Part shown: positions 1-64,000 of the stretch, in pieces
Layout: each line of letters opens with the position of its first letter
Position numbering within the stretch: position 1 is the stretch's first letter
Assembly (NCBI GenBank): GCA_964462205.1
Contig: CAYWWW010000007.1
Location: 28,149 to 92,148 of the forward strand
Reading direction: 5' to 3'
DNA length: 64,000 bases
Source of the DNA: an uncultured Cardiobacteriales bacterium
GTDB taxonomy: Bacteria; Pseudomonadota; Gammaproteobacteria; CAYWWW01
Made by a program: the position numbers and the translations under genes
The notes under the pieces: generated by a model
Database searches by the model: none
Told to the model about the DNA's origin: nothing
What the model saw: the letters and a program-made list of their open reading frames with translations, nothing else

Positions 1-1
1 T

Positions 2-730
2 AAAGCTATGATCGCCGAAGGTTATGCCGATGCGCGCAGCCTCGCCCGCCGCATTGCCGCCATGGAAGCCTGGTTAAATAAATCGGAACTCTTACATCCC
101 GATGCCTCGGCAAAATATGCTTTTGATTTAGAGATCAATATGGATGAAATCACCGAGCCGCTTTTGGCCTGTCCCAATGACCCCGACGACATCCGACCCT
201 TATCCGAAGTTGCTGGTCGGTCAATTGACGAAGTCTTTATCGGTTCTTGTATGACCAATATCGGCCACTATCGGGCAGCGGCGAAAGTGCTGGCGCAAGG
301 CCAAGGCGCGGTGCCGACGCGCTTGTGGGTCGCACCGCCGACACGCATGGATGAAGCCCAGCTTAAAGAAGAAGGTTTTTATAGCACCTTTGGCCAGGCC
401 GGGGCGCGGATGGAATTGCCCGGCTGTTCGCTCTGCATGGGCAATCAGGCGCGGGTGGCCGATGGCGCAACCGTTGTTTCGACCTCGACGCGGAATTTTC
501 CCAACCGTTTAGGTAAGGATGCCGATGTCTATTTGGCTTCGGCGGAAGTGGCGGCAGTAGCGGCACGTTTGGGACGGATTCCCACGCTGGCTGAATATCA
601 CACCTTGATGCAAAGCATTGATGCACAAGCAGATGACATCTATCGCTACTTGAATTTTCATGAATTACTGCGCTACCAACGTCTCGCTGTAACCGGTCAG
701 GCGAAAGTGCTGGAAATCAAAGTCGCCTAA
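2..730 (+). CDS. acnB: Aconitate hydratase B, C-terminal part (gene begins before the window)
   Basis: [27 protein letters not shown] and [12 protein letters not shown] motifs; frame open to the window edge. Confidence 0.97.
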
Positions 731-745
731 GGGTTGCCTGTTTTT

Positions 746-778
746 CCCTCCCCTGCTCAGGGGAGGGTGAGGGTAGGG
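746..778. repeat. REP-like GC-rich palindrome / stem-loop after acnB
   Basis: CCCTCCCCTG-CT-CAGGGGAGGG followed by TGAGGGTAGGG, resembling the CCCTCCCC...GGGGAGGG extragenic palindromes of Proteobacteria; single copy seen in this window. Confidence 0.5.
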
Positions 779-795
779 TTTTCCCGGCCAAAGCG

Positions 796-880
796 TGTGG
801 ACAGCGCAGTCAAGCAGTTTTTTATCCAGTAATTAAATTAAAAAAAGTTATCCACAGAGTTATCTACACAGTTATCCACA
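796..880. promoter_or_regulatory. DnaA-box cluster
   Basis: Perfect TTATCCACA at 848-856 and 872-880, TTATCTACA at 860-868 (12-bp phasing), degenerate boxes at 796-804 (reverse) and 822-830, AT-rich tract 831-846. Confidence 0.6.
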
Positions 881-991
881 GACTTATTTCTTTACGAGAG
901 AAAAGAAAAGATTAAGTGACTTTTCGCCATTGCCGAAATCAAAAACGTGTGCTAGAAACCGGGTTTTCCTAACTTTTTTGATCAGGAGCGC

Positions 992-1456
992 GTGATGAGC
1001 GAATTAAGCATTTTTGAATTTGATAAGTTACCCGTGCGGGTGGTAATGATTAACGACGAGCCGTGGTTTGTAGCGTCTGACGTGGCGAAAATTTTAGGCT
1101 ATGCTCGACCCCATGAAGCTGTTGCTGCACACTGTAAACATGCTAAGCATTTGAATTCATTAGGCGCGGTAAATCACCGCCTCTATGAAAATCAACAACT
1201 TGATCCTAAAACCTATCTAATCCCCGAATCCGACCTCTACCGGCTTATCATCAAATCCAAACTGCCCGCCGCCGAACGCTTTGAACGCTTTGTGATGGAA
1301 ACCCTCCTCCCTACTCTTCGCAAAGAAGGCCGTTATGCATTAAAACCGCAAAACTCTCTCGAAGCGAATGATTTAGTTAATAAAATAATGATTTTTATCG
1401 AAACATCGCAAGCCAATCAATTAGCGATGAAAGCAGACCTGCTCGCCATAAAATAA
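992..1456 (+). CDS. Bro-N domain protein (phage antirepressor-like), N-terminal half of a frameshift-split gene
   Basis: VRVV..DEPWFVASDVAKILGY and IPESDLYRLIIKSKLPAAERFERFV Bro-N signatures; AGGAG RBS upstream. Confidence 0.85.
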   Translation: MMSELSIFEFDKLPVRVVMINDEPWFVASDVAKILGYARPHEAVAAHCKHAKHLNSLGAVNHRLYENQQLDPKTYLIPESDLYRLIIKSKLPAAERFERFVMETLLPTLRKEGRYALKPQNSLEANDLVNKIMIFIETSQANQLAMKADLLAIK

Positions 1457-2093
1457 AGATCAACGCGAACTCAAAAAAACCTTTGATAAAAAAACCGATG
1501 CCTTATTTCAACGGCTGCAAGCGCTGCACTTACATTTAACCAATCAACATCAAGATGATAGAAAAATAGTGCAAGACAAAGTACACCAAGCCTCCCAACA
1601 AGTCATCGAAAAAACCGCTGAAAATCTCTTAACCTTAGAAAAAAACGTCAAAAGAAACGTCAAAAAAAATTTAGTACGGGTAGCTGCCTCATTAGACGAG
1701 GTTATTTATCAAGACATTATCATCAATAAACAATTGCGCACCATCTTGGCGCTCTTAAAAACACAAAGCAAAGCTGCGAAAGGCTATAGCGCTGAAAGCA
1801 AAGCCAATTTACGCGAGGCGATGCTGCTTATGCGCGAGCATCTGGATGCCAGCGACCAAACCATTGCCGAAGAATTAAACCGCGACAGCATTCCCACCTT
1901 AACCGGCCAAGGCGAGTGGACAGCGCTCAAAGTCAAGCGGTTTTTGGCAAGTGAAAAAGTTATCCACATCAGCATTGCGCGTCCGATTTCCCACGGTAGA
2001 GCACTACGCCGTTCAGATGAGTTTTTTGAGGAAAAAACTGCTATCTTGGCTCGGCAAAAATTTTTGAGGAAACGCCATGCTTCTCACTGCTGA
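1452..2093 (+). pseudogene. C-terminal half of the Bro-N gene: coiled coil plus recombinase-type DNA-binding motif
   Basis: Frame of ORF 1569..2093 is open back to 1452; IAEELNRDSIPTLTGQGEW resembles the serine-recombinase 'Recombinase' domain motif. Confidence 0.6.
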
Positions 2094-4878
2094 CATTTTG
2101 GCGCAACTGCGTCAGGGTGCGATTCTACTCACTGCCAACCAGCAACTCGCCAGCCGACTGCGTCTTTTTTATCAACAGCAACAGCAAAACCGTGCGGTGT
2201 GGCCAACGCCGTTGATTTTTCACTTAGAAGATTGGTTGCGCGAAAGTTTTTTTCGCCACCAGGAATTGCTGTCCCTGTCTCCCCCAGCGCTTGACCCGCT
2301 ACCAAAAAAACGCGGTCGGCCAAAAAAATCGGCTGGCGAACAATTGCACCTATTTCCCGAAGCAACTTTTTTCACTTTGCTAAGCGCTGCGCAAAGTCTG
2401 GCCTTATGGGAGCAAATTATTGAACAATGGAAAGAAAAGTCCCGTGCTGCCGACCCGGAACTGGCCTTGCTGCAAGTCGAAAGTACCGCCGCCGCTGCCT
2501 ATCAAAGCTATCGTTTTTGCTGTCAAGAAGAATTGACCTTTGCCGAAGTTATCCACGACCCCGAGCATCGTAATGCGCCGGATCATCTAAATTTTTTGCA
2601 ATGGTGGCAGACTTTTAGCGACAACCTGACACAAAATGCCTGGCTGGATGCCGCTTTCCTGCCAAATTTTTTACAAACTGCCGATTGGACGGCGTTGTGG
2701 CCGGAAAAAAATCAAAAAATTATTTTTTATGACTTTGATATTATTCCAAAAAATTTAGAAAAATTACAAAAATCCCTTGAAAAAGCCGGCTACCACTGCC
2801 AAGCAGGAAATAGCGCCAAAACGCCGAACAGCGAATTTTTTTATGCGCCTTGTGCCGATGCCGAAGCCGAGCTGCAACAGGCGGCACTTTGGGCGAAACA
2901 ACAACTGGCTGCTGGCAAGAAAAATATCGGCATTATCAGCCGCGACGTACCGGCGTTGCGGCCACGGCTGACAGCGTATTTGTTGGCCACTTTACAGCCC
3001 GCTGCTTTAGCGCATCTCGATGACGTAGCGCCGATTTTTCGTTTTAACATTGGCTTGCCTTTAAGCGATTTTTCTTTAGTAAACAGCGCACTCAATGCTT
3101 TTTCTTTGCTGGCATCTGGCGATAGCTTGCCGCTGCCGGCCTTTGGCGATTGGCTGCGCTCGCCGTTTTTTCCTTGGTGGTTGGAACGGGAACTGTTGGA
3201 AAACTATCGTTTTTCACTTTATCAAAACGAAAATCCTGAAATTTTATTGGAAAACCTGCCGGCGCTGGCCGCGCTCGACACCAGTAACGCCAAGGCAAGC
3301 GCCCTGGCCACGACCAGCGTGCCATTGCCAGTAGCCGCGAAAATTTTTCAAGAAAAATGGCTGATTTTTTTGCAGTTGCGCAAAACTCTGCCAAAAGAAG
3401 CCAACTGGAGTGCCTGGCTCAAATACTTACGCAATTTTTGGCAGACATTAGGTTTAGGGAAGGGACGCGCCTTGAGCAGTGGCGAATTCCAATGCCAAGC
3501 GCGATTACTTCAGGCTTTGGATGAACTGGTGGCTTTAGAAAGTATTTGGCAGGAGCCGCTGACATTGGCGGATTTTCAACAAAAATTGCAACGGCAGTTA
3601 CAAGACATTTTATTTCAACCGCAGGGACGCGCTGAGGCAGCGGTGCAGATTTTGGGGGTTTTGGAAGCCGAATCGCAACACTTTGATGCACTTTGGCTTT
3701 TAGATGCGCAAGCCCGTCACTGGCCGGCAGCAGCGCGGCCTTTGCCTTTTTTGCGTCAGGAATTGCAGCACAAGCGTCCGGAAAGCACCGCGCACGGCCA
3801 ACTGGCCAAAGCCGAGCGCTTGTTAAAGGCGCTGCTCCACGCCGCGCCTCTCGGTGTTATCAGTGTTGCCGCGCAAGGCAGCGAGGGACAACTGCAAGCG
3901 GTGAGCCAATTATTACCGTGTTTGCCGATATTGCCGGCCTTGCCAACTTGGCAGCATCCTTGGCTACAAAGTCTGGAACTGCCGATTTTTCATGAACAGA
4001 GCGCCGCCACAGCAGAAAAAATCACCGCCACCATTCTTGAACATCAGGCCAGTTGTCCTTTTCGCGGCTATGTGTCAGCGCAATTGCCGAAACTGCGGCC
4101 ATTCCCGGAATTGTTGCCATTTTTGTCGAGCCGTGAACGCGGCAATATCCTGCATGAAATTCTCGAAAAATTTTTTCAACAGCATCCCGATGCCGCCAAG
4201 GTTGTTTCTTATGCCTCTGCCTTGAATAACACTTTGCCGCAGTTGATTGAGCAAGTATTTGCCAAAGCACAGAAAAAACGTCCACAAGCGCTGGCCGAGC
4301 CGTATTTTTCGGTGGAAAAAACCCTGGCGCAGCGCTTGCTTACGGCTTTTTTACAAGCCGAAATTCCCAAGCAAGATCAATTAACAAATCTCGAAGTAAA
4401 ACTCCGCGAGCATCCCAATGCCGTGACTATTGAACAGCTTACCGTCCATACCCGCTTGGATCGCCTCGATGTTTTTCTCACCGCAGCGCAACGCCCGGCC
4501 TATGTACTGTGGGATTATAAAACCGGCAGTCAGGTGACTTTGCAAAAAGATTTGAAAACCCAAGATAAAGACGGCTCGCCGCTGCGTCTGAAAAAACCGC
4601 AGTTGCCACTTTATGCTTTGAATAGCGGCAAAACGCCGGTGTTGTATGTCGGCTATATTCATCTGCATCCCAATGTTTTGCATCAGGAAAAAGTAAAATT
4701 TTATGATCTCGAAGAAGTGACTGCGGAAAAAAGCCACGCCTGGCAGGCGGCAATCAATACTTTTGTACAAGAAATTCAAAGCGGTGTCGCTATCATTCAG
4801 CCGCAAAAAGAAGCCTGTACCTATTGCGAATACAGCGCCTTATGCCGTCATCCCGATTTGGAGAAAAGTTCATGGTAA
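2077..4878 (+). CDS. addB: AddB-like PD-(D/E)XK nuclease subunit
   Basis: RLDRLD..LWDYKTG..PQLPLY nuclease motifs; Fe-S cysteines (SCPF ... CTYCEYSALC); coupled to the UvrD-like gene downstream. Confidence 0.85.
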   Translation: MLLTADILAQLRQGAILLTANQQLASRLRLFYQQQQQNRAVWPTPLIFHLEDWLRESFFRHQELLSLSPPALDPLPKKRGRPKKSAGEQLHLFPEATFFTLLSAAQSLALWEQIIEQWKEKSRAADPELALLQVESTAAAAYQSYRFCCQEELTFAEVIHDPEHRNAPDHLNFLQWWQTFSDNLTQNAWLDAAFLPNFLQTADWTALWPEKNQKIIFYDFDIIPKNLEKLQKSLEKAGYHCQAGNSAKTPNSEFFYAPCADAEAELQQAALWAKQQLAAGKKNIGIISRDVPALRPRLTAYLLATLQPAALAHLDDVAPIFRFNIGLPLSDFSLVNSALNAFSLLASGDSLPLPAFGDWLRSPFFPWWLERELLENYRFSLYQNENPEILLENLPALAALDTSNAKASALATTSVPLPVAAKIFQEKWLIFLQLRKTLPKEANWSAWLKYLRNFWQTLGLGKGRALSSGEFQCQARLLQALDELVALESIWQEPLTLADFQQKLQRQLQDILFQPQGRAEAAVQILGVLEAESQHFDALWLLDAQARHWPAAARPLPFLRQELQHKRPESTAHGQLAKAERLLKALLHAAPLGVISVAAQGSEGQLQAVSQLLPCLPILPALPTWQHPWLQSLELPIFHEQSAATAEKITATILEHQASCPFRGYVSAQLPKLRPFPELLPFLSSRERGNILHEILEKFFQQHPDAAKVVSYASALNNTLPQLIEQVFAKAQKKRPQALAEPYFSVEKTLAQRLLTAFLQAEIPKQDQLTNLEVKLREHPNAVTIEQLTVHTRLDRLDVFLTAAQRPAYVLWDYKTGSQVTLQKDLKTQDKDGSPLRLKKPQLPLYALNSGKTPVLYVGYIHLHPNVLHQEKVKFYDLEEVTAEKSHAWQAAINTFVQEIQSGVAIIQPQKEACTYCEYSALCRHPDLEKSSW

Positions 4879-7800
4879 AGCCCGAAGTTTATCCCGAAGT
4901 GTTGTTACCCGACGATCAAGCCGTTCGCGATGCGGTTTTGGATACCCAGCAGTCGTTTATCGTGCAAGCGCCGGCTGGTTCCGGCAAAACCGAACTCTTG
5001 ATGCGGCGCTTTTTGGCTTTATTGGCGCAAGTACAACGGCCAGAAGAAATTTTGGCCTTGACTTTTTCCAAAAAAGCCGCTGCCGAAATGCGCGAGCGCG
5101 TTCTTAAAGCCCTGCAAGCCGCCGCCGAAAAGCAGCCGGTGATAAAACCTCAAGACGAAGTGCCGCGGCGTTTGGCTAACGCGGCTTTGGCGCAAGATGC
5201 CAAGCAAAACTGGCAATTATTGAAAAACACCAGCCGCTTACGCATTGAAACCATGGATGCTTTTTCCGCGTCCTTGGTGCAGCAATTGCCGATTTTATCC
5301 AAAATGGGCAGCGAAACCCGCATCAACGACAAGCCCGATTATGCCGCTGTCGTTGGCCGTGCCATGCAGGCCTTTACGCAAGTGGAGCCCGAGGCAATGC
5401 GGACGATTTTGACTTTTTGGAAAAATGACCCGCAAAACTTGCAAGATACCTTGGTGAATTTATTACAAAAACGCGATCAATGGCGGCGGTTTTTGGCGCA
5501 GGCTTTAGCGCAAGCGGCCGATAGCGAAAGTTTTTGCCAAGCCTTAGCCTCTGACCGGCAAGCCTTGCGTGCGCATCTGTTGGCTGATTTTCCAAAAGAT
5601 TTGTTAAAGAATTTTATGCAAATTTTTCCATTGCCAGCAGCGGATGCGGCGAATTGGGACGCTTGGGTAAGTCATCTGCTAACGGATAAAAACGTCTGGA
5701 GAACGAATCTTGATAAGAAATATACAGAGTCTGAAAAAAAGGTTTTGAAACAAACCATTGCCGATTTGAAATCCCACGGCGTGGACAGTGCCAAGTTTGG
5801 AAAACTGCGCCATTTGCCGAGCGCAAGCCTTGCGCCGGAACTTTGCGCTTTGTTATACGCCTTGCTGCAATTATTGCACTGGGCCGATGCTGAATTGGTG
5901 GCACATTTTGCCGCCCGGGGCGAAAGCGATTTCAGCGAAGTGGCAGCGGCGGCAGTACGCGCCTTGTCCGATCCGCTGGATGCCGAAGCGCCCAGCGATA
6001 TTTTGCTGAAACTGGATCAGCGCTTGAGTCACCTGTTGGTGGATGAATTTCAAGACACGTCTTACAGCCAATATCAACTGCTGGAAAAACTCTTGTCCGG
6101 CTGGTTGCCAGACGATGGCCGGACGCTCTTTTTGGTCGGCGACCCAATGCAGTCCATTTATGGCTTTCGTGAAGCGGAAGTTTCCTTGTTTATCAAGATT
6201 TTCGAGGAAAAAACTTTTGCCAGCCGTAATTTAATAGCTTGTTCCTTAAGCGAAAATTTCCGCTCCCGCGCCCATTTGGTGCAATGGTATAACGCGGTTT
6301 TTCAACGGATTTTCCCGACGCATTCCAATCTCGATAGCGGCAGCGTGGCCTTTAGCAAAGCGACAGTGACAACGCGCCAGGATGTAGCCGAAAACAAACC
6401 CGTCACCTGGCATTTTTGTGAAAAAGACCAAGAAATGGCCGTGCTTATGGCGCTGTTGCAACAGGAATTGGCGGAGCTGAAACGCGAAAGCACCGCCAGC
6501 AACGGCCAGACAGCCAGCACAAGAAATAAAGAACCGGGAAATAAAGAACCGGCAGGAAGTGAAAGCAACGCCGGAAATAAAAAAAATGAAAAAAGCATCG
6601 CGGTGCTATTTCAAAAACGCAGTCAAATCAAACATATTTTAGCCAAGTGGCCAACGACGGCACCGACTTTTCATGGCTTGGAACTCCAAGCGCTGGCCGA
6701 ACGACCGGCGGTGCGCGATGTACAGGCGTTTTGTGCCGCTTGGTTGGAACCTACCGATATGCGCTCGGCCTTGGCGGTGTGTCATTCGCCGCTGGTGGGT
6801 TTTACTTTGGCCGATTTGCAACGGCTGCGGGAGGCGATGGATGCGCCGTTTTGTTTTATGGCAGCGCGGGCAGTCGGCTTAACACCTGAAAAAAAACAAC
6901 GCTTTGAAAATCTCTGTCAGCAATATGCCGAAGCACAGGAAAAACGGCAGCGCCAGCCGGTGGTTGCCTGGTTGGAAGCCGCCTGGCTTGCTGCCGGTGG
7001 CTTGGCGGCGCTGGCCGACGAGCAGGCGCGCAGCGAAGTGCTGCGTTTTTGGCAAGTCTTGCGCACGCGCTTTGCCCAGGCAGTGGACTTGCCATTGGCG
7101 GCCATTGCCGAGGCGCTCGAGGGACTGTATGCCGACACGCAAAGCGATAGCCTGGTGCAATTTATGACTATTCATAAAGCCAAGGGCTTGGAATTTGAGC
7201 GGGTGATTTTGTTGGGCGTAAACCAGCCGTTGAAGCACAAAAATGACCAAGAACTACTGCATTGGCAGCAATGGTTCTTGGCCGGAAAACCTTTGTTTTT
7301 ATTGACGGCGCAAAGCCCTGAGCATCCCGATTCCTTGCTTAAATTATTGAAGGAAAAAGAAAAAGATAAAAAGGCGCAGGAACACTTGCGTTTGCTGTAT
7401 GTCGCGGTGACTCGTGCGAAAAGTCGCTTGCATTTGTTGGTGGCGGCAGACACTACCGAAGCAGGAGAGAAAAAATTTCATGAAAACAGTTTTTTCCACA
7501 AGTTGTTTTTTGATCATTCAGCTTTTTCTAAAAAAAATACCAAGGAGGAAGCAAATGTACCGACACGTTTGGATGCTGCCAACTATGAAAACCAGCAGCT
7601 TTGGCCAAGCGACCCGACTGCTAATTATGCCTCTGCCTTGGAGAGCCGGCATTTGCCTTTTGATTGGCAGCCGCCGGTGTTTTCAGGGTTGCACTTGGCA
7701 GCGGACAAGACTGTACAAGAAATCAGCGCCGTGCCGGAGGAACTACTGGAGGAGGCCGACTCGCTCTTACCTCGGCAGTTGGGACGGGTGATTCACCGCT

Positions 7801-8336
7801 TTTTTTGGCGCATCGTCCAGGATGGTGTAGCGCATTGGCCGATCACGCGCTTGGCCGCCGAAGGTGCGCGGATGCGTTGGTGGCTGACCCAGGAAGGCGT
7901 ATTAAGCACGGATTTAGCTGCTGCACAACAACAAGTGCGGCAAGCGCTTGAAAATACATTAAATGATCCGGATGGTCTTTGGCTTTTAGGGCATTCGGGC
8001 GAGGCTGAGTGGGCATTAAGTTTTCGCGAATCGTCGCAGGTCAGAAATTTTATTATTGACCGCACGTTTGTGGATGAGGCTAAGCGTTTTATTGTGGATT
8101 ATAAAACCAGCAAGCCGAAAGATAATGAAAGCCTTGAGGATTTTTTTGCGCGTGAAAAACAGCATTACCAAGAACAATTAGCGCAATACGCCAAAATTCT
8201 GCGGCATCACGATGCCGCAGCCGGAAAAATATTACCGATCACGCTAGCGCTCTACTTCCCGCTTGTGGTAAAAACGCCACGGCTTTATGCCTGGGACTAT
8301 TCCTTTGATTTTATAGACGGAGAGCAGCCGTTATGA
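4872..8336 (+). CDS. addA: AddA-like UvrD helicase/nuclease
   Basis: APAGSGKT, VDEFQD, VGDPMQSIYGFR, MTIHKAKGLEF, LYVAVTRA, C-terminal IDR..IVDYKT; ATG at 4872 overlaps the addB stop. Confidence 0.9.
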   Translation: MVKPEVYPEVLLPDDQAVRDAVLDTQQSFIVQAPAGSGKTELLMRRFLALLAQVQRPEEILALTFSKKAAAEMRERVLKALQAAAEKQPVIKPQDEVPRRLANAALAQDAKQNWQLLKNTSRLRIETMDAFSASLVQQLPILSKMGSETRINDKPDYAAVVGRAMQAFTQVEPEAMRTILTFWKNDPQNLQDTLVNLLQKRDQWRRFLAQALAQAADSESFCQALASDRQALRAHLLADFPKDLLKNFMQIFPLPAADAANWDAWVSHLLTDKNVWRTNLDKKYTESEKKVLKQTIADLKSHGVDSAKFGKLRHLPSASLAPELCALLYALLQLLHWADAELVAHFAARGESDFSEVAAAAVRALSDPLDAEAPSDILLKLDQRLSHLLVDEFQDTSYSQYQLLEKLLSGWLPDDGRTLFLVGDPMQSIYGFREAEVSLFIKIFEEKTFASRNLIACSLSENFRSRAHLVQWYNAVFQRIFPTHSNLDSGSVAFSKATVTTRQDVAENKPVTWHFCEKDQEMAVLMALLQQELAELKRESTASNGQTASTRNKEPGNKEPAGSESNAGNKKNEKSIAVLFQKRSQIKHILAKWPTTAPTFHGLELQALAERPAVRDVQAFCAAWLEPTDMRSALAVCHSPLVGFTLADLQRLREAMDAPFCFMAARAVGLTPEKKQRFENLCQQYAEAQEKRQRQPVVAWLEAAWLAAGGLAALADEQARSEVLRFWQVLRTRFAQAVDLPLAAIAEALEGLYADTQSDSLVQFMTIHKAKGLEFERVILLGVNQPLKHKNDQELLHWQQWFLAGKPLFLLTAQSPEHPDSLLKLLKEKEKDKKAQEHLRLLYVAVTRAKSRLHLLVAADTTEAGEKKFHENSFFHKLFFDHSAFSKKNTKEEANVPTRLDAANYENQQLWPSDPTANYASALESRHLPFDWQPPVFSGLHLAADKTVQEISAVPEELLEEADSLLPRQLGRVIHRFFWRIVQDGVAHWPITRLAAEGARMRWWLTQEGVLSTDLAAAQQQVRQALENTLNDPDGLWLLGHSGEAEWALSFRESSQVRNFIIDRTFVDEAKRFIVDYKTSKPKDNESLEDFFAREKQHYQEQLAQYAKILRHHDAAAGKILPITLALYFPLVVKTPRLYAWDYSFDFIDGEQPL

Positions 8337-10273
8337 GTGTTATGCGTAGTTTTTCTTTGCTGTCGTTGCTGGTTTTTAGTCTTTTTTTGAGCTTTTCCCT
8401 GCTTTTTTTTGCCAAGGCCACTTTGGCCAATGAAGTGGCTGATTTGCGCTATCTCGCGGCTTTGCAAGCCTTCCAACAGGGCAATGAAGCACAATTTCAA
8501 AAGCTGTTGCGGCAGTTGCCGAATCATGCGCTGGCGCAGTATCACCTGGGTTTTTTGGATTTAGAACAAAGGCTTAATCGGGTTTCCCGTTCCGAGTTAA
8601 AAAGCTATCTTGACCGTTATCATCCCGAGACGAATCTGGCGAAAAAATTACGCGAGGATTATCTGTTGCAAGCCCGCGACCAAGGCCGTTGGGAGGATTT
8701 TTTGGCGCTGTACGCTGATACCGGCAATGTGGATTTGCAATGCAGCTTTTTACAGCGGCAAAGTTTGCGCCTGGGTTTTGCGGCGGTGAAGGCGGCGGTC
8801 AAAGATGTCTGGTTGCGCGGTTATTCCCTGCCCGCCAGTTGCGATCCGTTGTTTGCAGAACTGTATGAAGATGCAAGTTTTTCCGATGCCTTGCTTTGGG
8901 AGCGCATCCAACTGGCAGTAGCGGCCAAAAATACCGACTTGGCCAAAGCCATGGCGCGACGGCTATCGGCACAAGGTCAAGCCTGGGCGAATATCTATCT
9001 CGGCGCGACAGTCAATCCTGAAATGGTGCTACGGGTGCGTCGGGATGCACAAAATCCGTATTTTCAAGAAAGTATGCGCTTGGCGATGCTGACTTTGGCC
9101 AAAAAAGACCCGGCGGAAGCGCAGCGCCTGTGGCCGACGGTGAATCGGCAGGTCAACTTTTCTACCGAGGAAAAAAAGCAGATTTTACAAGAAATTGCCT
9201 TTCAAGCGGCGCGTAAAGATTTACCCGACGCGGAACGCTGGCTGCGTGATTTACCGCCAGGTGCCATGGATAAAACCACCATGGAAGCCTATTTACGCCT
9301 GCTTTTGGCGAAAAATGACTGGCAAGCCTTGGCGACGATGTTGAAAAAACTCAATCACGATCAGCAGGTGCAAGCGCAATGGGCCTATTGGCAGGGACGG
9401 GCTTTAGAGCGTTTGGGGCGGCAGCGCGAAGCCGAGGCCGCCTATCGTCTGGCCGCGCAGGAGCGCAGTTACTACGGCTTTTTGGCGGCGGATAAAGTAA
9501 ACCTGCCCTATCAATTTAACGATCAACCGATTTCTAAAGATAACAAGAAATTGGATGATTTTTTGCAAGCACATCCCGAAGTCGCTTTGGCCTTGCATTT
9601 ATTCCGTTTGGGACAAACTACCTTGGCGCGGCAGGAGTGGAATGCCTTGGAACGGCGTTTTTCCGAAGACGATTATTTAATTTTAGCGGCTTTGGCGCAT
9701 CGCCAAGGTTTTCATGATCGCGCCATTGCCATGGTGGCCAAAGTGCGCGCTTTCAATGATCTTAATTTGCGCTTTCCTTTGGCTTATCAGGACGAAATCA
9801 CACGTTTTAGTTTCAAACATGGCATCAATCCGGCCTGGGCTTTTGGCATCATGCGGCAGGAAAGTATCTATGTGACCGATATTCGTTCCTCAGCGGGTGC
9901 GACCGGCTTGATGCAGTTGATGCCGGCAACGGCACGCGCGATGGCGCGCAAAGTGGGACGCGGCAGCAGTTTTGCCATCACCGACCCGGAAACCAATATT
10001 GACCTCGGCACCGCCTATCTTTCCGAAATGCTTGAAGATTTTGACGGCAACTATGTGCTGGCGACGGCGGCCTACAATGCCGGTCCGGGACGTTCGCGTG
10101 CTTGGCAGCATCTCGTTGAATTACCAGCAGATATTTGGATTGAGCGCATCCCGTTCCAGGAAACTCGGAAATATGTCAAACGGGTGATGGAATATATGGT
10201 GGTGTTTGATTGGCTGTTGGATGGCGAGTATCAGCGTATTTCCGAGCGCGTGAACGTGATTCCGCGCCGATAA
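8333..10273 (+). CDS. slt: Soluble lytic murein transglycosylase (Slt70 type)
   Basis: Signal peptide; RQES, GATGLMQLMP and AAYNAGPG, PFQETRKYV motifs. Confidence 0.93.
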   Translation: MSVMRSFSLLSLLVFSLFLSFSLLFFAKATLANEVADLRYLAALQAFQQGNEAQFQKLLRQLPNHALAQYHLGFLDLEQRLNRVSRSELKSYLDRYHPETNLAKKLREDYLLQARDQGRWEDFLALYADTGNVDLQCSFLQRQSLRLGFAAVKAAVKDVWLRGYSLPASCDPLFAELYEDASFSDALLWERIQLAVAAKNTDLAKAMARRLSAQGQAWANIYLGATVNPEMVLRVRRDAQNPYFQESMRLAMLTLAKKDPAEAQRLWPTVNRQVNFSTEEKKQILQEIAFQAARKDLPDAERWLRDLPPGAMDKTTMEAYLRLLLAKNDWQALATMLKKLNHDQQVQAQWAYWQGRALERLGRQREAEAAYRLAAQERSYYGFLAADKVNLPYQFNDQPISKDNKKLDDFLQAHPEVALALHLFRLGQTTLARQEWNALERRFSEDDYLILAALAHRQGFHDRAIAMVAKVRAFNDLNLRFPLAYQDEITRFSFKHGINPAWAFGIMRQESIYVTDIRSSAGATGLMQLMPATARAMARKVGRGSSFAITDPETNIDLGTAYLSEMLEDFDGNYVLATAAYNAGPGRSRAWQHLVELPADIWIERIPFQETRKYVKRVMEYMVVFDWLLDGEYQRISERVNVIPRR

Positions 10274-10323
10274 GATGGCTTGAAAAAAGCCAGTCGAGGT
10301 GTCGCGGCTCACCATTCCGGCAA

Positions 10324-10356
10324 GGCGCTGGTTAGTAAATAGTGCTGACCAGCGCC
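10324..10356. terminator. Stem-loop between convergent slt and bamD
   Basis: GGCGCTGGTTAGTA...TGCTGACCAGCGCC long inverted repeat. Confidence 0.55.
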
Positions 10357-10390
10357 GGAACTTTTGCCGGAACTTTTGCCAGAATTTTTG
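10355..10390. repeat. Three tandem copies of a 12-bp unit
   Basis: CCGGAACTTTTG, CCGGAACTTTTG, CCAGAATTTTTG. Confidence 0.85.
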
Positions 10391-10410
10391 CGCCGAGGCG
10401 GGAAATTTTT

Positions 10411-11166
10411 TCACTTTGGCGCACTTTCATTCACCGCACGCACCCGTTCCACCCGTTGCGCTGCCTCGCTTAAACCTAATTTTTCATAACTTTGTGCCAA
10501 AATGGCCAGCGCTTCGAGAGTTGCTGGCGCTTCGGGATAGCGTTCCAACAAAAATTGCGCACGGTTGACAGCGGCGACAAAGGCTTGACGTTCAAAATAA
10601 TATTTGGCGGTCAATAATTCGTGTTCGGCCAGAGCATTGCGTAAATACACCAGCCGTTGCGCGGCATCAGGCGCGTAGCGACTGTCGGGAAACTCTTCGA
10701 CAATGCGTGTAAAAGCATTAAAACCTATCAAAATAAAACTCGTGTCGTGTTGCGCGGGATTTTTGGGAAACAGATTGCCAACAATGCCGCGCTTAAAACT
10801 CGTATTGATCAAGCCCTTCATATACAACGCATAATCCAGCGCCGGACCATTGGGATGCTCGCGCATATAGCGATCCAATACCGCTTCGGCTTCTTCGTAA
10901 TTGCCAAATTTATAATGCGCGTAGGCCATGTCCAAACGGCCTTGTTTGGCATAATTACCAAAGGGGTAACGTGCTTCGAGTTTTTGCAATAATTCCACGG
11001 CTTCTTCAAATTCATTGCGCGACAAGGCATTTTTGGCTTGGCCGAAAATCTCAGTTTCGCTTAAACCGGCGGTCGGGTCGGCTTTTTTGCCGCCAAAACA
11101 ACCGCTATTCACCAATATGATGCTTAACAAGAAAAAAGGAAGTAAATGTCTGAAGAATTTGAACAT
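10411..11166 (-). CDS. bamD: Outer membrane protein assembly factor BamD
   Basis: Lipobox NSGC, TPR helices, YPFGNYA and FPDSRYAPDA; divergent from rluD as is typical. Confidence 0.95.
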   Translation of the reverse strand: MFKFFRHLLPFFLLSIILVNSGCFGGKKADPTAGLSETEIFGQAKNALSRNEFEEAVELLQKLEARYPFGNYAKQGRLDMAYAHYKFGNYEEAEAVLDRYMREHPNGPALDYALYMKGLINTSFKRGIVGNLFPKNPAQHDTSFILIGFNAFTRIVEEFPDSRYAPDAAQRLVYLRNALAEHELLTAKYYFERQAFVAAVNRAQFLLERYPEAPATLEALAILAQSYEKLGLSEAAQRVERVRAVNESAPK

Positions 11167-12168
11167 TTTGAATATGCTAAGTTAGATGAAAAGGACACTG
11201 CCGCTACTATAGAGGAAAATCGCTATGCACAGAACTGTGCTTTTCCCGAAAGTCTGCGCGGCCTGCGTTTGGATCAGGCGCTCTCGGCCTTGCTGCCCGA
11301 ATATTCACGCAGTCAATTGCAAAAATGGCTGAAAGATGGCCAGTTACAACTTTTTGATGCCGAAGGTCAGGCGATTGCGCCCAAAGCCAACAGCAAAGAC
11401 CATGCTGTTGCCTTTTTTTCCTTGCAGTTGGCGGCGGTCGCCGCGTTAAGGGATCAAGGACAAGATTTGCCCTTGACCATTATTTATGAAGATAACGAAC
11501 TGTTAATTATTGATAAACCTGCTGGTTTAACCGTGCATCCCGGTGCCGGACAAGCCGCTGGGACGCTTTTGAATGCCTTGTTATTTCATCGTCCGGCGCT
11601 GGCCGAATTGCCACGCGCCGGTCTGGTGCATCGTTTGGATAAAGATACCAGCGGCCTTCTGATGGTGGCGAAAACGCCAGCGGCACAAACGTCCTTGACG
11701 CGGCAACTGCAAGAACATAGTGCGCAAAGACAGTATTTTGCCTTGGTGCAAGGCGAGATGAGCGGCGGCGGGACAATAGACAAAGCCATTGGCCGCCATC
11801 CACGGGATCGCTTGAAGCAGGCAGTGCGCGAGGATGGCCGCGAGGCGATCACCCATTACCGTTTAGTCGAGCGATTTCCAGGGCTTACCGCCTTACAAGT
11901 GCAGTTGGAAACCGGACGAACGCATCAAATTCGCGTGCATCTGGCAAGCATTCATCAGCCGCTTGTCGGCGATCCTCTGTATGGCGCGCCGTTGCGTGGC
12001 CAGTGGCCTTTTGACTATCGGCAAACAATTCAAAGTTTTCCGCGGCAAGCGCTCCATGCCTCGGCTTTGACTTTGGCGCATCCCGATACCGGCATCATGA
12101 TGACTTTCCAAAGTCCACTGCCGAAAGATATCAACGAGTTACTTGATTTTTTGCGGCATTATCGCTGA
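11146..12168 (+). CDS. rluD: 23S rRNA pseudouridine synthase RluD
   Basis: S4 domain, HRLDKDTSG, LETGRTHQIRVH, RQALHA. Confidence 0.95.
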   Translation: MSEEFEHFEYAKLDEKDTAATIEENRYAQNCAFPESLRGLRLDQALSALLPEYSRSQLQKWLKDGQLQLFDAEGQAIAPKANSKDHAVAFFSLQLAAVAALRDQGQDLPLTIIYEDNELLIIDKPAGLTVHPGAGQAAGTLLNALLFHRPALAELPRAGLVHRLDKDTSGLLMVAKTPAAQTSLTRQLQEHSAQRQYFALVQGEMSGGGTIDKAIGRHPRDRLKQAVREDGREAITHYRLVERFPGLTALQVQLETGRTHQIRVHLASIHQPLVGDPLYGAPLRGQWPFDYRQTIQSFPRQALHASALTLAHPDTGIMMTFQSPLPKDINELLDFLRHYR

Positions 12169-12264
12169 GGCTTATGCCTCTGCCTTGTTGAGAGAAGTAG
12201 GTTTTGGTTTTTTAACTGAAGCGTTAATAATCTAAGACATTATTAACGAAAATGACGTTTTGTG

Positions 12265-14468
12265 TTAATGGCAAAAAGCGTCATTGCCATTCACTCTTGT
12301 TATTTTTTTACCGCAAATTCTGATTCCATATAGATGTAACAATGATGATTTTATTGCTTCGTAATGTTCAGAAATTCCGAATGCTTCAAAAAGAACTTTT
12401 TCAAAATTCACTCTATCTGCTTGTTGCACTTCTTGTTCTAAAGGCAACCTATTTCTATTTGTCAGTGGTTGAAAAGCACTGATTATATTTTGTTTTTGTT
12501 CTTCTGATAAAAGTTCTAAATTTAATAGTTTAAAATCACGTTCAAATTTTGTAGCTCTCAAATCAAGTGCTCCTAAACCTCTACCAAAGCCAAAACTTTC
12601 AATGAAAAACATACTTAAAACGCTATTCAATAAGGCAAGCAATAAAATTCTGTTTTCATTTTGGTAATCTTCTTTAAGTGAGAGACCAATCATTCTTTGG
12701 TCAATGAATGAACGATTTGCAAAGGTTGCAATAAATAAACTTCTATCGTAATTCACGTTTGCGACAAAGTCAGCCATATTTTCGGTTTTCATTTCATACC
12801 AAAACATATTTGCTTTACGCAAAGACTGAGGAAGCGGAACGCCTGTTTCGTTGTTTTGATTTTCAAAACTTCTAATCCATTGCAAAGCACCTATTACAGT
12901 TAATTAATTTTTCTGAAACTTCCGCAAGCCAATTAAGATTTGCAAAGTAACCGCACCAAGGGACACCAATGGTTTCAAAATTAGCTATCTCATTGACTGA
13001 ATAATTCTGAACAGCTACAAATTGATTATTAGATTTCAATAAAATATTTTCGCTTAATTGTTTAATGTCAGGGATTTCATTAATGCTCTCTTTTAGGGTG
13101 CAAAATGAAATGGTTCTGTTTTGGTTTATTTGAGTATCTGGATTTCGCTTTTTTGCAATCAAAAAAGTAGTTACTACATTTGCATTGTCAAACCATTTTC
13201 CTTTTCCTGAAATCACGACAGTCTCAATGTCATAGAATTTTTGAATAAGCTCTAAGAAAATCTCACCGTAATCAGTTCCTAACCAAGCATTAGAAAGTAT
13301 CAGCCCAATTTTTCCGTTTTCAGAAAGCAATTGATGTAAATAAAATGGTATATAAGCGAAAATATCGCTTTTGCCACTTAATGATTTTATGGTGTCGGCT
13401 TCTTCTTGTATGAAATTGTTTATTTCAGTTATGTTCGAGTTTAAGACTTCAATTTCTTTACTTTTGATGAATGGTAAGTTTGAAATAACATAATCAATAG
13501 CAGGAAAAGGTTTTACAATATCGTTTCCATTATTCGGGTCTTTGAAAGTTACATTCTGCCCTGTTTCTAATTCAATCACATCCTTTCTAAAGATGTTTAA
13601 CACTATTATCACTGAAAATGTTCCAAAAATTGTAATGCTCGGATATTGATGCAATTATTCCCTTTGCTTGTTCAATCGAAGTTCCATTGTTTATTGATTC
13701 TATTGCTCTTGCTTCATTAAAATGCCTTTTCAGAACATTAGCGAAGATGATTTTAAAAACCCAATCGGTTAAAATTACCTTGGATAGAGTTGGTAGTTTA
13801 TTTGAAGCGTCTTGCGTTGCTGTAGGGTTGTAGCCATATTCAGTTGCTGAGGATAACCACCATTGGTTTATTTCGGCTTCAAGTCTTGAATTTCTCCTAA
13901 AATTTGCCCGTATATTTTCTGCTGTTGAGGATATATTTTCGAGTATAACATCAATGATTGCATCCACAGCTAAAATTTCTGTAGAAACATCATCTGAAAT
14001 TTCTCCTGATTCAAAATAGCTGTTTAAGTCCACTAGTATTGTATGGAGTAGAGATTTCCAAAGAACTTCTTTGGGTTTTACCTCTGTTCTTTTGTTGATG
14101 TCGATATCATTCCAAGTTTTCAAAATAGAGAATGAATCTCCTTGTTTAGAGTAAAGAACGGCACTTTTTACATTCCATAGAACAAAGCTGTTTCTTTGTA
14201 AAATTTTGGCTTTTTTGATTGCATTGCTAATTAACTCAGCATCATTAATTCCTGTGTCAGGCATTTTCAACTCCCAACCTTGCAAAATGATATTTCGTGT
14301 TTGGTCTTTGAAAATTAACACATCAGGAAATAGACTTGACTTCTCGTTGCTTATGGTGCTTTCTCCACCTGCACTTTTAAAGTGCCAACTTCTATTTGCA
14401 AGATACAAGTTGATTTCACTTATTACGTCTATTGCCCAGCTTCTTTCGTTATAGGTAATTCTTGCCAT
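12265..14468 (-). pseudogene. Degraded type IIG-like restriction-modification fusion gene (three out-of-frame pieces)
   Basis: N-terminal FPDV..WELK nuclease-like motif (13587-14468); motif IV-like SNLPF and SGKSDIFAY (12872-13654); C-terminal piece (12265-12885); no SAM-binding motif I seen; visibly AT-rich. Confidence 0.75.
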
Positions 14469-14486
14469 TTGCTCACCTTTGTTTTT

Positions 14487-15329
14487 TTAATGATCAGCAA
14501 AATTTGTAAAAAGATTTAACTCTGGCTGTTCATTCTTCATTTTTTGCTTTGTTTCTTCTATCCTTTCATTACAAATTTTTATGTAGTCCGTTGGTTGTAC
14601 TTTATGTAATACCACTGCCTCATTTTTTTCTATACCTATAAAATGTCTATTTTCCAATATTGCTGACAAGAGAAAACTTCCGCTACCACAGGCATTGTCC
14701 AATACTAAGTCTCCTGGGTTTGTAAAAGTTCTAATAAGGTATCTTCCTAATTCAATAGGCTTTTGTGTTGGATGATAAACCTTTCCTTCGCTTTCGGCAG
14801 TTTTTACATAGAGATAGTCATCGACACTTTCGCCTTCATAAAAAACGACATCATTGGGATATCTTTCACCACTGCTTTTTATATGCTTTGGCTTGAAATC
14901 GCCATAGCTACCCGTGAATTGATCTTTTCGTATTCCCTTGTCATAGGCATCCCCGCTTGTCATTTGTGGGTTGTATATAGGTTGTTTTTTGTAAAAAACA
15001 CAGATATCTTCATGCTTACGGAGCGGTTGTTTTTTTGCATTTAAGAAATTTGTGGGTTTTGATTTTATCCAAATTATCTTGTACTTAAGCAGTTTTTCGT
15101 TGCTTAATATTAGCTTTGCCGTAAATAATCCTTGTGCTGTTAAAACAATTGCGCCATTTTCTTTTATAATTCTTTCATAAAGTGCCCACAGTTTTTCTAA
15201 ATCAATAACAGAGTCCCATTTATTTTGTGTTGTCCCATAAGGTAAATCGCAAAGAATCATATCTATAGAAGCATCTGGGATATTTTTCATAATCTCTAGG
15301 CAGTCGCCTTCAATAACTGTATCTATCAT
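14487..15329 (-). CDS. DNA N4/N6 methyltransferase, beta class
   Basis: EGDCLE, CDLPYG (motif IV), HPTQKP, LDNACGSGS (motif I); start placed at MIDTV. Confidence 0.92.
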   Translation of the reverse strand: MIDTVIEGDCLEIMKNIPDASIDMILCDLPYGTTQNKWDSVIDLEKLWALYERIIKENGAIVLTAQGLFTAKLILSNEKLLKYKIIWIKSKPTNFLNAKKQPLRKHEDICVFYKKQPIYNPQMTSGDAYDKGIRKDQFTGSYGDFKPKHIKSSGERYPNDVVFYEGESVDDYLYVKTAESEGKVYHPTQKPIELGRYLIRTFTNPGDLVLDNACGSGSFLLSAILENRHFIGIEKNEAVVLHKVQPTDYIKICNERIEETKQKMKNEQPELNLFTNFADH

Positions 15330-15446
15330 TTTGTTATACCTAATTTTTTTTTCGTCAGTGTTATGGACATTGTGAAATATAAAGTACCATACCATTATAA
15401 CTTCTTGTTTTGCTCTAGCTCTGTTAAAAAATTGTTTTTATTTAAC

Positions 15447-16157
15447 TTAAACCTTCCCATGTCCCCGCTGCCAGCGTTCATAAAATAAGCGATTTTCGGC
15501 AATCCCGCCTTTGGGTAAACCTTCTACCAGCATTTCGACAAATGGCAGCGGGCCGCAGACATAAATTGCGCTGTTTGCCATTTGTTTTTCCTGAAGTTTT
15601 TCTTGCGCTATCGTCAAGGTTAAGCGTTCCCCCCGTTGACTCCAAAAAGGATAAAGCTGCCAATTTTTGTCAAGGCATAGGCTTTGTATTTCCGACCAAA
15701 AAGGTGCTGCTTCTGGCGCGGGTTGACTGTAGAAAATCTGTACTTGTTTGTGCAGCTCTTGTTTTGCCAAAGCACGCAGCATGGCGATGATGGGCGTCAC
15801 CCCAATGCCGGCAGCAAAAAAGCTATGTTTGTCATTATCTTGTAAAACAAAATTGCCTTGCGCTGGCGAAAGCAAAACCATATCACCTTGATGAAGTTGT
15901 TGATGAAGATAGCGGGTGGCTGGATGATTGGTTGCTTTTTTGACCGCTATTTCTAAAAATCCTTGATTATTTTCAAGATTGATTAAGGTATAACCGCCAA
16001 TCAAGGCTTGATTCTTGGGATTTGGCCAGAGGTCAAGCCATTGGCCAGGTTTTTGCGGATAATGTGACGCTGTATGTTGAAAAGTAAACTTTTTTATCGT
16101 TTCAGTTAAATCGTCAATGGCGATGACTTTAGCCGCAATTTGTTGGGGGATAAGCAT
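15447..16157 (-). CDS. FAD/NAD(P)-binding oxidoreductase (ferredoxin reductase-like)
   Basis: PGQW, AGIGVTP, YVCGP and terminal FYE motifs. Confidence 0.85.
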   Translation of the reverse strand: MLIPQQIAAKVIAIDDLTETIKKFTFQHTASHYPQKPGQWLDLWPNPKNQALIGGYTLINLENNQGFLEIAVKKATNHPATRYLHQQLHQGDMVLLSPAQGNFVLQDNDKHSFFAAGIGVTPIIAMLRALAKQELHKQVQIFYSQPAPEAAPFWSEIQSLCLDKNWQLYPFWSQRGERLTLTIAQEKLQEKQMANSAIYVCGPLPFVEMLVEGLPKGGIAENRLFYERWQRGHGKV

Positions 16158-16270
16158 AAGAAACCTCAAGGGAAAAATGATTCTATCGCTAAGGAAAGCC
16201 AGTTATAGTAGCGCTTTAGTTTAATGCCAAAGTTTGGCTTTGGTGTCTTTGATTTTTTTAAGGAATTGCA

Positions 16271-17137
16271 ATGCAAAAAATAGCTGACTTGCCTTTTGTT
16301 CATGATTGTTCTTCAGAGGATTTATTGTATTTACAGCAAGTTGCTGCCGAAGATTGTCAGTTAGAAATCAGTTTTCACGATACTTTGAAAAGCGGTGGCC
16401 AGGGGCCGGAATTGGCAGTCATCCCGCCGGGTCGTTTTTTAATGGGCGCAGCACCGGCGGAATATGCGGCGCATCCCAATGAATATCCACAACATTATCA
16501 AAAAGTCGAACGGCCTTTTGCCTTGGGACGTTATTTAATTACTGCCGCAGAGTTTGCACGTTATCAACAGGCGACGGGTTTTGTTTTTTCGCAAGAATTA
16601 TTAACCACTTCCGACGCTGAGCCGGTGGTCAATCTGCGTTTTCAGCAGGTTCAGGATTATTTAACTTGGTTGAGCGCCGAAACCGGTCAGCGCTATCGTT
16701 TGGCTACGGAAGTGGAATGGGAATATGCGGCGCGTGCCGGCACGACCACGCCGTATTATTTTGGCGAAACCGTGACTTGCAAAGATGTTCATGCCAATCC
16801 ACGGCGGGAATTAAATGACGGTTCGCGCATTCTCGGGCCGACCTGTCTGCGTTATCCCCGTGCCATTGCCGTGGGTTGTTTTGCGTATAATCTCTGGGGC
16901 TTGTACGATATGCACGGCAATGTTTGGGAGTTTACGCAAAGTCCGTGGCGGGCAAATTACACCGAACTTTTGCCAGAAAATCGGCCTTTAATCGAGCAAA
17001 GTCTGTGGGTTACGGTGCGTGGCGGTTCGTGGTTTGAACCTTTGACCAGGGCGCGAAGCGCGGCGCGGAGCAAAAGGCTTTGGGATGAGTTGGATGTGAA
17101 TTTAGGCTTTCGGGTACTGCGCGAGCTTTCTTTGTAA
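16271..17137 (+). CDS. Formylglycine-generating enzyme (FGE/SUMF1) family domain protein
   Basis: GRFLMG, RLATEVEWEYAARAG, NLWGLYDMHGNVWE, RGGSW, LGFRV; the catalytic Cys pair of true FGE is not evident. Confidence 0.88.
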   Translation: MQKIADLPFVHDCSSEDLLYLQQVAAEDCQLEISFHDTLKSGGQGPELAVIPPGRFLMGAAPAEYAAHPNEYPQHYQKVERPFALGRYLITAAEFARYQQATGFVFSQELLTTSDAEPVVNLRFQQVQDYLTWLSAETGQRYRLATEVEWEYAARAGTTTPYYFGETVTCKDVHANPRRELNDGSRILGPTCLRYPRAIAVGCFAYNLWGLYDMHGNVWEFTQSPWRANYTELLPENRPLIEQSLWVTVRGGSWFEPLTRARSAARSKRLWDELDVNLGFRVLRELSL

Positions 17138-17191
17138 TTCATTAGTAAAATTAAAAGGTTAGAAAAAAGTTTAGAAAAAATCGGGGGCGTT

Positions 17192-17695
17192 GTGCGAACG
17201 GGACTGCTGCTGCTTTGTGGGTTGTGCGGGCTGCTGCTCTGGGGCTGTCAGGCGGCGAAACCGCTGGCCTTTGAAACGACCATGTTGGCCTATCTTTATG
17301 ATTTACAAAAAGGTCAGCGCTTGCGTTGGGTGGAGGCAACTATGGTTGCGCCCAATGTGCGTGATCTGCGTTTCCAGGGCGGAAAATTGGCTGCACCAAC
17401 GGAGGATTTAACCTTGTGGTATCCCCTTTGCGCCTTGCGTTTGTCTTCCCCAGGTGGGGAGCGTCTGCTGCCGTCCACTACCTTGCGGATTGCGCGGGTG
17501 GAACGACAAGCCTTGCCAATTACTGCGACGGTGACGTCAAAAATCACGGAAATTTATTTTGAAGACAATACCTTATTTGAAAAATTACATTGTGAAGTTT
17601 GGCATCATGTGGCAGACCCCAGCCGTCAGGCCGATTTTGTCAAAGTGCCCGAATTAGCGGCAACAACCGGAGGTAAACTTGTCTTTCAGCGTTGA
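17192..17695 (+). CDS. Hypothetical lipoprotein
   Basis: Hydrophobic leader ending LLWG-C; overlaps the ABC ATPase gene. Confidence 0.6.
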   Translation: MRTGLLLLCGLCGLLLWGCQAAKPLAFETTMLAYLYDLQKGQRLRWVEATMVAPNVRDLRFQGGKLAAPTEDLTLWYPLCALRLSSPGGERLLPSTTLRIARVERQALPITATVTSKITEIYFEDNTLFEKLHCEVWHHVADPSRQADFVKVPELAATTGGKLVFQR

Positions 17696-18611
17696 TTGTA
17701 TTGTTGAAAGTCGTGGCTTGACTAAGCACTTGGCCGGAAAAACTTTGGTTGCGGATTTGGATTTTTGTCTGCGTCCTGGACAATTTTTCGGCATTTTGGG
17801 TCCCAATGGTGCCGGTAAAACCACGACCTTGCGGATGTTGATGGGACAGTCGCCAAAAACCGCTGGCAGTTTGCAGATTTTTGGTTTGCCGATGCCGGAA
17901 AAAGGTCGAGAGATTCGCAAGCGACTCGGTTTGGTGCCGCAGATGGATAACCTCGACCCCGATTTTACCGTGCGGCAAAATTTGCAGATGTTTGGCCATT
18001 ATTTTGCCATTCCGAAAAAAATTTTAGCTAATCGTATCAATGAATTATTGGCTTTTGTTGAACTGGAAAAACAAGCCGAACAAAAAATTATGACGCTCTC
18101 CGGCGGTATGAAACGGCGCTTGACTATTGCCCGCGCACTCATCAATGACCCGGATTTAATCATTCTCGACGAGCCGACCACCGGCCTTGATCCACAGGTG
18201 CGGCATTTATTGTGGTCGCGGCTGCGGCTCTTGAAAAAACAAGGCAAAACCATTCTGCTGACCACGCACTATATGGATGAGGCCGAAAGGCTGTGTGAAA
18301 ATATTTTGTTGATGGATCATGGCCGTAAATTGTTGGAAGGTTCACCTCGGCAGATCATTCAAAAAAATTTACCAGCGATGGTGTTAGAAGTGGAGGCAAC
18401 GCTTGAACAACTGCAAAAGCGACTGCCGCAAGCCTTGTGGTCAGCGGTGCAGGTGGAAGCCTTACCCGAACGCTGTTTTATTTATGCCAATGATGTCAAA
18501 CCCTTGACGCAGGCTTTGGAGGAATTGCCAGAAACAGTGGTGTTTCAGCATCGGCCTGCCAATTTAGAAGACGTTTTTTTGAAATTGACCGGTCGGGATT
18601 TACGCACATGA
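17679..18611 (+). CDS. ABC-2 exporter ATP-binding subunit (NodI family)
   Basis: GPNGAGKTT, LSGGMKRR, LDEPTTGLD, LEDVFLKLTGR; exact start uncertain. Confidence 0.92.
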   Translation: MSFSVDCIVESRGLTKHLAGKTLVADLDFCLRPGQFFGILGPNGAGKTTTLRMLMGQSPKTAGSLQIFGLPMPEKGREIRKRLGLVPQMDNLDPDFTVRQNLQMFGHYFAIPKKILANRINELLAFVELEKQAEQKIMTLSGGMKRRLTIARALINDPDLIILDEPTTGLDPQVRHLLWSRLRLLKKQGKTILLTTHYMDEAERLCENILLMDHGRKLLEGSPRQIIQKNLPAMVLEVEATLEQLQKRLPQALWSAVQVEALPERCFIYANDVKPLTQALEELPETVVFQHRPANLEDVFLKLTGRDLRT

Positions 18612-19456
18612 AGCCACGCCTTTCGTTTTTTTCCTTTCTGTCTGTTTTTTCCTTTTTTTCACAAGCGAATCATCATTGGCGCTGGCCGCAGTTGCGTTTG
18701 CAGGCGGCGTTGCGGGTGGTCTATCGCAATTTTTTGGTCTGGCAGCGCTTGATGGGTGCGTCCTTGGCCTTAAATTTTGGTCAGCCCTTGTTATATCTTT
18801 TAGGTATCGGTATTGGCTTGGGTTTTTTTGTCGGTGACATGGGCGGTTTGCCGTATTTGACCTTTTTGGCAACAGGTTTGGCCGCGTCGGCGGCGATGAA
18901 CACTAGCTCTTTTGAAGGCATGTATTCGTCGTTTTCGCGGATGATTCCCCAGCGCACCTTTGAGGCGATTTTAGCCACCCCGTTGGATTTAGATGACATT
19001 ATTTTGGCGGAGTGGCTCTGGGCGGCCTTCAAAGGTACCTTTGCCGGCTTGGCTATTGTTTTGGTGGCGTTTTTTCTAGGTGCTATTACACCGAGTTTTT
19101 GGGCTTGGTTATTGTTGATCCCGCTCCTTTTTTTAATCAGTTTGGCTTTTGCCGGTTTTGCCTTGCTGATGTCGGCATTGGCGGCCAATTATGATTTTTT
19201 TGAATATTATTTTACTTTGGTGATCACGCCTTCGCTTTTGATTTGTGGTGTGTTTTATCCGATTGCGACCCTGCCGGATTGGTTGGAGCCTTGGGTATTT
19301 TGGCTGCCTTTAACCCAAGCTATCGAACTGTTGCGGCCTTTACTCATTGGGATGCCGTGGGAAAATTTTTGGTTATCTTTGAGTGTCTTAGTCGGCTTTG
19401 CCTGGCTTGGTTTTTATCTAGCGGTCGTTTTTACCCGTAAACGCTTGGTTTTTTAA
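18608..19456 (+). CDS. ABC-2 exporter permease (NodJ family)
   Basis: About six TM helices; AMNTSSFEGMY, PLTQAIELLRP. Confidence 0.9.
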   Translation: MKPRLSFFSFLSVFSFFSQANHHWRWPQLRLQAALRVVYRNFLVWQRLMGASLALNFGQPLLYLLGIGIGLGFFVGDMGGLPYLTFLATGLAASAAMNTSSFEGMYSSFSRMIPQRTFEAILATPLDLDDIILAEWLWAAFKGTFAGLAIVLVAFFLGAITPSFWAWLLLIPLLFLISLAFAGFALLMSALAANYDFFEYYFTLVITPSLLICGVFYPIATLPDWLEPWVFWLPLTQAIELLRPLLIGMPWENFWLSLSVLVGFAWLGFYLAVVFTRKRLVF

Positions 19457-19459
19457 GCG

Positions 19460-19495
19460 CTGAAAGTCTGAAAAAGACAGTCTTTCAGGCTTTTT
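19460..19495 (+). terminator. Probable intrinsic terminator
   Basis: CTGAAAG...CTTTCAG inverted repeat followed by a T-run. Confidence 0.45.
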
Positions 19496-19583
19496 GAATA
19501 TTTTGAAATAAATTGACAAAAACATAAGCCAAAAATTTGTTTTATAAATAAAATATATCGGTCAGTGTGACGATTTCTTTATC

Positions 19584-19611
19584 TTGCACTGGCGAAGTGC
19601 CAGAGTATAAT
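19584..19611 (+). promoter_or_regulatory. Candidate sigma70 promoter of the cco operon
   Basis: TTGCAC-N16-TATAAT, with a CTGGC-N5-GCCAG palindrome in the spacer. Confidence 0.5.
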
Positions 19612-19703
19612 CGGCACTGACTTTTTGTATCTCTGATAGAGAGTCAGTCTTTCCGCCGTATCCTACGGTTTCCTTTAAGATATTTTTTTTGAGGTATCTT
19701 CCT

Positions 19704-21200
19704 ATGTCTCAAGCAACGCCTGCGGTCGTTTTGCCAGCGCATAGCGCGGCTGGTAGTCGTGTTCAATGTTATTCGGACACTTACAACTACGACATCGTGA
19801 AAAAATTTGCCATTGCCACCGTCATTTGGGGCATTTTGGGCATGTTGGCCGGTGTCTGGATTGCCAGTCAATTGGCCTGGCCGTTCCTGAATTTCGATAT
19901 TCCTGAGCTGACTTTTGGTCGCTTGCGTCCAGTACACACCACCTTGGTGATTTTTGGTTTTGGCGGTAGCGCTTTGTTTGCGACTTCCTATTACATCGTG
20001 CAGCGCACCTGTCAGACCCGTTTGTTTAATGATGGTTTGGCTAATTTTACCTTCTGGGGTTGGCAAGCGGCTTTAGTATTAGGTGTTATCAGTTATATGG
20101 CCGGTTTTAGTCAAAGCCGCGAATATGCAGAGTTTCCTTGGCCGGTGGATTTATTGATTGCCGTCGTTTGGGTGACCTATTTCTTTGTCTTTTTCAGCAC
20201 TTTGATCCGTCGTACCCAACCACACATTTATGTCGCTAACTGGTTCTTTATGGCCTTTATTTTAGCGACAGCGCTTTTGCATATTTTCAATAATTTACAA
20301 ATGCCTATCGCTTTGTTCAGTATGGAGTCGTACAGCCTCTTTTCTGGTGTACAAGATGCCATGACCCAATGGTGGTATGGCCATAACGCCGTGGGCTTTT
20401 TCTTGACCGCCGCCTTTTTGGGCATGATGTATTACTTTGTGCCTAAACAAGCCGGTCGGCCGGTCTATTCGTATCGTTTATCTATCGTGCATTTTTGGGC
20501 GTTGGTGTTTTTGTATATGTGGGTGGGCGCTCACCATTTGCATTGGACGGCCTTGCCGGATTGGACTTCTTCTTTGGCGGCGGCGTTTTCGATTTTGCTT
20601 TTGATGCCGTCTTGGGGTGGCATGATCAACGGTATTATGACGCTTTCCGGCGCTTGGCATAAATTACGCACTGATCCTATCATGCTCTTTTTAATCACTT
20701 CTTTGTCGTTTTATGGCATGTCCACTTTTGAAGGCCCCATGATGTCTCTGAAAAGTGTCAATGCCTTATCGCATTACACCGACTGGACGGTAGGCCATGT
20801 GCATTCCGGTGCCTTGGGCTGGGTGGCGATGGTGAGTTTTGGCTCCTTCTATCACATGATTCCGCGGATTTGGAATACCACGATTTACAGCGTGAAATTG
20901 ATCTATGTGCATTTCTTCTTAGCGACTATCGGCATTGTGCTTTATATCACTGCGATGTGGGTGGCCGGTATTGGTCAAGGTTTGATGCTGCGCGCCTTTG
21001 ATGAATATGGCAATTTGGCCTATAGCTTTACCGAATCCGTGGTCTTTTTACACGGTCCATATGTCGTTCGCGCTATCGGTGGCATGTTCTTCTTGGTCGG
21101 CATGTTGCTTTTTGCTTACAACGTGGCGATGACCATTGCTTTGGCCAAACGTCGGGAAGCTGTGGAAGTGCCGGGCAACGTTCAGCCGGTTCAAGCCTAA
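19704..21200 (+). CDS. ccoN: cbb3-type cytochrome c oxidase subunit I
   Basis: [38 protein letters not shown]. Confidence 0.98.
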
Positions 21201-21224
21201 GTTTAGAGAATATAAGGAAAGTTT

Positions 21225-21965
21225 ATGAAAATTCGTCATGAAATTGTTGAAGTAAACGCTGGCCTTTTGGTGATGTTGACGCTTTTGGTGATCAGCATCG
21301 GCGGCTTGGTGGAAATTGTGCCCTTGTTTCGCATCAACGATACCGTGGAACAAGTCGAGGGTGTGCGCCCTTACACGCCTTTGGAAGTGCGTGGCCGCGA
21401 CATCTACGTGCGCGAAGGCTGCTATAACTGTCATTCGCAGATGATTCGGCCATTCCGTGATGAATATCTGCGTTATGGCCATTATTCGCTTGCCGCAGAA
21501 TCGCAATATGATCATCCATTTCAATGGGGTTCTAAACGTACTGGGCCGGATTTAGCGCGGGTTGGCGGCAAGTATTCCGATGAATGGCATACGCAGCATT
21601 TGATTGCGCCGCGTTCTTTGGTGCCGGAATCCATCATGCCAAATTATCCTTGGCTTTTAGAAAATGATCTGAAATATGCCGACATCACTTTGCGGATGCA
21701 GGCGTTGCGGAAAGTCGGCGTACCGTATTCTTTGAGCGAAGAAGACTATCAAGCCAATGTTGAAAAATTTGGTGCCGATGTCGCCAATAAACTCGATATT
21801 CGCCAGGCAGAAAAAAATCTTGTTGCTCAAGCGCAAAGCCGGAATTGGGATGGTATTCAAGGACGTATCACCGAAATGGATGCTTTGGTTGCCTATTTGC
21901 AAGTGCTTGGCACCATGGTGGACTTTTCGCAATATGAAGAAGGCTATTTTGCCGAATTCCGTTAA
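21225..21965 (+). CDS. ccoO: cbb3 oxidase subunit II
   Basis: [27 protein letters not shown]. Confidence 0.98.
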
Positions 21966-22003
21966 TTTTTTAGGCTGCGACAGCGGCCTTGTGAGGTTTC
22001 CCA

Positions 22004-22237
22004 ATGCTTGAACTTTGGTTGTGGATTACCGACTTGGGCAATAGCAAAAGCCTAGCACTGGTGCTTTTTTTGGGCGTTTATCTTGGCATACTTTTGTATG
22101 TCTTGACGGGAAAAAAGCGCTCAAAACGCCTTGAAACTTTTAAATATATTCCTTTTTTGGATGACGAAGATCCAACCCTTAAAAAAGAAGCTAACGATAC
22201 CGTAGGAACCCATGAGCAAAGTAACCCAAAATCCTAA
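22004..22237 (+). CDS. ccoQ: cbb3 oxidase subunit CcoQ
   Basis: Single TM plus IPFLDDE, located between ccoO and ccoP. Confidence 0.88.
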   Translation: MLELWLWITDLGNSKSLALVLFLGVYLGILLYVLTGKKRSKRLETFKYIPFLDDEDPTLKKEANDTVGTHEQSNPKS

Positions 22238-23141
22238 AACGACCTGTAGTACGACAGGTCACGCCTGGGATGAAAATATCCAGGAATATAATAACCCCCT
22301 GCCTGGCTGGTGGTTGTGGTCATTTTATGCCACGTTTGTTTTCACTATTGCCTATTTTATTCTTTACCCGGCTTGGCCGGTCGGTAATGACTATACCAAA
22401 GGCATTGCTACCTTAACGATTGAAAAAGATGGGGAAAAAGTAAACGTCGGTTGGAATACCCGCTATTTGTATATTCAAGATATGCAAAGCGGTCCATCGG
22501 CTACCCGTTACGCCGAAGCGACGCAAAGCATTGCCGCTTTAGACTATGAACAAATGCTTGCCAGTCCTGAGGCCATGGGCTTTGTTCGTGCCGCCGGTAG
22601 GCAGTTGTTTGCCACCAACTGCGCTTCTTGCCATGGTCAAGGTGGCGTTGGGGTCGTTGGTCAATACCCGGTACTGGTGGATGATGATTGGTTATGGGGC
22701 GGCAGTTTGCAACAAATTGAACACGTCTTAATCAATGGCCGACAAGGTTATATGCCCTATTACGATGCTACTGCTTTGAATGATCAGCAGCTTGATGATG
22801 TGGCAACTTATGTATTGGCGATGTCCGATCACAGCGTCGATGCGGAAGCGGCGACTCGCGGCAAAGAAATTTTCAACGGCTATGCTGGTGGTTGTTATCA
22901 ATGTCATACCGAAAATGGCACGGGGTTATATTCGCTTGGTTCAGCTAATTTAACCGATAACATCTGGACGGTAGCCAAAGTCCCGTTAGCGGATAGTGTT
23001 GCGGCGAAAAAAGAAGCCGTTAAAGGCGTTATTCGCAATGGTATCAATCGCTTGATGCCAGCACAAGGCAATCGTTTGAGTGAACAAGAAATCCGCATCC
23101 TGACCGCCTATGTGCATCAGGAATTTGGTGGCGGCCAATAA
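22212..23141 (+). CDS. ccoP: cbb3 oxidase subunit III (dihaem)
   Basis: TTGHAWD..EYNNPLPGWW; CASCH and CYQCH haem motifs. Confidence 0.97.
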   Translation: MSKVTQNPKTTCSTTGHAWDENIQEYNNPLPGWWLWSFYATFVFTIAYFILYPAWPVGNDYTKGIATLTIEKDGEKVNVGWNTRYLYIQDMQSGPSATRYAEATQSIAALDYEQMLASPEAMGFVRAAGRQLFATNCASCHGQGGVGVVGQYPVLVDDDWLWGGSLQQIEHVLINGRQGYMPYYDATALNDQQLDDVATYVLAMSDHSVDAEAATRGKEIFNGYAGGCYQCHTENGTGLYSLGSANLTDNIWTVAKVPLADSVAAKKEAVKGVIRNGINRLMPAQGNRLSEQEIRILTAYVHQEFGGGQ

Positions 23142-23157
23142 TAAGCTGTTCTTTTTG

Positions 23158-23190
23158 ACTCCCGTTAAGCCAAAGGCAGCGGGAGTTTTG
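23158..23190 (+). terminator. Stem-loop between ccoP and ccoG
   Basis: ACTCCCG...CGGGAGT followed by TTT. Confidence 0.45.
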
Positions 23191-23230
23191 CATTCTGTCA
23201 GCGTTTTTTCCTTTCTATCTGGCACCGCTT

Positions 23231-24631
23231 ATGTCCAATCTTGCCCCCCAGCCGATTAAAATTTATCCGCGTTCGGTTAAAGGTCCGTTTCGTAATTTCA
23301 AATCTTTGATTTTATTGATTGCTTTTGCCGTTTTTTTTGTTACCCCCTGGTTGCCCTGGCCGCGTGCGGTGGCTAAAGATCAAGCGGTGATGTTCGATAT
23401 TTCCAGTCAACATTTTTATATTTTTGATTTAGTTGTCTTTGCCCAGGACATCTTTTGGTTGTCTGGCGTGTTGATGATTGCCGCCTTTTTTCTGTTTGCC
23501 GCTACCACGGTTTTTGGCCGGGTCTTTTGCGGCTATTTCTGTTTTCAAACGCTGTGGAGCGATACTTTTGGTTTGGTGCAGCGCTTTTTTCAAGGCGAAA
23601 AGCCGCAAAAAATGCGTCGGGATGCCGCTGGTTGGAGTTGGGATCGCACCTGGCGGGTCGGCGCAACGCATCTTTCTTGGCTTCTGATCGCCTTTGCCAC
23701 CGGTTTTACTTTTGCAGCCTATTGGACTTATGCACCGGAAATGGCCGTGAATTTTTTTACCGGTCAAGCCAATTCAACGGTTTATACCACAGTGGGTATT
23801 TTAACGGCGACGACCTATCTTTTTGCCGGTTTTGTCCGGGAAAATGTCTGTTTGCATATCTGTCCCTACGCGCGTTTTCAGTCGGTGATGTTTGATCGCG
23901 ATACGGCCATTGTTGCCTATGACTTTAATCGTGGCGAAGGCGCGGCCGGTCGTGCCAAAGTGGAACGTGCGCATAAAAGCCGCGACGAGCGCCAAGCGGA
24001 AGGGCACGGTGATTGCATTGAGTGCGGCTATTGCGTACAGGTTTGTCCCACCGGCATTGACATCCGCGAAGGTTCGCAACTTGGCTGTATTTCCTGCGGT
24101 TTGTGCATTGATGCCTGTAATGAAATCATGGATCGCCTGCATTGGCCACGCGGTTTGATCCGCTATTCTTCCGAGCGCGAACTCAATGAAGGCAAAAAAA
24201 TCCACTGGTTACGGCCAAAAGTGATCGGTTATGCCTTGGTGTTGATTGTCGCCGGGCTGTTGTTGACCAAATCGGTCGTAGAAACCGCACCTTGGGAAAT
24301 GCTGGCCTCACAACAGCGACAACCGTTGTTTGTCCAATTATCGGATGGACGCATTCAAAATACCTATCTTTTGAAAATCAACAACAAAACCCAAGACGAC
24401 ATCGCCTTTGCCTTGGCGATTGAAGCCTTACCTGGGGCGGAGTTGGATTTAGGTCGTTTAGAAAATTTGCAGTTAGCACCAGAGCAAAGTTTAAGCATTA
24501 CCGTGCGGGTAAAACTGGCGTTATCGGATGCCTCGCCGCGTCAGTTGCCCTTGACTTTTGTGCTGCAAGATCAAAACGGTAAACATCCTGATCTGCGGGT
24601 TTCTTCGGTGTTTTCGAGCGCCGGTTCTTAA
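23231..24631 (+). CDS. ccoG: Cytochrome c oxidase accessory ferredoxin-like protein
   Basis: GRVFCGYFC, CPYARFQ, CIECGYCVQVCPTGIDIR, CISCGLCIDAC. Confidence 0.96.
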   Translation: MSNLAPQPIKIYPRSVKGPFRNFKSLILLIAFAVFFVTPWLPWPRAVAKDQAVMFDISSQHFYIFDLVVFAQDIFWLSGVLMIAAFFLFAATTVFGRVFCGYFCFQTLWSDTFGLVQRFFQGEKPQKMRRDAAGWSWDRTWRVGATHLSWLLIAFATGFTFAAYWTYAPEMAVNFFTGQANSTVYTTVGILTATTYLFAGFVRENVCLHICPYARFQSVMFDRDTAIVAYDFNRGEGAAGRAKVERAHKSRDERQAEGHGDCIECGYCVQVCPTGIDIREGSQLGCISCGLCIDACNEIMDRLHWPRGLIRYSSERELNEGKKIHWLRPKVIGYALVLIVAGLLLTKSVVETAPWEMLASQQRQPLFVQLSDGRIQNTYLLKINNKTQDDIAFALAIEALPGAELDLGRLENLQLAPEQSLSITVRVKLALSDASPRQLPLTFVLQDQNGKHPDLRVSSVFSSAGS

Positions 24632-24646
24632 GTTTTTGGAGCAACC

Positions 24647-25465
24647 ATGGCCGATTTAGTGCAAAGCCTCGCCCTGGGCGTAGGCTTGATTATTCTCGCT
24701 TTTTTCCTGTTATATCGCTTACTGCGTTTAACGCCTTTGCAGTCGAGTTTGTTGATAAGTTTGGCGGCATTGGCGATTTATATCCCACAAACGATCATTA
24801 ACTGGCCGGGTCTGGATGTGTTGGCCATTCATCTGGCTTTTTATTTAACTGCTTGTTATGGCTTGGGTTTGATTTATTCCATTCGTGAGCGGCGGGCGCG
24901 GGAGGAAGGTGTCGCCGATAACCGCTTTCAATGGCCGCCCTTGTTTATTATCAGCTTTTTCCTGATTTTGGCCTTGGTGGATGCCTTGTGGATCACCCTG
25001 TCGCAAAAAGGTTTGGAAGGTAATCTGGCGCAAGTAGTGCTGCCGGATGCCCAAGATCGTGCCGTGACTTCGTTTTTCCCCGGCACCATTACCCATAATT
25101 TTCAAAAAAAAGAGGCGCTGTTTAACGATTATCGGGCGGCGCGTGATCTGCAAGAACAGCGCGGTTGGCAGGTGAAAAAGGGTTGGTTAGATACCGCTTA
25201 TTTTGGTCAGCCGAATGTTTTTCGTTTGCAACTCAATGATGCTCAAGGAAAACCTCTGAGTGCCGCGGCAGTTGAGGGCGTGTTTTGGCGCTTGTCAGAT
25301 AAGCGTTTGGATAGCGAGATGATGTTACAAGAAATTGAACCTGGCATCTATCAAACCGTGGTGGATTTACCGGCACCTGGACGTTGGCAATTGTATGTAT
25401 TGATTAAAAAAGAATCCGCCGTGCATGAGATTCGTGCTCATACCTGGCTTAAGGAAGCGCTCTAA
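24647..25465 (+). CDS. ccoH: FixH/CcoH-family protein with extra N-terminal TM helices
   Basis: Lies between ccoG and ccoI; C-terminal FixH-like domain (QRGW, PGIYQ..PAPGRWQL). Confidence 0.75.
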   Translation: MADLVQSLALGVGLIILAFFLLYRLLRLTPLQSSLLISLAALAIYIPQTIINWPGLDVLAIHLAFYLTACYGLGLIYSIRERRAREEGVADNRFQWPPLFIISFFLILALVDALWITLSQKGLEGNLAQVVLPDAQDRAVTSFFPGTITHNFQKKEALFNDYRAARDLQEQRGWQVKKGWLDTAYFGQPNVFRLQLNDAQGKPLSAAAVEGVFWRLSDKRLDSEMMLQEIEPGIYQTVVDLPAPGRWQLYVLIKKESAVHEIRAHTWLKEAL

Positions 25466-25476
25466 AATGGCCGTGT

Positions 25477-27945
25477 ATGTCTGAATCTGAATCCACAACC
25501 CGCTGTTATCATTGTAATTTACCGGCAAGAATTGGCGCTTTTCCAGCCGAAGTTGCCGGTGAAAAGCGGGAGTTTTGCTGTCCTGGGTGTCGTGCCGTTG
25601 CCGAATCTATTTTTGCTGAAGGATTGGGTGCCTATTATCAACAGCGTGAAAAACCGGCGGGGACAGCTTTGCCTGCCGATAGTGCGGTAAAAATCTATGA
25701 TCATTCGCTGTTGCAACAAGGCTTTAGCCGTGTGAATGCCGATGGCAGCCGCTCCGCCACTTTGATTATAGAAGGCATTACCTGCGCGGCTTGTGTGTGG
25801 TTAAACGAGCGGCATGTGCAACGCCTGGCTGGGGTTACGCAGTTTTATGTCAATTACGCCAATCAACGGGCCATCGTCCAGTGGCAGCCGGATGTCATCG
25901 CTTTCAGTGAAATTCTTTTAGCAATTCAAAGTATTGGCTATCGCGCTTATCCTTACGATAGCCAAAAGCAAGAGGCGCAGTTGCGGCAAGAACGGCGGAC
26001 GTTGCTGCGGCGTTTGGCGGTGGCCGGACTCTTGACGATGCAGATCATGATGATTTCCGTGGTGTTTTACCTTGCTGATGATATGCAGGTGGAACGCGGC
26101 ATCTGGCATTTTTTGCGGGGTTTGGCCTTGTTGCTGACGGTACCAGTGCTGTTGTATAGCGGCTGGCCTTTTTTGCAAGGTGCTTGGCGAAGTCTTAAAA
26201 ATCAGCAGTTTGGCATGGATGTCACCGTGGTGCTGGCGGTGTGGCTGTCGTTTGTGGCGAGTGTCTGGTTTACCGTCACCGGTCACGGCCATGTCTATTA
26301 CGATTCGGTCAGCATGTTTATCTTTTTCTTGCTGATTGCCCGCTATTTTGAGTTACAAGCGCGGCAGCGCTCGGCTTTGGTGTTGGAAAATCGCCTCGTG
26401 CCCTTGCCAAGTCTGGCGCATGTTGCGCGTTCTTTGCCGGAAGATGAAAAAAATCAAGCGGAAATGCCTTCTTGGGCAGCGCGTCTGTGGTCAGATGAAC
26501 CCGCAGCGTTATTGCAGCTCGGCGATCACCTTTTGATCAAACCTGGCGAGCGCATTCCCGCCGATGCGCGGGTGGTGCATGGCGAAAGCACGGTTAATGA
26601 AGCGCTTTTGACCGGCGAAGCCTGGCCGGTGGCCAAAAAAGTCGGCGATAGACTATTGGCCGGCAGTGTCAATCAGGACTATCCCCTCTATGCCGAAGTT
26701 GAGCGCGTCGGCCAGGCCACGGTGTTACGGGAAATTCAGCGTCTCGCCGAGTCGTCGCAGCGCGAGCGTCCCTCAGTCACGGTGTTGGCCAATCGTTTTT
26801 CGTCCTTGTTTATTGCCGTGGTGTTGCTCTTGACGACGCTCGTCGGCGCCTGGTGGTGGACGGTGGCACCGGAACGGGTGTTGGAAGTGATCGTGGCGAT
26901 GTTGGTAGTGACTTGTCCGTGTGCCTTGTCCTTGGCGGTGCCGGCGGCGATCAGCGCTGCTTTATCGGCGTTGACCCGAGAGGGCATTTTGGTAGTTCGT
27001 GCGAATGCTTTATTTTTATTGAATAAAATAGATACTGTCATCTTTGATAAAACCGGCACCTTGACCGATGGCCAACTGCATCTACTCAATCATCAAAGCC
27101 TTGACCCGTCTATCTTGGCTTTGGCAGCGGCATTGGAACAGGAAAGCTCGCATCCCATTGCGCAGGCATTTGGCCGTTTACATGCCGAGATTTTGCCGTT
27201 GGAGGTGCGAAAAATACATCCCCAACAAGGGGTTAGCGGCAGCTATCAAGGCAAGCGTTATTATTTGGGTTCAAGCATCTGGATGCAGCAATTGGGTTTT
27301 TTGTTACCTGACTTTTCAATGCCGAAGGCGACGACGGTCGTGTATCTGGCTGATGCTGAAAAAATCATCCAGGTTTTTGTTTTTCAAGAACAACTACGAC
27401 CAGAAGTAAAACAATTGCTTACCGATTTACGCGCCCAAGGCAAACAACTGCGGATTTTAAGCGGCGATGCGCCGGAAAACTTAGCCTATTGGCAGGAAGT
27501 GCTTGCTATGCCGGCAGTTGGCGGACAAACACCAGCGGCGAAAAGCGCCTATCTCAAGCAACTGCAAGAGCAAGGTCAGCAAGTGGCCATGATCGGTGAT
27601 GGCGTGAATGATGCGCCGGTATTGGCACAAGCCAATGTTTCTATAGCCTTAGGGAGTGGCGCGGCTTTGGCACAAAATCATGCAGATTTTATTTTGTTAA
27701 ACAATAACCTGGAAAAAGTTTCAACACTTTTTGCCAAAGCCCAACGCTTACGACAGATTACGCGGGAAAACATTGGCTGGGCTATCGGTTACAATATTGT
27801 CGCCTTGCCTTTGGCGGCTTCCGGTTGGCTTGTGCCCTGGATGGCAGCCTTGGGGATGTCGGCGAGTTCGCTGCTTGTGGTATTAAATGCCTTGCGTTTA
27901 GATGCACTGGCTACCTTGCCGAGTGCGGCTTTCGAGAGGAGCTAA
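25477..27945 (+). CDS. ccoI: Cu-transporting P1B-type ATPase
   Basis: CYHC, FCCPGC, CAAC, TGE, CPC, DKTGT, GDGVND. Confidence 0.95.
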   Translation: MSESESTTRCYHCNLPARIGAFPAEVAGEKREFCCPGCRAVAESIFAEGLGAYYQQREKPAGTALPADSAVKIYDHSLLQQGFSRVNADGSRSATLIIEGITCAACVWLNERHVQRLAGVTQFYVNYANQRAIVQWQPDVIAFSEILLAIQSIGYRAYPYDSQKQEAQLRQERRTLLRRLAVAGLLTMQIMMISVVFYLADDMQVERGIWHFLRGLALLLTVPVLLYSGWPFLQGAWRSLKNQQFGMDVTVVLAVWLSFVASVWFTVTGHGHVYYDSVSMFIFFLLIARYFELQARQRSALVLENRLVPLPSLAHVARSLPEDEKNQAEMPSWAARLWSDEPAALLQLGDHLLIKPGERIPADARVVHGESTVNEALLTGEAWPVAKKVGDRLLAGSVNQDYPLYAEVERVGQATVLREIQRLAESSQRERPSVTVLANRFSSLFIAVVLLLTTLVGAWWWTVAPERVLEVIVAMLVVTCPCALSLAVPAAISAALSALTREGILVVRANALFLLNKIDTVIFDKTGTLTDGQLHLLNHQSLDPSILALAAALEQESSHPIAQAFGRLHAEILPLEVRKIHPQQGVSGSYQGKRYYLGSSIWMQQLGFLLPDFSMPKATTVVYLADAEKIIQVFVFQEQLRPEVKQLLTDLRAQGKQLRILSGDAPENLAYWQEVLAMPAVGGQTPAAKSAYLKQLQEQGQQVAMIGDGVNDAPVLAQANVSIALGSGAALAQNHADFILLNNNLEKVSTLFAKAQRLRQITRENIGWAIGYNIVALPLAASGWLVPWMAALGMSASSLLVVLNALRLDALATLPSAAFERS

Positions 27946-27946
27946 G

Positions 27947-28105
27947 ATGGGAATTGTCTATATTTTGTTGGTGATCACCTTACTGGTGATTGTGCTCGCG
28001 GTGGTGGCGTTTTCCTGGTCGGTGAAAACGGGTCAGTTTGAGGATTTAGATACACCGGCGCAGCGGATTTTGTGGGATGACGATGACCCGCGCATTCCAA
28101 AGTAA
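27947..28105 (+). CDS. ccoS: cbb3 oxidase assembly protein
   Basis: TM followed by WSVKTGQFEDLD.PAQRILWDDD. Confidence 0.93.
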   Translation: MGIVYILLVITLLVIVLAVVAFSWSVKTGQFEDLDTPAQRILWDDDDPRIPK

Positions 28106-28140
28106 GTTTCTATTTTTTTTATTTTTTACAGGAGTGAACA

Positions 28141-28248
28141 ATGTCTTGGTTTAATTTTCAAAATTTGGCTTTAACCTTGATTTTCGCCTTTATCATTCTT
28201 GCCTGGGCGTCTTTTTTATCGGTGGTGTTTGACTTTTTCTTTGGTTAA
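28141..28248 (+). CDS. Small single-TM protein, 35 aa (below the ORF-track cutoff)
   Basis: AGGAG RBS; MSWFNFQNLALTLIFAFIILAWASFLSVVFDFFFG; lies before the operon terminator. Confidence 0.65.
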   Translation: MSWFNFQNLALTLIFAFIILAWASFLSVVFDFFFG

Positions 28249-28281
28249 TGTCCACTGTTCTTTCCTTTGTGATTTTTTTCC

Positions 28282-28308
28282 AAAAAAGCTGGCGTGATGC
28301 CAGCTTTT
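28282..28308. terminator. Bidirectional intrinsic terminator (cco operon / rpoH)
   Basis: AAAAAAGCTGGC-GTGAT-GCCAGCTTTT. Confidence 0.8.
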
Positions 28309-28354
28309 GCTTTTAGTTTGGGTCAGGAGACAGTAATAAGGCTACGCCTCGGCT

Positions 28355-29227
28355 TTAGGCGGACAGTAACGCTGCTTGCATTTTTTTACGAAGTTTATCA
28401 ATAGCTTCTTTTTCAATTTGCCGAATGCGTTCGGCAGATACGCCGTATTCTTCGGCTAAGGTTTGCAAAGTGGCGACTTCGCCTTCATCGCATAGCCAAC
28501 GCCGCAATAAAATATCTTTACTACGGGCATCCAGATGCCGCAGGGCCTGACGGAGCTGCTGCTGTTCGGTTTTTTGCGTTTCTTCAGCAACCAATGCCTC
28601 TGCCGGATCGACCGAAGCACTTAAATACTGCGCCGGTTGGGCGTGTTCTTCGTCATCGGGATCATTATCAAAGCCGACTTCATCAAAACTCAAGCGTTTT
28701 TCCATCTGTCGCACTTCGCTTTCTGCGACGTTTAAGTCATCGGCAATCGCTTTGACTTCGGCATTGTTGAGCCAACCGAGATGCTTTTTTTGGCCGCGTA
28801 ACTTAAAAAATAATTTGCGTTGGGCTTTGGTGGTGGCGATTTTGACCATGCGCCAGTTTTTAATAATAAATTCATGAATTTCAGCACGAATCCAATGCAC
28901 GGCAAAGGCCGCCAAACGCACGCCACGCGAGGGATCAAAACGCTTAACCGCTTTCATCAACCCCAAATTACCTTCTTGAATTAAATCCGCCAGCGCCAAG
29001 CCATAGCCTTGATACGTGCGGGCAATGTGTACGACAAAACGCAAATGCGATAATACCAAGGCTTGCGCGGCTTCGACATCGCTATGCTGTTGATAACGCA
29101 AACCGTAATTGTGTTCTTGCTCAAGTGTCAATAAGGGATAATGGCGAATTTGTTGTAGGTATTGCTCTAAACCGGAAGCGGTCGTCAGAAGGGAACCGCC
29201 CAGTTGAGGAACCAGTGCTTGCTGCAT
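28355..29227 (-). CDS. rpoH: RNA polymerase sigma-32 factor
   Basis: DLIQEGNLGLMKAVKRFDP; RpoH box KIATTKAQRKLFFKLR; GVSAERIRQIE. Confidence 0.97.
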   Translation of the reverse strand: MQQALVPQLGGSLLTTASGLEQYLQQIRHYPLLTLEQEHNYGLRYQQHSDVEAAQALVLSHLRFVVHIARTYQGYGLALADLIQEGNLGLMKAVKRFDPSRGVRLAAFAVHWIRAEIHEFIIKNWRMVKIATTKAQRKLFFKLRGQKKHLGWLNNAEVKAIADDLNVAESEVRQMEKRLSFDEVGFDNDPDDEEHAQPAQYLSASVDPAEALVAEETQKTEQQQLRQALRHLDARSKDILLRRWLCDEGEVATLQTLAEEYGVSAERIRQIEKEAIDKLRKKMQAALLSA

Positions 29228-29327
29228 TACAGCCTCCGTAAAAATGAATAATTGCTGAATTAGGAAATAATAAAGCCGCTGGTGGCTTTTTCAAGGCCAG
29301 CGGCGGTGGCAATCAACGATAGAAAAC

Positions 29328-32300
29328 TTAGCGTTGTTGTAAGACTAAAGCCATCAACAACCGATTGCTTGGGCTGACGCTCGCCAATTTCCCCTTGATC
29401 GTCGTCTCAAGCCATGCTTGTGCCGCCGGACTTTGACCGCTGACCAAGGCACCAACCAAAGCTGCATCTAAAAGATAGGTGATGGCTTGGGTGTTTTTGT
29501 CGGCCAAAGCATCCGGCAGCAGCTTTTGCGCCAAGTTCCACATGGCTTGGGCATCCCGATGCGCCACGGCTTGATACAAAGCATTCCAATCCTTAACTTT
29601 TTCTGAAGGGTCAGGACAATTTTGCCAAGTCAGATCATTCCAAAGTTCCAAGCGTTCGTTTTCCGGCAGATAAACTAAAGTCAATTGCGCAAAGACCAAA
29701 AGATTTTCTAGCCAATCGGCTTCACCAGCAAAATCGCGGCAATGCTGCTGTACCAGATGCGGCACATAGCGCAGATTGTGAACAAAATCGCTTTTTTCGC
29801 TTTTTTCGTCATTGGAATGCTTGAGTTGTTGATAAAAATCACGGGCAATCAATAACTCATTGCGATAGTTTAAAAAAGCATCCGGCGTGACCGACCAGGG
29901 CAAGGCCAGTCTCGGATGGCCGCCGAGCATTTCCTGTACCGGAATACTGCTTTTCAAAATACTTTCCAAGCCTTGCGCGCCTTCCCTGAAAAATAGGCTC
30001 TTTGGTGCTTGTAAACTTAACAGCGGATAAAAATCCGAATTGGCGGCGATGCCAAAGTCTTGAAACCAAGCATCCAGCGTCGCTTTGCTGCCGACAATCC
30101 GCGCTTCCGCCAAAGTTTTTTGGTCTAAACCAACGGCAGTTAATTCAGCTAACACCTGTTCTTGCTGCCAAGGAAAGTCACTGAGCAACGGCACTTGTTG
30201 GTTTTTGCTGGCGATAATCACCAAATCCCCGCCATTGGCCATCAGCACCTCGTAATCGGCAAAATGTGCCGATAACCCTTTGAAAACCGACGCTAATAGC
30301 GCATCGTTGAGTTCATAAACGTGCATCCATTGCACCAACAAGCCGTTGTCGGTTAAGGAGCGGCCAATATTTTGGTAAAACTCTTGACTAAACAAAGTGC
30401 CAACGCCGCTGACCCAGGGATTGGAAGGTTCGGAAATGATCAAATCATAGCGGTTGCCAGTTTTGGCAAAAAAGGCTTTGGCATCGTCAATGACCAAGAG
30501 GGAGCGTGGGTCTTCGTAGGCACGGCGGTTGCGTGGCAGGAATTGCTTGGCGCCTTCGATCATCATCGGTTCGATTTCAATGGTTTCAACTTTTTCAATG
30601 CTTTCAAAGCCTAACAGCACCTGGGTGCTTAAACCGGAACCAAACCCGATCACAGCGGCGGTTTTGGCCTCGGGGAAATACGCCGGACCTAGACTGCCCA
30701 GTAGCACCATGGTGGCCTCGTCGCTGGCGGGGGGGGCAATTTTGAAGGTTTCGGCGTTTTCGCCTTCAGGAACGGCGATAAAACGGCGCAAGGCTGCATC
30801 CGGTTTGCCGTTGGTCATAATGCTTTGGCTGTCGGCATCCGGTGTTTGGGTGACGGCCACGGTAGCGGTTTTGCCATCGCGCAGAAAAACCACGTTGCTT
30901 TGCTCGCCGATGTCGGTGCGGGCATAGCGAAAAACACCGGAACTCATTTGCCGTGGTTCCAGTTCAACGTAGTAAACCAGGCCTGTCCAAATGCCTAAGC
31001 CCATGAGACTGGCGGCGACAAAGCGCAATGCCTGTTGTCCGGGTTTGGCGGCGATCAACAAAATAATCCCTAAGAGAATGTCCAAACCTGCACCCACCGC
31101 CAAGAGCATTTTTAAGCCATAGCTTGGCATCAACCAATGCACGGCAATGAGTACACCGATGATGGCGCCAACGGTATTGATGGCATAGACCTGACCGATG
31201 CTGTTTTCCCGACCGCCGCGTTGTAACAAGGCTTGGGTAAATAAGGGCAAGGTCATACCGGCAAAGAAAGTCGCGGGGAACATGATCAACAAGGCAATGC
31301 CGTGGCTGAAAATCGAAAACAAGGCAAAACCGCCATCATTGCGCTGCACGCTGTTTAAGATAAATTTCATCCAGTCAAAGGATTGGCTGTAGAGCCACAA
31401 GGTGCTGATGGCAAAAATGCCCATGAGAATCTGAATGCTGCCTGCCCAAAGCAGCGGGCTTTGCATGGCATCCAGACGCTTACGAATCCACAAACCGCCG
31501 AAGGCTAAACCAGCGATAAAAGCACTTAACATGATTTCAAAGGCATACATGGTGCTGCCAAAGACCATGCTTAACAGCCGAATCCAAGCGATTTCATAGA
31601 TAAAGGAGGCTAAACCGGTGAAAAAAGCTGCAAATAAAATCAAGGCGGCAAAAAGCCAGAATGAAGCCGAGGCGGGTTTGTCTTCAGGGTTGCTTTTGGC
31701 AGCCGGTAAATCGGCAAAATCGGCATATTTGGCAATCCCATAGGCGACTAAGGCCACGGCGATGTTCAATAAACCGGCGGTAAAAATCGTCCCGGGTAAA
31801 CCCAAGGCCGGCATCAGCAAAAACACGCTGGCCAAAGCACCGATAGCCGCGCCTAAGCTATTGGTAAAATACAGCAAGCCGAGATTTTGCCCTGATTTTT
31901 CCGGCTGATAGCGTAAAAATACCGCCGTCATCAGTGGGAAGGTCATGCCGAGTAAAATCGTTTGCGGGAAAATCAAAAGACTGGCGCTGGTAAAGCGATA
32001 GGCATCCACCCAATTTTCTGGTAAAGCCGGAATAATGGTTTCCAAAGAAAGACTTAAAAAGCCTTTGAATGCCGGATCAAAAAGCAGTCCCAACAGACCG
32101 ATGATGCCTTCAATCAAGGCATAGCCCAAAAGCACGGCGCGGATTTTGTGCGAGTAAAGACTTGCGAGCCAAGCACCGAGTGCCAGGCCACCCATAAACA
32201 CCACCAAAACCACCGTTTGGGCATAGGCGCTATGGCCTAGATAAAGCCCTAAATAATGTGACCAGATGGATTGATAGACGAGACCGGCAAAGCCGGAGAG

Positions 32301-32330
32301 GATAAACAACAGAAAAATGGTCAAGCGCAT
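29328..32330 (-). CDS. Fused membrane domain / spermidine-synthase-like SAM-fold protein
   Basis: Duplicated multi-TM unit (SGFAGLVYQ / TGLASFIYE), IGFGSGLS, DDAKAF, DLIISEPSNPW. Confidence 0.85.
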   Translation of the reverse strand: MRLTIFLLFILSGFAGLVYQSIWSHYLGLYLGHSAYAQTVVLVVFMGGLALGAWLASLYSHKIRAVLLGYALIEGIIGLLGLLFDPAFKGFLSLSLETIIPALPENWVDAYRFTSASLLIFPQTILLGMTFPLMTAVFLRYQPEKSGQNLGLLYFTNSLGAAIGALASVFLLMPALGLPGTIFTAGLLNIAVALVAYGIAKYADFADLPAAKSNPEDKPASASFWLFAALILFAAFFTGLASFIYEIAWIRLLSMVFGSTMYAFEIMLSAFIAGLAFGGLWIRKRLDAMQSPLLWAGSIQILMGIFAISTLWLYSQSFDWMKFILNSVQRNDGGFALFSIFSHGIALLIMFPATFFAGMTLPLFTQALLQRGGRENSIGQVYAINTVGAIIGVLIAVHWLMPSYGLKMLLAVGAGLDILLGIILLIAAKPGQQALRFVAASLMGLGIWTGLVYYVELEPRQMSSGVFRYARTDIGEQSNVVFLRDGKTATVAVTQTPDADSQSIMTNGKPDAALRRFIAVPEGENAETFKIAPPASDEATMVLLGSLGPAYFPEAKTAAVIGFGSGLSTQVLLGFESIEKVETIEIEPMMIEGAKQFLPRNRRAYEDPRSLLVIDDAKAFFAKTGNRYDLIISEPSNPWVSGVGTLFSQEFYQNIGRSLTDNGLLVQWMHVYELNDALLASVFKGLSAHFADYEVLMANGGDLVIIASKNQQVPLLSDFPWQQEQVLAELTAVGLDQKTLAEARIVGSKATLDAWFQDFGIAANSDFYPLLSLQAPKSLFFREGAQGLESILKSSIPVQEMLGGHPRLALPWSVTPDAFLNYRNELLIARDFYQQLKHSNDEKSEKSDFVHNLRYVPHLVQQHCRDFAGEADWLENLLVFAQLTLVYLPENERLELWNDLTWQNCPDPSEKVKDWNALYQAVAHRDAQAMWNLAQKLLPDALADKNTQAITYLLDAALVGALVSGQSPAAQAWLETTIKGKLASVSPSNRLLMALVLQQR

Positions 32331-32464
32331 GAAGGTTCTCGCTGATTTTTATAAAGAGACGGGCAAAACCCGCAGCGGATTGTAGAGGAGGCGGACAGCG
32401 AAAGCGAGAGGCCAATTGCCGAATGGATTGAACCTATGGGCAACCGGCGTGAAAGTTTACCAGG

Positions 32465-33028
32465 TCAGAAGGTAATGTCCTCGTACACCTGCGCTATCGG
32501 CAGATCCAAAGCCAAGCAGTTTAAGTAAATGCTGCCTTCGCTGTAGAAATGGTGTGTCCAGCCATTGCTGCCACGCCGATAAACCTCGACTTGCCGTTGA
32601 TCCTGGGCGACCAAAACATATTCTTGCAAACTCGCAAGCCCGCCGGTGTAAGCCAATAATTTTTCGCGCCGGTCAATGCGGGCAGTAGAATTGGACAGCA
32701 CCTCAATGAGTAAACAAGGACTTTGGCGGTAGTAAGTATGGCGATCCGTTGCCTCACAACTAAGCAGGAGATCAGGATAGTAAAAAAAGGTTTCGTCTTC
32801 CTGTTCAATGCGTACTTTCATGTCACTCGTAAACAATTGACAGCGACGTTGACGGGCAGCAGGCGTGAGTGCGAACGCCAAAGCATTGACAATCAAGCCA
32901 TGCCGGTCACTTGCCCCGCCCATAGCGTAAATTTGCCCGCTGACATATTCATGACGGATTTCGTCGTTTTGCTCCAAAACTAAATATTGTTCAACGCTAA
33001 ATGGTAACAGCTTAACAATAGCATTCAT
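32465..33028 (-). CDS. Uma2 (DUF820) family endonuclease-fold protein
   Basis: RHEYVSGQIYAMGG, YYPD, IEVLS, DRREK, EYVLVAQD. Confidence 0.92.
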   Translation of the reverse strand: MNAIVKLLPFSVEQYLVLEQNDEIRHEYVSGQIYAMGGASDRHGLIVNALAFALTPAARQRRCQLFTSDMKVRIEQEDETFFYYPDLLLSCEATDRHTYYRQSPCLLIEVLSNSTARIDRREKLLAYTGGLASLQEYVLVAQDQRQVEVYRRGSNGWTHHFYSEGSIYLNCLALDLPIAQVYEDITF

Positions 33029-33785
33029 AATAACTCCGTATCTTCGTAAATTTCAGAAAGGCTTAGCTTTAGATCAAGGCAAGGCAGCCAAAAACTGCCT
33101 TCGGTGTAAAGCTCCGGCAACCACTGACTTTCCACTCGCCGATAGACCTCGACTTGCCGTTTGTCCTGGGCAACCAAAAGATAGGCTTGCAAACTGGCTA
33201 ATTGGGTGTAAGCCAATAATTTTTCGTGCCGGTCAATGCGGGCAGTAGAATTGGACAGCACCTCAATGAGCAAACAAGGACTTTGGCGGTAGTAAGTATG
33301 GCGATCCGTTGCCTCACAACTAAGCAGGAGATCAGGATAGTAAAAAAAGGTTTCGTCTTCCTGTTCAATGCGTACTTTCATGTCACTCGTAAACAATTGA
33401 CAGCGACGTTGACGGGCAGCAGGCGTGAGTGCGAACGCCAAAGCATTGACAATCAAGCCATGCCGGTCACTTGCCCCGCCCATAGCGTAAATTTGCCCGC
33501 TGACATATTCATGACGGATTTCGTCGTTTTGCTCCAAAACTAAATATTGTTCAACGCTAAATGGTAACAGCTTAACAATAGCATTCATAATAACTCCGTA
33601 TCTTCGTAAATTTCAGAAAGGCTTAGCTTTAGATCAAGGCAAGGCAGCCAAAAACTGCCTTCGGTGTAAAGCTCCGGCAACCACTGACTTTCCACTCGCC
33701 GATAGACCTCGACTTGCCGTTTGTCCTGGGCAACCAAAAGATAGGCTTGCAAACTGGCTAATTGGGTGTAAGCCAATAATTTTTC
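32645..33785. repeat. 560-bp direct tandem duplication
   Basis: 32645-33225 matches 33205-33785 at offset 560, with differences seen at 32667/33227 and 32711/33271. Confidence 0.9.
33025..33588 (-). CDS. Uma2 family protein, chimeric copy
   Basis: N-terminal ~127 aa match the 32465 copy; C-terminus matches the 33585 copy. Confidence 0.9.
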   Translation of the reverse strand: MNAIVKLLPFSVEQYLVLEQNDEIRHEYVSGQIYAMGGASDRHGLIVNALAFALTPAARQRRCQLFTSDMKVRIEQEDETFFYYPDLLLSCEATDRHTYYRQSPCLLIEVLSNSTARIDRHEKLLAYTQLASLQAYLLVAQDKRQVEVYRRVESQWLPELYTEGSFWLPCLDLKLSLSEIYEDTELL

Positions 33786-34151
33786 TCGCCGATCAGTACG
33801 AGCCGTCGAGTCCGAGAGCACTTCAATGAGCAAACACGGGCGGCGGAGGTAATAGTCTTCGTAGTCGGTGGCATCGCAAGCCAAGACCAGATCCGGGTAG
33901 TAAAAAAAAGTGTCCTCTTCCTGTTCAATTCGCACTTTCATGTCACTCGTAAATAGTTGACAGCCACGTTGACGGGCAGCAGGCGTGAGCGCGAACGCCA
34001 AGGCATTGACAATCAAGCCATGCCGGTCACTTGCCCCGCCCATAGCGTAAATTTGCCCGCTGACATATTCATGACGGATTTCGTCGTTTTGTTCCAAGGC
34101 TAGGTAGTCTTTGACCGTCAACGCATTTATTTTTTGAGCAGTGATTGTCAT
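33585..34151 (-). CDS. Uma2 family protein
   Basis: Same motifs; GGAGGG RBS. Confidence 0.92.
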   Translation of the reverse strand: MTITAQKINALTVKDYLALEQNDEIRHEYVSGQIYAMGGASDRHGLIVNALAFALTPAARQRGCQLFTSDMKVRIEQEEDTFFYYPDLVLACDATDYEDYYLRRPCLLIEVLSDSTARTDRREKLLAYTQLASLQAYLLVAQDKRQVEVYRRVESQWLPELYTEGSFWLPCLDLKLSLSEIYEDTELL

Positions 34152-34307
34152 TTTTCCCTCCTTCGTTACCTAACTGACTTAAATAACAGTTTATAGTAGT
34201 GAATGACCGGCAAGAAGGCGAGCGGCGTTTGGTTGGTGGCGGCTGCCAATTCCGTTAAATTGCCGTTTGCTTTGGTGATGATTTCTTAAAACTTGTTTGG
34301 AGGACGT

Positions 34308-34868
34308 ATGGCAGCAGCACGCGGAGCGCAGGCGCTTACCGCAGCACAATATCTGGCTTTGGAAAATGAACGTCAAGAAAAGCATGAATTTATCAATGGC
34401 GAAAGCTATGCTATGGCCGGTGCTTCAGCAGCGCATGTTACCGTCAGTCTTAACTTGGCAGCGGCGTTAAAAGCGCATCTGCGCGGCACGCCCTGTCAAG
34501 CCTTTATTGCCGATATGAAACTTTATGTGGCAGCGCGCGATGCTTATTTTTATCCCGATGTTTTTGTTATTTGTGGTGGTGAACAACGCGCCAAGCAACA
34601 GGCGAAAAGTGATGCTTTGTTGATTGTCGAAGTGTTATCGCCAAGCACGGAAGCCTTTGATCGGGGAGCGAAATTTGCCCATTATCGCCGCTTGCCTAGT
34701 CTTAAAGAGTATGTATTGGTTGATCTTGCCAATCGTACTGTTGATCTCTATCGTCAAGGTGCGGATGGTTTGTGGGTGCTACATCCTTACGGCGCCGACG
34801 ATACAATGGAACTCGTCAGCGTGGGCTTGAAGCGGTTGGTGGAAGAAGTTTTGGAGGGGGTGGAGTGA
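34308..34868 (+). CDS. Uma2 family protein (divergent orientation, more distant paralogue)
   Basis: KHEFINGE.YAMAG, FYPDV, VEVLSPSTEAFDRGAKF; GGAGGA RBS. Confidence 0.92.
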   Translation: MAAARGAQALTAAQYLALENERQEKHEFINGESYAMAGASAAHVTVSLNLAAALKAHLRGTPCQAFIADMKLYVAARDAYFYPDVFVICGGEQRAKQQAKSDALLIVEVLSPSTEAFDRGAKFAHYRRLPSLKEYVLVDLANRTVDLYRQGADGLWVLHPYGADDTMELVSVGLKRLVEEVLEGVE

Positions 34869-34937
34869 GCTAATTGTTTTTGCTGATCCTTTTTTCTGTT
34901 TTTTGTAATACAGTCTTTGGCAATAGGCAATAATATA

Positions 34938-36020
34938 ATGAAAATTTTCGTTTTATCAAAAAGACGTTATATGAGCCATGATCTTTTAGAAGACCGCTAT
35001 GGTCGCTTTTGGGAAATTCCCTATTTCCTATCAAAATCGGGTCATCAGGTTTATGGTTTAGCGTTGGGGTATCGGTCTGAATCGCAACTGATCATTGAAG
35101 AAGAAAACTTATATTGGTATTCAACAAGCATACAGAAAGATTTTAAGAAGTTTATGCAAAAAGCAAGCTATAATGCCTGTCAAGCAGAAGTGATTTGGGC
35201 TTGTTCTGATGCTCCTTATGGCATTTGGGGGCTTTCTTTGGCAAGGCATTATGATATCCCATTGGTTTTTGATCTCTATGATAATTTTGAAGCATACGCT
35301 TTTGCCAGCCTTCCGGGTTTTAAGCAGTGGTATCGCCATGCGGTGCGCGAAGCCAATTTAGTGACTTGTGTTAGTCAGCCGCTTGCTGATCTCGTATATC
35401 AATACGGGCGCAAAAAACCAACATTAGTGTTAGAAAATGCCTGTCAAATCAATACATTTAAACCCATGAACCGTGCTGCTTGTCGAGATGCCTTAGGACT
35501 TCCGAAAGAAGCCGTATTGATTGGTACTGCCGCTAGCTTGAGTCGTAAACGCGGCATTCACCATGTGATCGAAGCATTTTTGCAATTAACAAAAAATGAT
35601 TCAAATATGTATTTGATTTTAGCAGGTGCAAAGCAAATGCCTCTGCCAAAAGATAATCGCATCTTATACTTAGGAATGTTGCCTCTTGAAGGCGTTGCGC
35701 AATTATACAATGCCTTAGATGTCGTTATTATTAGCAATAAAGATGATAACTTTGGCCGTTATTGTTTTCCGCAAAAAGCCTATGAAATCATGTCCTGCGA
35801 CCGTCCCTTGGTTGCCGCCAATGTAGGAAGTATGTCTTTATTATTTAAGGATCACCCACAGTGGCTTTATCAAGCGAATGATGCCAATGATCTGGTACGC
35901 GCTATTCGCGAAAGATTGATTGATCAAACCACAAATTACGCTTGTGCAGCGACATGGCAGGATCGCGCCAATAGTTTGTTAAAATTTATAAATACTTATT
36001 CGGGAGAAGACTTTGAATAA
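34938..36020 (+). CDS. Glycosyltransferase, GT4 family
   Basis: GT-B fold; RKRG, FPQKAYEIMSCDRPLVAANVG. Confidence 0.85.
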   Translation: MKIFVLSKRRYMSHDLLEDRYGRFWEIPYFLSKSGHQVYGLALGYRSESQLIIEEENLYWYSTSIQKDFKKFMQKASYNACQAEVIWACSDAPYGIWGLSLARHYDIPLVFDLYDNFEAYAFASLPGFKQWYRHAVREANLVTCVSQPLADLVYQYGRKKPTLVLENACQINTFKPMNRAACRDALGLPKEAVLIGTAASLSRKRGIHHVIEAFLQLTKNDSNMYLILAGAKQMPLPKDNRILYLGMLPLEGVAQLYNALDVVIISNKDDNFGRYCFPQKAYEIMSCDRPLVAANVGSMSLLFKDHPQWLYQANDANDLVRAIRERLIDQTTNYACAATWQDRANSLLKFINTYSGEDFE

Positions 36021-36966
36021 TAAACACTTTCGGAAATTGCTGCGGATGTCATTTGATAATCCGATTCTTAGGGTAATTCTTTATTTTTTCTATTTTATAC
36101 GGTTTGGTTTTTACACCATAAAAGAAAAAAGTTTTCTCTTTCTCCGTTATTATCCAGGTTATCACGGCGCTACCATTCCAAGTATGAAGTCGGTATTAAG
36201 GCATAGCGATAAGATATTTATTGATAATATTGATCAACCAAGCGGTATAGCGTTGAATGAATCAGTGCAACTTTCTTTGCTAGAAAAATTTATCACCTAT
36301 TATGCCGACTTCAATCCGCCAGCAGAAAAATCAAGTGATTGCTTATATTTTTATGAAAATAGTATGTTTGGATTTAACGATGGCTTTGCACTCCATTGCT
36401 TTATTCGTCATTTTCATCCTAAGCGTATTATCGAGATTGGTTCAGGCTTTTCTTCGGCACTGATGATTGATACCTGCAAAGCATTTAGTCCCAACAGCTC
36501 GCTTACTTTTATAGACCCTTGGTCTGTCAATATTCTCGACGTTCAGAAAAACAATACATCAAAATTGGCTGTCAATTACCACAGGGAAGAAATTCAACAT
36601 GTTGATTTGAAAATGTTTAATTCCCTTGATGCTAACGACATTCTTTTTATAGATACTTCGCATACTGTGAAAATTGGTAGCGACTTGTCGTATATTTTTT
36701 TCAAGATACTTCCAGCGCTATCACCTGGGGTGATTATCCATATCCACGATGTATGGTATCCATTTGAATATCCTAAGGAGATGGTTTTACAGGGACGAAC
36801 TTATAACGAGGCTTACTTCGTGCGTGCTTTTCTTCAGTTTAACAACGCTTTTGAAATATTATTTTTTGGATCTTTCTTAGAGTCAAAATATGGACATGCC
36901 TTTGCTCCAATGCCGAGGTATCGTATCGGTTCAGCTCAGAGTTTATGGTTGAGAAAAAATGTCTAG
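36013..36966 (+). CDS. Class I SAM-dependent methyltransferase (probably glycan-modifying)
   Basis: IIEIGSGFSS, ILFIDTSH, GVIIHIHD. Confidence 0.85.
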   Translation: MNNKHFRKLLRMSFDNPILRVILYFFYFIRFGFYTIKEKSFLFLRYYPGYHGATIPSMKSVLRHSDKIFIDNIDQPSGIALNESVQLSLLEKFITYYADFNPPAEKSSDCLYFYENSMFGFNDGFALHCFIRHFHPKRIIEIGSGFSSALMIDTCKAFSPNSSLTFIDPWSVNILDVQKNNTSKLAVNYHREEIQHVDLKMFNSLDANDILFIDTSHTVKIGSDLSYIFFKILPALSPGVIIHIHDVWYPFEYPKEMVLQGRTYNEAYFVRAFLQFNNAFEILFFGSFLESKYGHAFAPMPRYRIGSAQSLWLRKNV

Positions 36967-37898
36967 CTTTTTTTTATAAATAGTCGTTTGTCCTTGAGGA
37001 GATGTCCTAAGAAATACCCAATCGCTCGCACAAATACCAGCCAGGCTTCTTGCCAAGAGGAAATTTTTCGTTTCGGTGAAGGCAGCATTGGGAGGTGTGC
37101 AACCGAAGTACTAGACAAGTCAGGATCATGATTATTATGTTTATTTTTCTGTTTTGATAAAAAATCACCGGTAAGATAGCCTGTAAAAAAAACCCGTTTC
37201 GTAGCACCAAGTAAGGTTATGTCCTGTTCCTCTACATGGTGATAGACAATGCTTTTCGGTAGATAGACGCGGTTTTTTGCGTGTGGCAAGCTAATCTGTT
37301 CCAAAAAACGGGATTCATCACTTAAAAAAAACGGAGTCCCTGGTCCAAAGTCTTCTGGCCAGGCCGCTTGGTTTTTGCCCACTGCCTGACAACGAACTGC
37401 CATATTTGGTCCAAACGGATAGTTGAAAGGCCGATAAATGCCGTCAGATTCCCCATAATTATGATAAGCACACAAAGGGCTTTTTAAGTTATAAGTTTTC
37501 TTTAACCATTTTGGGAGGTGACTCTGTTCATCGAGAAGAATTTTACCGCCAAATATGTCAATTTCGGGATAGCGGTTGGCTCCATCAATCATTGCTTGTA
37601 GCCAGAATGGGTCGGTTATCACATCATCATCGGTAAAAACCCATAAATCCCCTGTTGCTGCTTTCATAGCACGATTCAGCGCTTTGCTTTTACCAGGTTG
37701 GCGTTCAAATAAACAAATAATATTTGGATTTTGCAGACTACTTAAATAATCAGCCGTATCATCCCGACTGTTGTTGTCAACAATAACCAATTCTTTGGCG
37801 ACAGAAGTGTTTTGTTCGGTAAAGCCACGAATAACTTGCTCTAAAGAGGAGCGACGATTATGGGTAGCAAGCAAAAGGGAAATTTTTTTGACCATCAT
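36963..37898 (-). CDS. Glycosyltransferase, GT2 family
   Basis: IVDNNSRD, GKSKALN, FTDDD. Confidence 0.9.
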   Translation of the reverse strand: MMVKKISLLLATHNRRSSLEQVIRGFTEQNTSVAKELVIVDNNSRDDTADYLSSLQNPNIICLFERQPGKSKALNRAMKAATGDLWVFTDDDVITDPFWLQAMIDGANRYPEIDIFGGKILLDEQSHLPKWLKKTYNLKSPLCAYHNYGESDGIYRPFNYPFGPNMAVRCQAVGKNQAAWPEDFGPGTPFFLSDESRFLEQISLPHAKNRVYLPKSIVYHHVEEQDITLLGATKRVFFTGYLTGDFLSKQKNKHNNHDPDLSSTSVAHLPMLPSPKRKISSWQEAWLVFVRAIGYFLGHLLKDKRLFIKKS

Positions 37899-38935
37899 GG
37901 CTTAGACTTGTGTATTTGGGGTAAAGAAACGTTTTTTCTTTTAGAAATCAAATGATGCTTGAGTAAATAGTATATTTTATAAATAAACATGAATTTATTT
38001 ATAAAAATTAGTGCTAAAGCAAAAATAAACCCTTTGTCGCTTTTGAGTGCATTGTTCATAATTGAAAAAGCGGAGCTTTTTCTGTTGCATGTCAATATCT
38101 GTGCTTTCACCAAGAAATATTTTTTTACCAAGGTCTCAAGTAGATGAGCATGTTTTTTTTCTAGTCTTTTTAAATCTAATATTCGTTGCTCGATGAGAGC
38201 TATCTCTCTTTTATGATGCTTCAGTCTATGTTCTGAATAAGGAGGATATTTAAGTGGATCCTCCCAGCTAAAAGATATACCAACAGTTTGCCGATATTTA
38301 ATGGTGGGTTGATTTATATAAAAAATTTCTCCAATGAGCTTTGCACGTGCAGGCCACACAGAATCTTCAGTAATAATGTCACTCTTTAAATTGCCAAAGA
38401 CAGAAAATATTTCCCGAGATAGCGCACATGATGCGCCATGCGCATAAGCATTTGGTTCTAGTAGTATTTGCTCAAGGGATTTGCTGTAAACCTTTTGATC
38501 ATCTTCACGAATAAAAAGATATTCACCTGCTTCAGAGATGGCAATAGCACTGGAATAGAACAGGTGGATATTTTTGTTTTGTAGCCATTGTTGAACAATA
38601 AGCTCTGTTCTTTCCGGTAGGGAGATATCATCCCCTGCTGCCAAAACAATCAACTTTCCAGAAGATAACCCAACCACTTTGTTTATATGATCGGCTAAAC
38701 CAAGATTACAGGTATTCCTGTTTAAAGTAACGCGATGTTTTCCTTTATAATCATTGGCCATTTTTTCCATTACCGCAAAAGTTTCATCCTGAGAGCAATC
38801 ATCCGACAAAATAATCTCTAACGGTTCATAAGTTTGAGAAAATGCACCTTCAACCGCCTCACGGATATATTTTTCTTGGTTATAAGCAAACAGCGCAAAA
38901 GTCACCAAAGGGCGTTCAGATATCAGGTTTTTCAT
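37895..38935 (-). CDS. Glycosyltransferase, GT2 family
   Basis: AYNQEKYI, LSDDCSQD, AAGDDIS, TED. Confidence 0.9.
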   Translation of the reverse strand: MKNLISERPLVTFALFAYNQEKYIREAVEGAFSQTYEPLEIILSDDCSQDETFAVMEKMANDYKGKHRVTLNRNTCNLGLADHINKVVGLSSGKLIVLAAGDDISLPERTELIVQQWLQNKNIHLFYSSAIAISEAGEYLFIREDDQKVYSKSLEQILLEPNAYAHGASCALSREIFSVFGNLKSDIITEDSVWPARAKLIGEIFYINQPTIKYRQTVGISFSWEDPLKYPPYSEHRLKHHKREIALIEQRILDLKRLEKKHAHLLETLVKKYFLVKAQILTCNRKSSAFSIMNNALKSDKGFIFALALIFINKFMFIYKIYYLLKHHLISKRKNVSLPQIHKSKP

Positions 38936-40454
38936 CCATACCTTCCTTATGTTTTATTGGCCAACCGATCAGCGCATAAAAGCGCACAAGGCGTTCAATA
39001 AAGCGGCCAGTACCACCAATTTTAATTAACACCAGGCGCAAACCAAATAATCCAGTTGCAGCAGCAAGTATCACCGAAACTATTGCAGCAGAAATAGGTA
39101 AAAGCAAAGCCAGTACCAGAAGTGCCGTAGCGAGGCTGACATGCAGGCCAAGCAGGAACAGCGAAAGCCTCTGCCAGCGGAAGCCATGGATGCGCTGTGC
39201 TAAAAGATTGGCAGTCAGAAAATAAACGATGTAGCTCAAGACAAAGGCAAAGGCAGTTACAGATAAACCAACGGTAGGTAAGAGCAGCCACACCATAAAC
39301 AAAAATACAATATTAAAGCTCATTTCCATGAAAAAAAATGTTGTGGAACGTGCCGCAGCAACAATCGAAAAGCTCAATGCCCAGCTTGCTAACTTGAACA
39401 CATTACCCAGTGTCTGCCACTGAAGCAGTGCCACGGCAGGCGCAAATTCCGCTGAGTAAAGCAAGGTGATCACCCAAGGCGCAAGGCCAATCAAAAGCAA
39501 TAACATCGGCCCGCCAATGGCGAGACCTAATTGTGCTTGATCATTCATTAAGCGAACCGCTGCAACGCGGTCATGAATAACCTCGGTGAGTCTTGGATAA
39601 TAATCCGCTCCCATAGCATTCAGTAAAAAACCAATGTAGATGATGGTGATGCCCCAAGCCGCTGCGAAATGTCCGGCAGCGTCAAGACCCAATTGCTGTG
39701 TAATTTGTCCTTGTACCAGTAGCAGTGTTGCCGCTGTAATCAATCCACCGAGCATAAAAGCTGTGCCTAGCTTGGCAAGCGCCAGCCATGCTGACCAAGT
39801 TTCCGCTAAAGATAGAGCGATAGCGACGGGTTTAGGCAGACGGCGGGTGAAGTACAGTGCGATGAGCACGGTACTCAAAGGCTGGACGAGGACAAACCAG
39901 ATCAGGCCATGTTCACCCAAGAACCAGAGCACACCTAGACCGACTATGGTGCCGATAAATGAAGAAAAAATGGTTACACGGCTTAAGTCAGCGATGTGTC
40001 GCAGACCTTGCAACAAGGCAGTTTGTGCAGAAGCCAGCAGTGACAGCAGAATGGCAACCCCAATCAAGCCAACTTCGGTTGCATGGGTAGCATTGCCAAA
40101 AAGGAGAAGCGCAATGGGTTCACGCAGTAACCAAACCAACACCATCGCCAAGGCACCCTGAAATAGATGTGCTGCAAACAATACCCGACGCACCCGACCT
40201 AAGGTTGTTATTTCGCCACGCGCTGCCGCGATCTCTCGCACACCGCTTGATCCCATGCCTAAACCGGCGGCGGTGACAACCAGGTTATGCAGGCTATTGT
40301 AGATGCTCAATAAGCCCACCCCGGCTGGTCCAAGTAAAACGGCCAGCACTTTCATCCTGATAATCAAGATAATAATGTTTACCGCCTGTGCTGAACCAAT
40401 GATCAGCATGGATTTAATTAGACCGCGTGAATTGGCTTCACTGTCTGTACTCAT
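38916..40454 (-). CDS. wzx: Wzx-type oligosaccharide flippase
   Basis: Twelve or more TM helices; AVLLGPAGVG, DYYPRL, LLYSAEF. Confidence 0.88.
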   Translation of the reverse strand: MSTDSEANSRGLIKSMLIIGSAQAVNIIILIIRMKVLAVLLGPAGVGLLSIYNSLHNLVVTAAGLGMGSSGVREIAAARGEITTLGRVRRVLFAAHLFQGALAMVLVWLLREPIALLLFGNATHATEVGLIGVAILLSLLASAQTALLQGLRHIADLSRVTIFSSFIGTIVGLGVLWFLGEHGLIWFVLVQPLSTVLIALYFTRRLPKPVAIALSLAETWSAWLALAKLGTAFMLGGLITAATLLLVQGQITQQLGLDAAGHFAAAWGITIIYIGFLLNAMGADYYPRLTEVIHDRVAAVRLMNDQAQLGLAIGGPMLLLLIGLAPWVITLLYSAEFAPAVALLQWQTLGNVFKLASWALSFSIVAAARSTTFFFMEMSFNIVFLFMVWLLLPTVGLSVTAFAFVLSYIVYFLTANLLAQRIHGFRWQRLSLFLLGLHVSLATALLVLALLLPISAAIVSVILAAATGLFGLRLVLIKIGGTGRFIERLVRFYALIGWPIKHKEGMDEKPDI

Positions 40455-41980
40455 GCGAAACTTTTCATTACAGCAACAATATCAGCTACCTGCGGCACAC
40501 CCAAATGTGCGCCCATCGGCAGACTGAGCACGCTGCTTGCCAGGTCACAGGCGATAGGCAGTTGATTGTTTGCTAGGTTAAGACTTGCATAGGCTTTTTG
40601 TTGATGCGGTGCAATGGGATAGTGAATCAAGGTGCCAATGCCTGCTTCTTTTAAGCGCTGTTGCAGTTCATCACGATTTTTACTGCGTACCACATAAAGA
40701 TGCCACACCGCTTCGACCCAGTCAGGGACATCAGGCAAGACTAAGCCGCTGTTTTTTAGCCCTTCGCTATAGGCGGCGGCAAGGGCACGACGGTGTGCAT
40801 TGGCGGCATCAAGGTGCTTGAGTTTGACCCGTAAGACTGCCGCCTGAATCGGATCAAGGCGAGCGTTCATGCCAAGTTCTTCATTGACATATTTTTGTTT
40901 TGAACCGTAGTTGCGCAATACGCGGATACGATCAGCTAGATCAGCATGATTGGTGGTAATCGCCCCAGCATCACCAATCGCCCCTAAATTTTTTCCCGGA
41001 TAAAAACTCCAGCACACCACATCACCATGCCCGCCTAGGCGTTGGCCTTTGTAACGCGCACCATGCGCCTGCGCCGCGTCTTCAACTACAAAAAGACCAT
41101 GGCCATGGGCAATGGCAAGAATCGGATCAAGATCAGCCGGTTGTCCATAAAGATGCACAGGCAGAATGGCGCGGGTATTGGCCGTGATGGCCGCTTCAAT
41201 TTTCAAAGGATCAATGTTGTAGGTGGTTGGATTGGGTTCAACGGCTACAGGCTTTGCCCCCACTGCGGAAACCGCCAACCACGTGGCGATATAAGTGTTT
41301 GAAGGTACGATGACCTCATCCCCAGTGCCAATGTCCAGTGCTTTAAGCGCCAAGATCAAAGCATCCAGTCCATTGGCCACACCAACAGCGTAGTTGGCTT
41401 GACAATACTCTGCCCATTCTTTTTCAAAGGCTTCGACTTCCGCGCCTAAAATATACCAGCCTGAGTTCACTACCCGATCAAAACCCTCTTCAAAACCACT
41501 ATGGTAGGGTTGGTTAATGGCTTTTAAGTCGAGGAAAGGAATTGGTTCGGCAGAAGCGAATGGTTCGGGCAAGGCCAAAAACGCTTCGATGGAAATCGTC
41601 CATGGCGAACGTGCCAAAAAGTCTTGATCACGGGTGATGATTTTAGCGTCAATGCTTTTGGCCGAGGCTTCAATGAGATAATCCTCTATATCAAGCTGAA
41701 AAAGCGAGTGGGTTCTGTCTAAATAGGAAGGCGTCTTAGCGAATGAAAATAAGTTTAAAAATAAAGACCATTCTTGTTGAATATCTTGAATTTTTCGACT
41801 TTTCTTAGCTTCACGAAAGAAGATAAAACGAATGTTGTGTAGCTGCGATGTGGACAAAAAAAGCGTGGCGTAGGTTCTTAATTTTTTGTATAGCAAATAG
41901 ATATTAGGCGAGACATCCGTTCTATCCAGCAAAATATCCAGCGCAATATTGACATCAATAATAAAGCGCTTATTTTCCAT
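40451..41980 (-). CDS. PIN domain fused to a DegT/DnrJ/EryC1/StrS (FdtB/QdtB-like) sugar aminotransferase
   Basis: N-terminus IIDVNIALD...DIED...ITRDQDF (PIN); from IPFLDLKAIN onward: NGLDAL, EDAAQAHG, SFYPGKNLGAIGDAG (PLP lysine); start placed at MENKR. Confidence 0.9.
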   Translation of the reverse strand: MENKRFIIDVNIALDILLDRTDVSPNIYLLYKKLRTYATLFLSTSQLHNIRFIFFREAKKSRKIQDIQQEWSLFLNLFSFAKTPSYLDRTHSLFQLDIEDYLIEASAKSIDAKIITRDQDFLARSPWTISIEAFLALPEPFASAEPIPFLDLKAINQPYHSGFEEGFDRVVNSGWYILGAEVEAFEKEWAEYCQANYAVGVANGLDALILALKALDIGTGDEVIVPSNTYIATWLAVSAVGAKPVAVEPNPTTYNIDPLKIEAAITANTRAILPVHLYGQPADLDPILAIAHGHGLFVVEDAAQAHGARYKGQRLGGHGDVVCWSFYPGKNLGAIGDAGAITTNHADLADRIRVLRNYGSKQKYVNEELGMNARLDPIQAAVLRVKLKHLDAANAHRRALAAAYSEGLKNSGLVLPDVPDWVEAVWHLYVVRSKNRDELQQRLKEAGIGTLIHYPIAPHQQKAYASLNLANNQLPIACDLASSVLSLPMGAHLGVPQVADIVAVMKSFA

Positions 41981-42263
41981 ATTTTTCCTGAAGGGCTTCA
42001 GCCAGCAATTCATCATCCGATTTGCAAGATAGGTGATGATAATCAGGCGGCAAATGCGTGAGTTTAAGCGTCAAATATGGATCACCGCCCAATGCTTCAT
42101 TGAGTTCATGAAGTTGTTGAACCGTGCTTTTTTTTAGCTTTGATTTTAATTGCGCTGCCGTTTGCGTATCCACTTCAACGATAAAACCCTCCAGATCAAT
42201 ATCCAGATGCTCCAAAGCCGGAATAACAAACTGTCCATTTTTCTTAATGACGTGTAGCTTCAT
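41970..42263 (-). CDS. Putative antitoxin partner of the PIN domain
   Basis: 97 aa; stop overlaps the PIN-fusion start; beta-rich N-terminus; C-terminal LQEKY like other PIN-associated antitoxins (from recall). Confidence 0.6.
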   Translation of the reverse strand: MKLHVIKKNGQFVIPALEHLDIDLEGFIVEVDTQTAAQLKSKLKKSTVQQLHELNEALGGDPYLTLKLTHLPPDYHHLSCKSDDELLAEALQEKYGK

Positions 42264-42292
42264 TTTTATTTATCTAACGAATGTGTATTTGC

Positions 42293-42736
42293 TTAAAAAT
42301 TTGAAGTGCTGTTTTGTTCTCGCGCTGCACACAAAAACGCTGCATAATCACGATAATAGTCTGCTTCATCATAACGCTGCGATGCTAACACCATACATAC
42401 CGCGCCTTGGCTGAAGCTGTCCATCTCGCGCCAGATCAAACGACTGATGTACAAACCCTTGCGTGGATCACGCAGCCAGTACTCAGATTTTTGATAACCA
42501 TCATCAATTTCTATGCGAAAACTCCCTGATAAGGCAAAGACCACTTGTTCCAGCGCTTTGTGCGCATGTCCACCGCGCTCGGAATCCACGGGGACATTGT
42601 AGAGATAGTAAACCCGCGCTATTTGGAACGGGATATGCTTGCCGCCTTCGATAAAAGTCAGATCGCCGCGTGGGTCATGAATTTGCGGGAGTTGGATTTC
42701 GCGGATAATACCATTATCTAAATTTATTTTATTCAT
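42293..42736 (-). CDS. dTDP-4-keto-6-deoxyhexose 3,4-ketoisomerase (FdtA/QdtA cupin)
   Basis: DPRGDL, RVYYLYNVP, RGGHAHK, VCMVLAS..YDEADY.RDY. Confidence 0.93.
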   Translation of the reverse strand: MNKINLDNGIIREIQLPQIHDPRGDLTFIEGGKHIPFQIARVYYLYNVPVDSERGGHAHKALEQVVFALSGSFRIEIDDGYQKSEYWLRDPRKGLYISRLIWREMDSFSQGAVCMVLASQRYDEADYYRDYAAFLCAAREQNSTSNF

Positions 42737-43902
42737 AATCCAAGTTTTATAGCTGACAAAGGATGATAGCTTTTCAAATCATTCCCGAAAAAATCTATTT
42801 GTTCGGGATCAGCGTGATACTCAAGCAAGACTTTTACTACCTCTTCTGGTTTCTTCCCCGAGAGTGCATACATGAGCGGGGTAGTGCCGTTGCTATTAGT
42901 GCAATTCGGATCAGCCCCAGCATTAAGCAGGAGACGACAGAGTGCTGTGTTGCCTGCATAGGCAGCTTTGATAAGAGGTGTCCATCCGTTTTTGTCTTTA
43001 ACGTTAATTAAACTTGTATCCATCCTGTAGCTGGAGTCATCTGCAGTTAGCGTAAACCAGTCCCAAACGCAGGATCGAGTGAGACGAAGCTTATAGTCAA
43101 TAGTTGAAAGTGTGATGCACTCTGAATCCTGTTCAAGTACCGTACCAGGTTTTTCACGACTGATTTCTGGGAGAATTTCCCATCCACCCACATCAAGTCC
43201 TTTAACGACAGGGGTTTGGTACTCACGGAAGGAAAATGCGCGGAGCTGGCTGATTATTCCCTCAGCAGTATTTTTTAGGTCTATGGTAATCTTATTATAG
43301 TTGATGGAAGATTTTGAAAAATAAGTTGAACCTTTGGCAGACTGGGGTGTGCTTTCGGGCGGCTTATTAGCTGTAATTTTTTCAAAATAATCACAAAAAA
43401 GCCTTAGTCCATAGTCCATATAAGCGAAGTAGAGGTCGCGGGCAGTCCAAGTCGCGGGCAGATCGAAAGAAATTTGCGCAATGATAGCCCCGGTATCGAT
43501 GCCAGCATCGATTTTGTGTAAGGTTACACCACTATGGGCTGCGCCATGTAAAATCGGAAGCGCTGAAGTGTACATCCCCTTATATGCCGGAAGCCGTGAA
43601 AAATGAATATTGTAGAGTCTATCAGTTCTGAAGGTGCTTGGTTTTATAATCAGGTCATACTCTAACGAGATAAAAATCAGATCTTCAATTTTTTGTGCTG
43701 TTTCAAGTGTTACCACTTCAACATTGAACGCATTTGCAAAGCGGATAAGCGAAGGTTGCCAGTTGGAGGTGCCACTGTCAGTTCGGTTTGGACAAACAAT
43801 GAGTCTGTTCTTCCAGCCGTGCTTAACCATATGCAGGAGTGCGCCAACTGCGATTTCGTTTTTGCCAGCAAGACAAATTTTTTTGGAATCCAACTTCATC
43901 AT
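42733..43902 (-). CDS. Sugar N-formyltransferase with C-terminal ankyrin repeats (QdtF-like architecture)
   Basis: NIHFSRLPAYKG, GVTLHKIDAGIDTG; ankyrin GWTPLIKAA..G and GTTPLMYA. Confidence 0.88.
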   Translation of the reverse strand: MMKLDSKKICLAGKNEIAVGALLHMVKHGWKNRLIVCPNRTDSGTSNWQPSLIRFANAFNVEVVTLETAQKIEDLIFISLEYDLIIKPSTFRTDRLYNIHFSRLPAYKGMYTSALPILHGAAHSGVTLHKIDAGIDTGAIIAQISFDLPATWTARDLYFAYMDYGLRLFCDYFEKITANKPPESTPQSAKGSTYFSKSSINYNKITIDLKNTAEGIISQLRAFSFREYQTPVVKGLDVGGWEILPEISREKPGTVLEQDSECITLSTIDYKLRLTRSCVWDWFTLTADDSSYRMDTSLINVKDKNGWTPLIKAAYAGNTALCRLLLNAGADPNCTNSNGTTPLMYALSGKKPEEVVKVLLEYHADPEQIDFFGNDLKSYHPLSAIKLGL

Positions 43903-43973
43903 AATTTTAAGTTTTCTCCTAAAAGTTATCTCAAGGTAAATAAAATAAAAATCTATTTTTCAATGCGTTAGTT

Positions 43974-45149
43974 TTAACTTAATTTTGTCGTCACATTTTC
44001 CAAAAGCACTTTCAGTTTTTCGCTAAACACCGGCCAAGCAAAATTGGCAGCGAAATCACGCATTTTTTTCTTATCTAAAGAATTTTCTGCGAGTTGTAGC
44101 ACGGCTTTGGCAAAGGCTTGATTGTTTTGTGGTTCTATAAGATAGCCGCTAATGCCATCGGCAACGGCATCGCTCACGCCGCCTGCGCGATAGGCGACGG
44201 TAGGCAAGCCATGTGCTGCTGCTTCAATCGCTACCATGCCAAACCCTTCGTTGTCTCCTGGTCGTGCTTGGATGGGAAAAATATGCACATCCGCAGCGAA
44301 ATAGGCTTGCGTAATTTCTGGATCATCATGTGCGCGTTTTCCAAGAAATATTATTTTGTTTTCCAAATGCTTTTCTTTAATAACTTGCTGTATTTCAGTT
44401 AAAATCTCCCCTGTTTTTACTAACGCTTGCTTTGGCGCCTCACCAATAACTAGCAAACGTGCGTTTGACAAGTTAGCTAAAACTTCTGGAAAGACATCAC
44501 GGATAAAAGGAAGAAGGCCCTTACGTTGGGTAATTCGACCGATATAAAGCAAAATGAAAGCATCCCCCAAGCCATAATTTTCCCGAAAAAGCGACCGTTG
44601 CGCCGCATAATCTTTGATACTTGGTAAGTCTGTTCCAGGAGGTAATAAAGCAATTTTTGTTTTGGGTACTCCGGCTTGCCGCGCTAGGCTATAGGTAAAT
44701 TGGCTATTGACAATGACTAAACTGCATCTGCGAACAAAAGGCAGAAAAAAGAGACGATAAAAAAAGTTTTTGCTTTCAATATCAAGGCCATGTAAATAAA
44801 CTACGCTTTTCGCTCTGAAAAGTTGCGCCGATAGCCAGGTGATAGGTGCCACCAAGCCATTTCCGGCAAAAATAATTGCTGGACGGCTTTCATGTGCTTT
44901 TTTCATCGCTTGCCAAAAGAGCTGCCATAAAAATAAATAAAGCGGCGATTCTTTGATTTCATTCATGATAATTTCTGAAGGCGCTTCTTTGGCGGATCCT
45001 CTAGGACCAATAGCCGTGATTTCATAATCATCCTGCAAAACTGCCAGGGTCTGCCAAAGCAAGCGTTCCATCCCGCCAACTAAAGGTGGTAAATTACGGG
45101 AAAGAAATAACAATTTTTTCTTTTTCTCATTTTTTATCAATGTCTTCAT
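43974..45149 (-). CDS. Glycosyltransferase, GT4 family
   Basis: PPLVGGME, GRITQRKG, EGFGMVAIEAAAHG. Confidence 0.9.
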   Translation of the reverse strand: MKTLIKNEKKKKLLFLSRNLPPLVGGMERLLWQTLAVLQDDYEITAIGPRGSAKEAPSEIIMNEIKESPLYLFLWQLFWQAMKKAHESRPAIIFAGNGLVAPITWLSAQLFRAKSVVYLHGLDIESKNFFYRLFFLPFVRRCSLVIVNSQFTYSLARQAGVPKTKIALLPPGTDLPSIKDYAAQRSLFRENYGLGDAFILLYIGRITQRKGLLPFIRDVFPEVLANLSNARLLVIGEAPKQALVKTGEILTEIQQVIKEKHLENKIIFLGKRAHDDPEITQAYFAADVHIFPIQARPGDNEGFGMVAIEAAAHGLPTVAYRAGGVSDAVADGISGYLIEPQNNQAFAKAVLQLAENSLDKKKMRDFAANFAWPVFSEKLKVLLENVTTKLS

Positions 45150-45183
45150 AAATACCATTCCCCAGTTCTTCCAGGGCAAAAAG

Positions 45184-46062
45184 CTACTCTCTTGCCGCTT
45201 TTTTCCCCTGCGCCAACATATACATCATCTGCGTTAATTGTTCGGAAATCAGTCCGATTAAGAAAATGATCACCGCGCTGGTCAATAAAAACAGCGTTGC
45301 CAATGACAAACGCCCCTCGCTTAAAAAAGTAAAGGCGTAATAGCCAAGCCCCAACAGCAGATGCAGCAGCGCCACCGGACCAAATAGCTTCATTGGCGCG
45401 TAGAGCGTAGCGATTTTGAAAATAATCAACAAAAAACGCATCCCGTCTTTAAGCGGACGAATATGGCTTTTGCCGAGGCGCTTATGCACGGTAATGCCTT
45501 GATAACCCACTGCATAGCCACTTCTAAAAAACGCCATGGTAATGGTGGTAGGATAGGAAAAGCCATTGGGCAACAGCGAGAGAAATTCCAAAAACTTCTC
45601 CCGATAGACGACGCGAAAGCCGGAGGTTAAATCCAAAATTTTCTGCTCGGTCATCCAACTGGCCAAGCGGTTGTACAAGCCATTGGCCAACAAGCGTCCC
45701 ATGCCAGCCTGATCACTTTGCTGCAAACGCGCCCCGACCACCATGGCATAGCCTTCGCTTAATTTGGCCAACAGCGTCGGAATATCCGCCGGATCATGCT
45801 GACCGTCGCTGTCCATAAACACCAAAATCTCGCCTTTGGCCGCCCGCGCACCGGCTTTGATCGCCGCACCGTTGCCCAAAGATTGCGGATGCTTGATGAC
45901 GGTAATACCTAAATCTCCAGCAATTTGGCTGCTGTCATCACTTGAGCCATCGTTGACCAAAATAATTTCCGCCGCCGGTTGGGCGGCTTGGAGTTTGGGC
46001 AGCAGGCTTTTGAGGCTTTCGCCTTCGTTTTTACAGGGCAGAATAATTGAGAGGGTCGTCAT
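45184..46062 (-). CDS. GT2 glycosyltransferase with two C-terminal TMs (polyprenol-phosphate glycosyltransferase-like)
   Basis: VNDGSSD, FMDSDGQHDP, DLTSGFR. Confidence 0.88.
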   Translation of the reverse strand: MTTLSIILPCKNEGESLKSLLPKLQAAQPAAEIILVNDGSSDDSSQIAGDLGITVIKHPQSLGNGAAIKAGARAAKGEILVFMDSDGQHDPADIPTLLAKLSEGYAMVVGARLQQSDQAGMGRLLANGLYNRLASWMTEQKILDLTSGFRVVYREKFLEFLSLLPNGFSYPTTITMAFFRSGYAVGYQGITVHKRLGKSHIRPLKDGMRFLLIIFKIATLYAPMKLFGPVALLHLLLGLGYYAFTFLSEGRLSLATLFLLTSAVIIFLIGLISEQLTQMMYMLAQGKKAARE

Positions 46063-47930
46063 TTTTCTTGTAATTCCTGCAGGCGTTGTTCAATCAAACG
46101 CGCCGTGGCCGGCTTTTTGAAGCGCAAGGCTTGCGCAAAGGTGGTTTGTGCTTCGTTGAGTTTTTCTATCGCCAAGTCATACAAACCGGCTGATGCTAAA
46201 ACATCCACCATGTGCAAGATAATGTTGATGTTTTTATCTTTTTTATAAGCTGCTTCCAGATGCAACATGGTGTTTTCTAAGTCACGCAGCGCGATATAGG
46301 CGCGGGCGGCGAGAAAGTCTGGATTGCCCCGGTACATAGCCGCGCCTTTTTGCTGCGATAAGGCTTCCATCAGCTTGATGTAATCAGGCCAAGCCATAGC
46401 ACAACTGCCCACGGCAATCGTCTCATACAAGCCTTTGCTGCTATTGGTGGCGAAATTTTCAAAAGACAAGGCGGCCAAGGTTTTTTGCCACTGTGCCAAG
46501 GCGTCTGGCGTTAAAGTACCGCGTCGGCATTGCTGTTGAATCACCAGCAAAATCACCCCACTGCTTGCCGGTGCCGCTTGATAGGCACGCTCCAGATAAT
46601 AGTCTTGCTGGTCTTCGTCACCGATAAGGCGCATGACGTTATAGGCTTCTAGTTGGGCGCGATAAGAGTGCGGATTTTCGGCTGCCCACACCACTGCCAA
46701 TTTGATAGGAGCGCCCCAGAGCTTGGCCTGTTCAGCGGTGATCCAGGCGCTATAAAGCAGCAGAGCGGCAAAAGCGATCCATACCAATTCCTTGACTTTA
46801 TTACGCAGATGCAAGACCGCATAAGCCAGCGCGACTAAAGGTGCCAACAGTGGCAAATAATTGCGATGCCAAAAGGCAAACTCCAAGCCGGTAATGGCAA
46901 AGGTTTCCAACAGATGGCCGGCGACAAACCAAGCGATGGCAAAACTCAACACCCAATAGCGACTACGGCGCAGCCAAAAAGCCAAGCCAAGCAAACTGAC
47001 CCAACCGAAAGCCGCCAAAACCGTCAGCGGTTGCCAAAAGGAACTGACCACCGCGTAATGGCTATAAATACCCCAACCGGCAACGGGCGGTAAGAGAATT
47101 TTCCGCAGATAATCAAAAGCAATACCCAGTTGACTATAAAAACGCTCGGCAGGGCTGAAGTCCCGAAACGGCAAGCCGCTGCTGAACGTCCCATAGGCCA
47201 GATAGCCAAGATAGCCAAGCAACAACAACGCCGGCACATAGAGAAAAAACCCGGCCCAACGGCCAAAACAAGGCGGCGGTATGTGCGCGTTTGGCCGCAA
47301 CCAAAAAAACTCGATGACCAATAGATAAAAAATCAGTAATACGCCGTTTTCTTTGCTAAAAATGGCCAGCAGTCCAAAAATGCTCACAGCAAGACTCATC
47401 AAGCCAAATCCTACCCAAGGTTTCCGATGCGCCAGGCTGCGGCCATAGAGGTAGCCGATCATCCCCGCCAGGCTAAAAAGTGCCGCCAGTTCGGTCATGC
47501 GTTGGACGACGTAAAGCGTTGTGCTAATTTGCATCGGGTGCAGCAACCACCAGGCGGCAACGATCAGGCTCAGGCTAAAGCGATAGCTTTGCTGTTTAAG
47601 CAACAACCACAGCAGCCAAAAAATCAGCACGCCATTGAGCAGGTGCAAAAGCAGATTGGTGTATTTGAAGGAAAAAACCGAGGCAGGCGGCCAGTTGTTG
47701 TCGTTAATTAAAAAGCTCGCCATGCTGATGGGGCGACCGGTCGGGCCGGAAGTATTGCCCAGCACATATTCCCAGAAAGTTTGCGCATTGGTGATGCCAC
47801 CGCTATCGCCTAAGGCTGCTAAATTACCATTGTCATCAAAATACAGCCCGCCATCTAAACCCGGCGCATAGAGAAAAAAAGCTAAAAATAACAGGCCAAT
47901 AAACAAACTAAAACGCAGCAGAACCAGCAT
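46059..47930 (-). CDS. TfpW/TMTC-like GT-C membrane glycosyltransferase with TPR-like tail (putative pilin glycosylation enzyme)
   Basis: First-loop FDD, GRP, TNLLLHLLNG, LHP, VQRM, SKE, HRNYLP; directly downstream of the pilin genes. Confidence 0.7.
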   Translation of the reverse strand: MLVLLRFSLFIGLLFLAFFLYAPGLDGGLYFDDNGNLAALGDSGGITNAQTFWEYVLGNTSGPTGRPISMASFLINDNNWPPASVFSFKYTNLLLHLLNGVLIFWLLWLLLKQQSYRFSLSLIVAAWWLLHPMQISTTLYVVQRMTELAALFSLAGMIGYLYGRSLAHRKPWVGFGLMSLAVSIFGLLAIFSKENGVLLIFYLLVIEFFWLRPNAHIPPPCFGRWAGFFLYVPALLLLGYLGYLAYGTFSSGLPFRDFSPAERFYSQLGIAFDYLRKILLPPVAGWGIYSHYAVVSSFWQPLTVLAAFGWVSLLGLAFWLRRSRYWVLSFAIAWFVAGHLLETFAITGLEFAFWHRNYLPLLAPLVALAYAVLHLRNKVKELVWIAFAALLLYSAWITAEQAKLWGAPIKLAVVWAAENPHSYRAQLEAYNVMRLIGDEDQQDYYLERAYQAAPASSGVILLVIQQQCRRGTLTPDALAQWQKTLAALSFENFATNSSKGLYETIAVGSCAMAWPDYIKLMEALSQQKGAAMYRGNPDFLAARAYIALRDLENTMLHLEAAYKKDKNINIILHMVDVLASAGLYDLAIEKLNEAQTTFAQALRFKKPATARLIEQRLQELQEK

Positions 47931-47952
47931 AGTAATCTATTAAAAAGAAAAG

Positions 47953-47987
47953 AAAAAACCGCGCCCAGCGCGCCTGCTAGGCGCAGG
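47953..47987 (-). terminator. Intrinsic terminator after the second pilin
   Basis: On the minus strand GCGCCTAGC...GCTGGGCGC followed by GGTTTTTT. Confidence 0.65.
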
Positions 47988-47998
47988 CCAACCATCAT

Positions 47999-48418
47999 TC
48001 ATGGCCGACAGTTGCTTGGCCGATATTTGTTTAGCACACTGCCACCAGTGCAATCCCAAGCAATACCACCACCGGTCGGCGTGGCCTTCAAGGTCAAGGT
48101 ATTGTTGGCCGGATCCACATTGGCTTTATAAGCAATGGTGATCACACTTTCATTGACGGTGACACTGTCCACCGAGCCGGAAATAATAGCGGTAGGTGCC
48201 GCCAAGCCAGCCTCGGCATTGCTTGTCGGCCATTTGCCTTGCAAGGCATAAAAATCCCACAGACCAGCTTTGGCACCCGAGGCCAAGCTCAGGCCATCGG
48301 CGACGCGACTGCGCTTGGTGTAGTCCTGATAGGCCGGTATCGCCACCGCCGCCAAAATACCGATGATCGCCACCACAATCATCAATTCAATCAAGGTAAA
48401 GCCTTGGCTGTTGTTCAT
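47999..48418 (-). CDS. pilA: Type IVa pilin (second copy)
   Basis: QG|[27 protein letters not shown]; C-terminal disulfide loop. Confidence 0.92.
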
Positions 48419-48440
48419 GCTATCTCCTGACAATTTAGGC

Positions 48441-48467
48441 AAAAAAAAGGAGGGCAACGCCCCCCTT
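48441..48467 (-). terminator. Intrinsic terminator between the two pilins
   Basis: Minus strand AAGGGGGGC-GTT-GCCCTCC-TTTTTTTT. Confidence 0.75.
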
Positions 48468-48503
48468 ATGCTTTAGACCAAGCCGTCTCAGGCAAACTGC
48501 AAC

Positions 48504-48914
48504 TTAACGACAGTTCGATGGACGATATTTGGCTTCAACAGTACCGCCTTTGCAGTCCCATTCAACAGATCCATCTGTGTCTGCACCTTGCAATGCAAGA
48601 GTTTTACCAGCAGTGCCTACTTTGACGTTGTAGGTGATGGTGATTAAAGATTCGTTAACAACAACACCAGTTACCGCATTACCAGTGATGGTAGCGGACA
48701 AACCAGCCGCTGCGTTGTCAGCAGGCCAGGTGCCGTTGGAAGAATAAAATTCAGTCACAGAAGTTTTGGCACCGGCAGCCAAGCTCAAGCCTTCAGAAAC
48801 GTGGGCACGACGGGTGTAGTCTTGATACGCAGGAATCGCGATAGCAGCCAAAATACCGATAATCGCAACCACGATCATCAGTTCGATTAAAGTAAAACCT
48901 TTCACATTACGCAT
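48504..48914 (-). CDS. pilA: Type IVa major pilin
   Basis: KG|[27 protein letters not shown]; GGAG RBS; C-terminal WDC...NCR. Confidence 0.95.
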
Positions 48915-48972
48915 GGAAGTCTCCAAAAAAATTATTAAAAGTGGAAAGAGGCTGGCGCCCCATAAGCTACAA

Positions 48973-48989
48973 AGCAAAGGCCGTGCCAA
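48973..48989 (-). promoter_or_regulatory. Sigma-54 (-24/-12) promoter of pilA
   Basis: TTGGCACGGCCTTTGCT matches the TGGCAC-N5-TTGC consensus. Confidence 0.9.
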
Positions 48990-49151
48990 GTTTTTTTTGT
49001 GGCTTGCTCTGCCGGCGGCTAGCGCTTGGCAATGAATGGCAAATGAATGCCTTGGCGATTTTTGCTGGCTTTGCAAAAAAATGGCTGTGGTAATAAAAAA
49101 ACAGCTTGCGGCGTTTTTGCTGCGCTGTCTGGGCAGCCAACTGTAAGAACT

Positions 49152-49205
49152 TGACAAAAGTTATGGTCGTTTTTGGTTTTTTGGTGACAGCTTTGGTCGT
49201 TTTTT
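49152..49205. promoter_or_regulatory. Candidate enhancer-binding protein (PilR-type) sites
   Basis: Two imperfect direct repeats TGACA...TGGTCGTTTTT, about 160-215 bp upstream of the sigma-54 promoter. Confidence 0.4.
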
Positions 49206-49374
49206 ATAAACTTTCTAAAAAATTTTCTAAGCGGTTTTTTCAAAAGAATTTTTCTAAAAAATTGCTCAGGTCATGAAAGAACTTCCCTTGCCGAATTTTA
49301 GGCATTGCGAAATAATCGCCGCCGGTAAATATCAAGTTTCTCATCATTTTATTTATACCCTATAAGGATTATCC

Positions 49375-49821
49375 GTGGCCTGTAATGGATGTGAGTTTAT
49401 TCCCGAACTCTATTACGACGCCGAATTTCAAATCTGGATTCGCGTCGAGAGTGATGGCCTGTTGACCGTCGGCATGACCGATCTGTCGCAAACAATTGCC
49501 GGTAAAATCCTGCACTTGCGCGTGCGTAAACCCGGCACCCGCCGCCCGCCTGGCAAACCGGTCGCCACTATTGAAAGCGGCAAATGGGCCGGACCTATCC
49601 CCAATTTTATTGACTGCGAAATTGTTGCCGCTAATGGCGAAGCCTTGGAAAATCCGGTGCTTCTGAATAGCGACCCCTACAACGCTTGGGTGGCGCAAGT
49701 CAAAAGTGTGCTGCCAGTCGAAGAAGCCTTGGAAAATTTTTTAACCGGCGAAGCCGCGCAGCAAGGCTATTGTGAGCGGGCACGCCGCGAGGATATTCAA
49801 TGTCAACGCATGATGAGCTAA
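49375..49821 (+). CDS. lbpA1: Lipoate-binding protein (GcvH-like)
   Basis: TIESGKWAG lipoyl-lysine motif; N- and C-terminal cysteines; no gcvP/gcvT nearby. Confidence 0.85.
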   Translation: MACNGCEFIPELYYDAEFQIWIRVESDGLLTVGMTDLSQTIAGKILHLRVRKPGTRRPPGKPVATIESGKWAGPIPNFIDCEIVAANGEALENPVLLNSDPYNAWVAQVKSVLPVEEALENFLTGEAAQQGYCERARREDIQCQRMMS

Positions 49822-49826
49822 ACACA

Positions 49827-50228
49827 ATGACCGAATATGAATTAGACGGCCTAGGCGAAGGCAAAAAAGTCGTCATTTTGATGACCAGCGGCCCCTCCAC
49901 CCCGAACCGCTGTGCCACGCCCTTTTATTTGGGCGCGATTTTGGCCTCCATGGAAGTGGAAGTGCATATTTTCTTTACCATGGAAGGCGTGAAACTGATG
50001 CAAAAAGGCATCCCGGAAACCTTAACGGCGATGGCTGGCGGCAAAACCATCATTGACTTTATCCGCGATGCCAAACGCGCCGGTGTCTCCCTGCACCTCT
50101 GTTCTCCGGCCTTGCCGGGCTATAACATTTCCGAAGAAAGCGATATTATCGCCGAGGTTGATAGCGTAGATCGCGCCAGCGCTTTGGCCGATTTATTATT
50201 GACAGCCGATAAAATTATTACTTTTTAA
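49827..50228 (+). CDS. DsrE-family sulfurtransferase-like protein
   Basis: RCATPF, VHIFFTMEGV, LHLC; located between two lbpA genes. Confidence 0.85.
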   Translation: MTEYELDGLGEGKKVVILMTSGPSTPNRCATPFYLGAILASMEVEVHIFFTMEGVKLMQKGIPETLTAMAGGKTIIDFIRDAKRAGVSLHLCSPALPGYNISEESDIIAEVDSVDRASALADLLLTADKIITF

Positions 50229-50257
50229 CTTTTTACTACCACAACAAGGAGCTATTT

Positions 50258-50698
50258 ATGGCAACAATCAATGGTTGCGACATTCCAAGCGATCTTTTTT
50301 ATAACGTCGAAAACAACGTCTGGGCACGCAAAGAAGCCGATGGCACGGTAACAGTCGGTTTGACTTCCTATGCGTGTTCTCTGGCCGGTGCCATTGTTTC
50401 TTACACCCCGAAAAAAGCCGGTAAAGAAGTCGCCAAAGACAAATCTTGCGCCACCGTTGAATCCGGCAAATGGGTCGGCCCGGTCAAAACGCCGGTTACT
50501 GGCGAAGTCATTGCCATCAACGACAAAGTTGCCGCCAAACCAGGACTTATCAACGAAAGCCCGTATGCCGATGGTTGGATTGTCAAAATGAAAGCCACGA
50601 ATTGGGATGCCGAAGTTGCCGAACTCAAAACCGGCGGCGATGCCGAAACTGGCTTCAAAGACAAAATGGCAGCGGATAATTTCGCTGGTTGCAATTAA
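50258..50698 (+). CDS. lbpA2: Lipoate-binding protein (GcvH-like)
   Basis: TVESGKWVGP; NGC at the N-terminus and GCN at the C-terminus; strong RBS. Confidence 0.87.
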   Translation: MATINGCDIPSDLFYNVENNVWARKEADGTVTVGLTSYACSLAGAIVSYTPKKAGKEVAKDKSCATVESGKWVGPVKTPVTGEVIAINDKVAAKPGLINESPYADGWIVKMKATNWDAEVAELKTGGDAETGFKDKMAADNFAGCN

Positions 50699-50731
50699 GC
50701 GCCATTTCTGCTTGCCTAAAGCCTAAACCCT

Positions 50732-50765
50732 AAAGACAGGTGCGTGTATCTCGCCCTGTCTTTTT
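50732..50765 (+). terminator. Terminator/attenuating hairpin after lbpA2
   Basis: AAAGACAGG...CCTGTCTTTTT. Confidence 0.65.
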
Positions 50766-50789
50766 CTTTATTTTTTAGTGAGTTGTTTT

Positions 50790-51911
50790 ATGTCCCATTG
50801 GCAAGATACTTTAAGTCGCGTCGAAGCGCTGGAAGATTTAGCTTTTGACAGCGGTTTGGTTGCCCGTTTGGAACGCCTGCCATCGGTCAGTCAAGCCCAG
50901 CATTTCTACACGCCATCCTTCAAAAAATATCAAAGCAGCGAATTGTCCTGCGGCAAAAGCGCTTGGCCAGCCATTTCGATTACCGGTGGCGACTGCGCCC
51001 TGCAATGCGATCATTGCAAAGCCAAAATTTTAGAACCGATGCTTGCCGCCCGCAGTCCTGATGCCCTGTGGCGCTTGGTTAATCAACAGATTGAACAAGG
51101 CGCTGAAGGGATGCTTCTGACCGGCGGCTCCAATTTACGCAACGAAGTCGAATACGACACCTATTACCCGATTGTTCGTAACATCAAAGACCAATTTCCC
51201 GCCTTTCGCATTGCCGTCCATACTGCTTTGGTCACACCGGCGATTGCCGAGCGCATGGACGATGCCGGTATTGACGTGGCGATGATGGATGTGATTGGCG
51301 CCCAAGATACCATCACCCAAGTCTATCATCTCAAAAGAAAAGTCGAAGATTTTGAACGCACCCTCGAAGCCCTCGTCCACACCAAGATGCGCGTGGTGCC
51401 GCATATCGTCATCGGTTTGCACTACGGACATCTGCTAGGTGAGTGGAATGCTTTAGAAATCATTGCGCGTCAGCATCCCGATGCCGTGGTTTTGGTGGTG
51501 GTAATGCCGTTTTATGCGCCGGATGTCCGGCCATTTGTAACGCCCGATGTCCATGCCGTCGGCAGTTTTTTCCACGATGCCCGCGCTGCTTTGCCCGCTA
51601 CGCCTTTGCTGTTGGGGTGCGCCCGTCCAGCCGGTCAAGCCAAGTCTTTGATTGATAGCTATGCGGTGATGGCCGGTATCAGCGGCATTGCCCATCCTGC
51701 CGAGGGTGTCGTTGAATTGGCGGCGCGTTTGGGACGACAAGTGCGCGTGTCGCATACCTGTTGCTCCATGGCCGTTGGTGACGAAATCATGGCGCATCAC
51801 AATGACTTAGGCGTTGCTATTGATTTAGAAACGATTTTGCAACACGAACAGCAAGCCCGCGCTGCCAAGGTCAAAAGCCGCCTGCAAAGCATTCCGATTG
51901 TGGTGGCCTAA
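50790..51911 (+). CDS. lipS1: Radical SAM lipoyl synthase LipS1
   Basis: CALQCDHC; GCAR and CC motifs characteristic of LipS1. Confidence 0.85.
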   Translation: MSHWQDTLSRVEALEDLAFDSGLVARLERLPSVSQAQHFYTPSFKKYQSSELSCGKSAWPAISITGGDCALQCDHCKAKILEPMLAARSPDALWRLVNQQIEQGAEGMLLTGGSNLRNEVEYDTYYPIVRNIKDQFPAFRIAVHTALVTPAIAERMDDAGIDVAMMDVIGAQDTITQVYHLKRKVEDFERTLEALVHTKMRVVPHIVIGLHYGHLLGEWNALEIIARQHPDAVVLVVVMPFYAPDVRPFVTPDVHAVGSFFHDARAALPATPLLLGCARPAGQAKSLIDSYAVMAGISGIAHPAEGVVELAARLGRQVRVSHTCCSMAVGDEIMAHHNDLGVAIDLETILQHEQQARAAKVKSRLQSIPIVVA

Positions 51912-52982
51912 ATGTGGCGGGTGATTGATACCGGAATTTTATCAGCGGCGGAAAATATCGCTTATAATCAAGCGCTTTTATCCTGTCAGGCGCATCCCAA
52001 TGCCACGCCAGTTTTACGTTTTTTACGTTTTACGCCTTCGGCTTTGATAGGTTTCCATCAAGCCGTCGAACAAGAGCTGCATGTGGAATTTTGCCTGCAA
52101 CAGCAAATTGCCATCCAACGGCGCATCACCGGCGGCGGCGCGATTTATTTCGATGAAAAACAATTGGGTTGGGAACTCTATTTCAAAAAATCCCAAGTCG
52201 GCATGGCCGATATGACCGCCTTGGCGGCAAAAATTTGTACCGCAGCAGCGGCGAGTTTGACGCCCTTTTTAGCGCCCGTTGGCTTGGAAGCAAAATTCCG
52301 CCCACGCAACGACATTGAAGTCAACGGTCGGAAAATTTCCGGTACGGGTGGCGTTTTTGATGGCGATTGCGTTTTATATCAAGGCACTTTACTGATTGAT
52401 TTTAATATTGAAAGAATGCTGAAAGTCTTACGCATTCCTGCCGAAAAACTCTCCGATAAAGCCATCGCTTCGGCGGCTGAACGGGTCACGTCGCTCAAGG
52501 CTTTGCTGCCGGAACTGCCGGATGTAGAACAAATTTACGCCGCTATGCAGCAAGCCTTTGCCAAAGCCTTTGCCGCTGATTTTGCGCTTGGCACCTTGAC
52601 AGTCGAGGAACAAGCTGCTTACCGTGAATCTTTGCAAGAAATTCAAACTCCTGAGTGGATTTTTCAAAAACAAGCGCCGCCTGAAGACGCGCCACTCTTG
52701 ACCGCCATGCAAAAAACCCCAGGCGGTTTGCTCAAAGTTGCGCTTGCTTACGACAAAGAACGCAGTCTTATCAAACAAGTCTGGCTTACCGGCGATTTTT
52801 TCCTCGAACCCCGTCGCGCCGTGGTGGATTTAGAGGCGGCTTTGAAAGACACGCCGCTCGCGGCGATGCCTTTGATTGTCCGTGAATTTTTCAGCAAAAA
52901 CGCTTTGTGGGCCTTGCAATTGACAGCGGAAGATTTTATTCAAGTCATTGAACTCGCGGTGAAAAGTGGCGATGGACAGTGA
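51912..52982 (+). CDS. Lipoate/octanoate-protein ligase, sLpl(AB) type
   Basis: RRITGGGA, NDIEVNGRKISGTG, C-terminal TGDFF accessory domain. Confidence 0.88.
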   Translation: MWRVIDTGILSAAENIAYNQALLSCQAHPNATPVLRFLRFTPSALIGFHQAVEQELHVEFCLQQQIAIQRRITGGGAIYFDEKQLGWELYFKKSQVGMADMTALAAKICTAAAASLTPFLAPVGLEAKFRPRNDIEVNGRKISGTGGVFDGDCVLYQGTLLIDFNIERMLKVLRIPAEKLSDKAIASAAERVTSLKALLPELPDVEQIYAAMQQAFAKAFAADFALGTLTVEEQAAYRESLQEIQTPEWIFQKQAPPEDAPLLTAMQKTPGGLLKVALAYDKERSLIKQVWLTGDFFLEPRRAVVDLEAALKDTPLAAMPLIVREFFSKNALWALQLTAEDFIQVIELAVKSGDGQ

Positions 52983-54072
52983 TTTTTTCAACCAAGCCGA
53001 TACGACGTTGACCGTTGATCTGCTGATCGTGGGTTTGGGTCCGGCGGGTGCAGCAGCCGCCAAAACCGCAGCAGCGGCGGGTTTGCGGGTTTTAGGTATT
53101 GATAGAAATAAAGTTTTAGGCGAACCCGTACAATGTGCTGAATTTGTTCCTTTACCGGCCGGTAAATACTGCCACGGTCTGATTCAGCAAAGCATTGAAA
53201 AGATGCGAACTTTTCTGCCCTCCGCTGCCGAAGAATGGTCAGATTTTCCCGGACTGATGATTGATCGCGCTGCCTTTGATCGGCAGTTTTCCGAGGCTGC
53301 GCAAGCCTTAGGCGCGCTGATTTTGGCCAAAACGCAGTTTGTAGAACTTTTGAATGAAAATACGGCGCTGATCCAGCATTTCAATGCCGAAGCAACCAAA
53401 GTAACGAAAAAAGTGAAGTTTAGCTTTGTGATCGCCGCTGACGGTCCGCATTCCCCCGTGGCGCAGGCGCTTGGGCTTCCGCCGTTGCCGACGGTGCAAA
53501 CCCGTCAATATACCGTGCCTTTGACTGCGTCTTATGCGGCCACCGATATTTGGCTGTCCGACCGTTATCCTGGTGGTTATGCTTGGCTTTTTCCCAAAGG
53601 CACCGTGGCCAATCTGGGCTTAGGTACGGATCGCGCCTGGGCATCTGATATGAAAACACCTTTAGATCAATTACATCAAGAACTTATCGCTGAAGATCGC
53701 GTCGGCACGGCGATTTTAGCGCGTACCGGTGGCGCGATTCCGGTCGGTGGTTTGCGTGACCCCTTGATTTATAAAAATTGTTTATTTGCTGGTGATGCCG
53801 GTGGCTTTATTCACCCCATCACCGGTGCCGGTATTTTACCCGCCGTGGTGTCCGGCGAGGCAGCAGCCAAGGCCGTGGTGGCGGCGCTGCATTCGGATGC
53901 CGCTGCTTTGGCTGAGTATGCCGAAGATATGCAGGATCAATTTGCCGATAGCTTGGAGCGTGCGGTGGCACGTCGCGCTGAACTCGCCAAAATCTGGCAT
54001 ACGCCAGCGGCGCAGCAGGATGCCGCCATGCGTCGTGGTTGGACGGCTTTCCCCGAATATTTTTCCGCTTAA
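52972..54072 (+). CDS. lipT: Geranylgeranyl-reductase-like FAD oxidoreductase (LipT)
   Basis: GLGPAG, PVQCAE, AADG, GYAWLFP, AGDAGG..HPITGAGI; position in the lip cluster. Confidence 0.8.
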   Translation: MDSDFFNQADTTLTVDLLIVGLGPAGAAAAKTAAAAGLRVLGIDRNKVLGEPVQCAEFVPLPAGKYCHGLIQQSIEKMRTFLPSAAEEWSDFPGLMIDRAAFDRQFSEAAQALGALILAKTQFVELLNENTALIQHFNAEATKVTKKVKFSFVIAADGPHSPVAQALGLPPLPTVQTRQYTVPLTASYAATDIWLSDRYPGGYAWLFPKGTVANLGLGTDRAWASDMKTPLDQLHQELIAEDRVGTAILARTGGAIPVGGLRDPLIYKNCLFAGDAGGFIHPITGAGILPAVVSGEAAAKAVVAALHSDAAALAEYAEDMQDQFADSLERAVARRAELAKIWHTPAAQQDAAMRRGWTAFPEYFSA

Positions 54073-54140
54073 TTTCCCGGCCTAGTTTTTACACGGTTTT
54101 TACGCTTAACTTTTTACGCTTAATTTTTTGGGAGTGCGCT

Positions 54141-55286
54141 ATGTCGGTTTTATCGCAAGATGTTTCACCAATTAACTTTTATCGTCCTGATTATCATAAA
54201 AAAACACCGACGATGCGCTCGCCGGAATATGTGCAATTATCCACCGCCGCGGCTATTACTTTAGGTTTGTTGCCAGGCAATATGCACCGCACCTCTTGCA
54301 CGCATTGCCTTAACTTATTGGTAACGTATCCCGAAGGTTGCCGCGCCAATTGTGCCTATTGCGGTTTAGCCCGCCATCGCGAAGAAGCGCGGGATTATGC
54401 GGATCGCAATTTTATCCGCGTGGATTGGCCAACAGTGCGCTACGAAGAAGTTATTGATCGCGTTCAAAAAAATCAAGACCTTGGTCAATTTCAACGCATG
54501 TGTATTTCCATGATTACGCATCCCAATTCCGACGAAGACACCGTGACCTTGTTAAAGCAATGGGTGAAAGCTGTGCCGCGCATTCCGGTGTCTATTTTGT
54601 CCAATCCAACTTCCATGGAATACCATGATTTGGTTAATTTACGCGACTTAGGTGCCGATATTTTCACCGTGGCTTTGGATGCGGTGACGCCGGAGATTTT
54701 CGAGCGTACCCGTGGCAAAACCGTGGATAGTCCACATAGCTTTGAAAAATATTGGCAAGCTATTGAATGGTCGGCAGAAATTTTTGGTGCCGAAAAATTT
54801 GGCGCCCATTTGATCGTCGGCATGGGCGAAACCGAACAGGAATCTTTAGACGTTTGCCAAAAAATCTGCGATTTGGGCGGACATAACCACATGTTTGCCT
54901 TCTTTCCTGAAGCCGGTTCCTTGATGGAAGATTGGCCAGCGGTGGACAAAGCGCAATGGCGGCGGGTGCAACTGGCGCGTTTTCTGATTGATTATGTTGG
55001 TGTTTCTATCAAAGACATGAAATTTAACAGCCAAGGCCAAGTAGTGGACTACGGCTTAAATCAAGATGAGTTAGAAGCCATTATTCAAGCCGGCAAACCG
55101 TTTCAAACCTCCGGTTGTCCGGGCAAAGATGACGAAGAAATCTCGGCGTGTAACCGTCCCTATGGCGATTCCAGCCCGACTGATATTCGCTCTTTTCCTT
55201 TTGCGCTCAACGACAAAGACGTGCATTACGTCCGTCGGCAGATGAGCGGCGAAGATGTTGGTACTTTTGATCATGATGGACAGTGA
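54141..55286 (+). CDS. lipS2: Radical SAM lipoyl synthase LipS2
   Basis: CRANCAYC; TSGCP...CNRP motif; start placed at MSVLS after GGAG. Confidence 0.85.
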   Translation: MSVLSQDVSPINFYRPDYHKKTPTMRSPEYVQLSTAAAITLGLLPGNMHRTSCTHCLNLLVTYPEGCRANCAYCGLARHREEARDYADRNFIRVDWPTVRYEEVIDRVQKNQDLGQFQRMCISMITHPNSDEDTVTLLKQWVKAVPRIPVSILSNPTSMEYHDLVNLRDLGADIFTVALDAVTPEIFERTRGKTVDSPHSFEKYWQAIEWSAEIFGAEKFGAHLIVGMGETEQESLDVCQKICDLGGHNHMFAFFPEAGSLMEDWPAVDKAQWRRVQLARFLIDYVGVSIKDMKFNSQGQVVDYGLNQDELEAIIQAGKPFQTSGCPGKDDEEISACNRPYGDSSPTDIRSFPFALNDKDVHYVRRQMSGEDVGTFDHDGQ

Positions 55287-55307
55287 TTTTTTTGTTGAGA
55301 AAAGAAG

Positions 55308-55526
55308 ATGACTAAGTCATTTAATGTATTGATTGAAAAGGATAGCGAAGGCTACTTTATTGCTTCGGTGCCCGCTTTGCCAGGTTGTCATACGCAAGCT
55401 GCTTCTTTGGATACTTTGCTTGAGCGAATTCGTGAAGCGATTGCTTTGTACCAAGAAGTGCTGCTCGCGCAAGGAGCTGAGATAAACTCGCTAGAGTTTG
55501 TTGGTATTCAAAAAGTTATGCTATGA
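55308..55526 (+). CDS. hicB: HicB-family antitoxin (short form)
   Basis: YFIASVPALPGCHTQA..L.ERIREAI. Confidence 0.9.
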   Translation: MTKSFNVLIEKDSEGYFIASVPALPGCHTQAASLDTLLERIREAIALYQEVLLAQGAEINSLEFVGIQKVML

Positions 55527-55747
55527 GTAAACTGCCAGCTTTGACCGGAAAGGCGCTTGTGGAAGCGCTAAAACGTGCCGGTTTTCAGGTAGTACGAGTG
55601 AAAGGCAGTCATTATTTTATGCAGCATCCCGATGACCGTATCACCGTTGTACCTGTACACAGCGGAGAAATCATCGGACCGGGCTTGCTTATGAAGATTT
55701 TGCGTGATTGCGAGTTATCAAAGGATGATTTGCAGGCATTCTTATAA
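55523..55747 (+). CDS. hicA: HicA-family mRNA interferase toxin
   Basis: GF..VRVKGSH..M.H, VVPVH, GLLMKIL. Confidence 0.92.
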   Translation: MSKLPALTGKALVEALKRAGFQVVRVKGSHYFMQHPDDRITVVPVHSGEIIGPGLLMKILRDCELSKDDLQAFL

Positions 55748-55795
55748 AAATTTTTCTTTAAGGCTTTGGAAAACCAAAGCCTTTTTTATGGAGTT

Positions 55796-56224
55796 ATGAT
55801 GAAATCATTAAAAGTGACTAGTGTGCAAGAAATGCGCAATGAATTGAATAAATACAAAAAAGGTAAAAAGTTTGATATCAACCAATTTAATCAACTGGCG
55901 CGTTTGGCGTGGTTGGGAAAATTAAGCCTGCAACCTTTGGAACCGGAAGATGCCGACTGTACGGCGCTATTAGCACATGTTGACTATCCAGATGTTTTTC
56001 AAAGCAATTTTTTGAATATAGATCAGGAATTGCTTGGCCATATTTTTATCGTGGATGGCGAACAAGGCGAAGCCTTAATGGCGATTTTACGGCAAGGGGT
56101 GCAAGATCGTGCCTATTTATTATCGGATTTAAATAAACGCGATTTTTATCTCTCGGAATTTTATCGGCCAAAACCGGAAAAAGCGCTAGAGCCACCAGCG
56201 CCAGATGCTGAAAGTGGCCATTAA
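55796..56224 (+). CDS. Hypothetical protein
   Basis: GGAG RBS, clean ORF, same strand as the lip cluster; no family recognised. Confidence 0.7.
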   Translation: MMKSLKVTSVQEMRNELNKYKKGKKFDINQFNQLARLAWLGKLSLQPLEPEDADCTALLAHVDYPDVFQSNFLNIDQELLGHIFIVDGEQGEALMAILRQGVQDRAYLLSDLNKRDFYLSEFYRPKPEKALEPPAPDAESGH

Positions 56225-56260
56225 CCCTTTTTAGCGCCTCTTTTGGGCGCTTATTTGGCT

Positions 56261-57220
56261 ATGAAAGTTTATCAACTAGAAACCATTACCCCCTTATTTT
56301 TTTACCAAGCGATTCAGTATTTTGCGCATTCCAATCCAGGCGAATATCTGCTGTGGGCAAAGTTATCGCCTGGGCATTACAGTTTAGGTGCCGGACAAAC
56401 GGCAGTGGAACTCAATGTGTCGCAAGCAAGCGCACAGGGACGCTTGATTTTACGGCGGCCTACCGGTGGCGGCTTGGTTTGGGTCGAGCAAGAGTATGTT
56501 TTTGCAGTATTATTACCGTTAAAGCATCGCTTGGCTAAAGAAAAAATGCTCCTTCAGTGGATGCAGCAGTTTTATCAGCAGTTGGGTGTTAGTACCACTC
56601 TGATTCATAACGATCTTTGGCATGAGCAGCGCAAATTGGCCGGTAGCGCCAGCGCACATCTCGGCAGGCATTGGGTGTTTACTAGCAGCTTTTTGCAAAA
56701 GTTTTCCCCAGAAAATTTTGTTAAGGATTTAATTTTTAAGCATGATTTAGCAGCCGCTTGGTTTGTTGCAGCACTCAAAAGTCAGATGACCGATGCCGAA
56801 ACTTTAGGGGTTGCCAAAGACTTTCCGGCGGCCACGCAGTTATGGCAGGAAGTATTAGCCGCGCATTTTGGCCAAGGGTTATCTTGGTCTTATTTAAGTA
56901 TTTTTGAAAAGCAACAGATTGAAAATACAGAGGTTGAAGCAAGCCTCGACGATGACGATATATCCTTTGAACGCCGTTTGCCGGGTGCTTATAAAATTCG
57001 TCAAGGCAGTTATCTTTTTGATCAAGCAGATTTATTACTGTGGTTGAGCGATGGTTGGGTACAACGTCTAGCTATGCCTCTGCCTTTAGAGAGCAAGCCT
57101 TATTCAGCAGCCGCTTTCTGGCGGGATTTGCAAGCGCAACCAGGACAAGTTTCCTTAACTACTTTTCAATGTTTTCAAAAATTTTGGCAGAAAATTCACG
57201 ATGAATATCCCGACAATTGA
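56261..57220 (+). CDS. Second LplA/LipM-family ligase/transferase (divergent)
   Basis: RRPTGGG and NDLW...RKLAGSA motifs. Confidence 0.75.
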   Translation: MKVYQLETITPLFFYQAIQYFAHSNPGEYLLWAKLSPGHYSLGAGQTAVELNVSQASAQGRLILRRPTGGGLVWVEQEYVFAVLLPLKHRLAKEKMLLQWMQQFYQQLGVSTTLIHNDLWHEQRKLAGSASAHLGRHWVFTSSFLQKFSPENFVKDLIFKHDLAAAWFVAALKSQMTDAETLGVAKDFPAATQLWQEVLAAHFGQGLSWSYLSIFEKQQIENTEVEASLDDDDISFERRLPGAYKIRQGSYLFDQADLLLWLSDGWVQRLAMPLPLESKPYSAAAFWRDLQAQPGQVSLTTFQCFQKFWQKIHDEYPDN

Positions 57221-57587
57221 AGCGCGTTTACAAAAACGCTTAATCTGGTTTTCTTCTGATCAAGTCCTATTAAAAACCTTGCAAGAACAACTGCCAAAAG
57301 ACTGGCAAGTGGTGGCAACGGTGGATTTAACGACTTTGGGTGAGTGGAATAATCTCCTGCTTTATCGCTTTATGCTTTTGGATTTACAGGAAAATAATCC
57401 ATACGATCCTTTAGAAATTATTGAAATCATTCGCCGCGAGTATCAAATCAATCTGCCAGTATTTTGTTTTGATGGCGATCTTGAACTTCAAAATGCCATG
57501 CGTTTGGCTCGTGCCGACCGTTTTTTCCAACGAGATGAAATTATTGAAAAAGCAAAAACTTTTTGCGAACAGTACAACTGGGGGTAA
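57201..57587 (+). CDS. Hypothetical protein, possibly a degenerate receiver-domain fold
   Basis: 128 aa with alternating beta/alpha pattern (FMLLDL, LPVFCF, ARADRFF); overlaps the upstream gene. Confidence 0.55.
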   Translation: MNIPTIEARLQKRLIWFSSDQVLLKTLQEQLPKDWQVVATVDLTTLGEWNNLLLYRFMLLDLQENNPYDPLEIIEIIRREYQINLPVFCFDGDLELQNAMRLARADRFFQRDEIIEKAKTFCEQYNWG

Positions 57588-57590
57588 GGG

Positions 57591-59441
57591 GTGATCGTTT
57601 TTGATCGTGCGGCTTTATACCGTGGCGCGCGTGAATTATTTAGCGAAGCCAGTTTTACCATTCAACCGGCGTGGCGCTTGGGGGTGGTTGGCCAAAATGG
57701 TAGCGGAAAATCGAGCCTTTTCAGTTTGTTGCTCGGCGAAATGCAGGTTGAATATGGCGAAGTGATCATTCCTAAGCATCTCACTTGGGCTTCGGTCGCG
57801 CAGGAAACGCCGGCCTTGCCGGACTCGGCTTTGGCGGTGACGATTGCTGGTGACAGCGAATATATTGCTTTGATAGAAAAAGAGAAAAAGTTAGAGCATT
57901 CAGATGCCGCTGGCTTGGCGGCTATTCATGAGCGGTTATTACAGATTGATGCTTATGCGATTACAGGCCGTGCCAGTCAATTATTGCGTGGTTTGGGTTT
58001 TAGTGAGCAAGATTTGGATAAACCCGTTGCTGATTTTTCAGGTGGTTGGCGGATGCGGATTAACCTGGCGCGTGCCTTGATGCGCCGTTCCGATGTGTTA
58101 TTACTTGACGAACCGACCAACCATTTGGATTTAGATGCAATTTTATGGTTGCAAGACTGGCTTAAACAATACCCAGGGACATTGCTGTTAATTTCGCATG
58201 ATCGAGACTTTTTAGATCATGTTTGTGATCATATTTTACATTTGAAAAACAAAAGTTTAACCGTTTATACTGGCAATTTTTCGACCTTTGCGGCCGCTTA
58301 TGCCGAAAGGCAAGCGCAGCAAGCAATGGCTTTAGAAAAACAAGCGGCACAAAGGCTGCATCTGGAATCTTTTGTCAATCGTTTCCGTGCCAAAGCCAGC
58401 AAAGCTAAACAAGCGCAATCGCGTTTGAAAATGCTTGAAAAAATGCAAAATTTAGCGCCAGTTTATCAAGATAGCGCCTTATCTTTTTCCTTCCCCGAGC
58501 CAAAATATCTTCCCGAACCCTTGTTTACTTTAGACGGCGCGACTTTAGGTTATACCTCTGCCTTGTTAAACAATGTGAGCTTGCGGCTGTTGCCAGGACA
58601 GCGTTTGGGGCTTCTGGGTCGCAATGGCGCGGGAAAATCCACGCTAGTCAAAGCCATAGCTGGGGTTTTGCCGTTATTGTCCGGGCAAAGCCTGGCTGCC
58701 GAACGTCTGCAATTGGCCTATTTTGCCCAGCAACAATTGGAGCAATTGGCAAGCGAAGAAAGCGCCTTCTGGCACATCCAAATGCTTGATAAACAAGCCA
58801 CTGAACAAAGGGTGCGGGATTATTTAGGCAGTTTTGCTTTCTATGGCGATCAAGTCTTTACGCCAGTTGGCCAATTTTCCGGTGGCGAGCGCACCCGCTT
58901 GGTATTGGCAATGTTGGTCTATCAAGCGCCTAACCTATTGTTATTAGACGAGCCAACGAATCACTTGGATATGGAAACCCGCTTTGCTTTAGAACAAGCC
59001 TTATTGCAATTTAAGGGTGCGGTGGTCTTGGTGTCCCATGATCGTGCCTTGTTGCAAAGCACTTGTGATGAATTTTTATTGGTAGCTGCCGGGAAAGTTT
59101 CAGCTTTTGCTGGTGATATCAACGACTACATCCAGATGCTGCAAGGGAAAAGCCTGAGTACGACGGTTGATAAAGTAAGCCAGCCACATCGGGAAATAGA
59201 TAAAAAAGGTGATAAGCAAAAATTGCGTCAACTTGAAAAAGATATTGAAAAAATTGAAAAAAAATTAAGCATTTGGCAAAAAGAACTCGATGTTTTAAAC
59301 ACACAATTATTTGCCGGGGAAAATGCTTGTAATCCAGAGATATTGGCAAAATTAACGCAAGAAAAAAACCTGCTGCAAGCGAAAATTGATCAAGCCGAAG
59401 AGCAATGGTTACATTGGCAAAGTGTGCTCGAAAATTGGTAG
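57591..59441 (+). CDS. ABC-F family ATPase (YheS-like)
   Basis: Two NBDs (GQNGSGKS, GRNGAGKS), FSGGWRMR, LDEPTNHLD twice, RFRAKASKAKQAQSR linker; no TMs. Confidence 0.92.
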   Translation: MIVFDRAALYRGARELFSEASFTIQPAWRLGVVGQNGSGKSSLFSLLLGEMQVEYGEVIIPKHLTWASVAQETPALPDSALAVTIAGDSEYIALIEKEKKLEHSDAAGLAAIHERLLQIDAYAITGRASQLLRGLGFSEQDLDKPVADFSGGWRMRINLARALMRRSDVLLLDEPTNHLDLDAILWLQDWLKQYPGTLLLISHDRDFLDHVCDHILHLKNKSLTVYTGNFSTFAAAYAERQAQQAMALEKQAAQRLHLESFVNRFRAKASKAKQAQSRLKMLEKMQNLAPVYQDSALSFSFPEPKYLPEPLFTLDGATLGYTSALLNNVSLRLLPGQRLGLLGRNGAGKSTLVKAIAGVLPLLSGQSLAAERLQLAYFAQQQLEQLASEESAFWHIQMLDKQATEQRVRDYLGSFAFYGDQVFTPVGQFSGGERTRLVLAMLVYQAPNLLLLDEPTNHLDMETRFALEQALLQFKGAVVLVSHDRALLQSTCDEFLLVAAGKVSAFAGDINDYIQMLQGKSLSTTVDKVSQPHREIDKKGDKQKLRQLEKDIEKIEKKLSIWQKELDVLNTQLFAGENACNPEILAKLTQEKNLLQAKIDQAEEQWLHWQSVLENW

Positions 59442-59567
59442 CTGCGATCTGGCTTGCGTGTTTGATTCAGCAAGCATTCACAAAATAGCTTTAGCGTCAC
59501 CAGCATTCTGCTACGCAGAATTTTTTTTGGTCAACGGGATTGTTTTTTAACCTTTCAGGAGTGTTTT

Positions 59568-59975
59568 ATGCGTGAATTGCTCACCATGTTGTTGTTAGGT
59601 TCTGTGGTGTTTTTGTCAGCTTGTTCCGGTGTGGATGATCGCACCGCGATCAATACCGGCGCGGGCGCGGCGATTGGTGCCACCGCTGGTGCGGTGATTG
59701 GTAATAATTTAGAGCGTGGCGGTAGTGATGGTGGTGGTCAAACCGGTGCTTTGATCGGCGCGATTGCCGGTGGTTTGATTGGTTATAGCACTTCCCAAGA
59801 TGGTAGTGCCTATGATGATGAATATAGTGAAGGTTTTTATGGCTCCGATGGCCGTTATTACATCTATCGCGATGGCGTAGCCGTACCGGCAGCACCGCCT
59901 GCCTATCCGTCGGCTTACCCACCGGCCGGAAGCTATTATGCACCCCGTGATTCTTCAATGCGTTTAAGTTATTGA
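59568..59975 (+). CDS. Glycine-zipper lipoprotein
   Basis: Lipobox LSAC; GAGAAIGATAGAVIG and GALIGAIAGGLIG. Confidence 0.85.
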   Translation: MRELLTMLLLGSVVFLSACSGVDDRTAINTGAGAAIGATAGAVIGNNLERGGSDGGGQTGALIGAIAGGLIGYSTSQDGSAYDDEYSEGFYGSDGRYYIYRDGVAVPAAPPAYPSAYPPAGSYYAPRDSSMRLSY

Positions 59976-60011
59976 TTTTATCTTATTATTTATCTCTTGT
60001 TTGATTAACTG

Positions 60012-60044
60012 CCGGCTTTCCGCAAAGGATGCCGGTTTTTTTTT
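60012..60044 (+). terminator. Intrinsic terminator
   Basis: CCGGC.TTCC-GCAA-AGGATGCCGG followed by a long T-run. Confidence 0.8.
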
Positions 60045-60186
60045 GTATTTTTGTTAAACAAATGTAAGAAAATAGCACTAGCTAACCCACTAAAAAGCGA
60101 CTTTATGCTATGGTCCTTGACAGACCTCGGCGGATTATTTGCAGGTATAGTTTTTATGCTTCAAAGATAAAAATTTGTGAAATTTT

Positions 60187-62412
60187 ATGAAAAAAAAGCA
60201 TATTTTAGTCGTTGACGATAGTGAATTTATGCGCACCTTGCTTCAGCAATTGCTCGCTGAACGCTATCAAGTGTCTTGTGTGGCTAATGGGCAGGCGGCA
60301 TTGCAATGGCTTAAACATTATGCAGTTGATCTTATTCTTTTGGATGTGGTGATGCCGGGTATTTCTGGCTATGAAGTCTGTAAGCAATTAAAAGAATGGG
60401 AAAAAACAAAAAATGTGCCGGTTATTTTTTTAACGTCGCAAACGGCGGCGGCGGATGAAGCACATGGCTTAACCTTGGGTGCTGTGGATTATTTGCCAAA
60501 ACCACCAAATCCGCCGGTATTATGGGCACGGGTGCAGACGCATTTACGCTTGGCGCAACAGCAAGCACAGCAGGCTTTTCTCAATCAATTATCGCAGCAG
60601 CTTTTAACCTTACCCGAGGCCAATTTAGCAGAGTTTTTACCAACTTTATTAAAATCACTGGCTTTATTTTTTTCGGCAGAAACTGCTTGTTTTTCTTTGA
60701 GAACACTTAAAGAAACTATCAATCAGCCGGTGTTTTCTTGGTCAGTTTATCAAGAGTCTTGCACTGATGAACTTTGTCCTGAAGAAGCCTTAACCTTATT
60801 TACGCAGGCCAGTCAGCACCGACAACCCTTAGCAATACATCTGAATGACAGCAAGTTATTTGAACAACATAAAGATTTTATTGAGAAAATAAAAAGTTTT
60901 GGTATTTTATCGCTGTTGATGGCACCCTTATATGACGGAGAGGCAATTTTTGGTGTTTTATCTTTACGAACCAAAGCTATGGCAACGCATTGGGATGCAG
61001 AAGATACGCAATTTTTGCGCTTAGTTGCCGATGTTTTAGCTGGTGCTTGGCAGCGTTATGCCACCGAACAAGCCTTAAAAATCAGCGAAGCGCGTTACCG
61101 CAGTTTATTTCAAAGTTTACCCTTGGGCGCTATTGTTTATGGTAATACTGGTGAAGTAATTACTTTCAATAAGCAAGCAGTGGATATTTTAGGTATTGAA
61201 CCAACTAAAATTAGTCAATACCTCTATGAAAACAATAAAATAATTTTTCAAGATAATGGTTTGCCGTTTTCTGAAAACCAATATCCCTTGCAGATGGTGC
61301 TGCGTAGCTTACCATCGGTGCGTGATGTGGTGATGTCTTGGCCACATCCACATCTGGGAGTGCGTTGGTTAAATGTCAACAGTGATCCCCTCTTAAGCTT
61401 TTCTCAACAAATAGAAGGCGCTATCTGTATTTTTTCCGACATTACCGCTAAAAAAATCTCGGAAAATGAATTACGCTTGGCGGCCAGTGTGTTTAGTCAT
61501 GCGCATGAAAGCATTTTGATTGCCGATGCTGATGTTAAAATTATTCGTGTTAACCGTGCCTTAGAAGAAAGCAGTGGCTACAGTGCCGAAGAGTTGATTG
61601 GCAAAAATCCCAGTGTCTTAAAATCCTCTTACCAAAGTCCGGCTTTTTACATTCAGATGTGGAAAAAATTAGATCAAGAGGGCTATTGGTCGGGAGAAAT
61701 TTGGAATCGCAAAAAAAGTGGTGAGCTATATGCCGTCTTGGTTTCGATCAGTAAAGTCTTTGATGAAAGACAACAATTACAACATTATGTGGCTCTGTAT
61801 GCCGATATTACCAGCCAAAAAGAATACCAACAAAAATTGGAACGCATTGCGCATTACGATGCTTTAACCAACCTCCCCAATCGCCTGCTTTTTCATGATC
61901 GTTTACGGCAATCCATGGCACAGGCCAAGCGTTTGGGGCAAATGTTAGCGGTGCTGTATTTGGATTTAGATGGCTTTAAGCCGGTGAATGATATTCACGG
62001 TCATGCTGTCGGGGATTTATTATTACAAATACTTGCGCAGAAAATGCAGAAAGCCATTCGCGAAACCGATACTTTAGCGCGTTTGGGTGGCGATGAATTT
62101 GTGTTTATTTTGAATAATTTAGATAAAAAAGACGCCTTTGAAATTGTCATTCAGCGTATTTTTCAAGCGGTGACGGAACCGGTTCCCTATCAAGAACTAT
62201 TTTTGCAAGTTTCTTGTAGTATTGGTGTCACTTTTTATCCGCAGGAATGGACACAAGCGCCCAGCGAGTTGATTCGGCAGGCCGATGTGGCGATGTATGT
62301 AGCGAAAAAAGCCGGTAAACATCAATACCGAATTTTTTCGCCAGAGGATGATTTAGCGGCGGAGGGGACGGCAGGTGGCGGTGAATCTGCCGAAAAGCAG
62401 TCGCCAATTTAA
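60187..62412 (+). CDS. Diguanylate cyclase (REC-GAF-PAS-PAS-GGDEF)
   Basis: VVDD/LLDVVMP receiver; PAS with WSGEIWNRKKSGE; intact GGDEF with RETD I-site. Confidence 0.92.
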   Translation: MKKKHILVVDDSEFMRTLLQQLLAERYQVSCVANGQAALQWLKHYAVDLILLDVVMPGISGYEVCKQLKEWEKTKNVPVIFLTSQTAAADEAHGLTLGAVDYLPKPPNPPVLWARVQTHLRLAQQQAQQAFLNQLSQQLLTLPEANLAEFLPTLLKSLALFFSAETACFSLRTLKETINQPVFSWSVYQESCTDELCPEEALTLFTQASQHRQPLAIHLNDSKLFEQHKDFIEKIKSFGILSLLMAPLYDGEAIFGVLSLRTKAMATHWDAEDTQFLRLVADVLAGAWQRYATEQALKISEARYRSLFQSLPLGAIVYGNTGEVITFNKQAVDILGIEPTKISQYLYENNKIIFQDNGLPFSENQYPLQMVLRSLPSVRDVVMSWPHPHLGVRWLNVNSDPLLSFSQQIEGAICIFSDITAKKISENELRLAASVFSHAHESILIADADVKIIRVNRALEESSGYSAEELIGKNPSVLKSSYQSPAFYIQMWKKLDQEGYWSGEIWNRKKSGELYAVLVSISKVFDERQQLQHYVALYADITSQKEYQQKLERIAHYDALTNLPNRLLFHDRLRQSMAQAKRLGQMLAVLYLDLDGFKPVNDIHGHAVGDLLLQILAQKMQKAIRETDTLARLGGDEFVFILNNLDKKDAFEIVIQRIFQAVTEPVPYQELFLQVSCSIGVTFYPQEWTQAPSELIRQADVAMYVAKKAGKHQYRIFSPEDDLAAEGTAGGGESAEKQSPI

Positions 62413-63254
62413 GCCAAAACCACGGTTTTATTGCCACGCACCAAGACGCGATCTTCCAGGTGGTAACGTAAACCGCGTGCTAAGACTTGTTTTTCGACAT
62501 CGCGACCCAGCCGAATTAAATCTTCCACCGTGTGATCGTGGCGCACCCGGATGACATCCTGCTCAATAATCGGCCCGGCATCGAGATGCTCGGTAACATA
62601 ATGACAGGTCGCACCGATCAATTTCACGCCACGCGCATAGGCTTGATGATAGGGTTTGGCACCGATAAATGAGGGTAAAAAACTGTGATGAATGTTGATA
62701 ATTTTTTCGGGATAACGCGCACAAATTTCTGTCGGCAAAATCTGCATAAATCTTGCTAAAACAATACATTCTGCTTGATAACTCTGCCAAAGTTTTTCTA
62801 TTTCTTCAAAAGCTTTTGTTTTATCTTCTTTAGGGAAGGGTAGATAATGAAAAGGAATATCCTGCCATTGTACCCAGGTGCTTACTTGTTGATGATTGGA
62901 AATAACTGCAAGTAATTCAAAGGGTAACTCATGACTTTGCCAGCGATACCATAGATCATAAAAACAATGATCAAAAGCGCTGACCATGAGGACAACCCGG
63001 GTTTTTTCTTGCACATGGCGAATGCGCCACTGCATCTGTAATGCTTCAGCAACCTGGCTAAATTGTTGTGAAAATTCATTTTTTGTTAAGGGACAATCAA
63101 ATTCATAACGCATATAAAAATGTTGATTAGGACGATCTAAATGCTGATGTGCTTCAATAATTAAACCATCTAATTGTGCGATAGCCTGCGTGACTTGTGC
63201 CACGATGCCGCGTGTATCTGGACAATGGCCGATTAAGCGATAAGTATTTGACAT
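62409..63254 (-). CDS. purU: Formyltetrahydrofolate deformylase
   Basis: ACT domain; LARFMQIL, INIHHSFLPSF.GAKPYHQA..RGVKLIGAT.H, LDAGPIIEQD. Confidence 0.96.
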   Translation of the reverse strand: MSNTYRLIGHCPDTRGIVAQVTQAIAQLDGLIIEAHQHLDRPNQHFYMRYEFDCPLTKNEFSQQFSQVAEALQMQWRIRHVQEKTRVVLMVSAFDHCFYDLWYRWQSHELPFELLAVISNHQQVSTWVQWQDIPFHYLPFPKEDKTKAFEEIEKLWQSYQAECIVLARFMQILPTEICARYPEKIINIHHSFLPSFIGAKPYHQAYARGVKLIGATCHYVTEHLDAGPIIEQDVIRVRHDHTVEDLIRLGRDVEKQVLARGLRYHLEDRVLVRGNKTVVLA

Positions 63255-63278
63255 AAAAAATAAAGAGTTGTATGAAAA

Positions 63279-64000
63279 TTAAAAAAAGTCGTCCGGTGGA
63301 TCAATTTTTCGCCGTAGTCTGCTTTTCTTTTGCAAATTGCTGATGACTTTTGTCAAATAACGCCGTTCTTGTTCTAAGCGTGCAAGATGTTGTTTTTGTT
63401 CTAAATCACGTTCTTGATAAATAGCTTCTTGTTTTTCTGAAAATTCTTTTAAGAAAGTGACTTGATTTTGCCAATGTAAAATTTCTGCTGCCGCCGTTTT
63501 TAGTTGCTGTGCTAACGCCTGATTACTTTCTTTCAGCAACGCTTGTGCTTGCTGTGCGCTTTGTTGCTGTGCGTGCAATCTTTGCTCGTGCAACTGCAAT
63601 AAGTTTTGCAATTCATCCTTTTGTTTTTGTTGACTTTTATGTAAAGCCTGCTGATGTGCAAACTGTTGTTGTTGTAAAGTTTCGCTTAGTTCATGTAAAA
63701 GTTTTTGTTGTTGCAATAACGCCGCCTGTTGTTCTGCCTCCATTTTAAGGAGATTTTGGCTTTGTTCTTGGTTGCATTCTTCGAGCATTTTCTGTTGCGC
63801 TTGCCAGGCTATTTTTTCGTTAAGTAATTGTTCTAAAGCCTGTTCTGTTGATAAGCGCTTCTCTTGTTGTTCCTGTAAAGAGCCATGTAAAAGCGTATTT
63901 TCCTCTTGTAAAATTGCCAAAGCGCTCTCGATTTGTTTTTTATCTTCTTGATATTGATGAGAAGACTTTTCTACCGCACGCTTCCATAAATTTTCAGCTA
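63279..64000 (-). CDS. Q/E/L-rich coiled-coil protein, partial (begins beyond the window)
   Basis: Frame is open to the window edge (..AENLWKRAVEK..); possibly KfrA-like, which cannot be confirmed here. Confidence 0.65.
   Translation of the reverse strand, partial: AENLWKRAVEKSSHQYQEDKKQIESALAILQEENTLLHGSLQEQQEKRLSTEQALEQLLNEKIAWQAQQKMLEECNQEQSQNLLKMEAEQQAALLQQQKLLHELSETLQQQQFAHQQALHKSQQKQKDELQNLLQLHEQRLHAQQQSAQQAQALLKESNQALAQQLKTAAAEILHWQNQVTFLKEFSEKQEAIYQERDLEQKQHLARLEQERRYLTKVISNLQKKSRLRRKIDPPDDFF

Follow-up and report, generated by a model that had tools for sequence, protein, structure and literature searches.

A VapC-like PIN domain fused to glycan-locus sugar aminotransferases and accompanied by a small upstream partner

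Introduction

To our knowledge, the toxins of toxin–antitoxin (TA) systems are almost always free-standing small proteins. Type II TA pairs typically have an autoregulated promoter. FdtB/QdtB enzymes are 3-aminotransferases for dTDP-3-keto-6-deoxyhexoses in the 3,6-dideoxyhexose route; their pathway partners are FdtA/QdtA isomerases and transferases that add an N-acyl or N-formyl group. According to the accessible part of one paper (Matelska et al. 2017, PMC5499597), the PIN proteins of Pfam PIN_3 (PF13470)/COG1569 are classed as TA toxins, and that part contains no mention of a DegT fusion of PIN. A literature search for PIN–aminotransferase fusions, including TA systems in O-antigen clusters, returned no description.

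We analyzed a 64,000-nucleotide stretch of DNA (the window) from an uncultured Cardiobacteriales bacterium, in which a VapC-type PIN domain is fused to a sugar aminotransferase behind a small gene. The module was compared with the VapBC structures of Shigella flexneri (3tnd/5ecw), Rickettsia felis VapBC2 (3zvk), and Caulobacter VapBC1 (5k8j), and with the M. tuberculosis VapBC pairs and Pyrobaculum PAE2754 (1v8p). As in VapBC, the domain has a PIN fold with conserved Asp residues following strands 1 and 4 and preceding helix 5, a small gene lies directly upstream and overlaps the PIN gene, and the C-terminal helices of the partner are predicted to lie over helices 1–4 beside the acidic pocket. 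Several features set the module apart from VapBC: the PIN domain forms the N-terminal third of an enzyme of 509 aa, Asn or Thr stands in place of the second acid, the partner matched none of the AbrB, RHH, Phd, and HTH families, and the pair sits within a biosynthetic operon. Identity to solved VapCs was 12–18%, and searching PDB chains with the sequence of the PIN part gave no match at E ≤ 10.

Results

The fusion gene and its operon

The fusion open reading frame (ORF; 40451–42016, minus strand) encodes 521 aa counted from its first ATG. Relatives begin at the second ATG (41980, MENKRF), which gives 509 aa for the window fusion, with the PIN domain at residues 1–135 and a complete DegT/FdtB-like aminotransferase at residues 147–509 (Table 1). 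The initial annotation had described a 97-aa ORF overlapping the start of a ~509-aa ORF, three PIN motifs (IIDVN, DIED, and TRDQDF), a linker with the sequence LPEPFASAEP, and the junction codons GAA CCA ATT; all of these are present, and the junction codons continue with CCT TTC. As the two genes overlap by 11 nt at the fusion ATG and AGGA lies 6 nt upstream of this ATG, the arrangement suggests translational coupling.

Table 1. Features of the module and neighboring genes (coordinates refer to the window)
Feature	Coordinates	Strand	Details
Flippase-like membrane protein	38916..40454	(-)	Polysacc_synt 24.9 bits, below the 28.2 cut-off
DegT/DnrJ/EryC1 aminotransferase, FdtB/QdtB-like	40451..41542	(-)	Fusion residues 147–509 and stop; Pfam
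Mosaic switch point, approximate	41470..41476	(-)	About residue 170, just before SGWYILG; sliding-window identities
Linker ALPEPFASAEP	41543..41575	(-)	Fusion residues 136–146; ATG and GTG absent
PIN domain, VapC-like, PIN_3-type	41576..41980	(-)	Fusion residues 1–135; Pfam, AlphaFold, Foldseek
Overlap of small gene end and fusion ATG	41970..41980	(-)	11 nt, ATGGAAAATAA
Small partner gene, 97 aa, antitoxin-like, without known family	41970..42263	(-)	ORF; homologues abut the PIN start
FdtA/WxcM-type 3,4-ketoisomerase	42293..42736	(-)	Pfam FdtA E=5.8e-51; 29 nt upstream of the small gene
Sugar N-formyltransferase with C-terminal ankyrin repeats	42733..43902	(-)	Formyl_trans_N 2.8e-11, Ank_2 5.8e-16

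The aminotransferase part matched Pfam DegT_DnrJ_EryC1 (E=2.4e-116, 389.3 bits, profile positions 10–359 of 360), and K330, which we take to be the PLP-binding lysine, was invariant among 16 fused proteins. The domain was 68–74% identical to unfused enzymes of ~364 aa that start with MIPFLDL. Like FdtB/QdtB, it is a DegT domain with the invariant lysine and with FdtA and a formyltransferase immediately upstream; unlike FdtB/QdtB, it carries a 146-residue N-terminal PIN extension and lacks its own start codon, and other members of the fusion family lie in different amino-sugar contexts (L014 and L016, with a GFO_IDH_MocA oxidoreductase and a hexapeptide acyltransferase). None of the NCBIfam equivalogs reached its cut-off for the window aminotransferase. 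Given the FdtA and formyltransferase genes upstream, the enzyme may catalyze the FdtB/QdtB-like step on the product of the isomerase, and the operon probably encodes a dTDP-3-amino/formamido-sugar pathway. The formyltransferase gene overlaps the FdtA gene by 4 nt, and the ATG of the flippase-like gene overlaps the fusion stop (ATGA).

The fused state could reflect a misassembly or a recent accident, with the aminotransferase made from an internal start. Two in-frame TTG codons (residues 135 and 137) do precede the DegT motif of the window and are the only in-frame starts within the 16 codons before it, and three of the 17 related loci have broken frames. However, neither TTG has a Shine–Dalgarno match, and in 7 of the 11 loci evaluated the 16 codons ahead of the DegT motif contain no in-frame start. 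The aminotransferase thus lacks a plausible start of its own in the window, as initially annotated, and in most relatives, and the window enzyme is therefore made as a PIN–DegT fusion. The junction, for which a check against further data had been advised, showed no differences in the covering contigs of three runs of one study (run X3 had no contig over 41752–42127), and a 925-nt contig from a second sample spans 41310–42234 with the junction unchanged. As the second-sample contigs carry the identical junction, assembly error is ruled out and the junction is real. The same single frame was also found in 13 of the 17 loci and in 15 database proteins, and the junction-spanning segment is the best-conserved piece between two Marinilabilia genomes (95–98% nucleotide identity). 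An artefact or decaying fusion is thus largely refuted and, in our view, very improbable.

The PIN domain and its pocket

The N-terminal part of the fusion was identified as a PIN/VapC fold, in agreement with the initial annotation. Its AlphaFold model (pLDDT 93.1, falling to 56 over its final block) has the strand and helix order of PIN, and the three-layer alpha/beta/alpha fold with a parallel sheet was found in the model and in its PDB matches. Foldseek returned 21 PDB matches at E ≤ 0.001, with all among the matches listed being PIN/VapC; the best were PIN/VapC toxins (probability 1.0, TM 0.57–0.64). PIN_3 was the best Pfam match and its whole profile was spanned, as in PIN_3 proteins, but the score of the window fusion (20.3 bits, E=0.001) is below the 27-bit cut-off. 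The cut-off was passed by 7 of 43 PIN-part representatives and by three loci proteins; relatives above it include L009 (36.1 bits), L011 (33.1), P0046 (41.8), and P0058 (37.1). Unlike PIN_3, the subfamily has its own motif, K82-T83-P84 (KTP), which is invariant, family-specific, located at the pocket, and missing from the canonical PIN_3 member P0062.

The key residues of the window domain are D9, S43, N49, D100, and D118, N49 being at the second-acid position as assigned by alignment with P0062. Across 36 fused proteins, D9 was conserved in 36, D100 in 33, and D118 in 34, and S/T43 was kept in 34; D100 is replaced in individual close relatives (N in P0005, G in P0010). The proposal that most acidic active-site positions are retained held for three of the four canonical acidic residues (D9, D100, and D118, all nearly invariant) but not for the second catalytic acid, which is Asn or Thr in 35 of the 36 proteins, so that the nuclease may be weakened or dead. 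This replacement and the invariant KTP would fit an exapted, non-toxic accessory domain, in which PIN and partner regulate or scaffold the aminotransferase without a growth-arresting RNase; dimer or oligomer assembly, docking to pathway proteins, and binding of a nucleotide or RNA ligand are roles that it might have. A pure scaffold would, however, hardly account for the near-invariance of the three acidic pocket residues.

The small partner and the predicted complex

A homologous small ORF abuts the PIN start at all 17 related loci, and it is upstream and co-oriented there and in the window, with its stop in relatives at −16 to +10 nt relative to the PIN start. This result answers a co-occurrence question raised by the initial annotation and agrees with the view that the small gene is a conserved partner. 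Two sequence types of the small partner track two loop types of the PIN domain (10/10 and 8/8).

The model of the small partner (pLDDT 70.9) comprises an N-terminal beta-hairpin, which could dimerise, followed by four helices. The hairpin pattern, as we see it, recalls AF2212-like/DUF104 antitoxin-type proteins (PF01954), and the nearest protein atlas clusters were unnamed ones plus AF2212-like/PF01954 at 0.80, which serves as a lead only. Pfam placed none of 18 small partners in a DNA-binding or antitoxin family, with PF01954 matching 0/18 at E ≤ 5, and PF01954 was found in none of 61 genomes including that of the window; unlike AF2212-like proteins, the small partner was therefore not filed as a member of this family. 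A small-partner profile gave chance-level matches only against PDB sequences, and Foldseek with the model gave no match at E ≤ 0.001. An indexed protein search returned only the query itself among 7 candidates, a search that needs shared 5-mers and is silent on rarity.

Complex prediction for the small partner and PIN gave an ipSAE of 0.81 in three runs, against 0.01 for the best of three controls. Of 157 solved complexes, 116 attained the ipSAE mark, as did 2 of 215 mismatched pairs; these counts are rough, as own alignments were used. The runs agreed in at least 98% of contacts, the partner pLDDT was at least 78, and the predicted contacts involve residues 47–93 (the C-terminal half) of the small partner and PIN helices 1–4. 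The small partner is thus predicted to bind these helices next to the catalytic pocket. The ipSAE expresses the confidence of the model, and as VapBC complexes are present in the PDB, part of the score may come from likeness to them.

Gene order, overlap, and this predicted binding mode are those of VapBC and argue against the accessory-domain explanation, which draws support in turn from the absence of an antitoxin-type DNA-binding domain among the partner matches and from the tiny intergenic gaps of the operons in which the module is embedded. The gap upstream of the small gene is 3–40 nt in several loci, and the 29 nt to FdtA in the window leave little room for an autoregulated promoter.

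Recurrence across bacteria

The initial annotation had proposed a search for the PIN and DegT architecture elsewhere. This search yielded 15 further fused proteins of 494–532 aa; fused proteins of ~510 aa carry only the database name 'DegT/DnrJ/EryC1/StrS family aminotransferase'. A genome-contig scan with a 4-sequence alignment further identified 17 genomic loci from many phyla, of which 13 contain a single open frame of 501–545 aa, one is cut by a contig end, and three are broken. Cultured carriers among the loci records are Desulfobotulus alkaliphilus and Marinilabilia salmonicolor. Among the 16 loci scanned with Pfam, 14 lie in polysaccharide clusters and nine have FdtA adjoining the module. 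The related glycan loci were also rich in small nuclease and TA genes.

An exhaustive phmmer search with the PIN part retrieved 43 representatives, 21 with DegT, including all 17 of at least 250 aa, and at least 7 of the shorter sequences extend into the beginning of DegT before they end or become garbled. The PIN subfamily thus appears to be nearly confined to positions N-terminal to DegT, a distribution that also favors an accessory domain. Against several relatives, the PIN part was conserved as much as or more than the DegT part (65% vs 51%). The recurrence across phyla, together with the conservation of the PIN domain, refutes the earlier suggestion of a neutral captured fusion unique to this assembly, and the idea of a free-living TA pair welded into the pathway found no support, as the subfamily is found almost only fused to DegT.

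A further explanation is a conditional defence or stress switch, in which the RNase would be freed once the partner is degraded or once the aminotransferase domain senses that the pathway is blocked or that a phage interferes with the glycan; infection would then abort, or growth would be arrested in response to glycan flux. The joining of a sensor-capable enzyme and an effector-type nuclease, the latter with a partner predicted to mask it, would suit such a switch, as would the abundance of small nuclease and TA genes noted above and a patchy distribution that fits horizontal transfer (the module was absent from all 40 same-class relatives, vs 17 loci across many phyla). However, PADLOC models matched neither the PIN part nor the small partner (0 families at E ≤ 1), and phage-related genes, sought beside the module, were not found adjoining it. 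We consider this explanation improbable.

Mosaic structure

Sliding-window identities place a switch within the first part of the DegT domain, before which the window fusion resembles other fused proteins and after which it resembles unfused aminotransferases. At residues 152–166, the identity was 47% to fused and 15% to unfused proteins; at residues 216–230, it was 65% and 91%, respectively. The unfused enzymes sampled are only the nearest relatives of the window, and for this reason the switch in the window itself may also be read as a loss of PIN by the unfused enzymes followed by a change of their first helix.

Phylogenies of the PIN half and of the DegT body differ. Two Marinilabilia genomes, which are strains of one species, differ by a swapped cassette consisting of the small ORF and PIN residues 1–100. 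These sequence comparisons indicate that recombination has exchanged one unit made up of the small gene and the ~100 N-terminal PIN residues, and another made up of the DegT body. The swapping of the partner together with its binding surface is characteristic of cognate toxin/antidote pairs rather than housekeeping scaffolds and thus weighs against an accessory domain. With evidence on both sides, we regard the accessory domain as possible, though on the unlikely side.

A single ancient fusion followed by vertical descent was rejected, as AU tests reject the PIN-defined groups on the DegT-body tree.

Discussion

The explanation that we prefer is a conserved, VapBC-derived, recombining module on sugar aminotransferases, with a putative partner-masked RNase that would guard the glycan locus; we hold it to be probable, though only just. 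The module has two genes and three parts: the small protein comes first, followed by a PLP-dependent sugar aminotransferase that bears a VapC-type PIN domain at its N-terminus. The small protein is predicted to wrap its C-terminal helices over PIN helices 1–4, as VapB antitoxins do, and, being co-translated, would keep the PIN domain masked. The PIN domain would be an RNase that depends on Mg, or at the least would bind RNA or a nucleotide. The fusion would tie the fate of the RNase to the glycan enzyme, and dropping or truncating the toxin would cost the cell the sugar. If the operon were lost or silenced, a long-lived toxin-enzyme would be left without its partner, and we therefore propose that the module serves the glycan locus as an addiction or guard device. 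Judged from the occurrence of the PIN subfamily essentially only on DegT, a dedicated accessory domain would fit at least as well as a selfish toxin.

A bolder version, which we advance tentatively and consider doubtful, sees a self-diversifying toxin/antidote cassette on aminotransferase genes that has replaced their start codon and made the glycan pathway hostage to an RNase, forming a new enzyme-anchored addiction or guard class for variable surface-glycan loci. Loss, silencing, or truncation of the glycan locus would then kill the cell or forfeit the sugar. Recombination at DIEDYLIE (PIN) and SGWYI (DegT) would move the cassette between aminotransferase lineages, and the same recombination would swap partner specificities.

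If true, the presence of a VapC-type domain essentially only as the N-terminus of a metabolic enzyme, with a partner gene retained in many phyla and shuffled as a cassette, would link a nuclease and a biosynthetic pathway in a distinct manner. Few regions of bacterial genomes recombine as readily or are as exposed to phages as surface-glycan loci. A module policing the retention or expression of such loci, if this is what it does, would bear on the upkeep of glycan diversity.

Organization of the operon and the fusion junction

The fusion gene PIN-DegT and the small ORF directly upstream of it lie in a tightly packed operon (table below). In all relatives of the long ORF, the start corresponds to the second ATG of the window gene (41980, MENKRF...), which has an AGGA 6 nt upstream, and the product was therefore taken to be 509 aa (~57 kDa), comprising a PIN domain (residues 1-135), a linker (136-146), and an FdtB-like aminotransferase (147-509). 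The DegT_DnrJ_EryC1 match was full-length (E = 2.4e-116), and the PIN_3 match was weak yet covered the entire profile (20.3 bits, cut-off 27). The genome, a 2.4-Mb assembly of 114 contigs, also encodes two unfused DegT paralogues (44% and 32% identity).

Features of the window
Feature	Position	Strand	Description
Formyltransferase with ankyrin repeats			First in operon order; 4-nt overlap with FdtA
FdtA			Followed by a 29-nt gap before the small ORF
Small ORF	41970-42263	minus	97 aa; 3' end 11 nt within the long ORF (11-nt overlap with PIN-DegT)
Long ORF (PIN-DegT)	40451-42016	minus	DegT_DnrJ_EryC1 and weak PIN_3 (Pfam); ATGA overlap with the flippase-like gene
Flippase-like gene			3' of PIN-DegT; followed by two GT2 genes
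1000-aa ORF	29328-32330		Sole Pfam match, a spermine/spermidine synthase domain (residues 552-695)
Four tandem Uma2 paralogues	32465-34868	three minus (head-to-tail), one plus	PF05685, 'putative restriction endonuclease', E 1e-34 to 1e-38; at the glycan cluster edge
623-aa multi-pass membrane protein	46059-47930		No Pfam match
Two type IV pilin genes	47999-48457, 48504-49157		Directly upstream of the 623-aa protein and also of the glycosyltransferase/formamido-sugar operon
Gene row	49375-55286		Two GcvH-like, DsrE-like, two radical-SAM proteins, LplA/B-type lipoate ligase, FAD protein

Judging by its layout, 46059-49157 may be a pilin glycosylation island whose candidate oligosaccharyltransferase is the 623-aa protein. 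The row at 49375-55286 looks like the lipoate-binding-protein maturation set accompanying sulfur-oxidising heterodisulfide-reductase-like systems.

The motifs and junction codons listed in the initial annotation were all found in the window sequence. Contigs from three public runs of one study, one of these runs being a possible origin of the window DNA, covered 41000-42400 with 0 differences, and a 925-nt contig from a second sample (41310-42234) took in the junction, the entire PIN part, and the gene overlap. As the junction was unchanged in these contigs and, more importantly, the same single frame recurred in other proteins, the junction is real. Unfused DegT relatives start with M(x)IPFLDL; in the window, the same motif comes after ...SAEP, and the two TTG codons ahead of it both have no Shine-Dalgarno match. 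No ATG, GTG, or TTG occurred within 16 codons ahead of the DegT start motif in seven of the 11 loci evaluated (the motif pattern was unmatched in L010, L011, and L012). Judged by these start regions, the fusion is obligate, the aminotransferase having no separate start of its own.

Recurrence of the fusion in glycan clusters

In an indexed search with scoring limited to residues 1-145, 15 further proteins (494-532 aa) were retrieved. All carry DegT; their N-terminal parts were 35-72% identical to that of the window, and Methylomarinum, Desulfobotulus, and Tenuifilaceae are among their sources. Queried exhaustively with phmmer, a set of 1.84 billion representatives contained only 43 matches to the isolated PIN part at E<=0.001. 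Pfam identified DegT in 21 of them, including all 17 of those of at least 250 aa, and at least seven shorter ones (P0020, P0022, P0026, P0031, P0046, P0052, and P0053) reached the DegT start motif before ending or becoming garbled. In P0036, the PIN part was joined to the C-terminal end of a DegT domain. Among the classifiable matches, only P0062 (73.7 bits) had the look of a normal stand-alone PIN_3 protein. The PIN subfamily thus seems, from its sequence matches, essentially confined to DegT, and this strict tie favors the main rival explanation, in which the aminotransferase acquired the PIN fold as an accessory or regulatory domain without toxicity. The PIN part was found in none of 40 same-class relatives of the window genome. 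In databases, the fused proteins are named plain aminotransferases.

A scan of one genome per species yielded 17 loci from Thermodesulfobacteriota, Bacteroidota, Bacillota, Pseudomonadota, Cloacimonadota, Campylobacterota, Leptospirales, and Ignavibacteriales. A single open frame of 501-545 aa was present in 13 of them; L007 was still fused where its contig ends, L013 and L019 were fused with the frame broken within the DegT part, and L020 was a remnant. Desulfobotulus alkaliphilus and Marinilabilia salmonicolor are carriers that have been cultured. Sixteen loci were scanned with Pfam, L007 being omitted because of its short contig. Polysaccharide genes surrounded the module in 14 of the 16, and FdtA lay just upstream in nine; L014 and L016 carried a GFO_IDH_MocA oxidoreductase and a hexapeptide acyltransferase in place of FdtA. 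L008 was too short to judge, and no glycan genes were seen in the scan of L019. Every one of the 17 loci had a same-strand small ORF (62-171 aa) with its stop at -16 to +10 nt of the PIN start, and the small upstream gene proposed as a partner in the initial annotation therefore co-occurs with PIN-DegT across genomes. The small protein and PIN-DegT form a conserved module of glycan clusters.

Several module-bearing loci were also studded with other small nuclease or toxin-antitoxin (TA)-type genes: PDDEXK_3 in L005, L011, L014 (two copies), L015, and L018; 23S_rRNA_IVP and a YhcG PDDEXK gene in L010; a free PIN (PF01850) in L011; HipA and HTH in L018; and UPF0175 and DUF3368 immediately 3' of the fusion gene in L006. 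The glycan cluster of L017 contained a Uma2 gene as well. Further fusions involved FdtA, namely a hexapeptide acyltransferase fused to FdtA (L009:4424-5383) and a double FdtA (L013:175-1026).

Fold and conservation of the PIN domain

The AlphaFold model of the PIN part (mean pLDDT 93.1, from an alignment of 26 sequences) had the strand and helix order of a PIN domain. Its best PDB matches were all PIN/VapC toxins (probability 1.0, TM 0.57-0.64), including PAE2754, Shigella VapC, Rickettsia VapBC2, Caulobacter VapBC1, and several M. tuberculosis VapCs. The model indicates that a PIN fold is present.

In the 36 fused proteins, D9 was invariant, as were D15, R20, K82, P84, and A107; D100 was found in 33, D118 in 34, and S or T at position 43 in 34. 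In 35, Asn or Thr occupied the second-acid position, as defined by the canonical member P0062. Strong constraint is therefore seen on three of the four canonical acids, and the remaining one is systematically replaced. This replacement favors a non-toxic accessory domain, and the retention of three pocket acids argues against such a role. The PIN part was more conserved than the DegT part relative to several relatives (for example, 65% vs 51% for P0006), and by this measure it is not decaying.

The small partner protein

No Pfam family was matched by more than one of 18 small proteins, and the small proteins matched no PADLOC model and no PDB entry by sequence or by fold. The absence of an antitoxin-type DNA-binding domain from the partner is a further point for the accessory-domain explanation. 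The model of the small protein (pLDDT 70.9) showed an N-terminal hairpin followed by four helices, and the hairpin pattern was common to two sequence types. Type A has a C-terminal ...DDE.L.EAL.EKYGK and was paired with a long-loop PIN each time (10 of 10); type B has a mid-sequence LDYKELRG..IMERY.EK and was paired with a short-loop PIN each time (8 of 8). The small ORFs of L011 and L012 (162 and 171 aa) were extended at the N terminus by long stretches that look unrelated.

The predicted complex of the partner and the PIN part scored 0.81 in three runs, and the best of three controls scored 0.01. Of 157 solved complexes, 116 attained this mark, as did 2 of 215 mismatched pairs; these counts are approximate because the alignments were our own. 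At least 98% of the contacts agreed between runs, with a partner pLDDT of at least 78. Partner residues 47-93 contacted PIN residues 10-77 (helices 1-4), including residues 10, 11, 14, and 49 beside the pocket. PIN residues 19, 28, 32, 70, and 73 and partner residues 51, 54, 63, and 66 were also among the predicted contacts. The partner is thus predicted to bind the PIN domain across its pocket side, and the controlled modeling supports the pairing put forward initially. VapB antitoxins sit on VapC in like manner, along helices 1-4 and beside the pocket, and the model may therefore have profited from VapBC complexes already solved.

Modular history of the fusion

The DegT part of the window protein was 81% identical to that of the fused P0005, and its next-best matches (68-74%) were spread across 118 listed proteins without a PIN domain, all of 360-376 aa except P0133 (450 aa), which has an FdtA domain instead and represents another same-pathway fusion, FdtA joined to DegT. 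The window DegT part shared only 50-65% identity with its counterparts in the remaining fused proteins, for which identity in the PIN part was 54-65%. Sliding windows placed a mosaic switch at approximately residue 170: residues 152-166 resembled other fused proteins (47%), unlike unfused ones (15%), and from SGWYILG on, the relation was reversed, the window protein being nearer to the unfused enzymes. In the DegT-body tree, the window protein and P0005 grouped with 23 unfused enzymes (SH-aLRT 100 for the clade); since the unfused enzymes included were the window's nearest matches only, gain and loss cannot be distinguished with this tree.

Two groups defined on the PIN half of the 36 fused proteins, the eight short-loop PINs and a 16-member clade with 97% support, were subjected to the AU test on the DegT-body tree, and both were rejected as clades (p = 1.9e-5 and 3.9e-10, respectively). 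An earlier DegT tree was already known when the groups were chosen, the short-loop group being based on an indel and not on that tree.

The clearest case of modular exchange is that of two Marinilabilia salmonicolor genomes (L011:5400-7700 vs L012:5400-7700), whose alleles of the small ORF and PIN residues 1-100 differ deeply (nucleotide identity of 43-63%). Identity was 88-98% from PIN residue 107 to approximately DegT residue 205, 75-87% in the DegT body, and 95-97% downstream. From this profile, the swapped piece consists of the partner gene and the part of PIN predicted to bind it, and such a co-swap is the behavior expected of a cognate pair. The cassettes therefore recombine, and their swapping weighs against a purely accessory, non-toxic PIN domain.

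Interpretation and novelty

Among known systems, the front part of PIN-DegT comes nearest to VapBC pairs and PIN_3 proteins, and its rear part to FdtB/QdtB-type aminotransferases. The PIN part may act as an RNase or may bind RNA or nucleotides, its function would be held in check by the partner, and the module could serve in stabilising or guarding the glycan locus. No description of a PIN-DegT fusion was found in our literature search. Outside its supplementary cluster lists, which could include such proteins uncommented, the PIN superfamily classification (PMC5499597) does not appear to mention DegT. For specialists in TA systems and in glycans, the module is of genuine interest.
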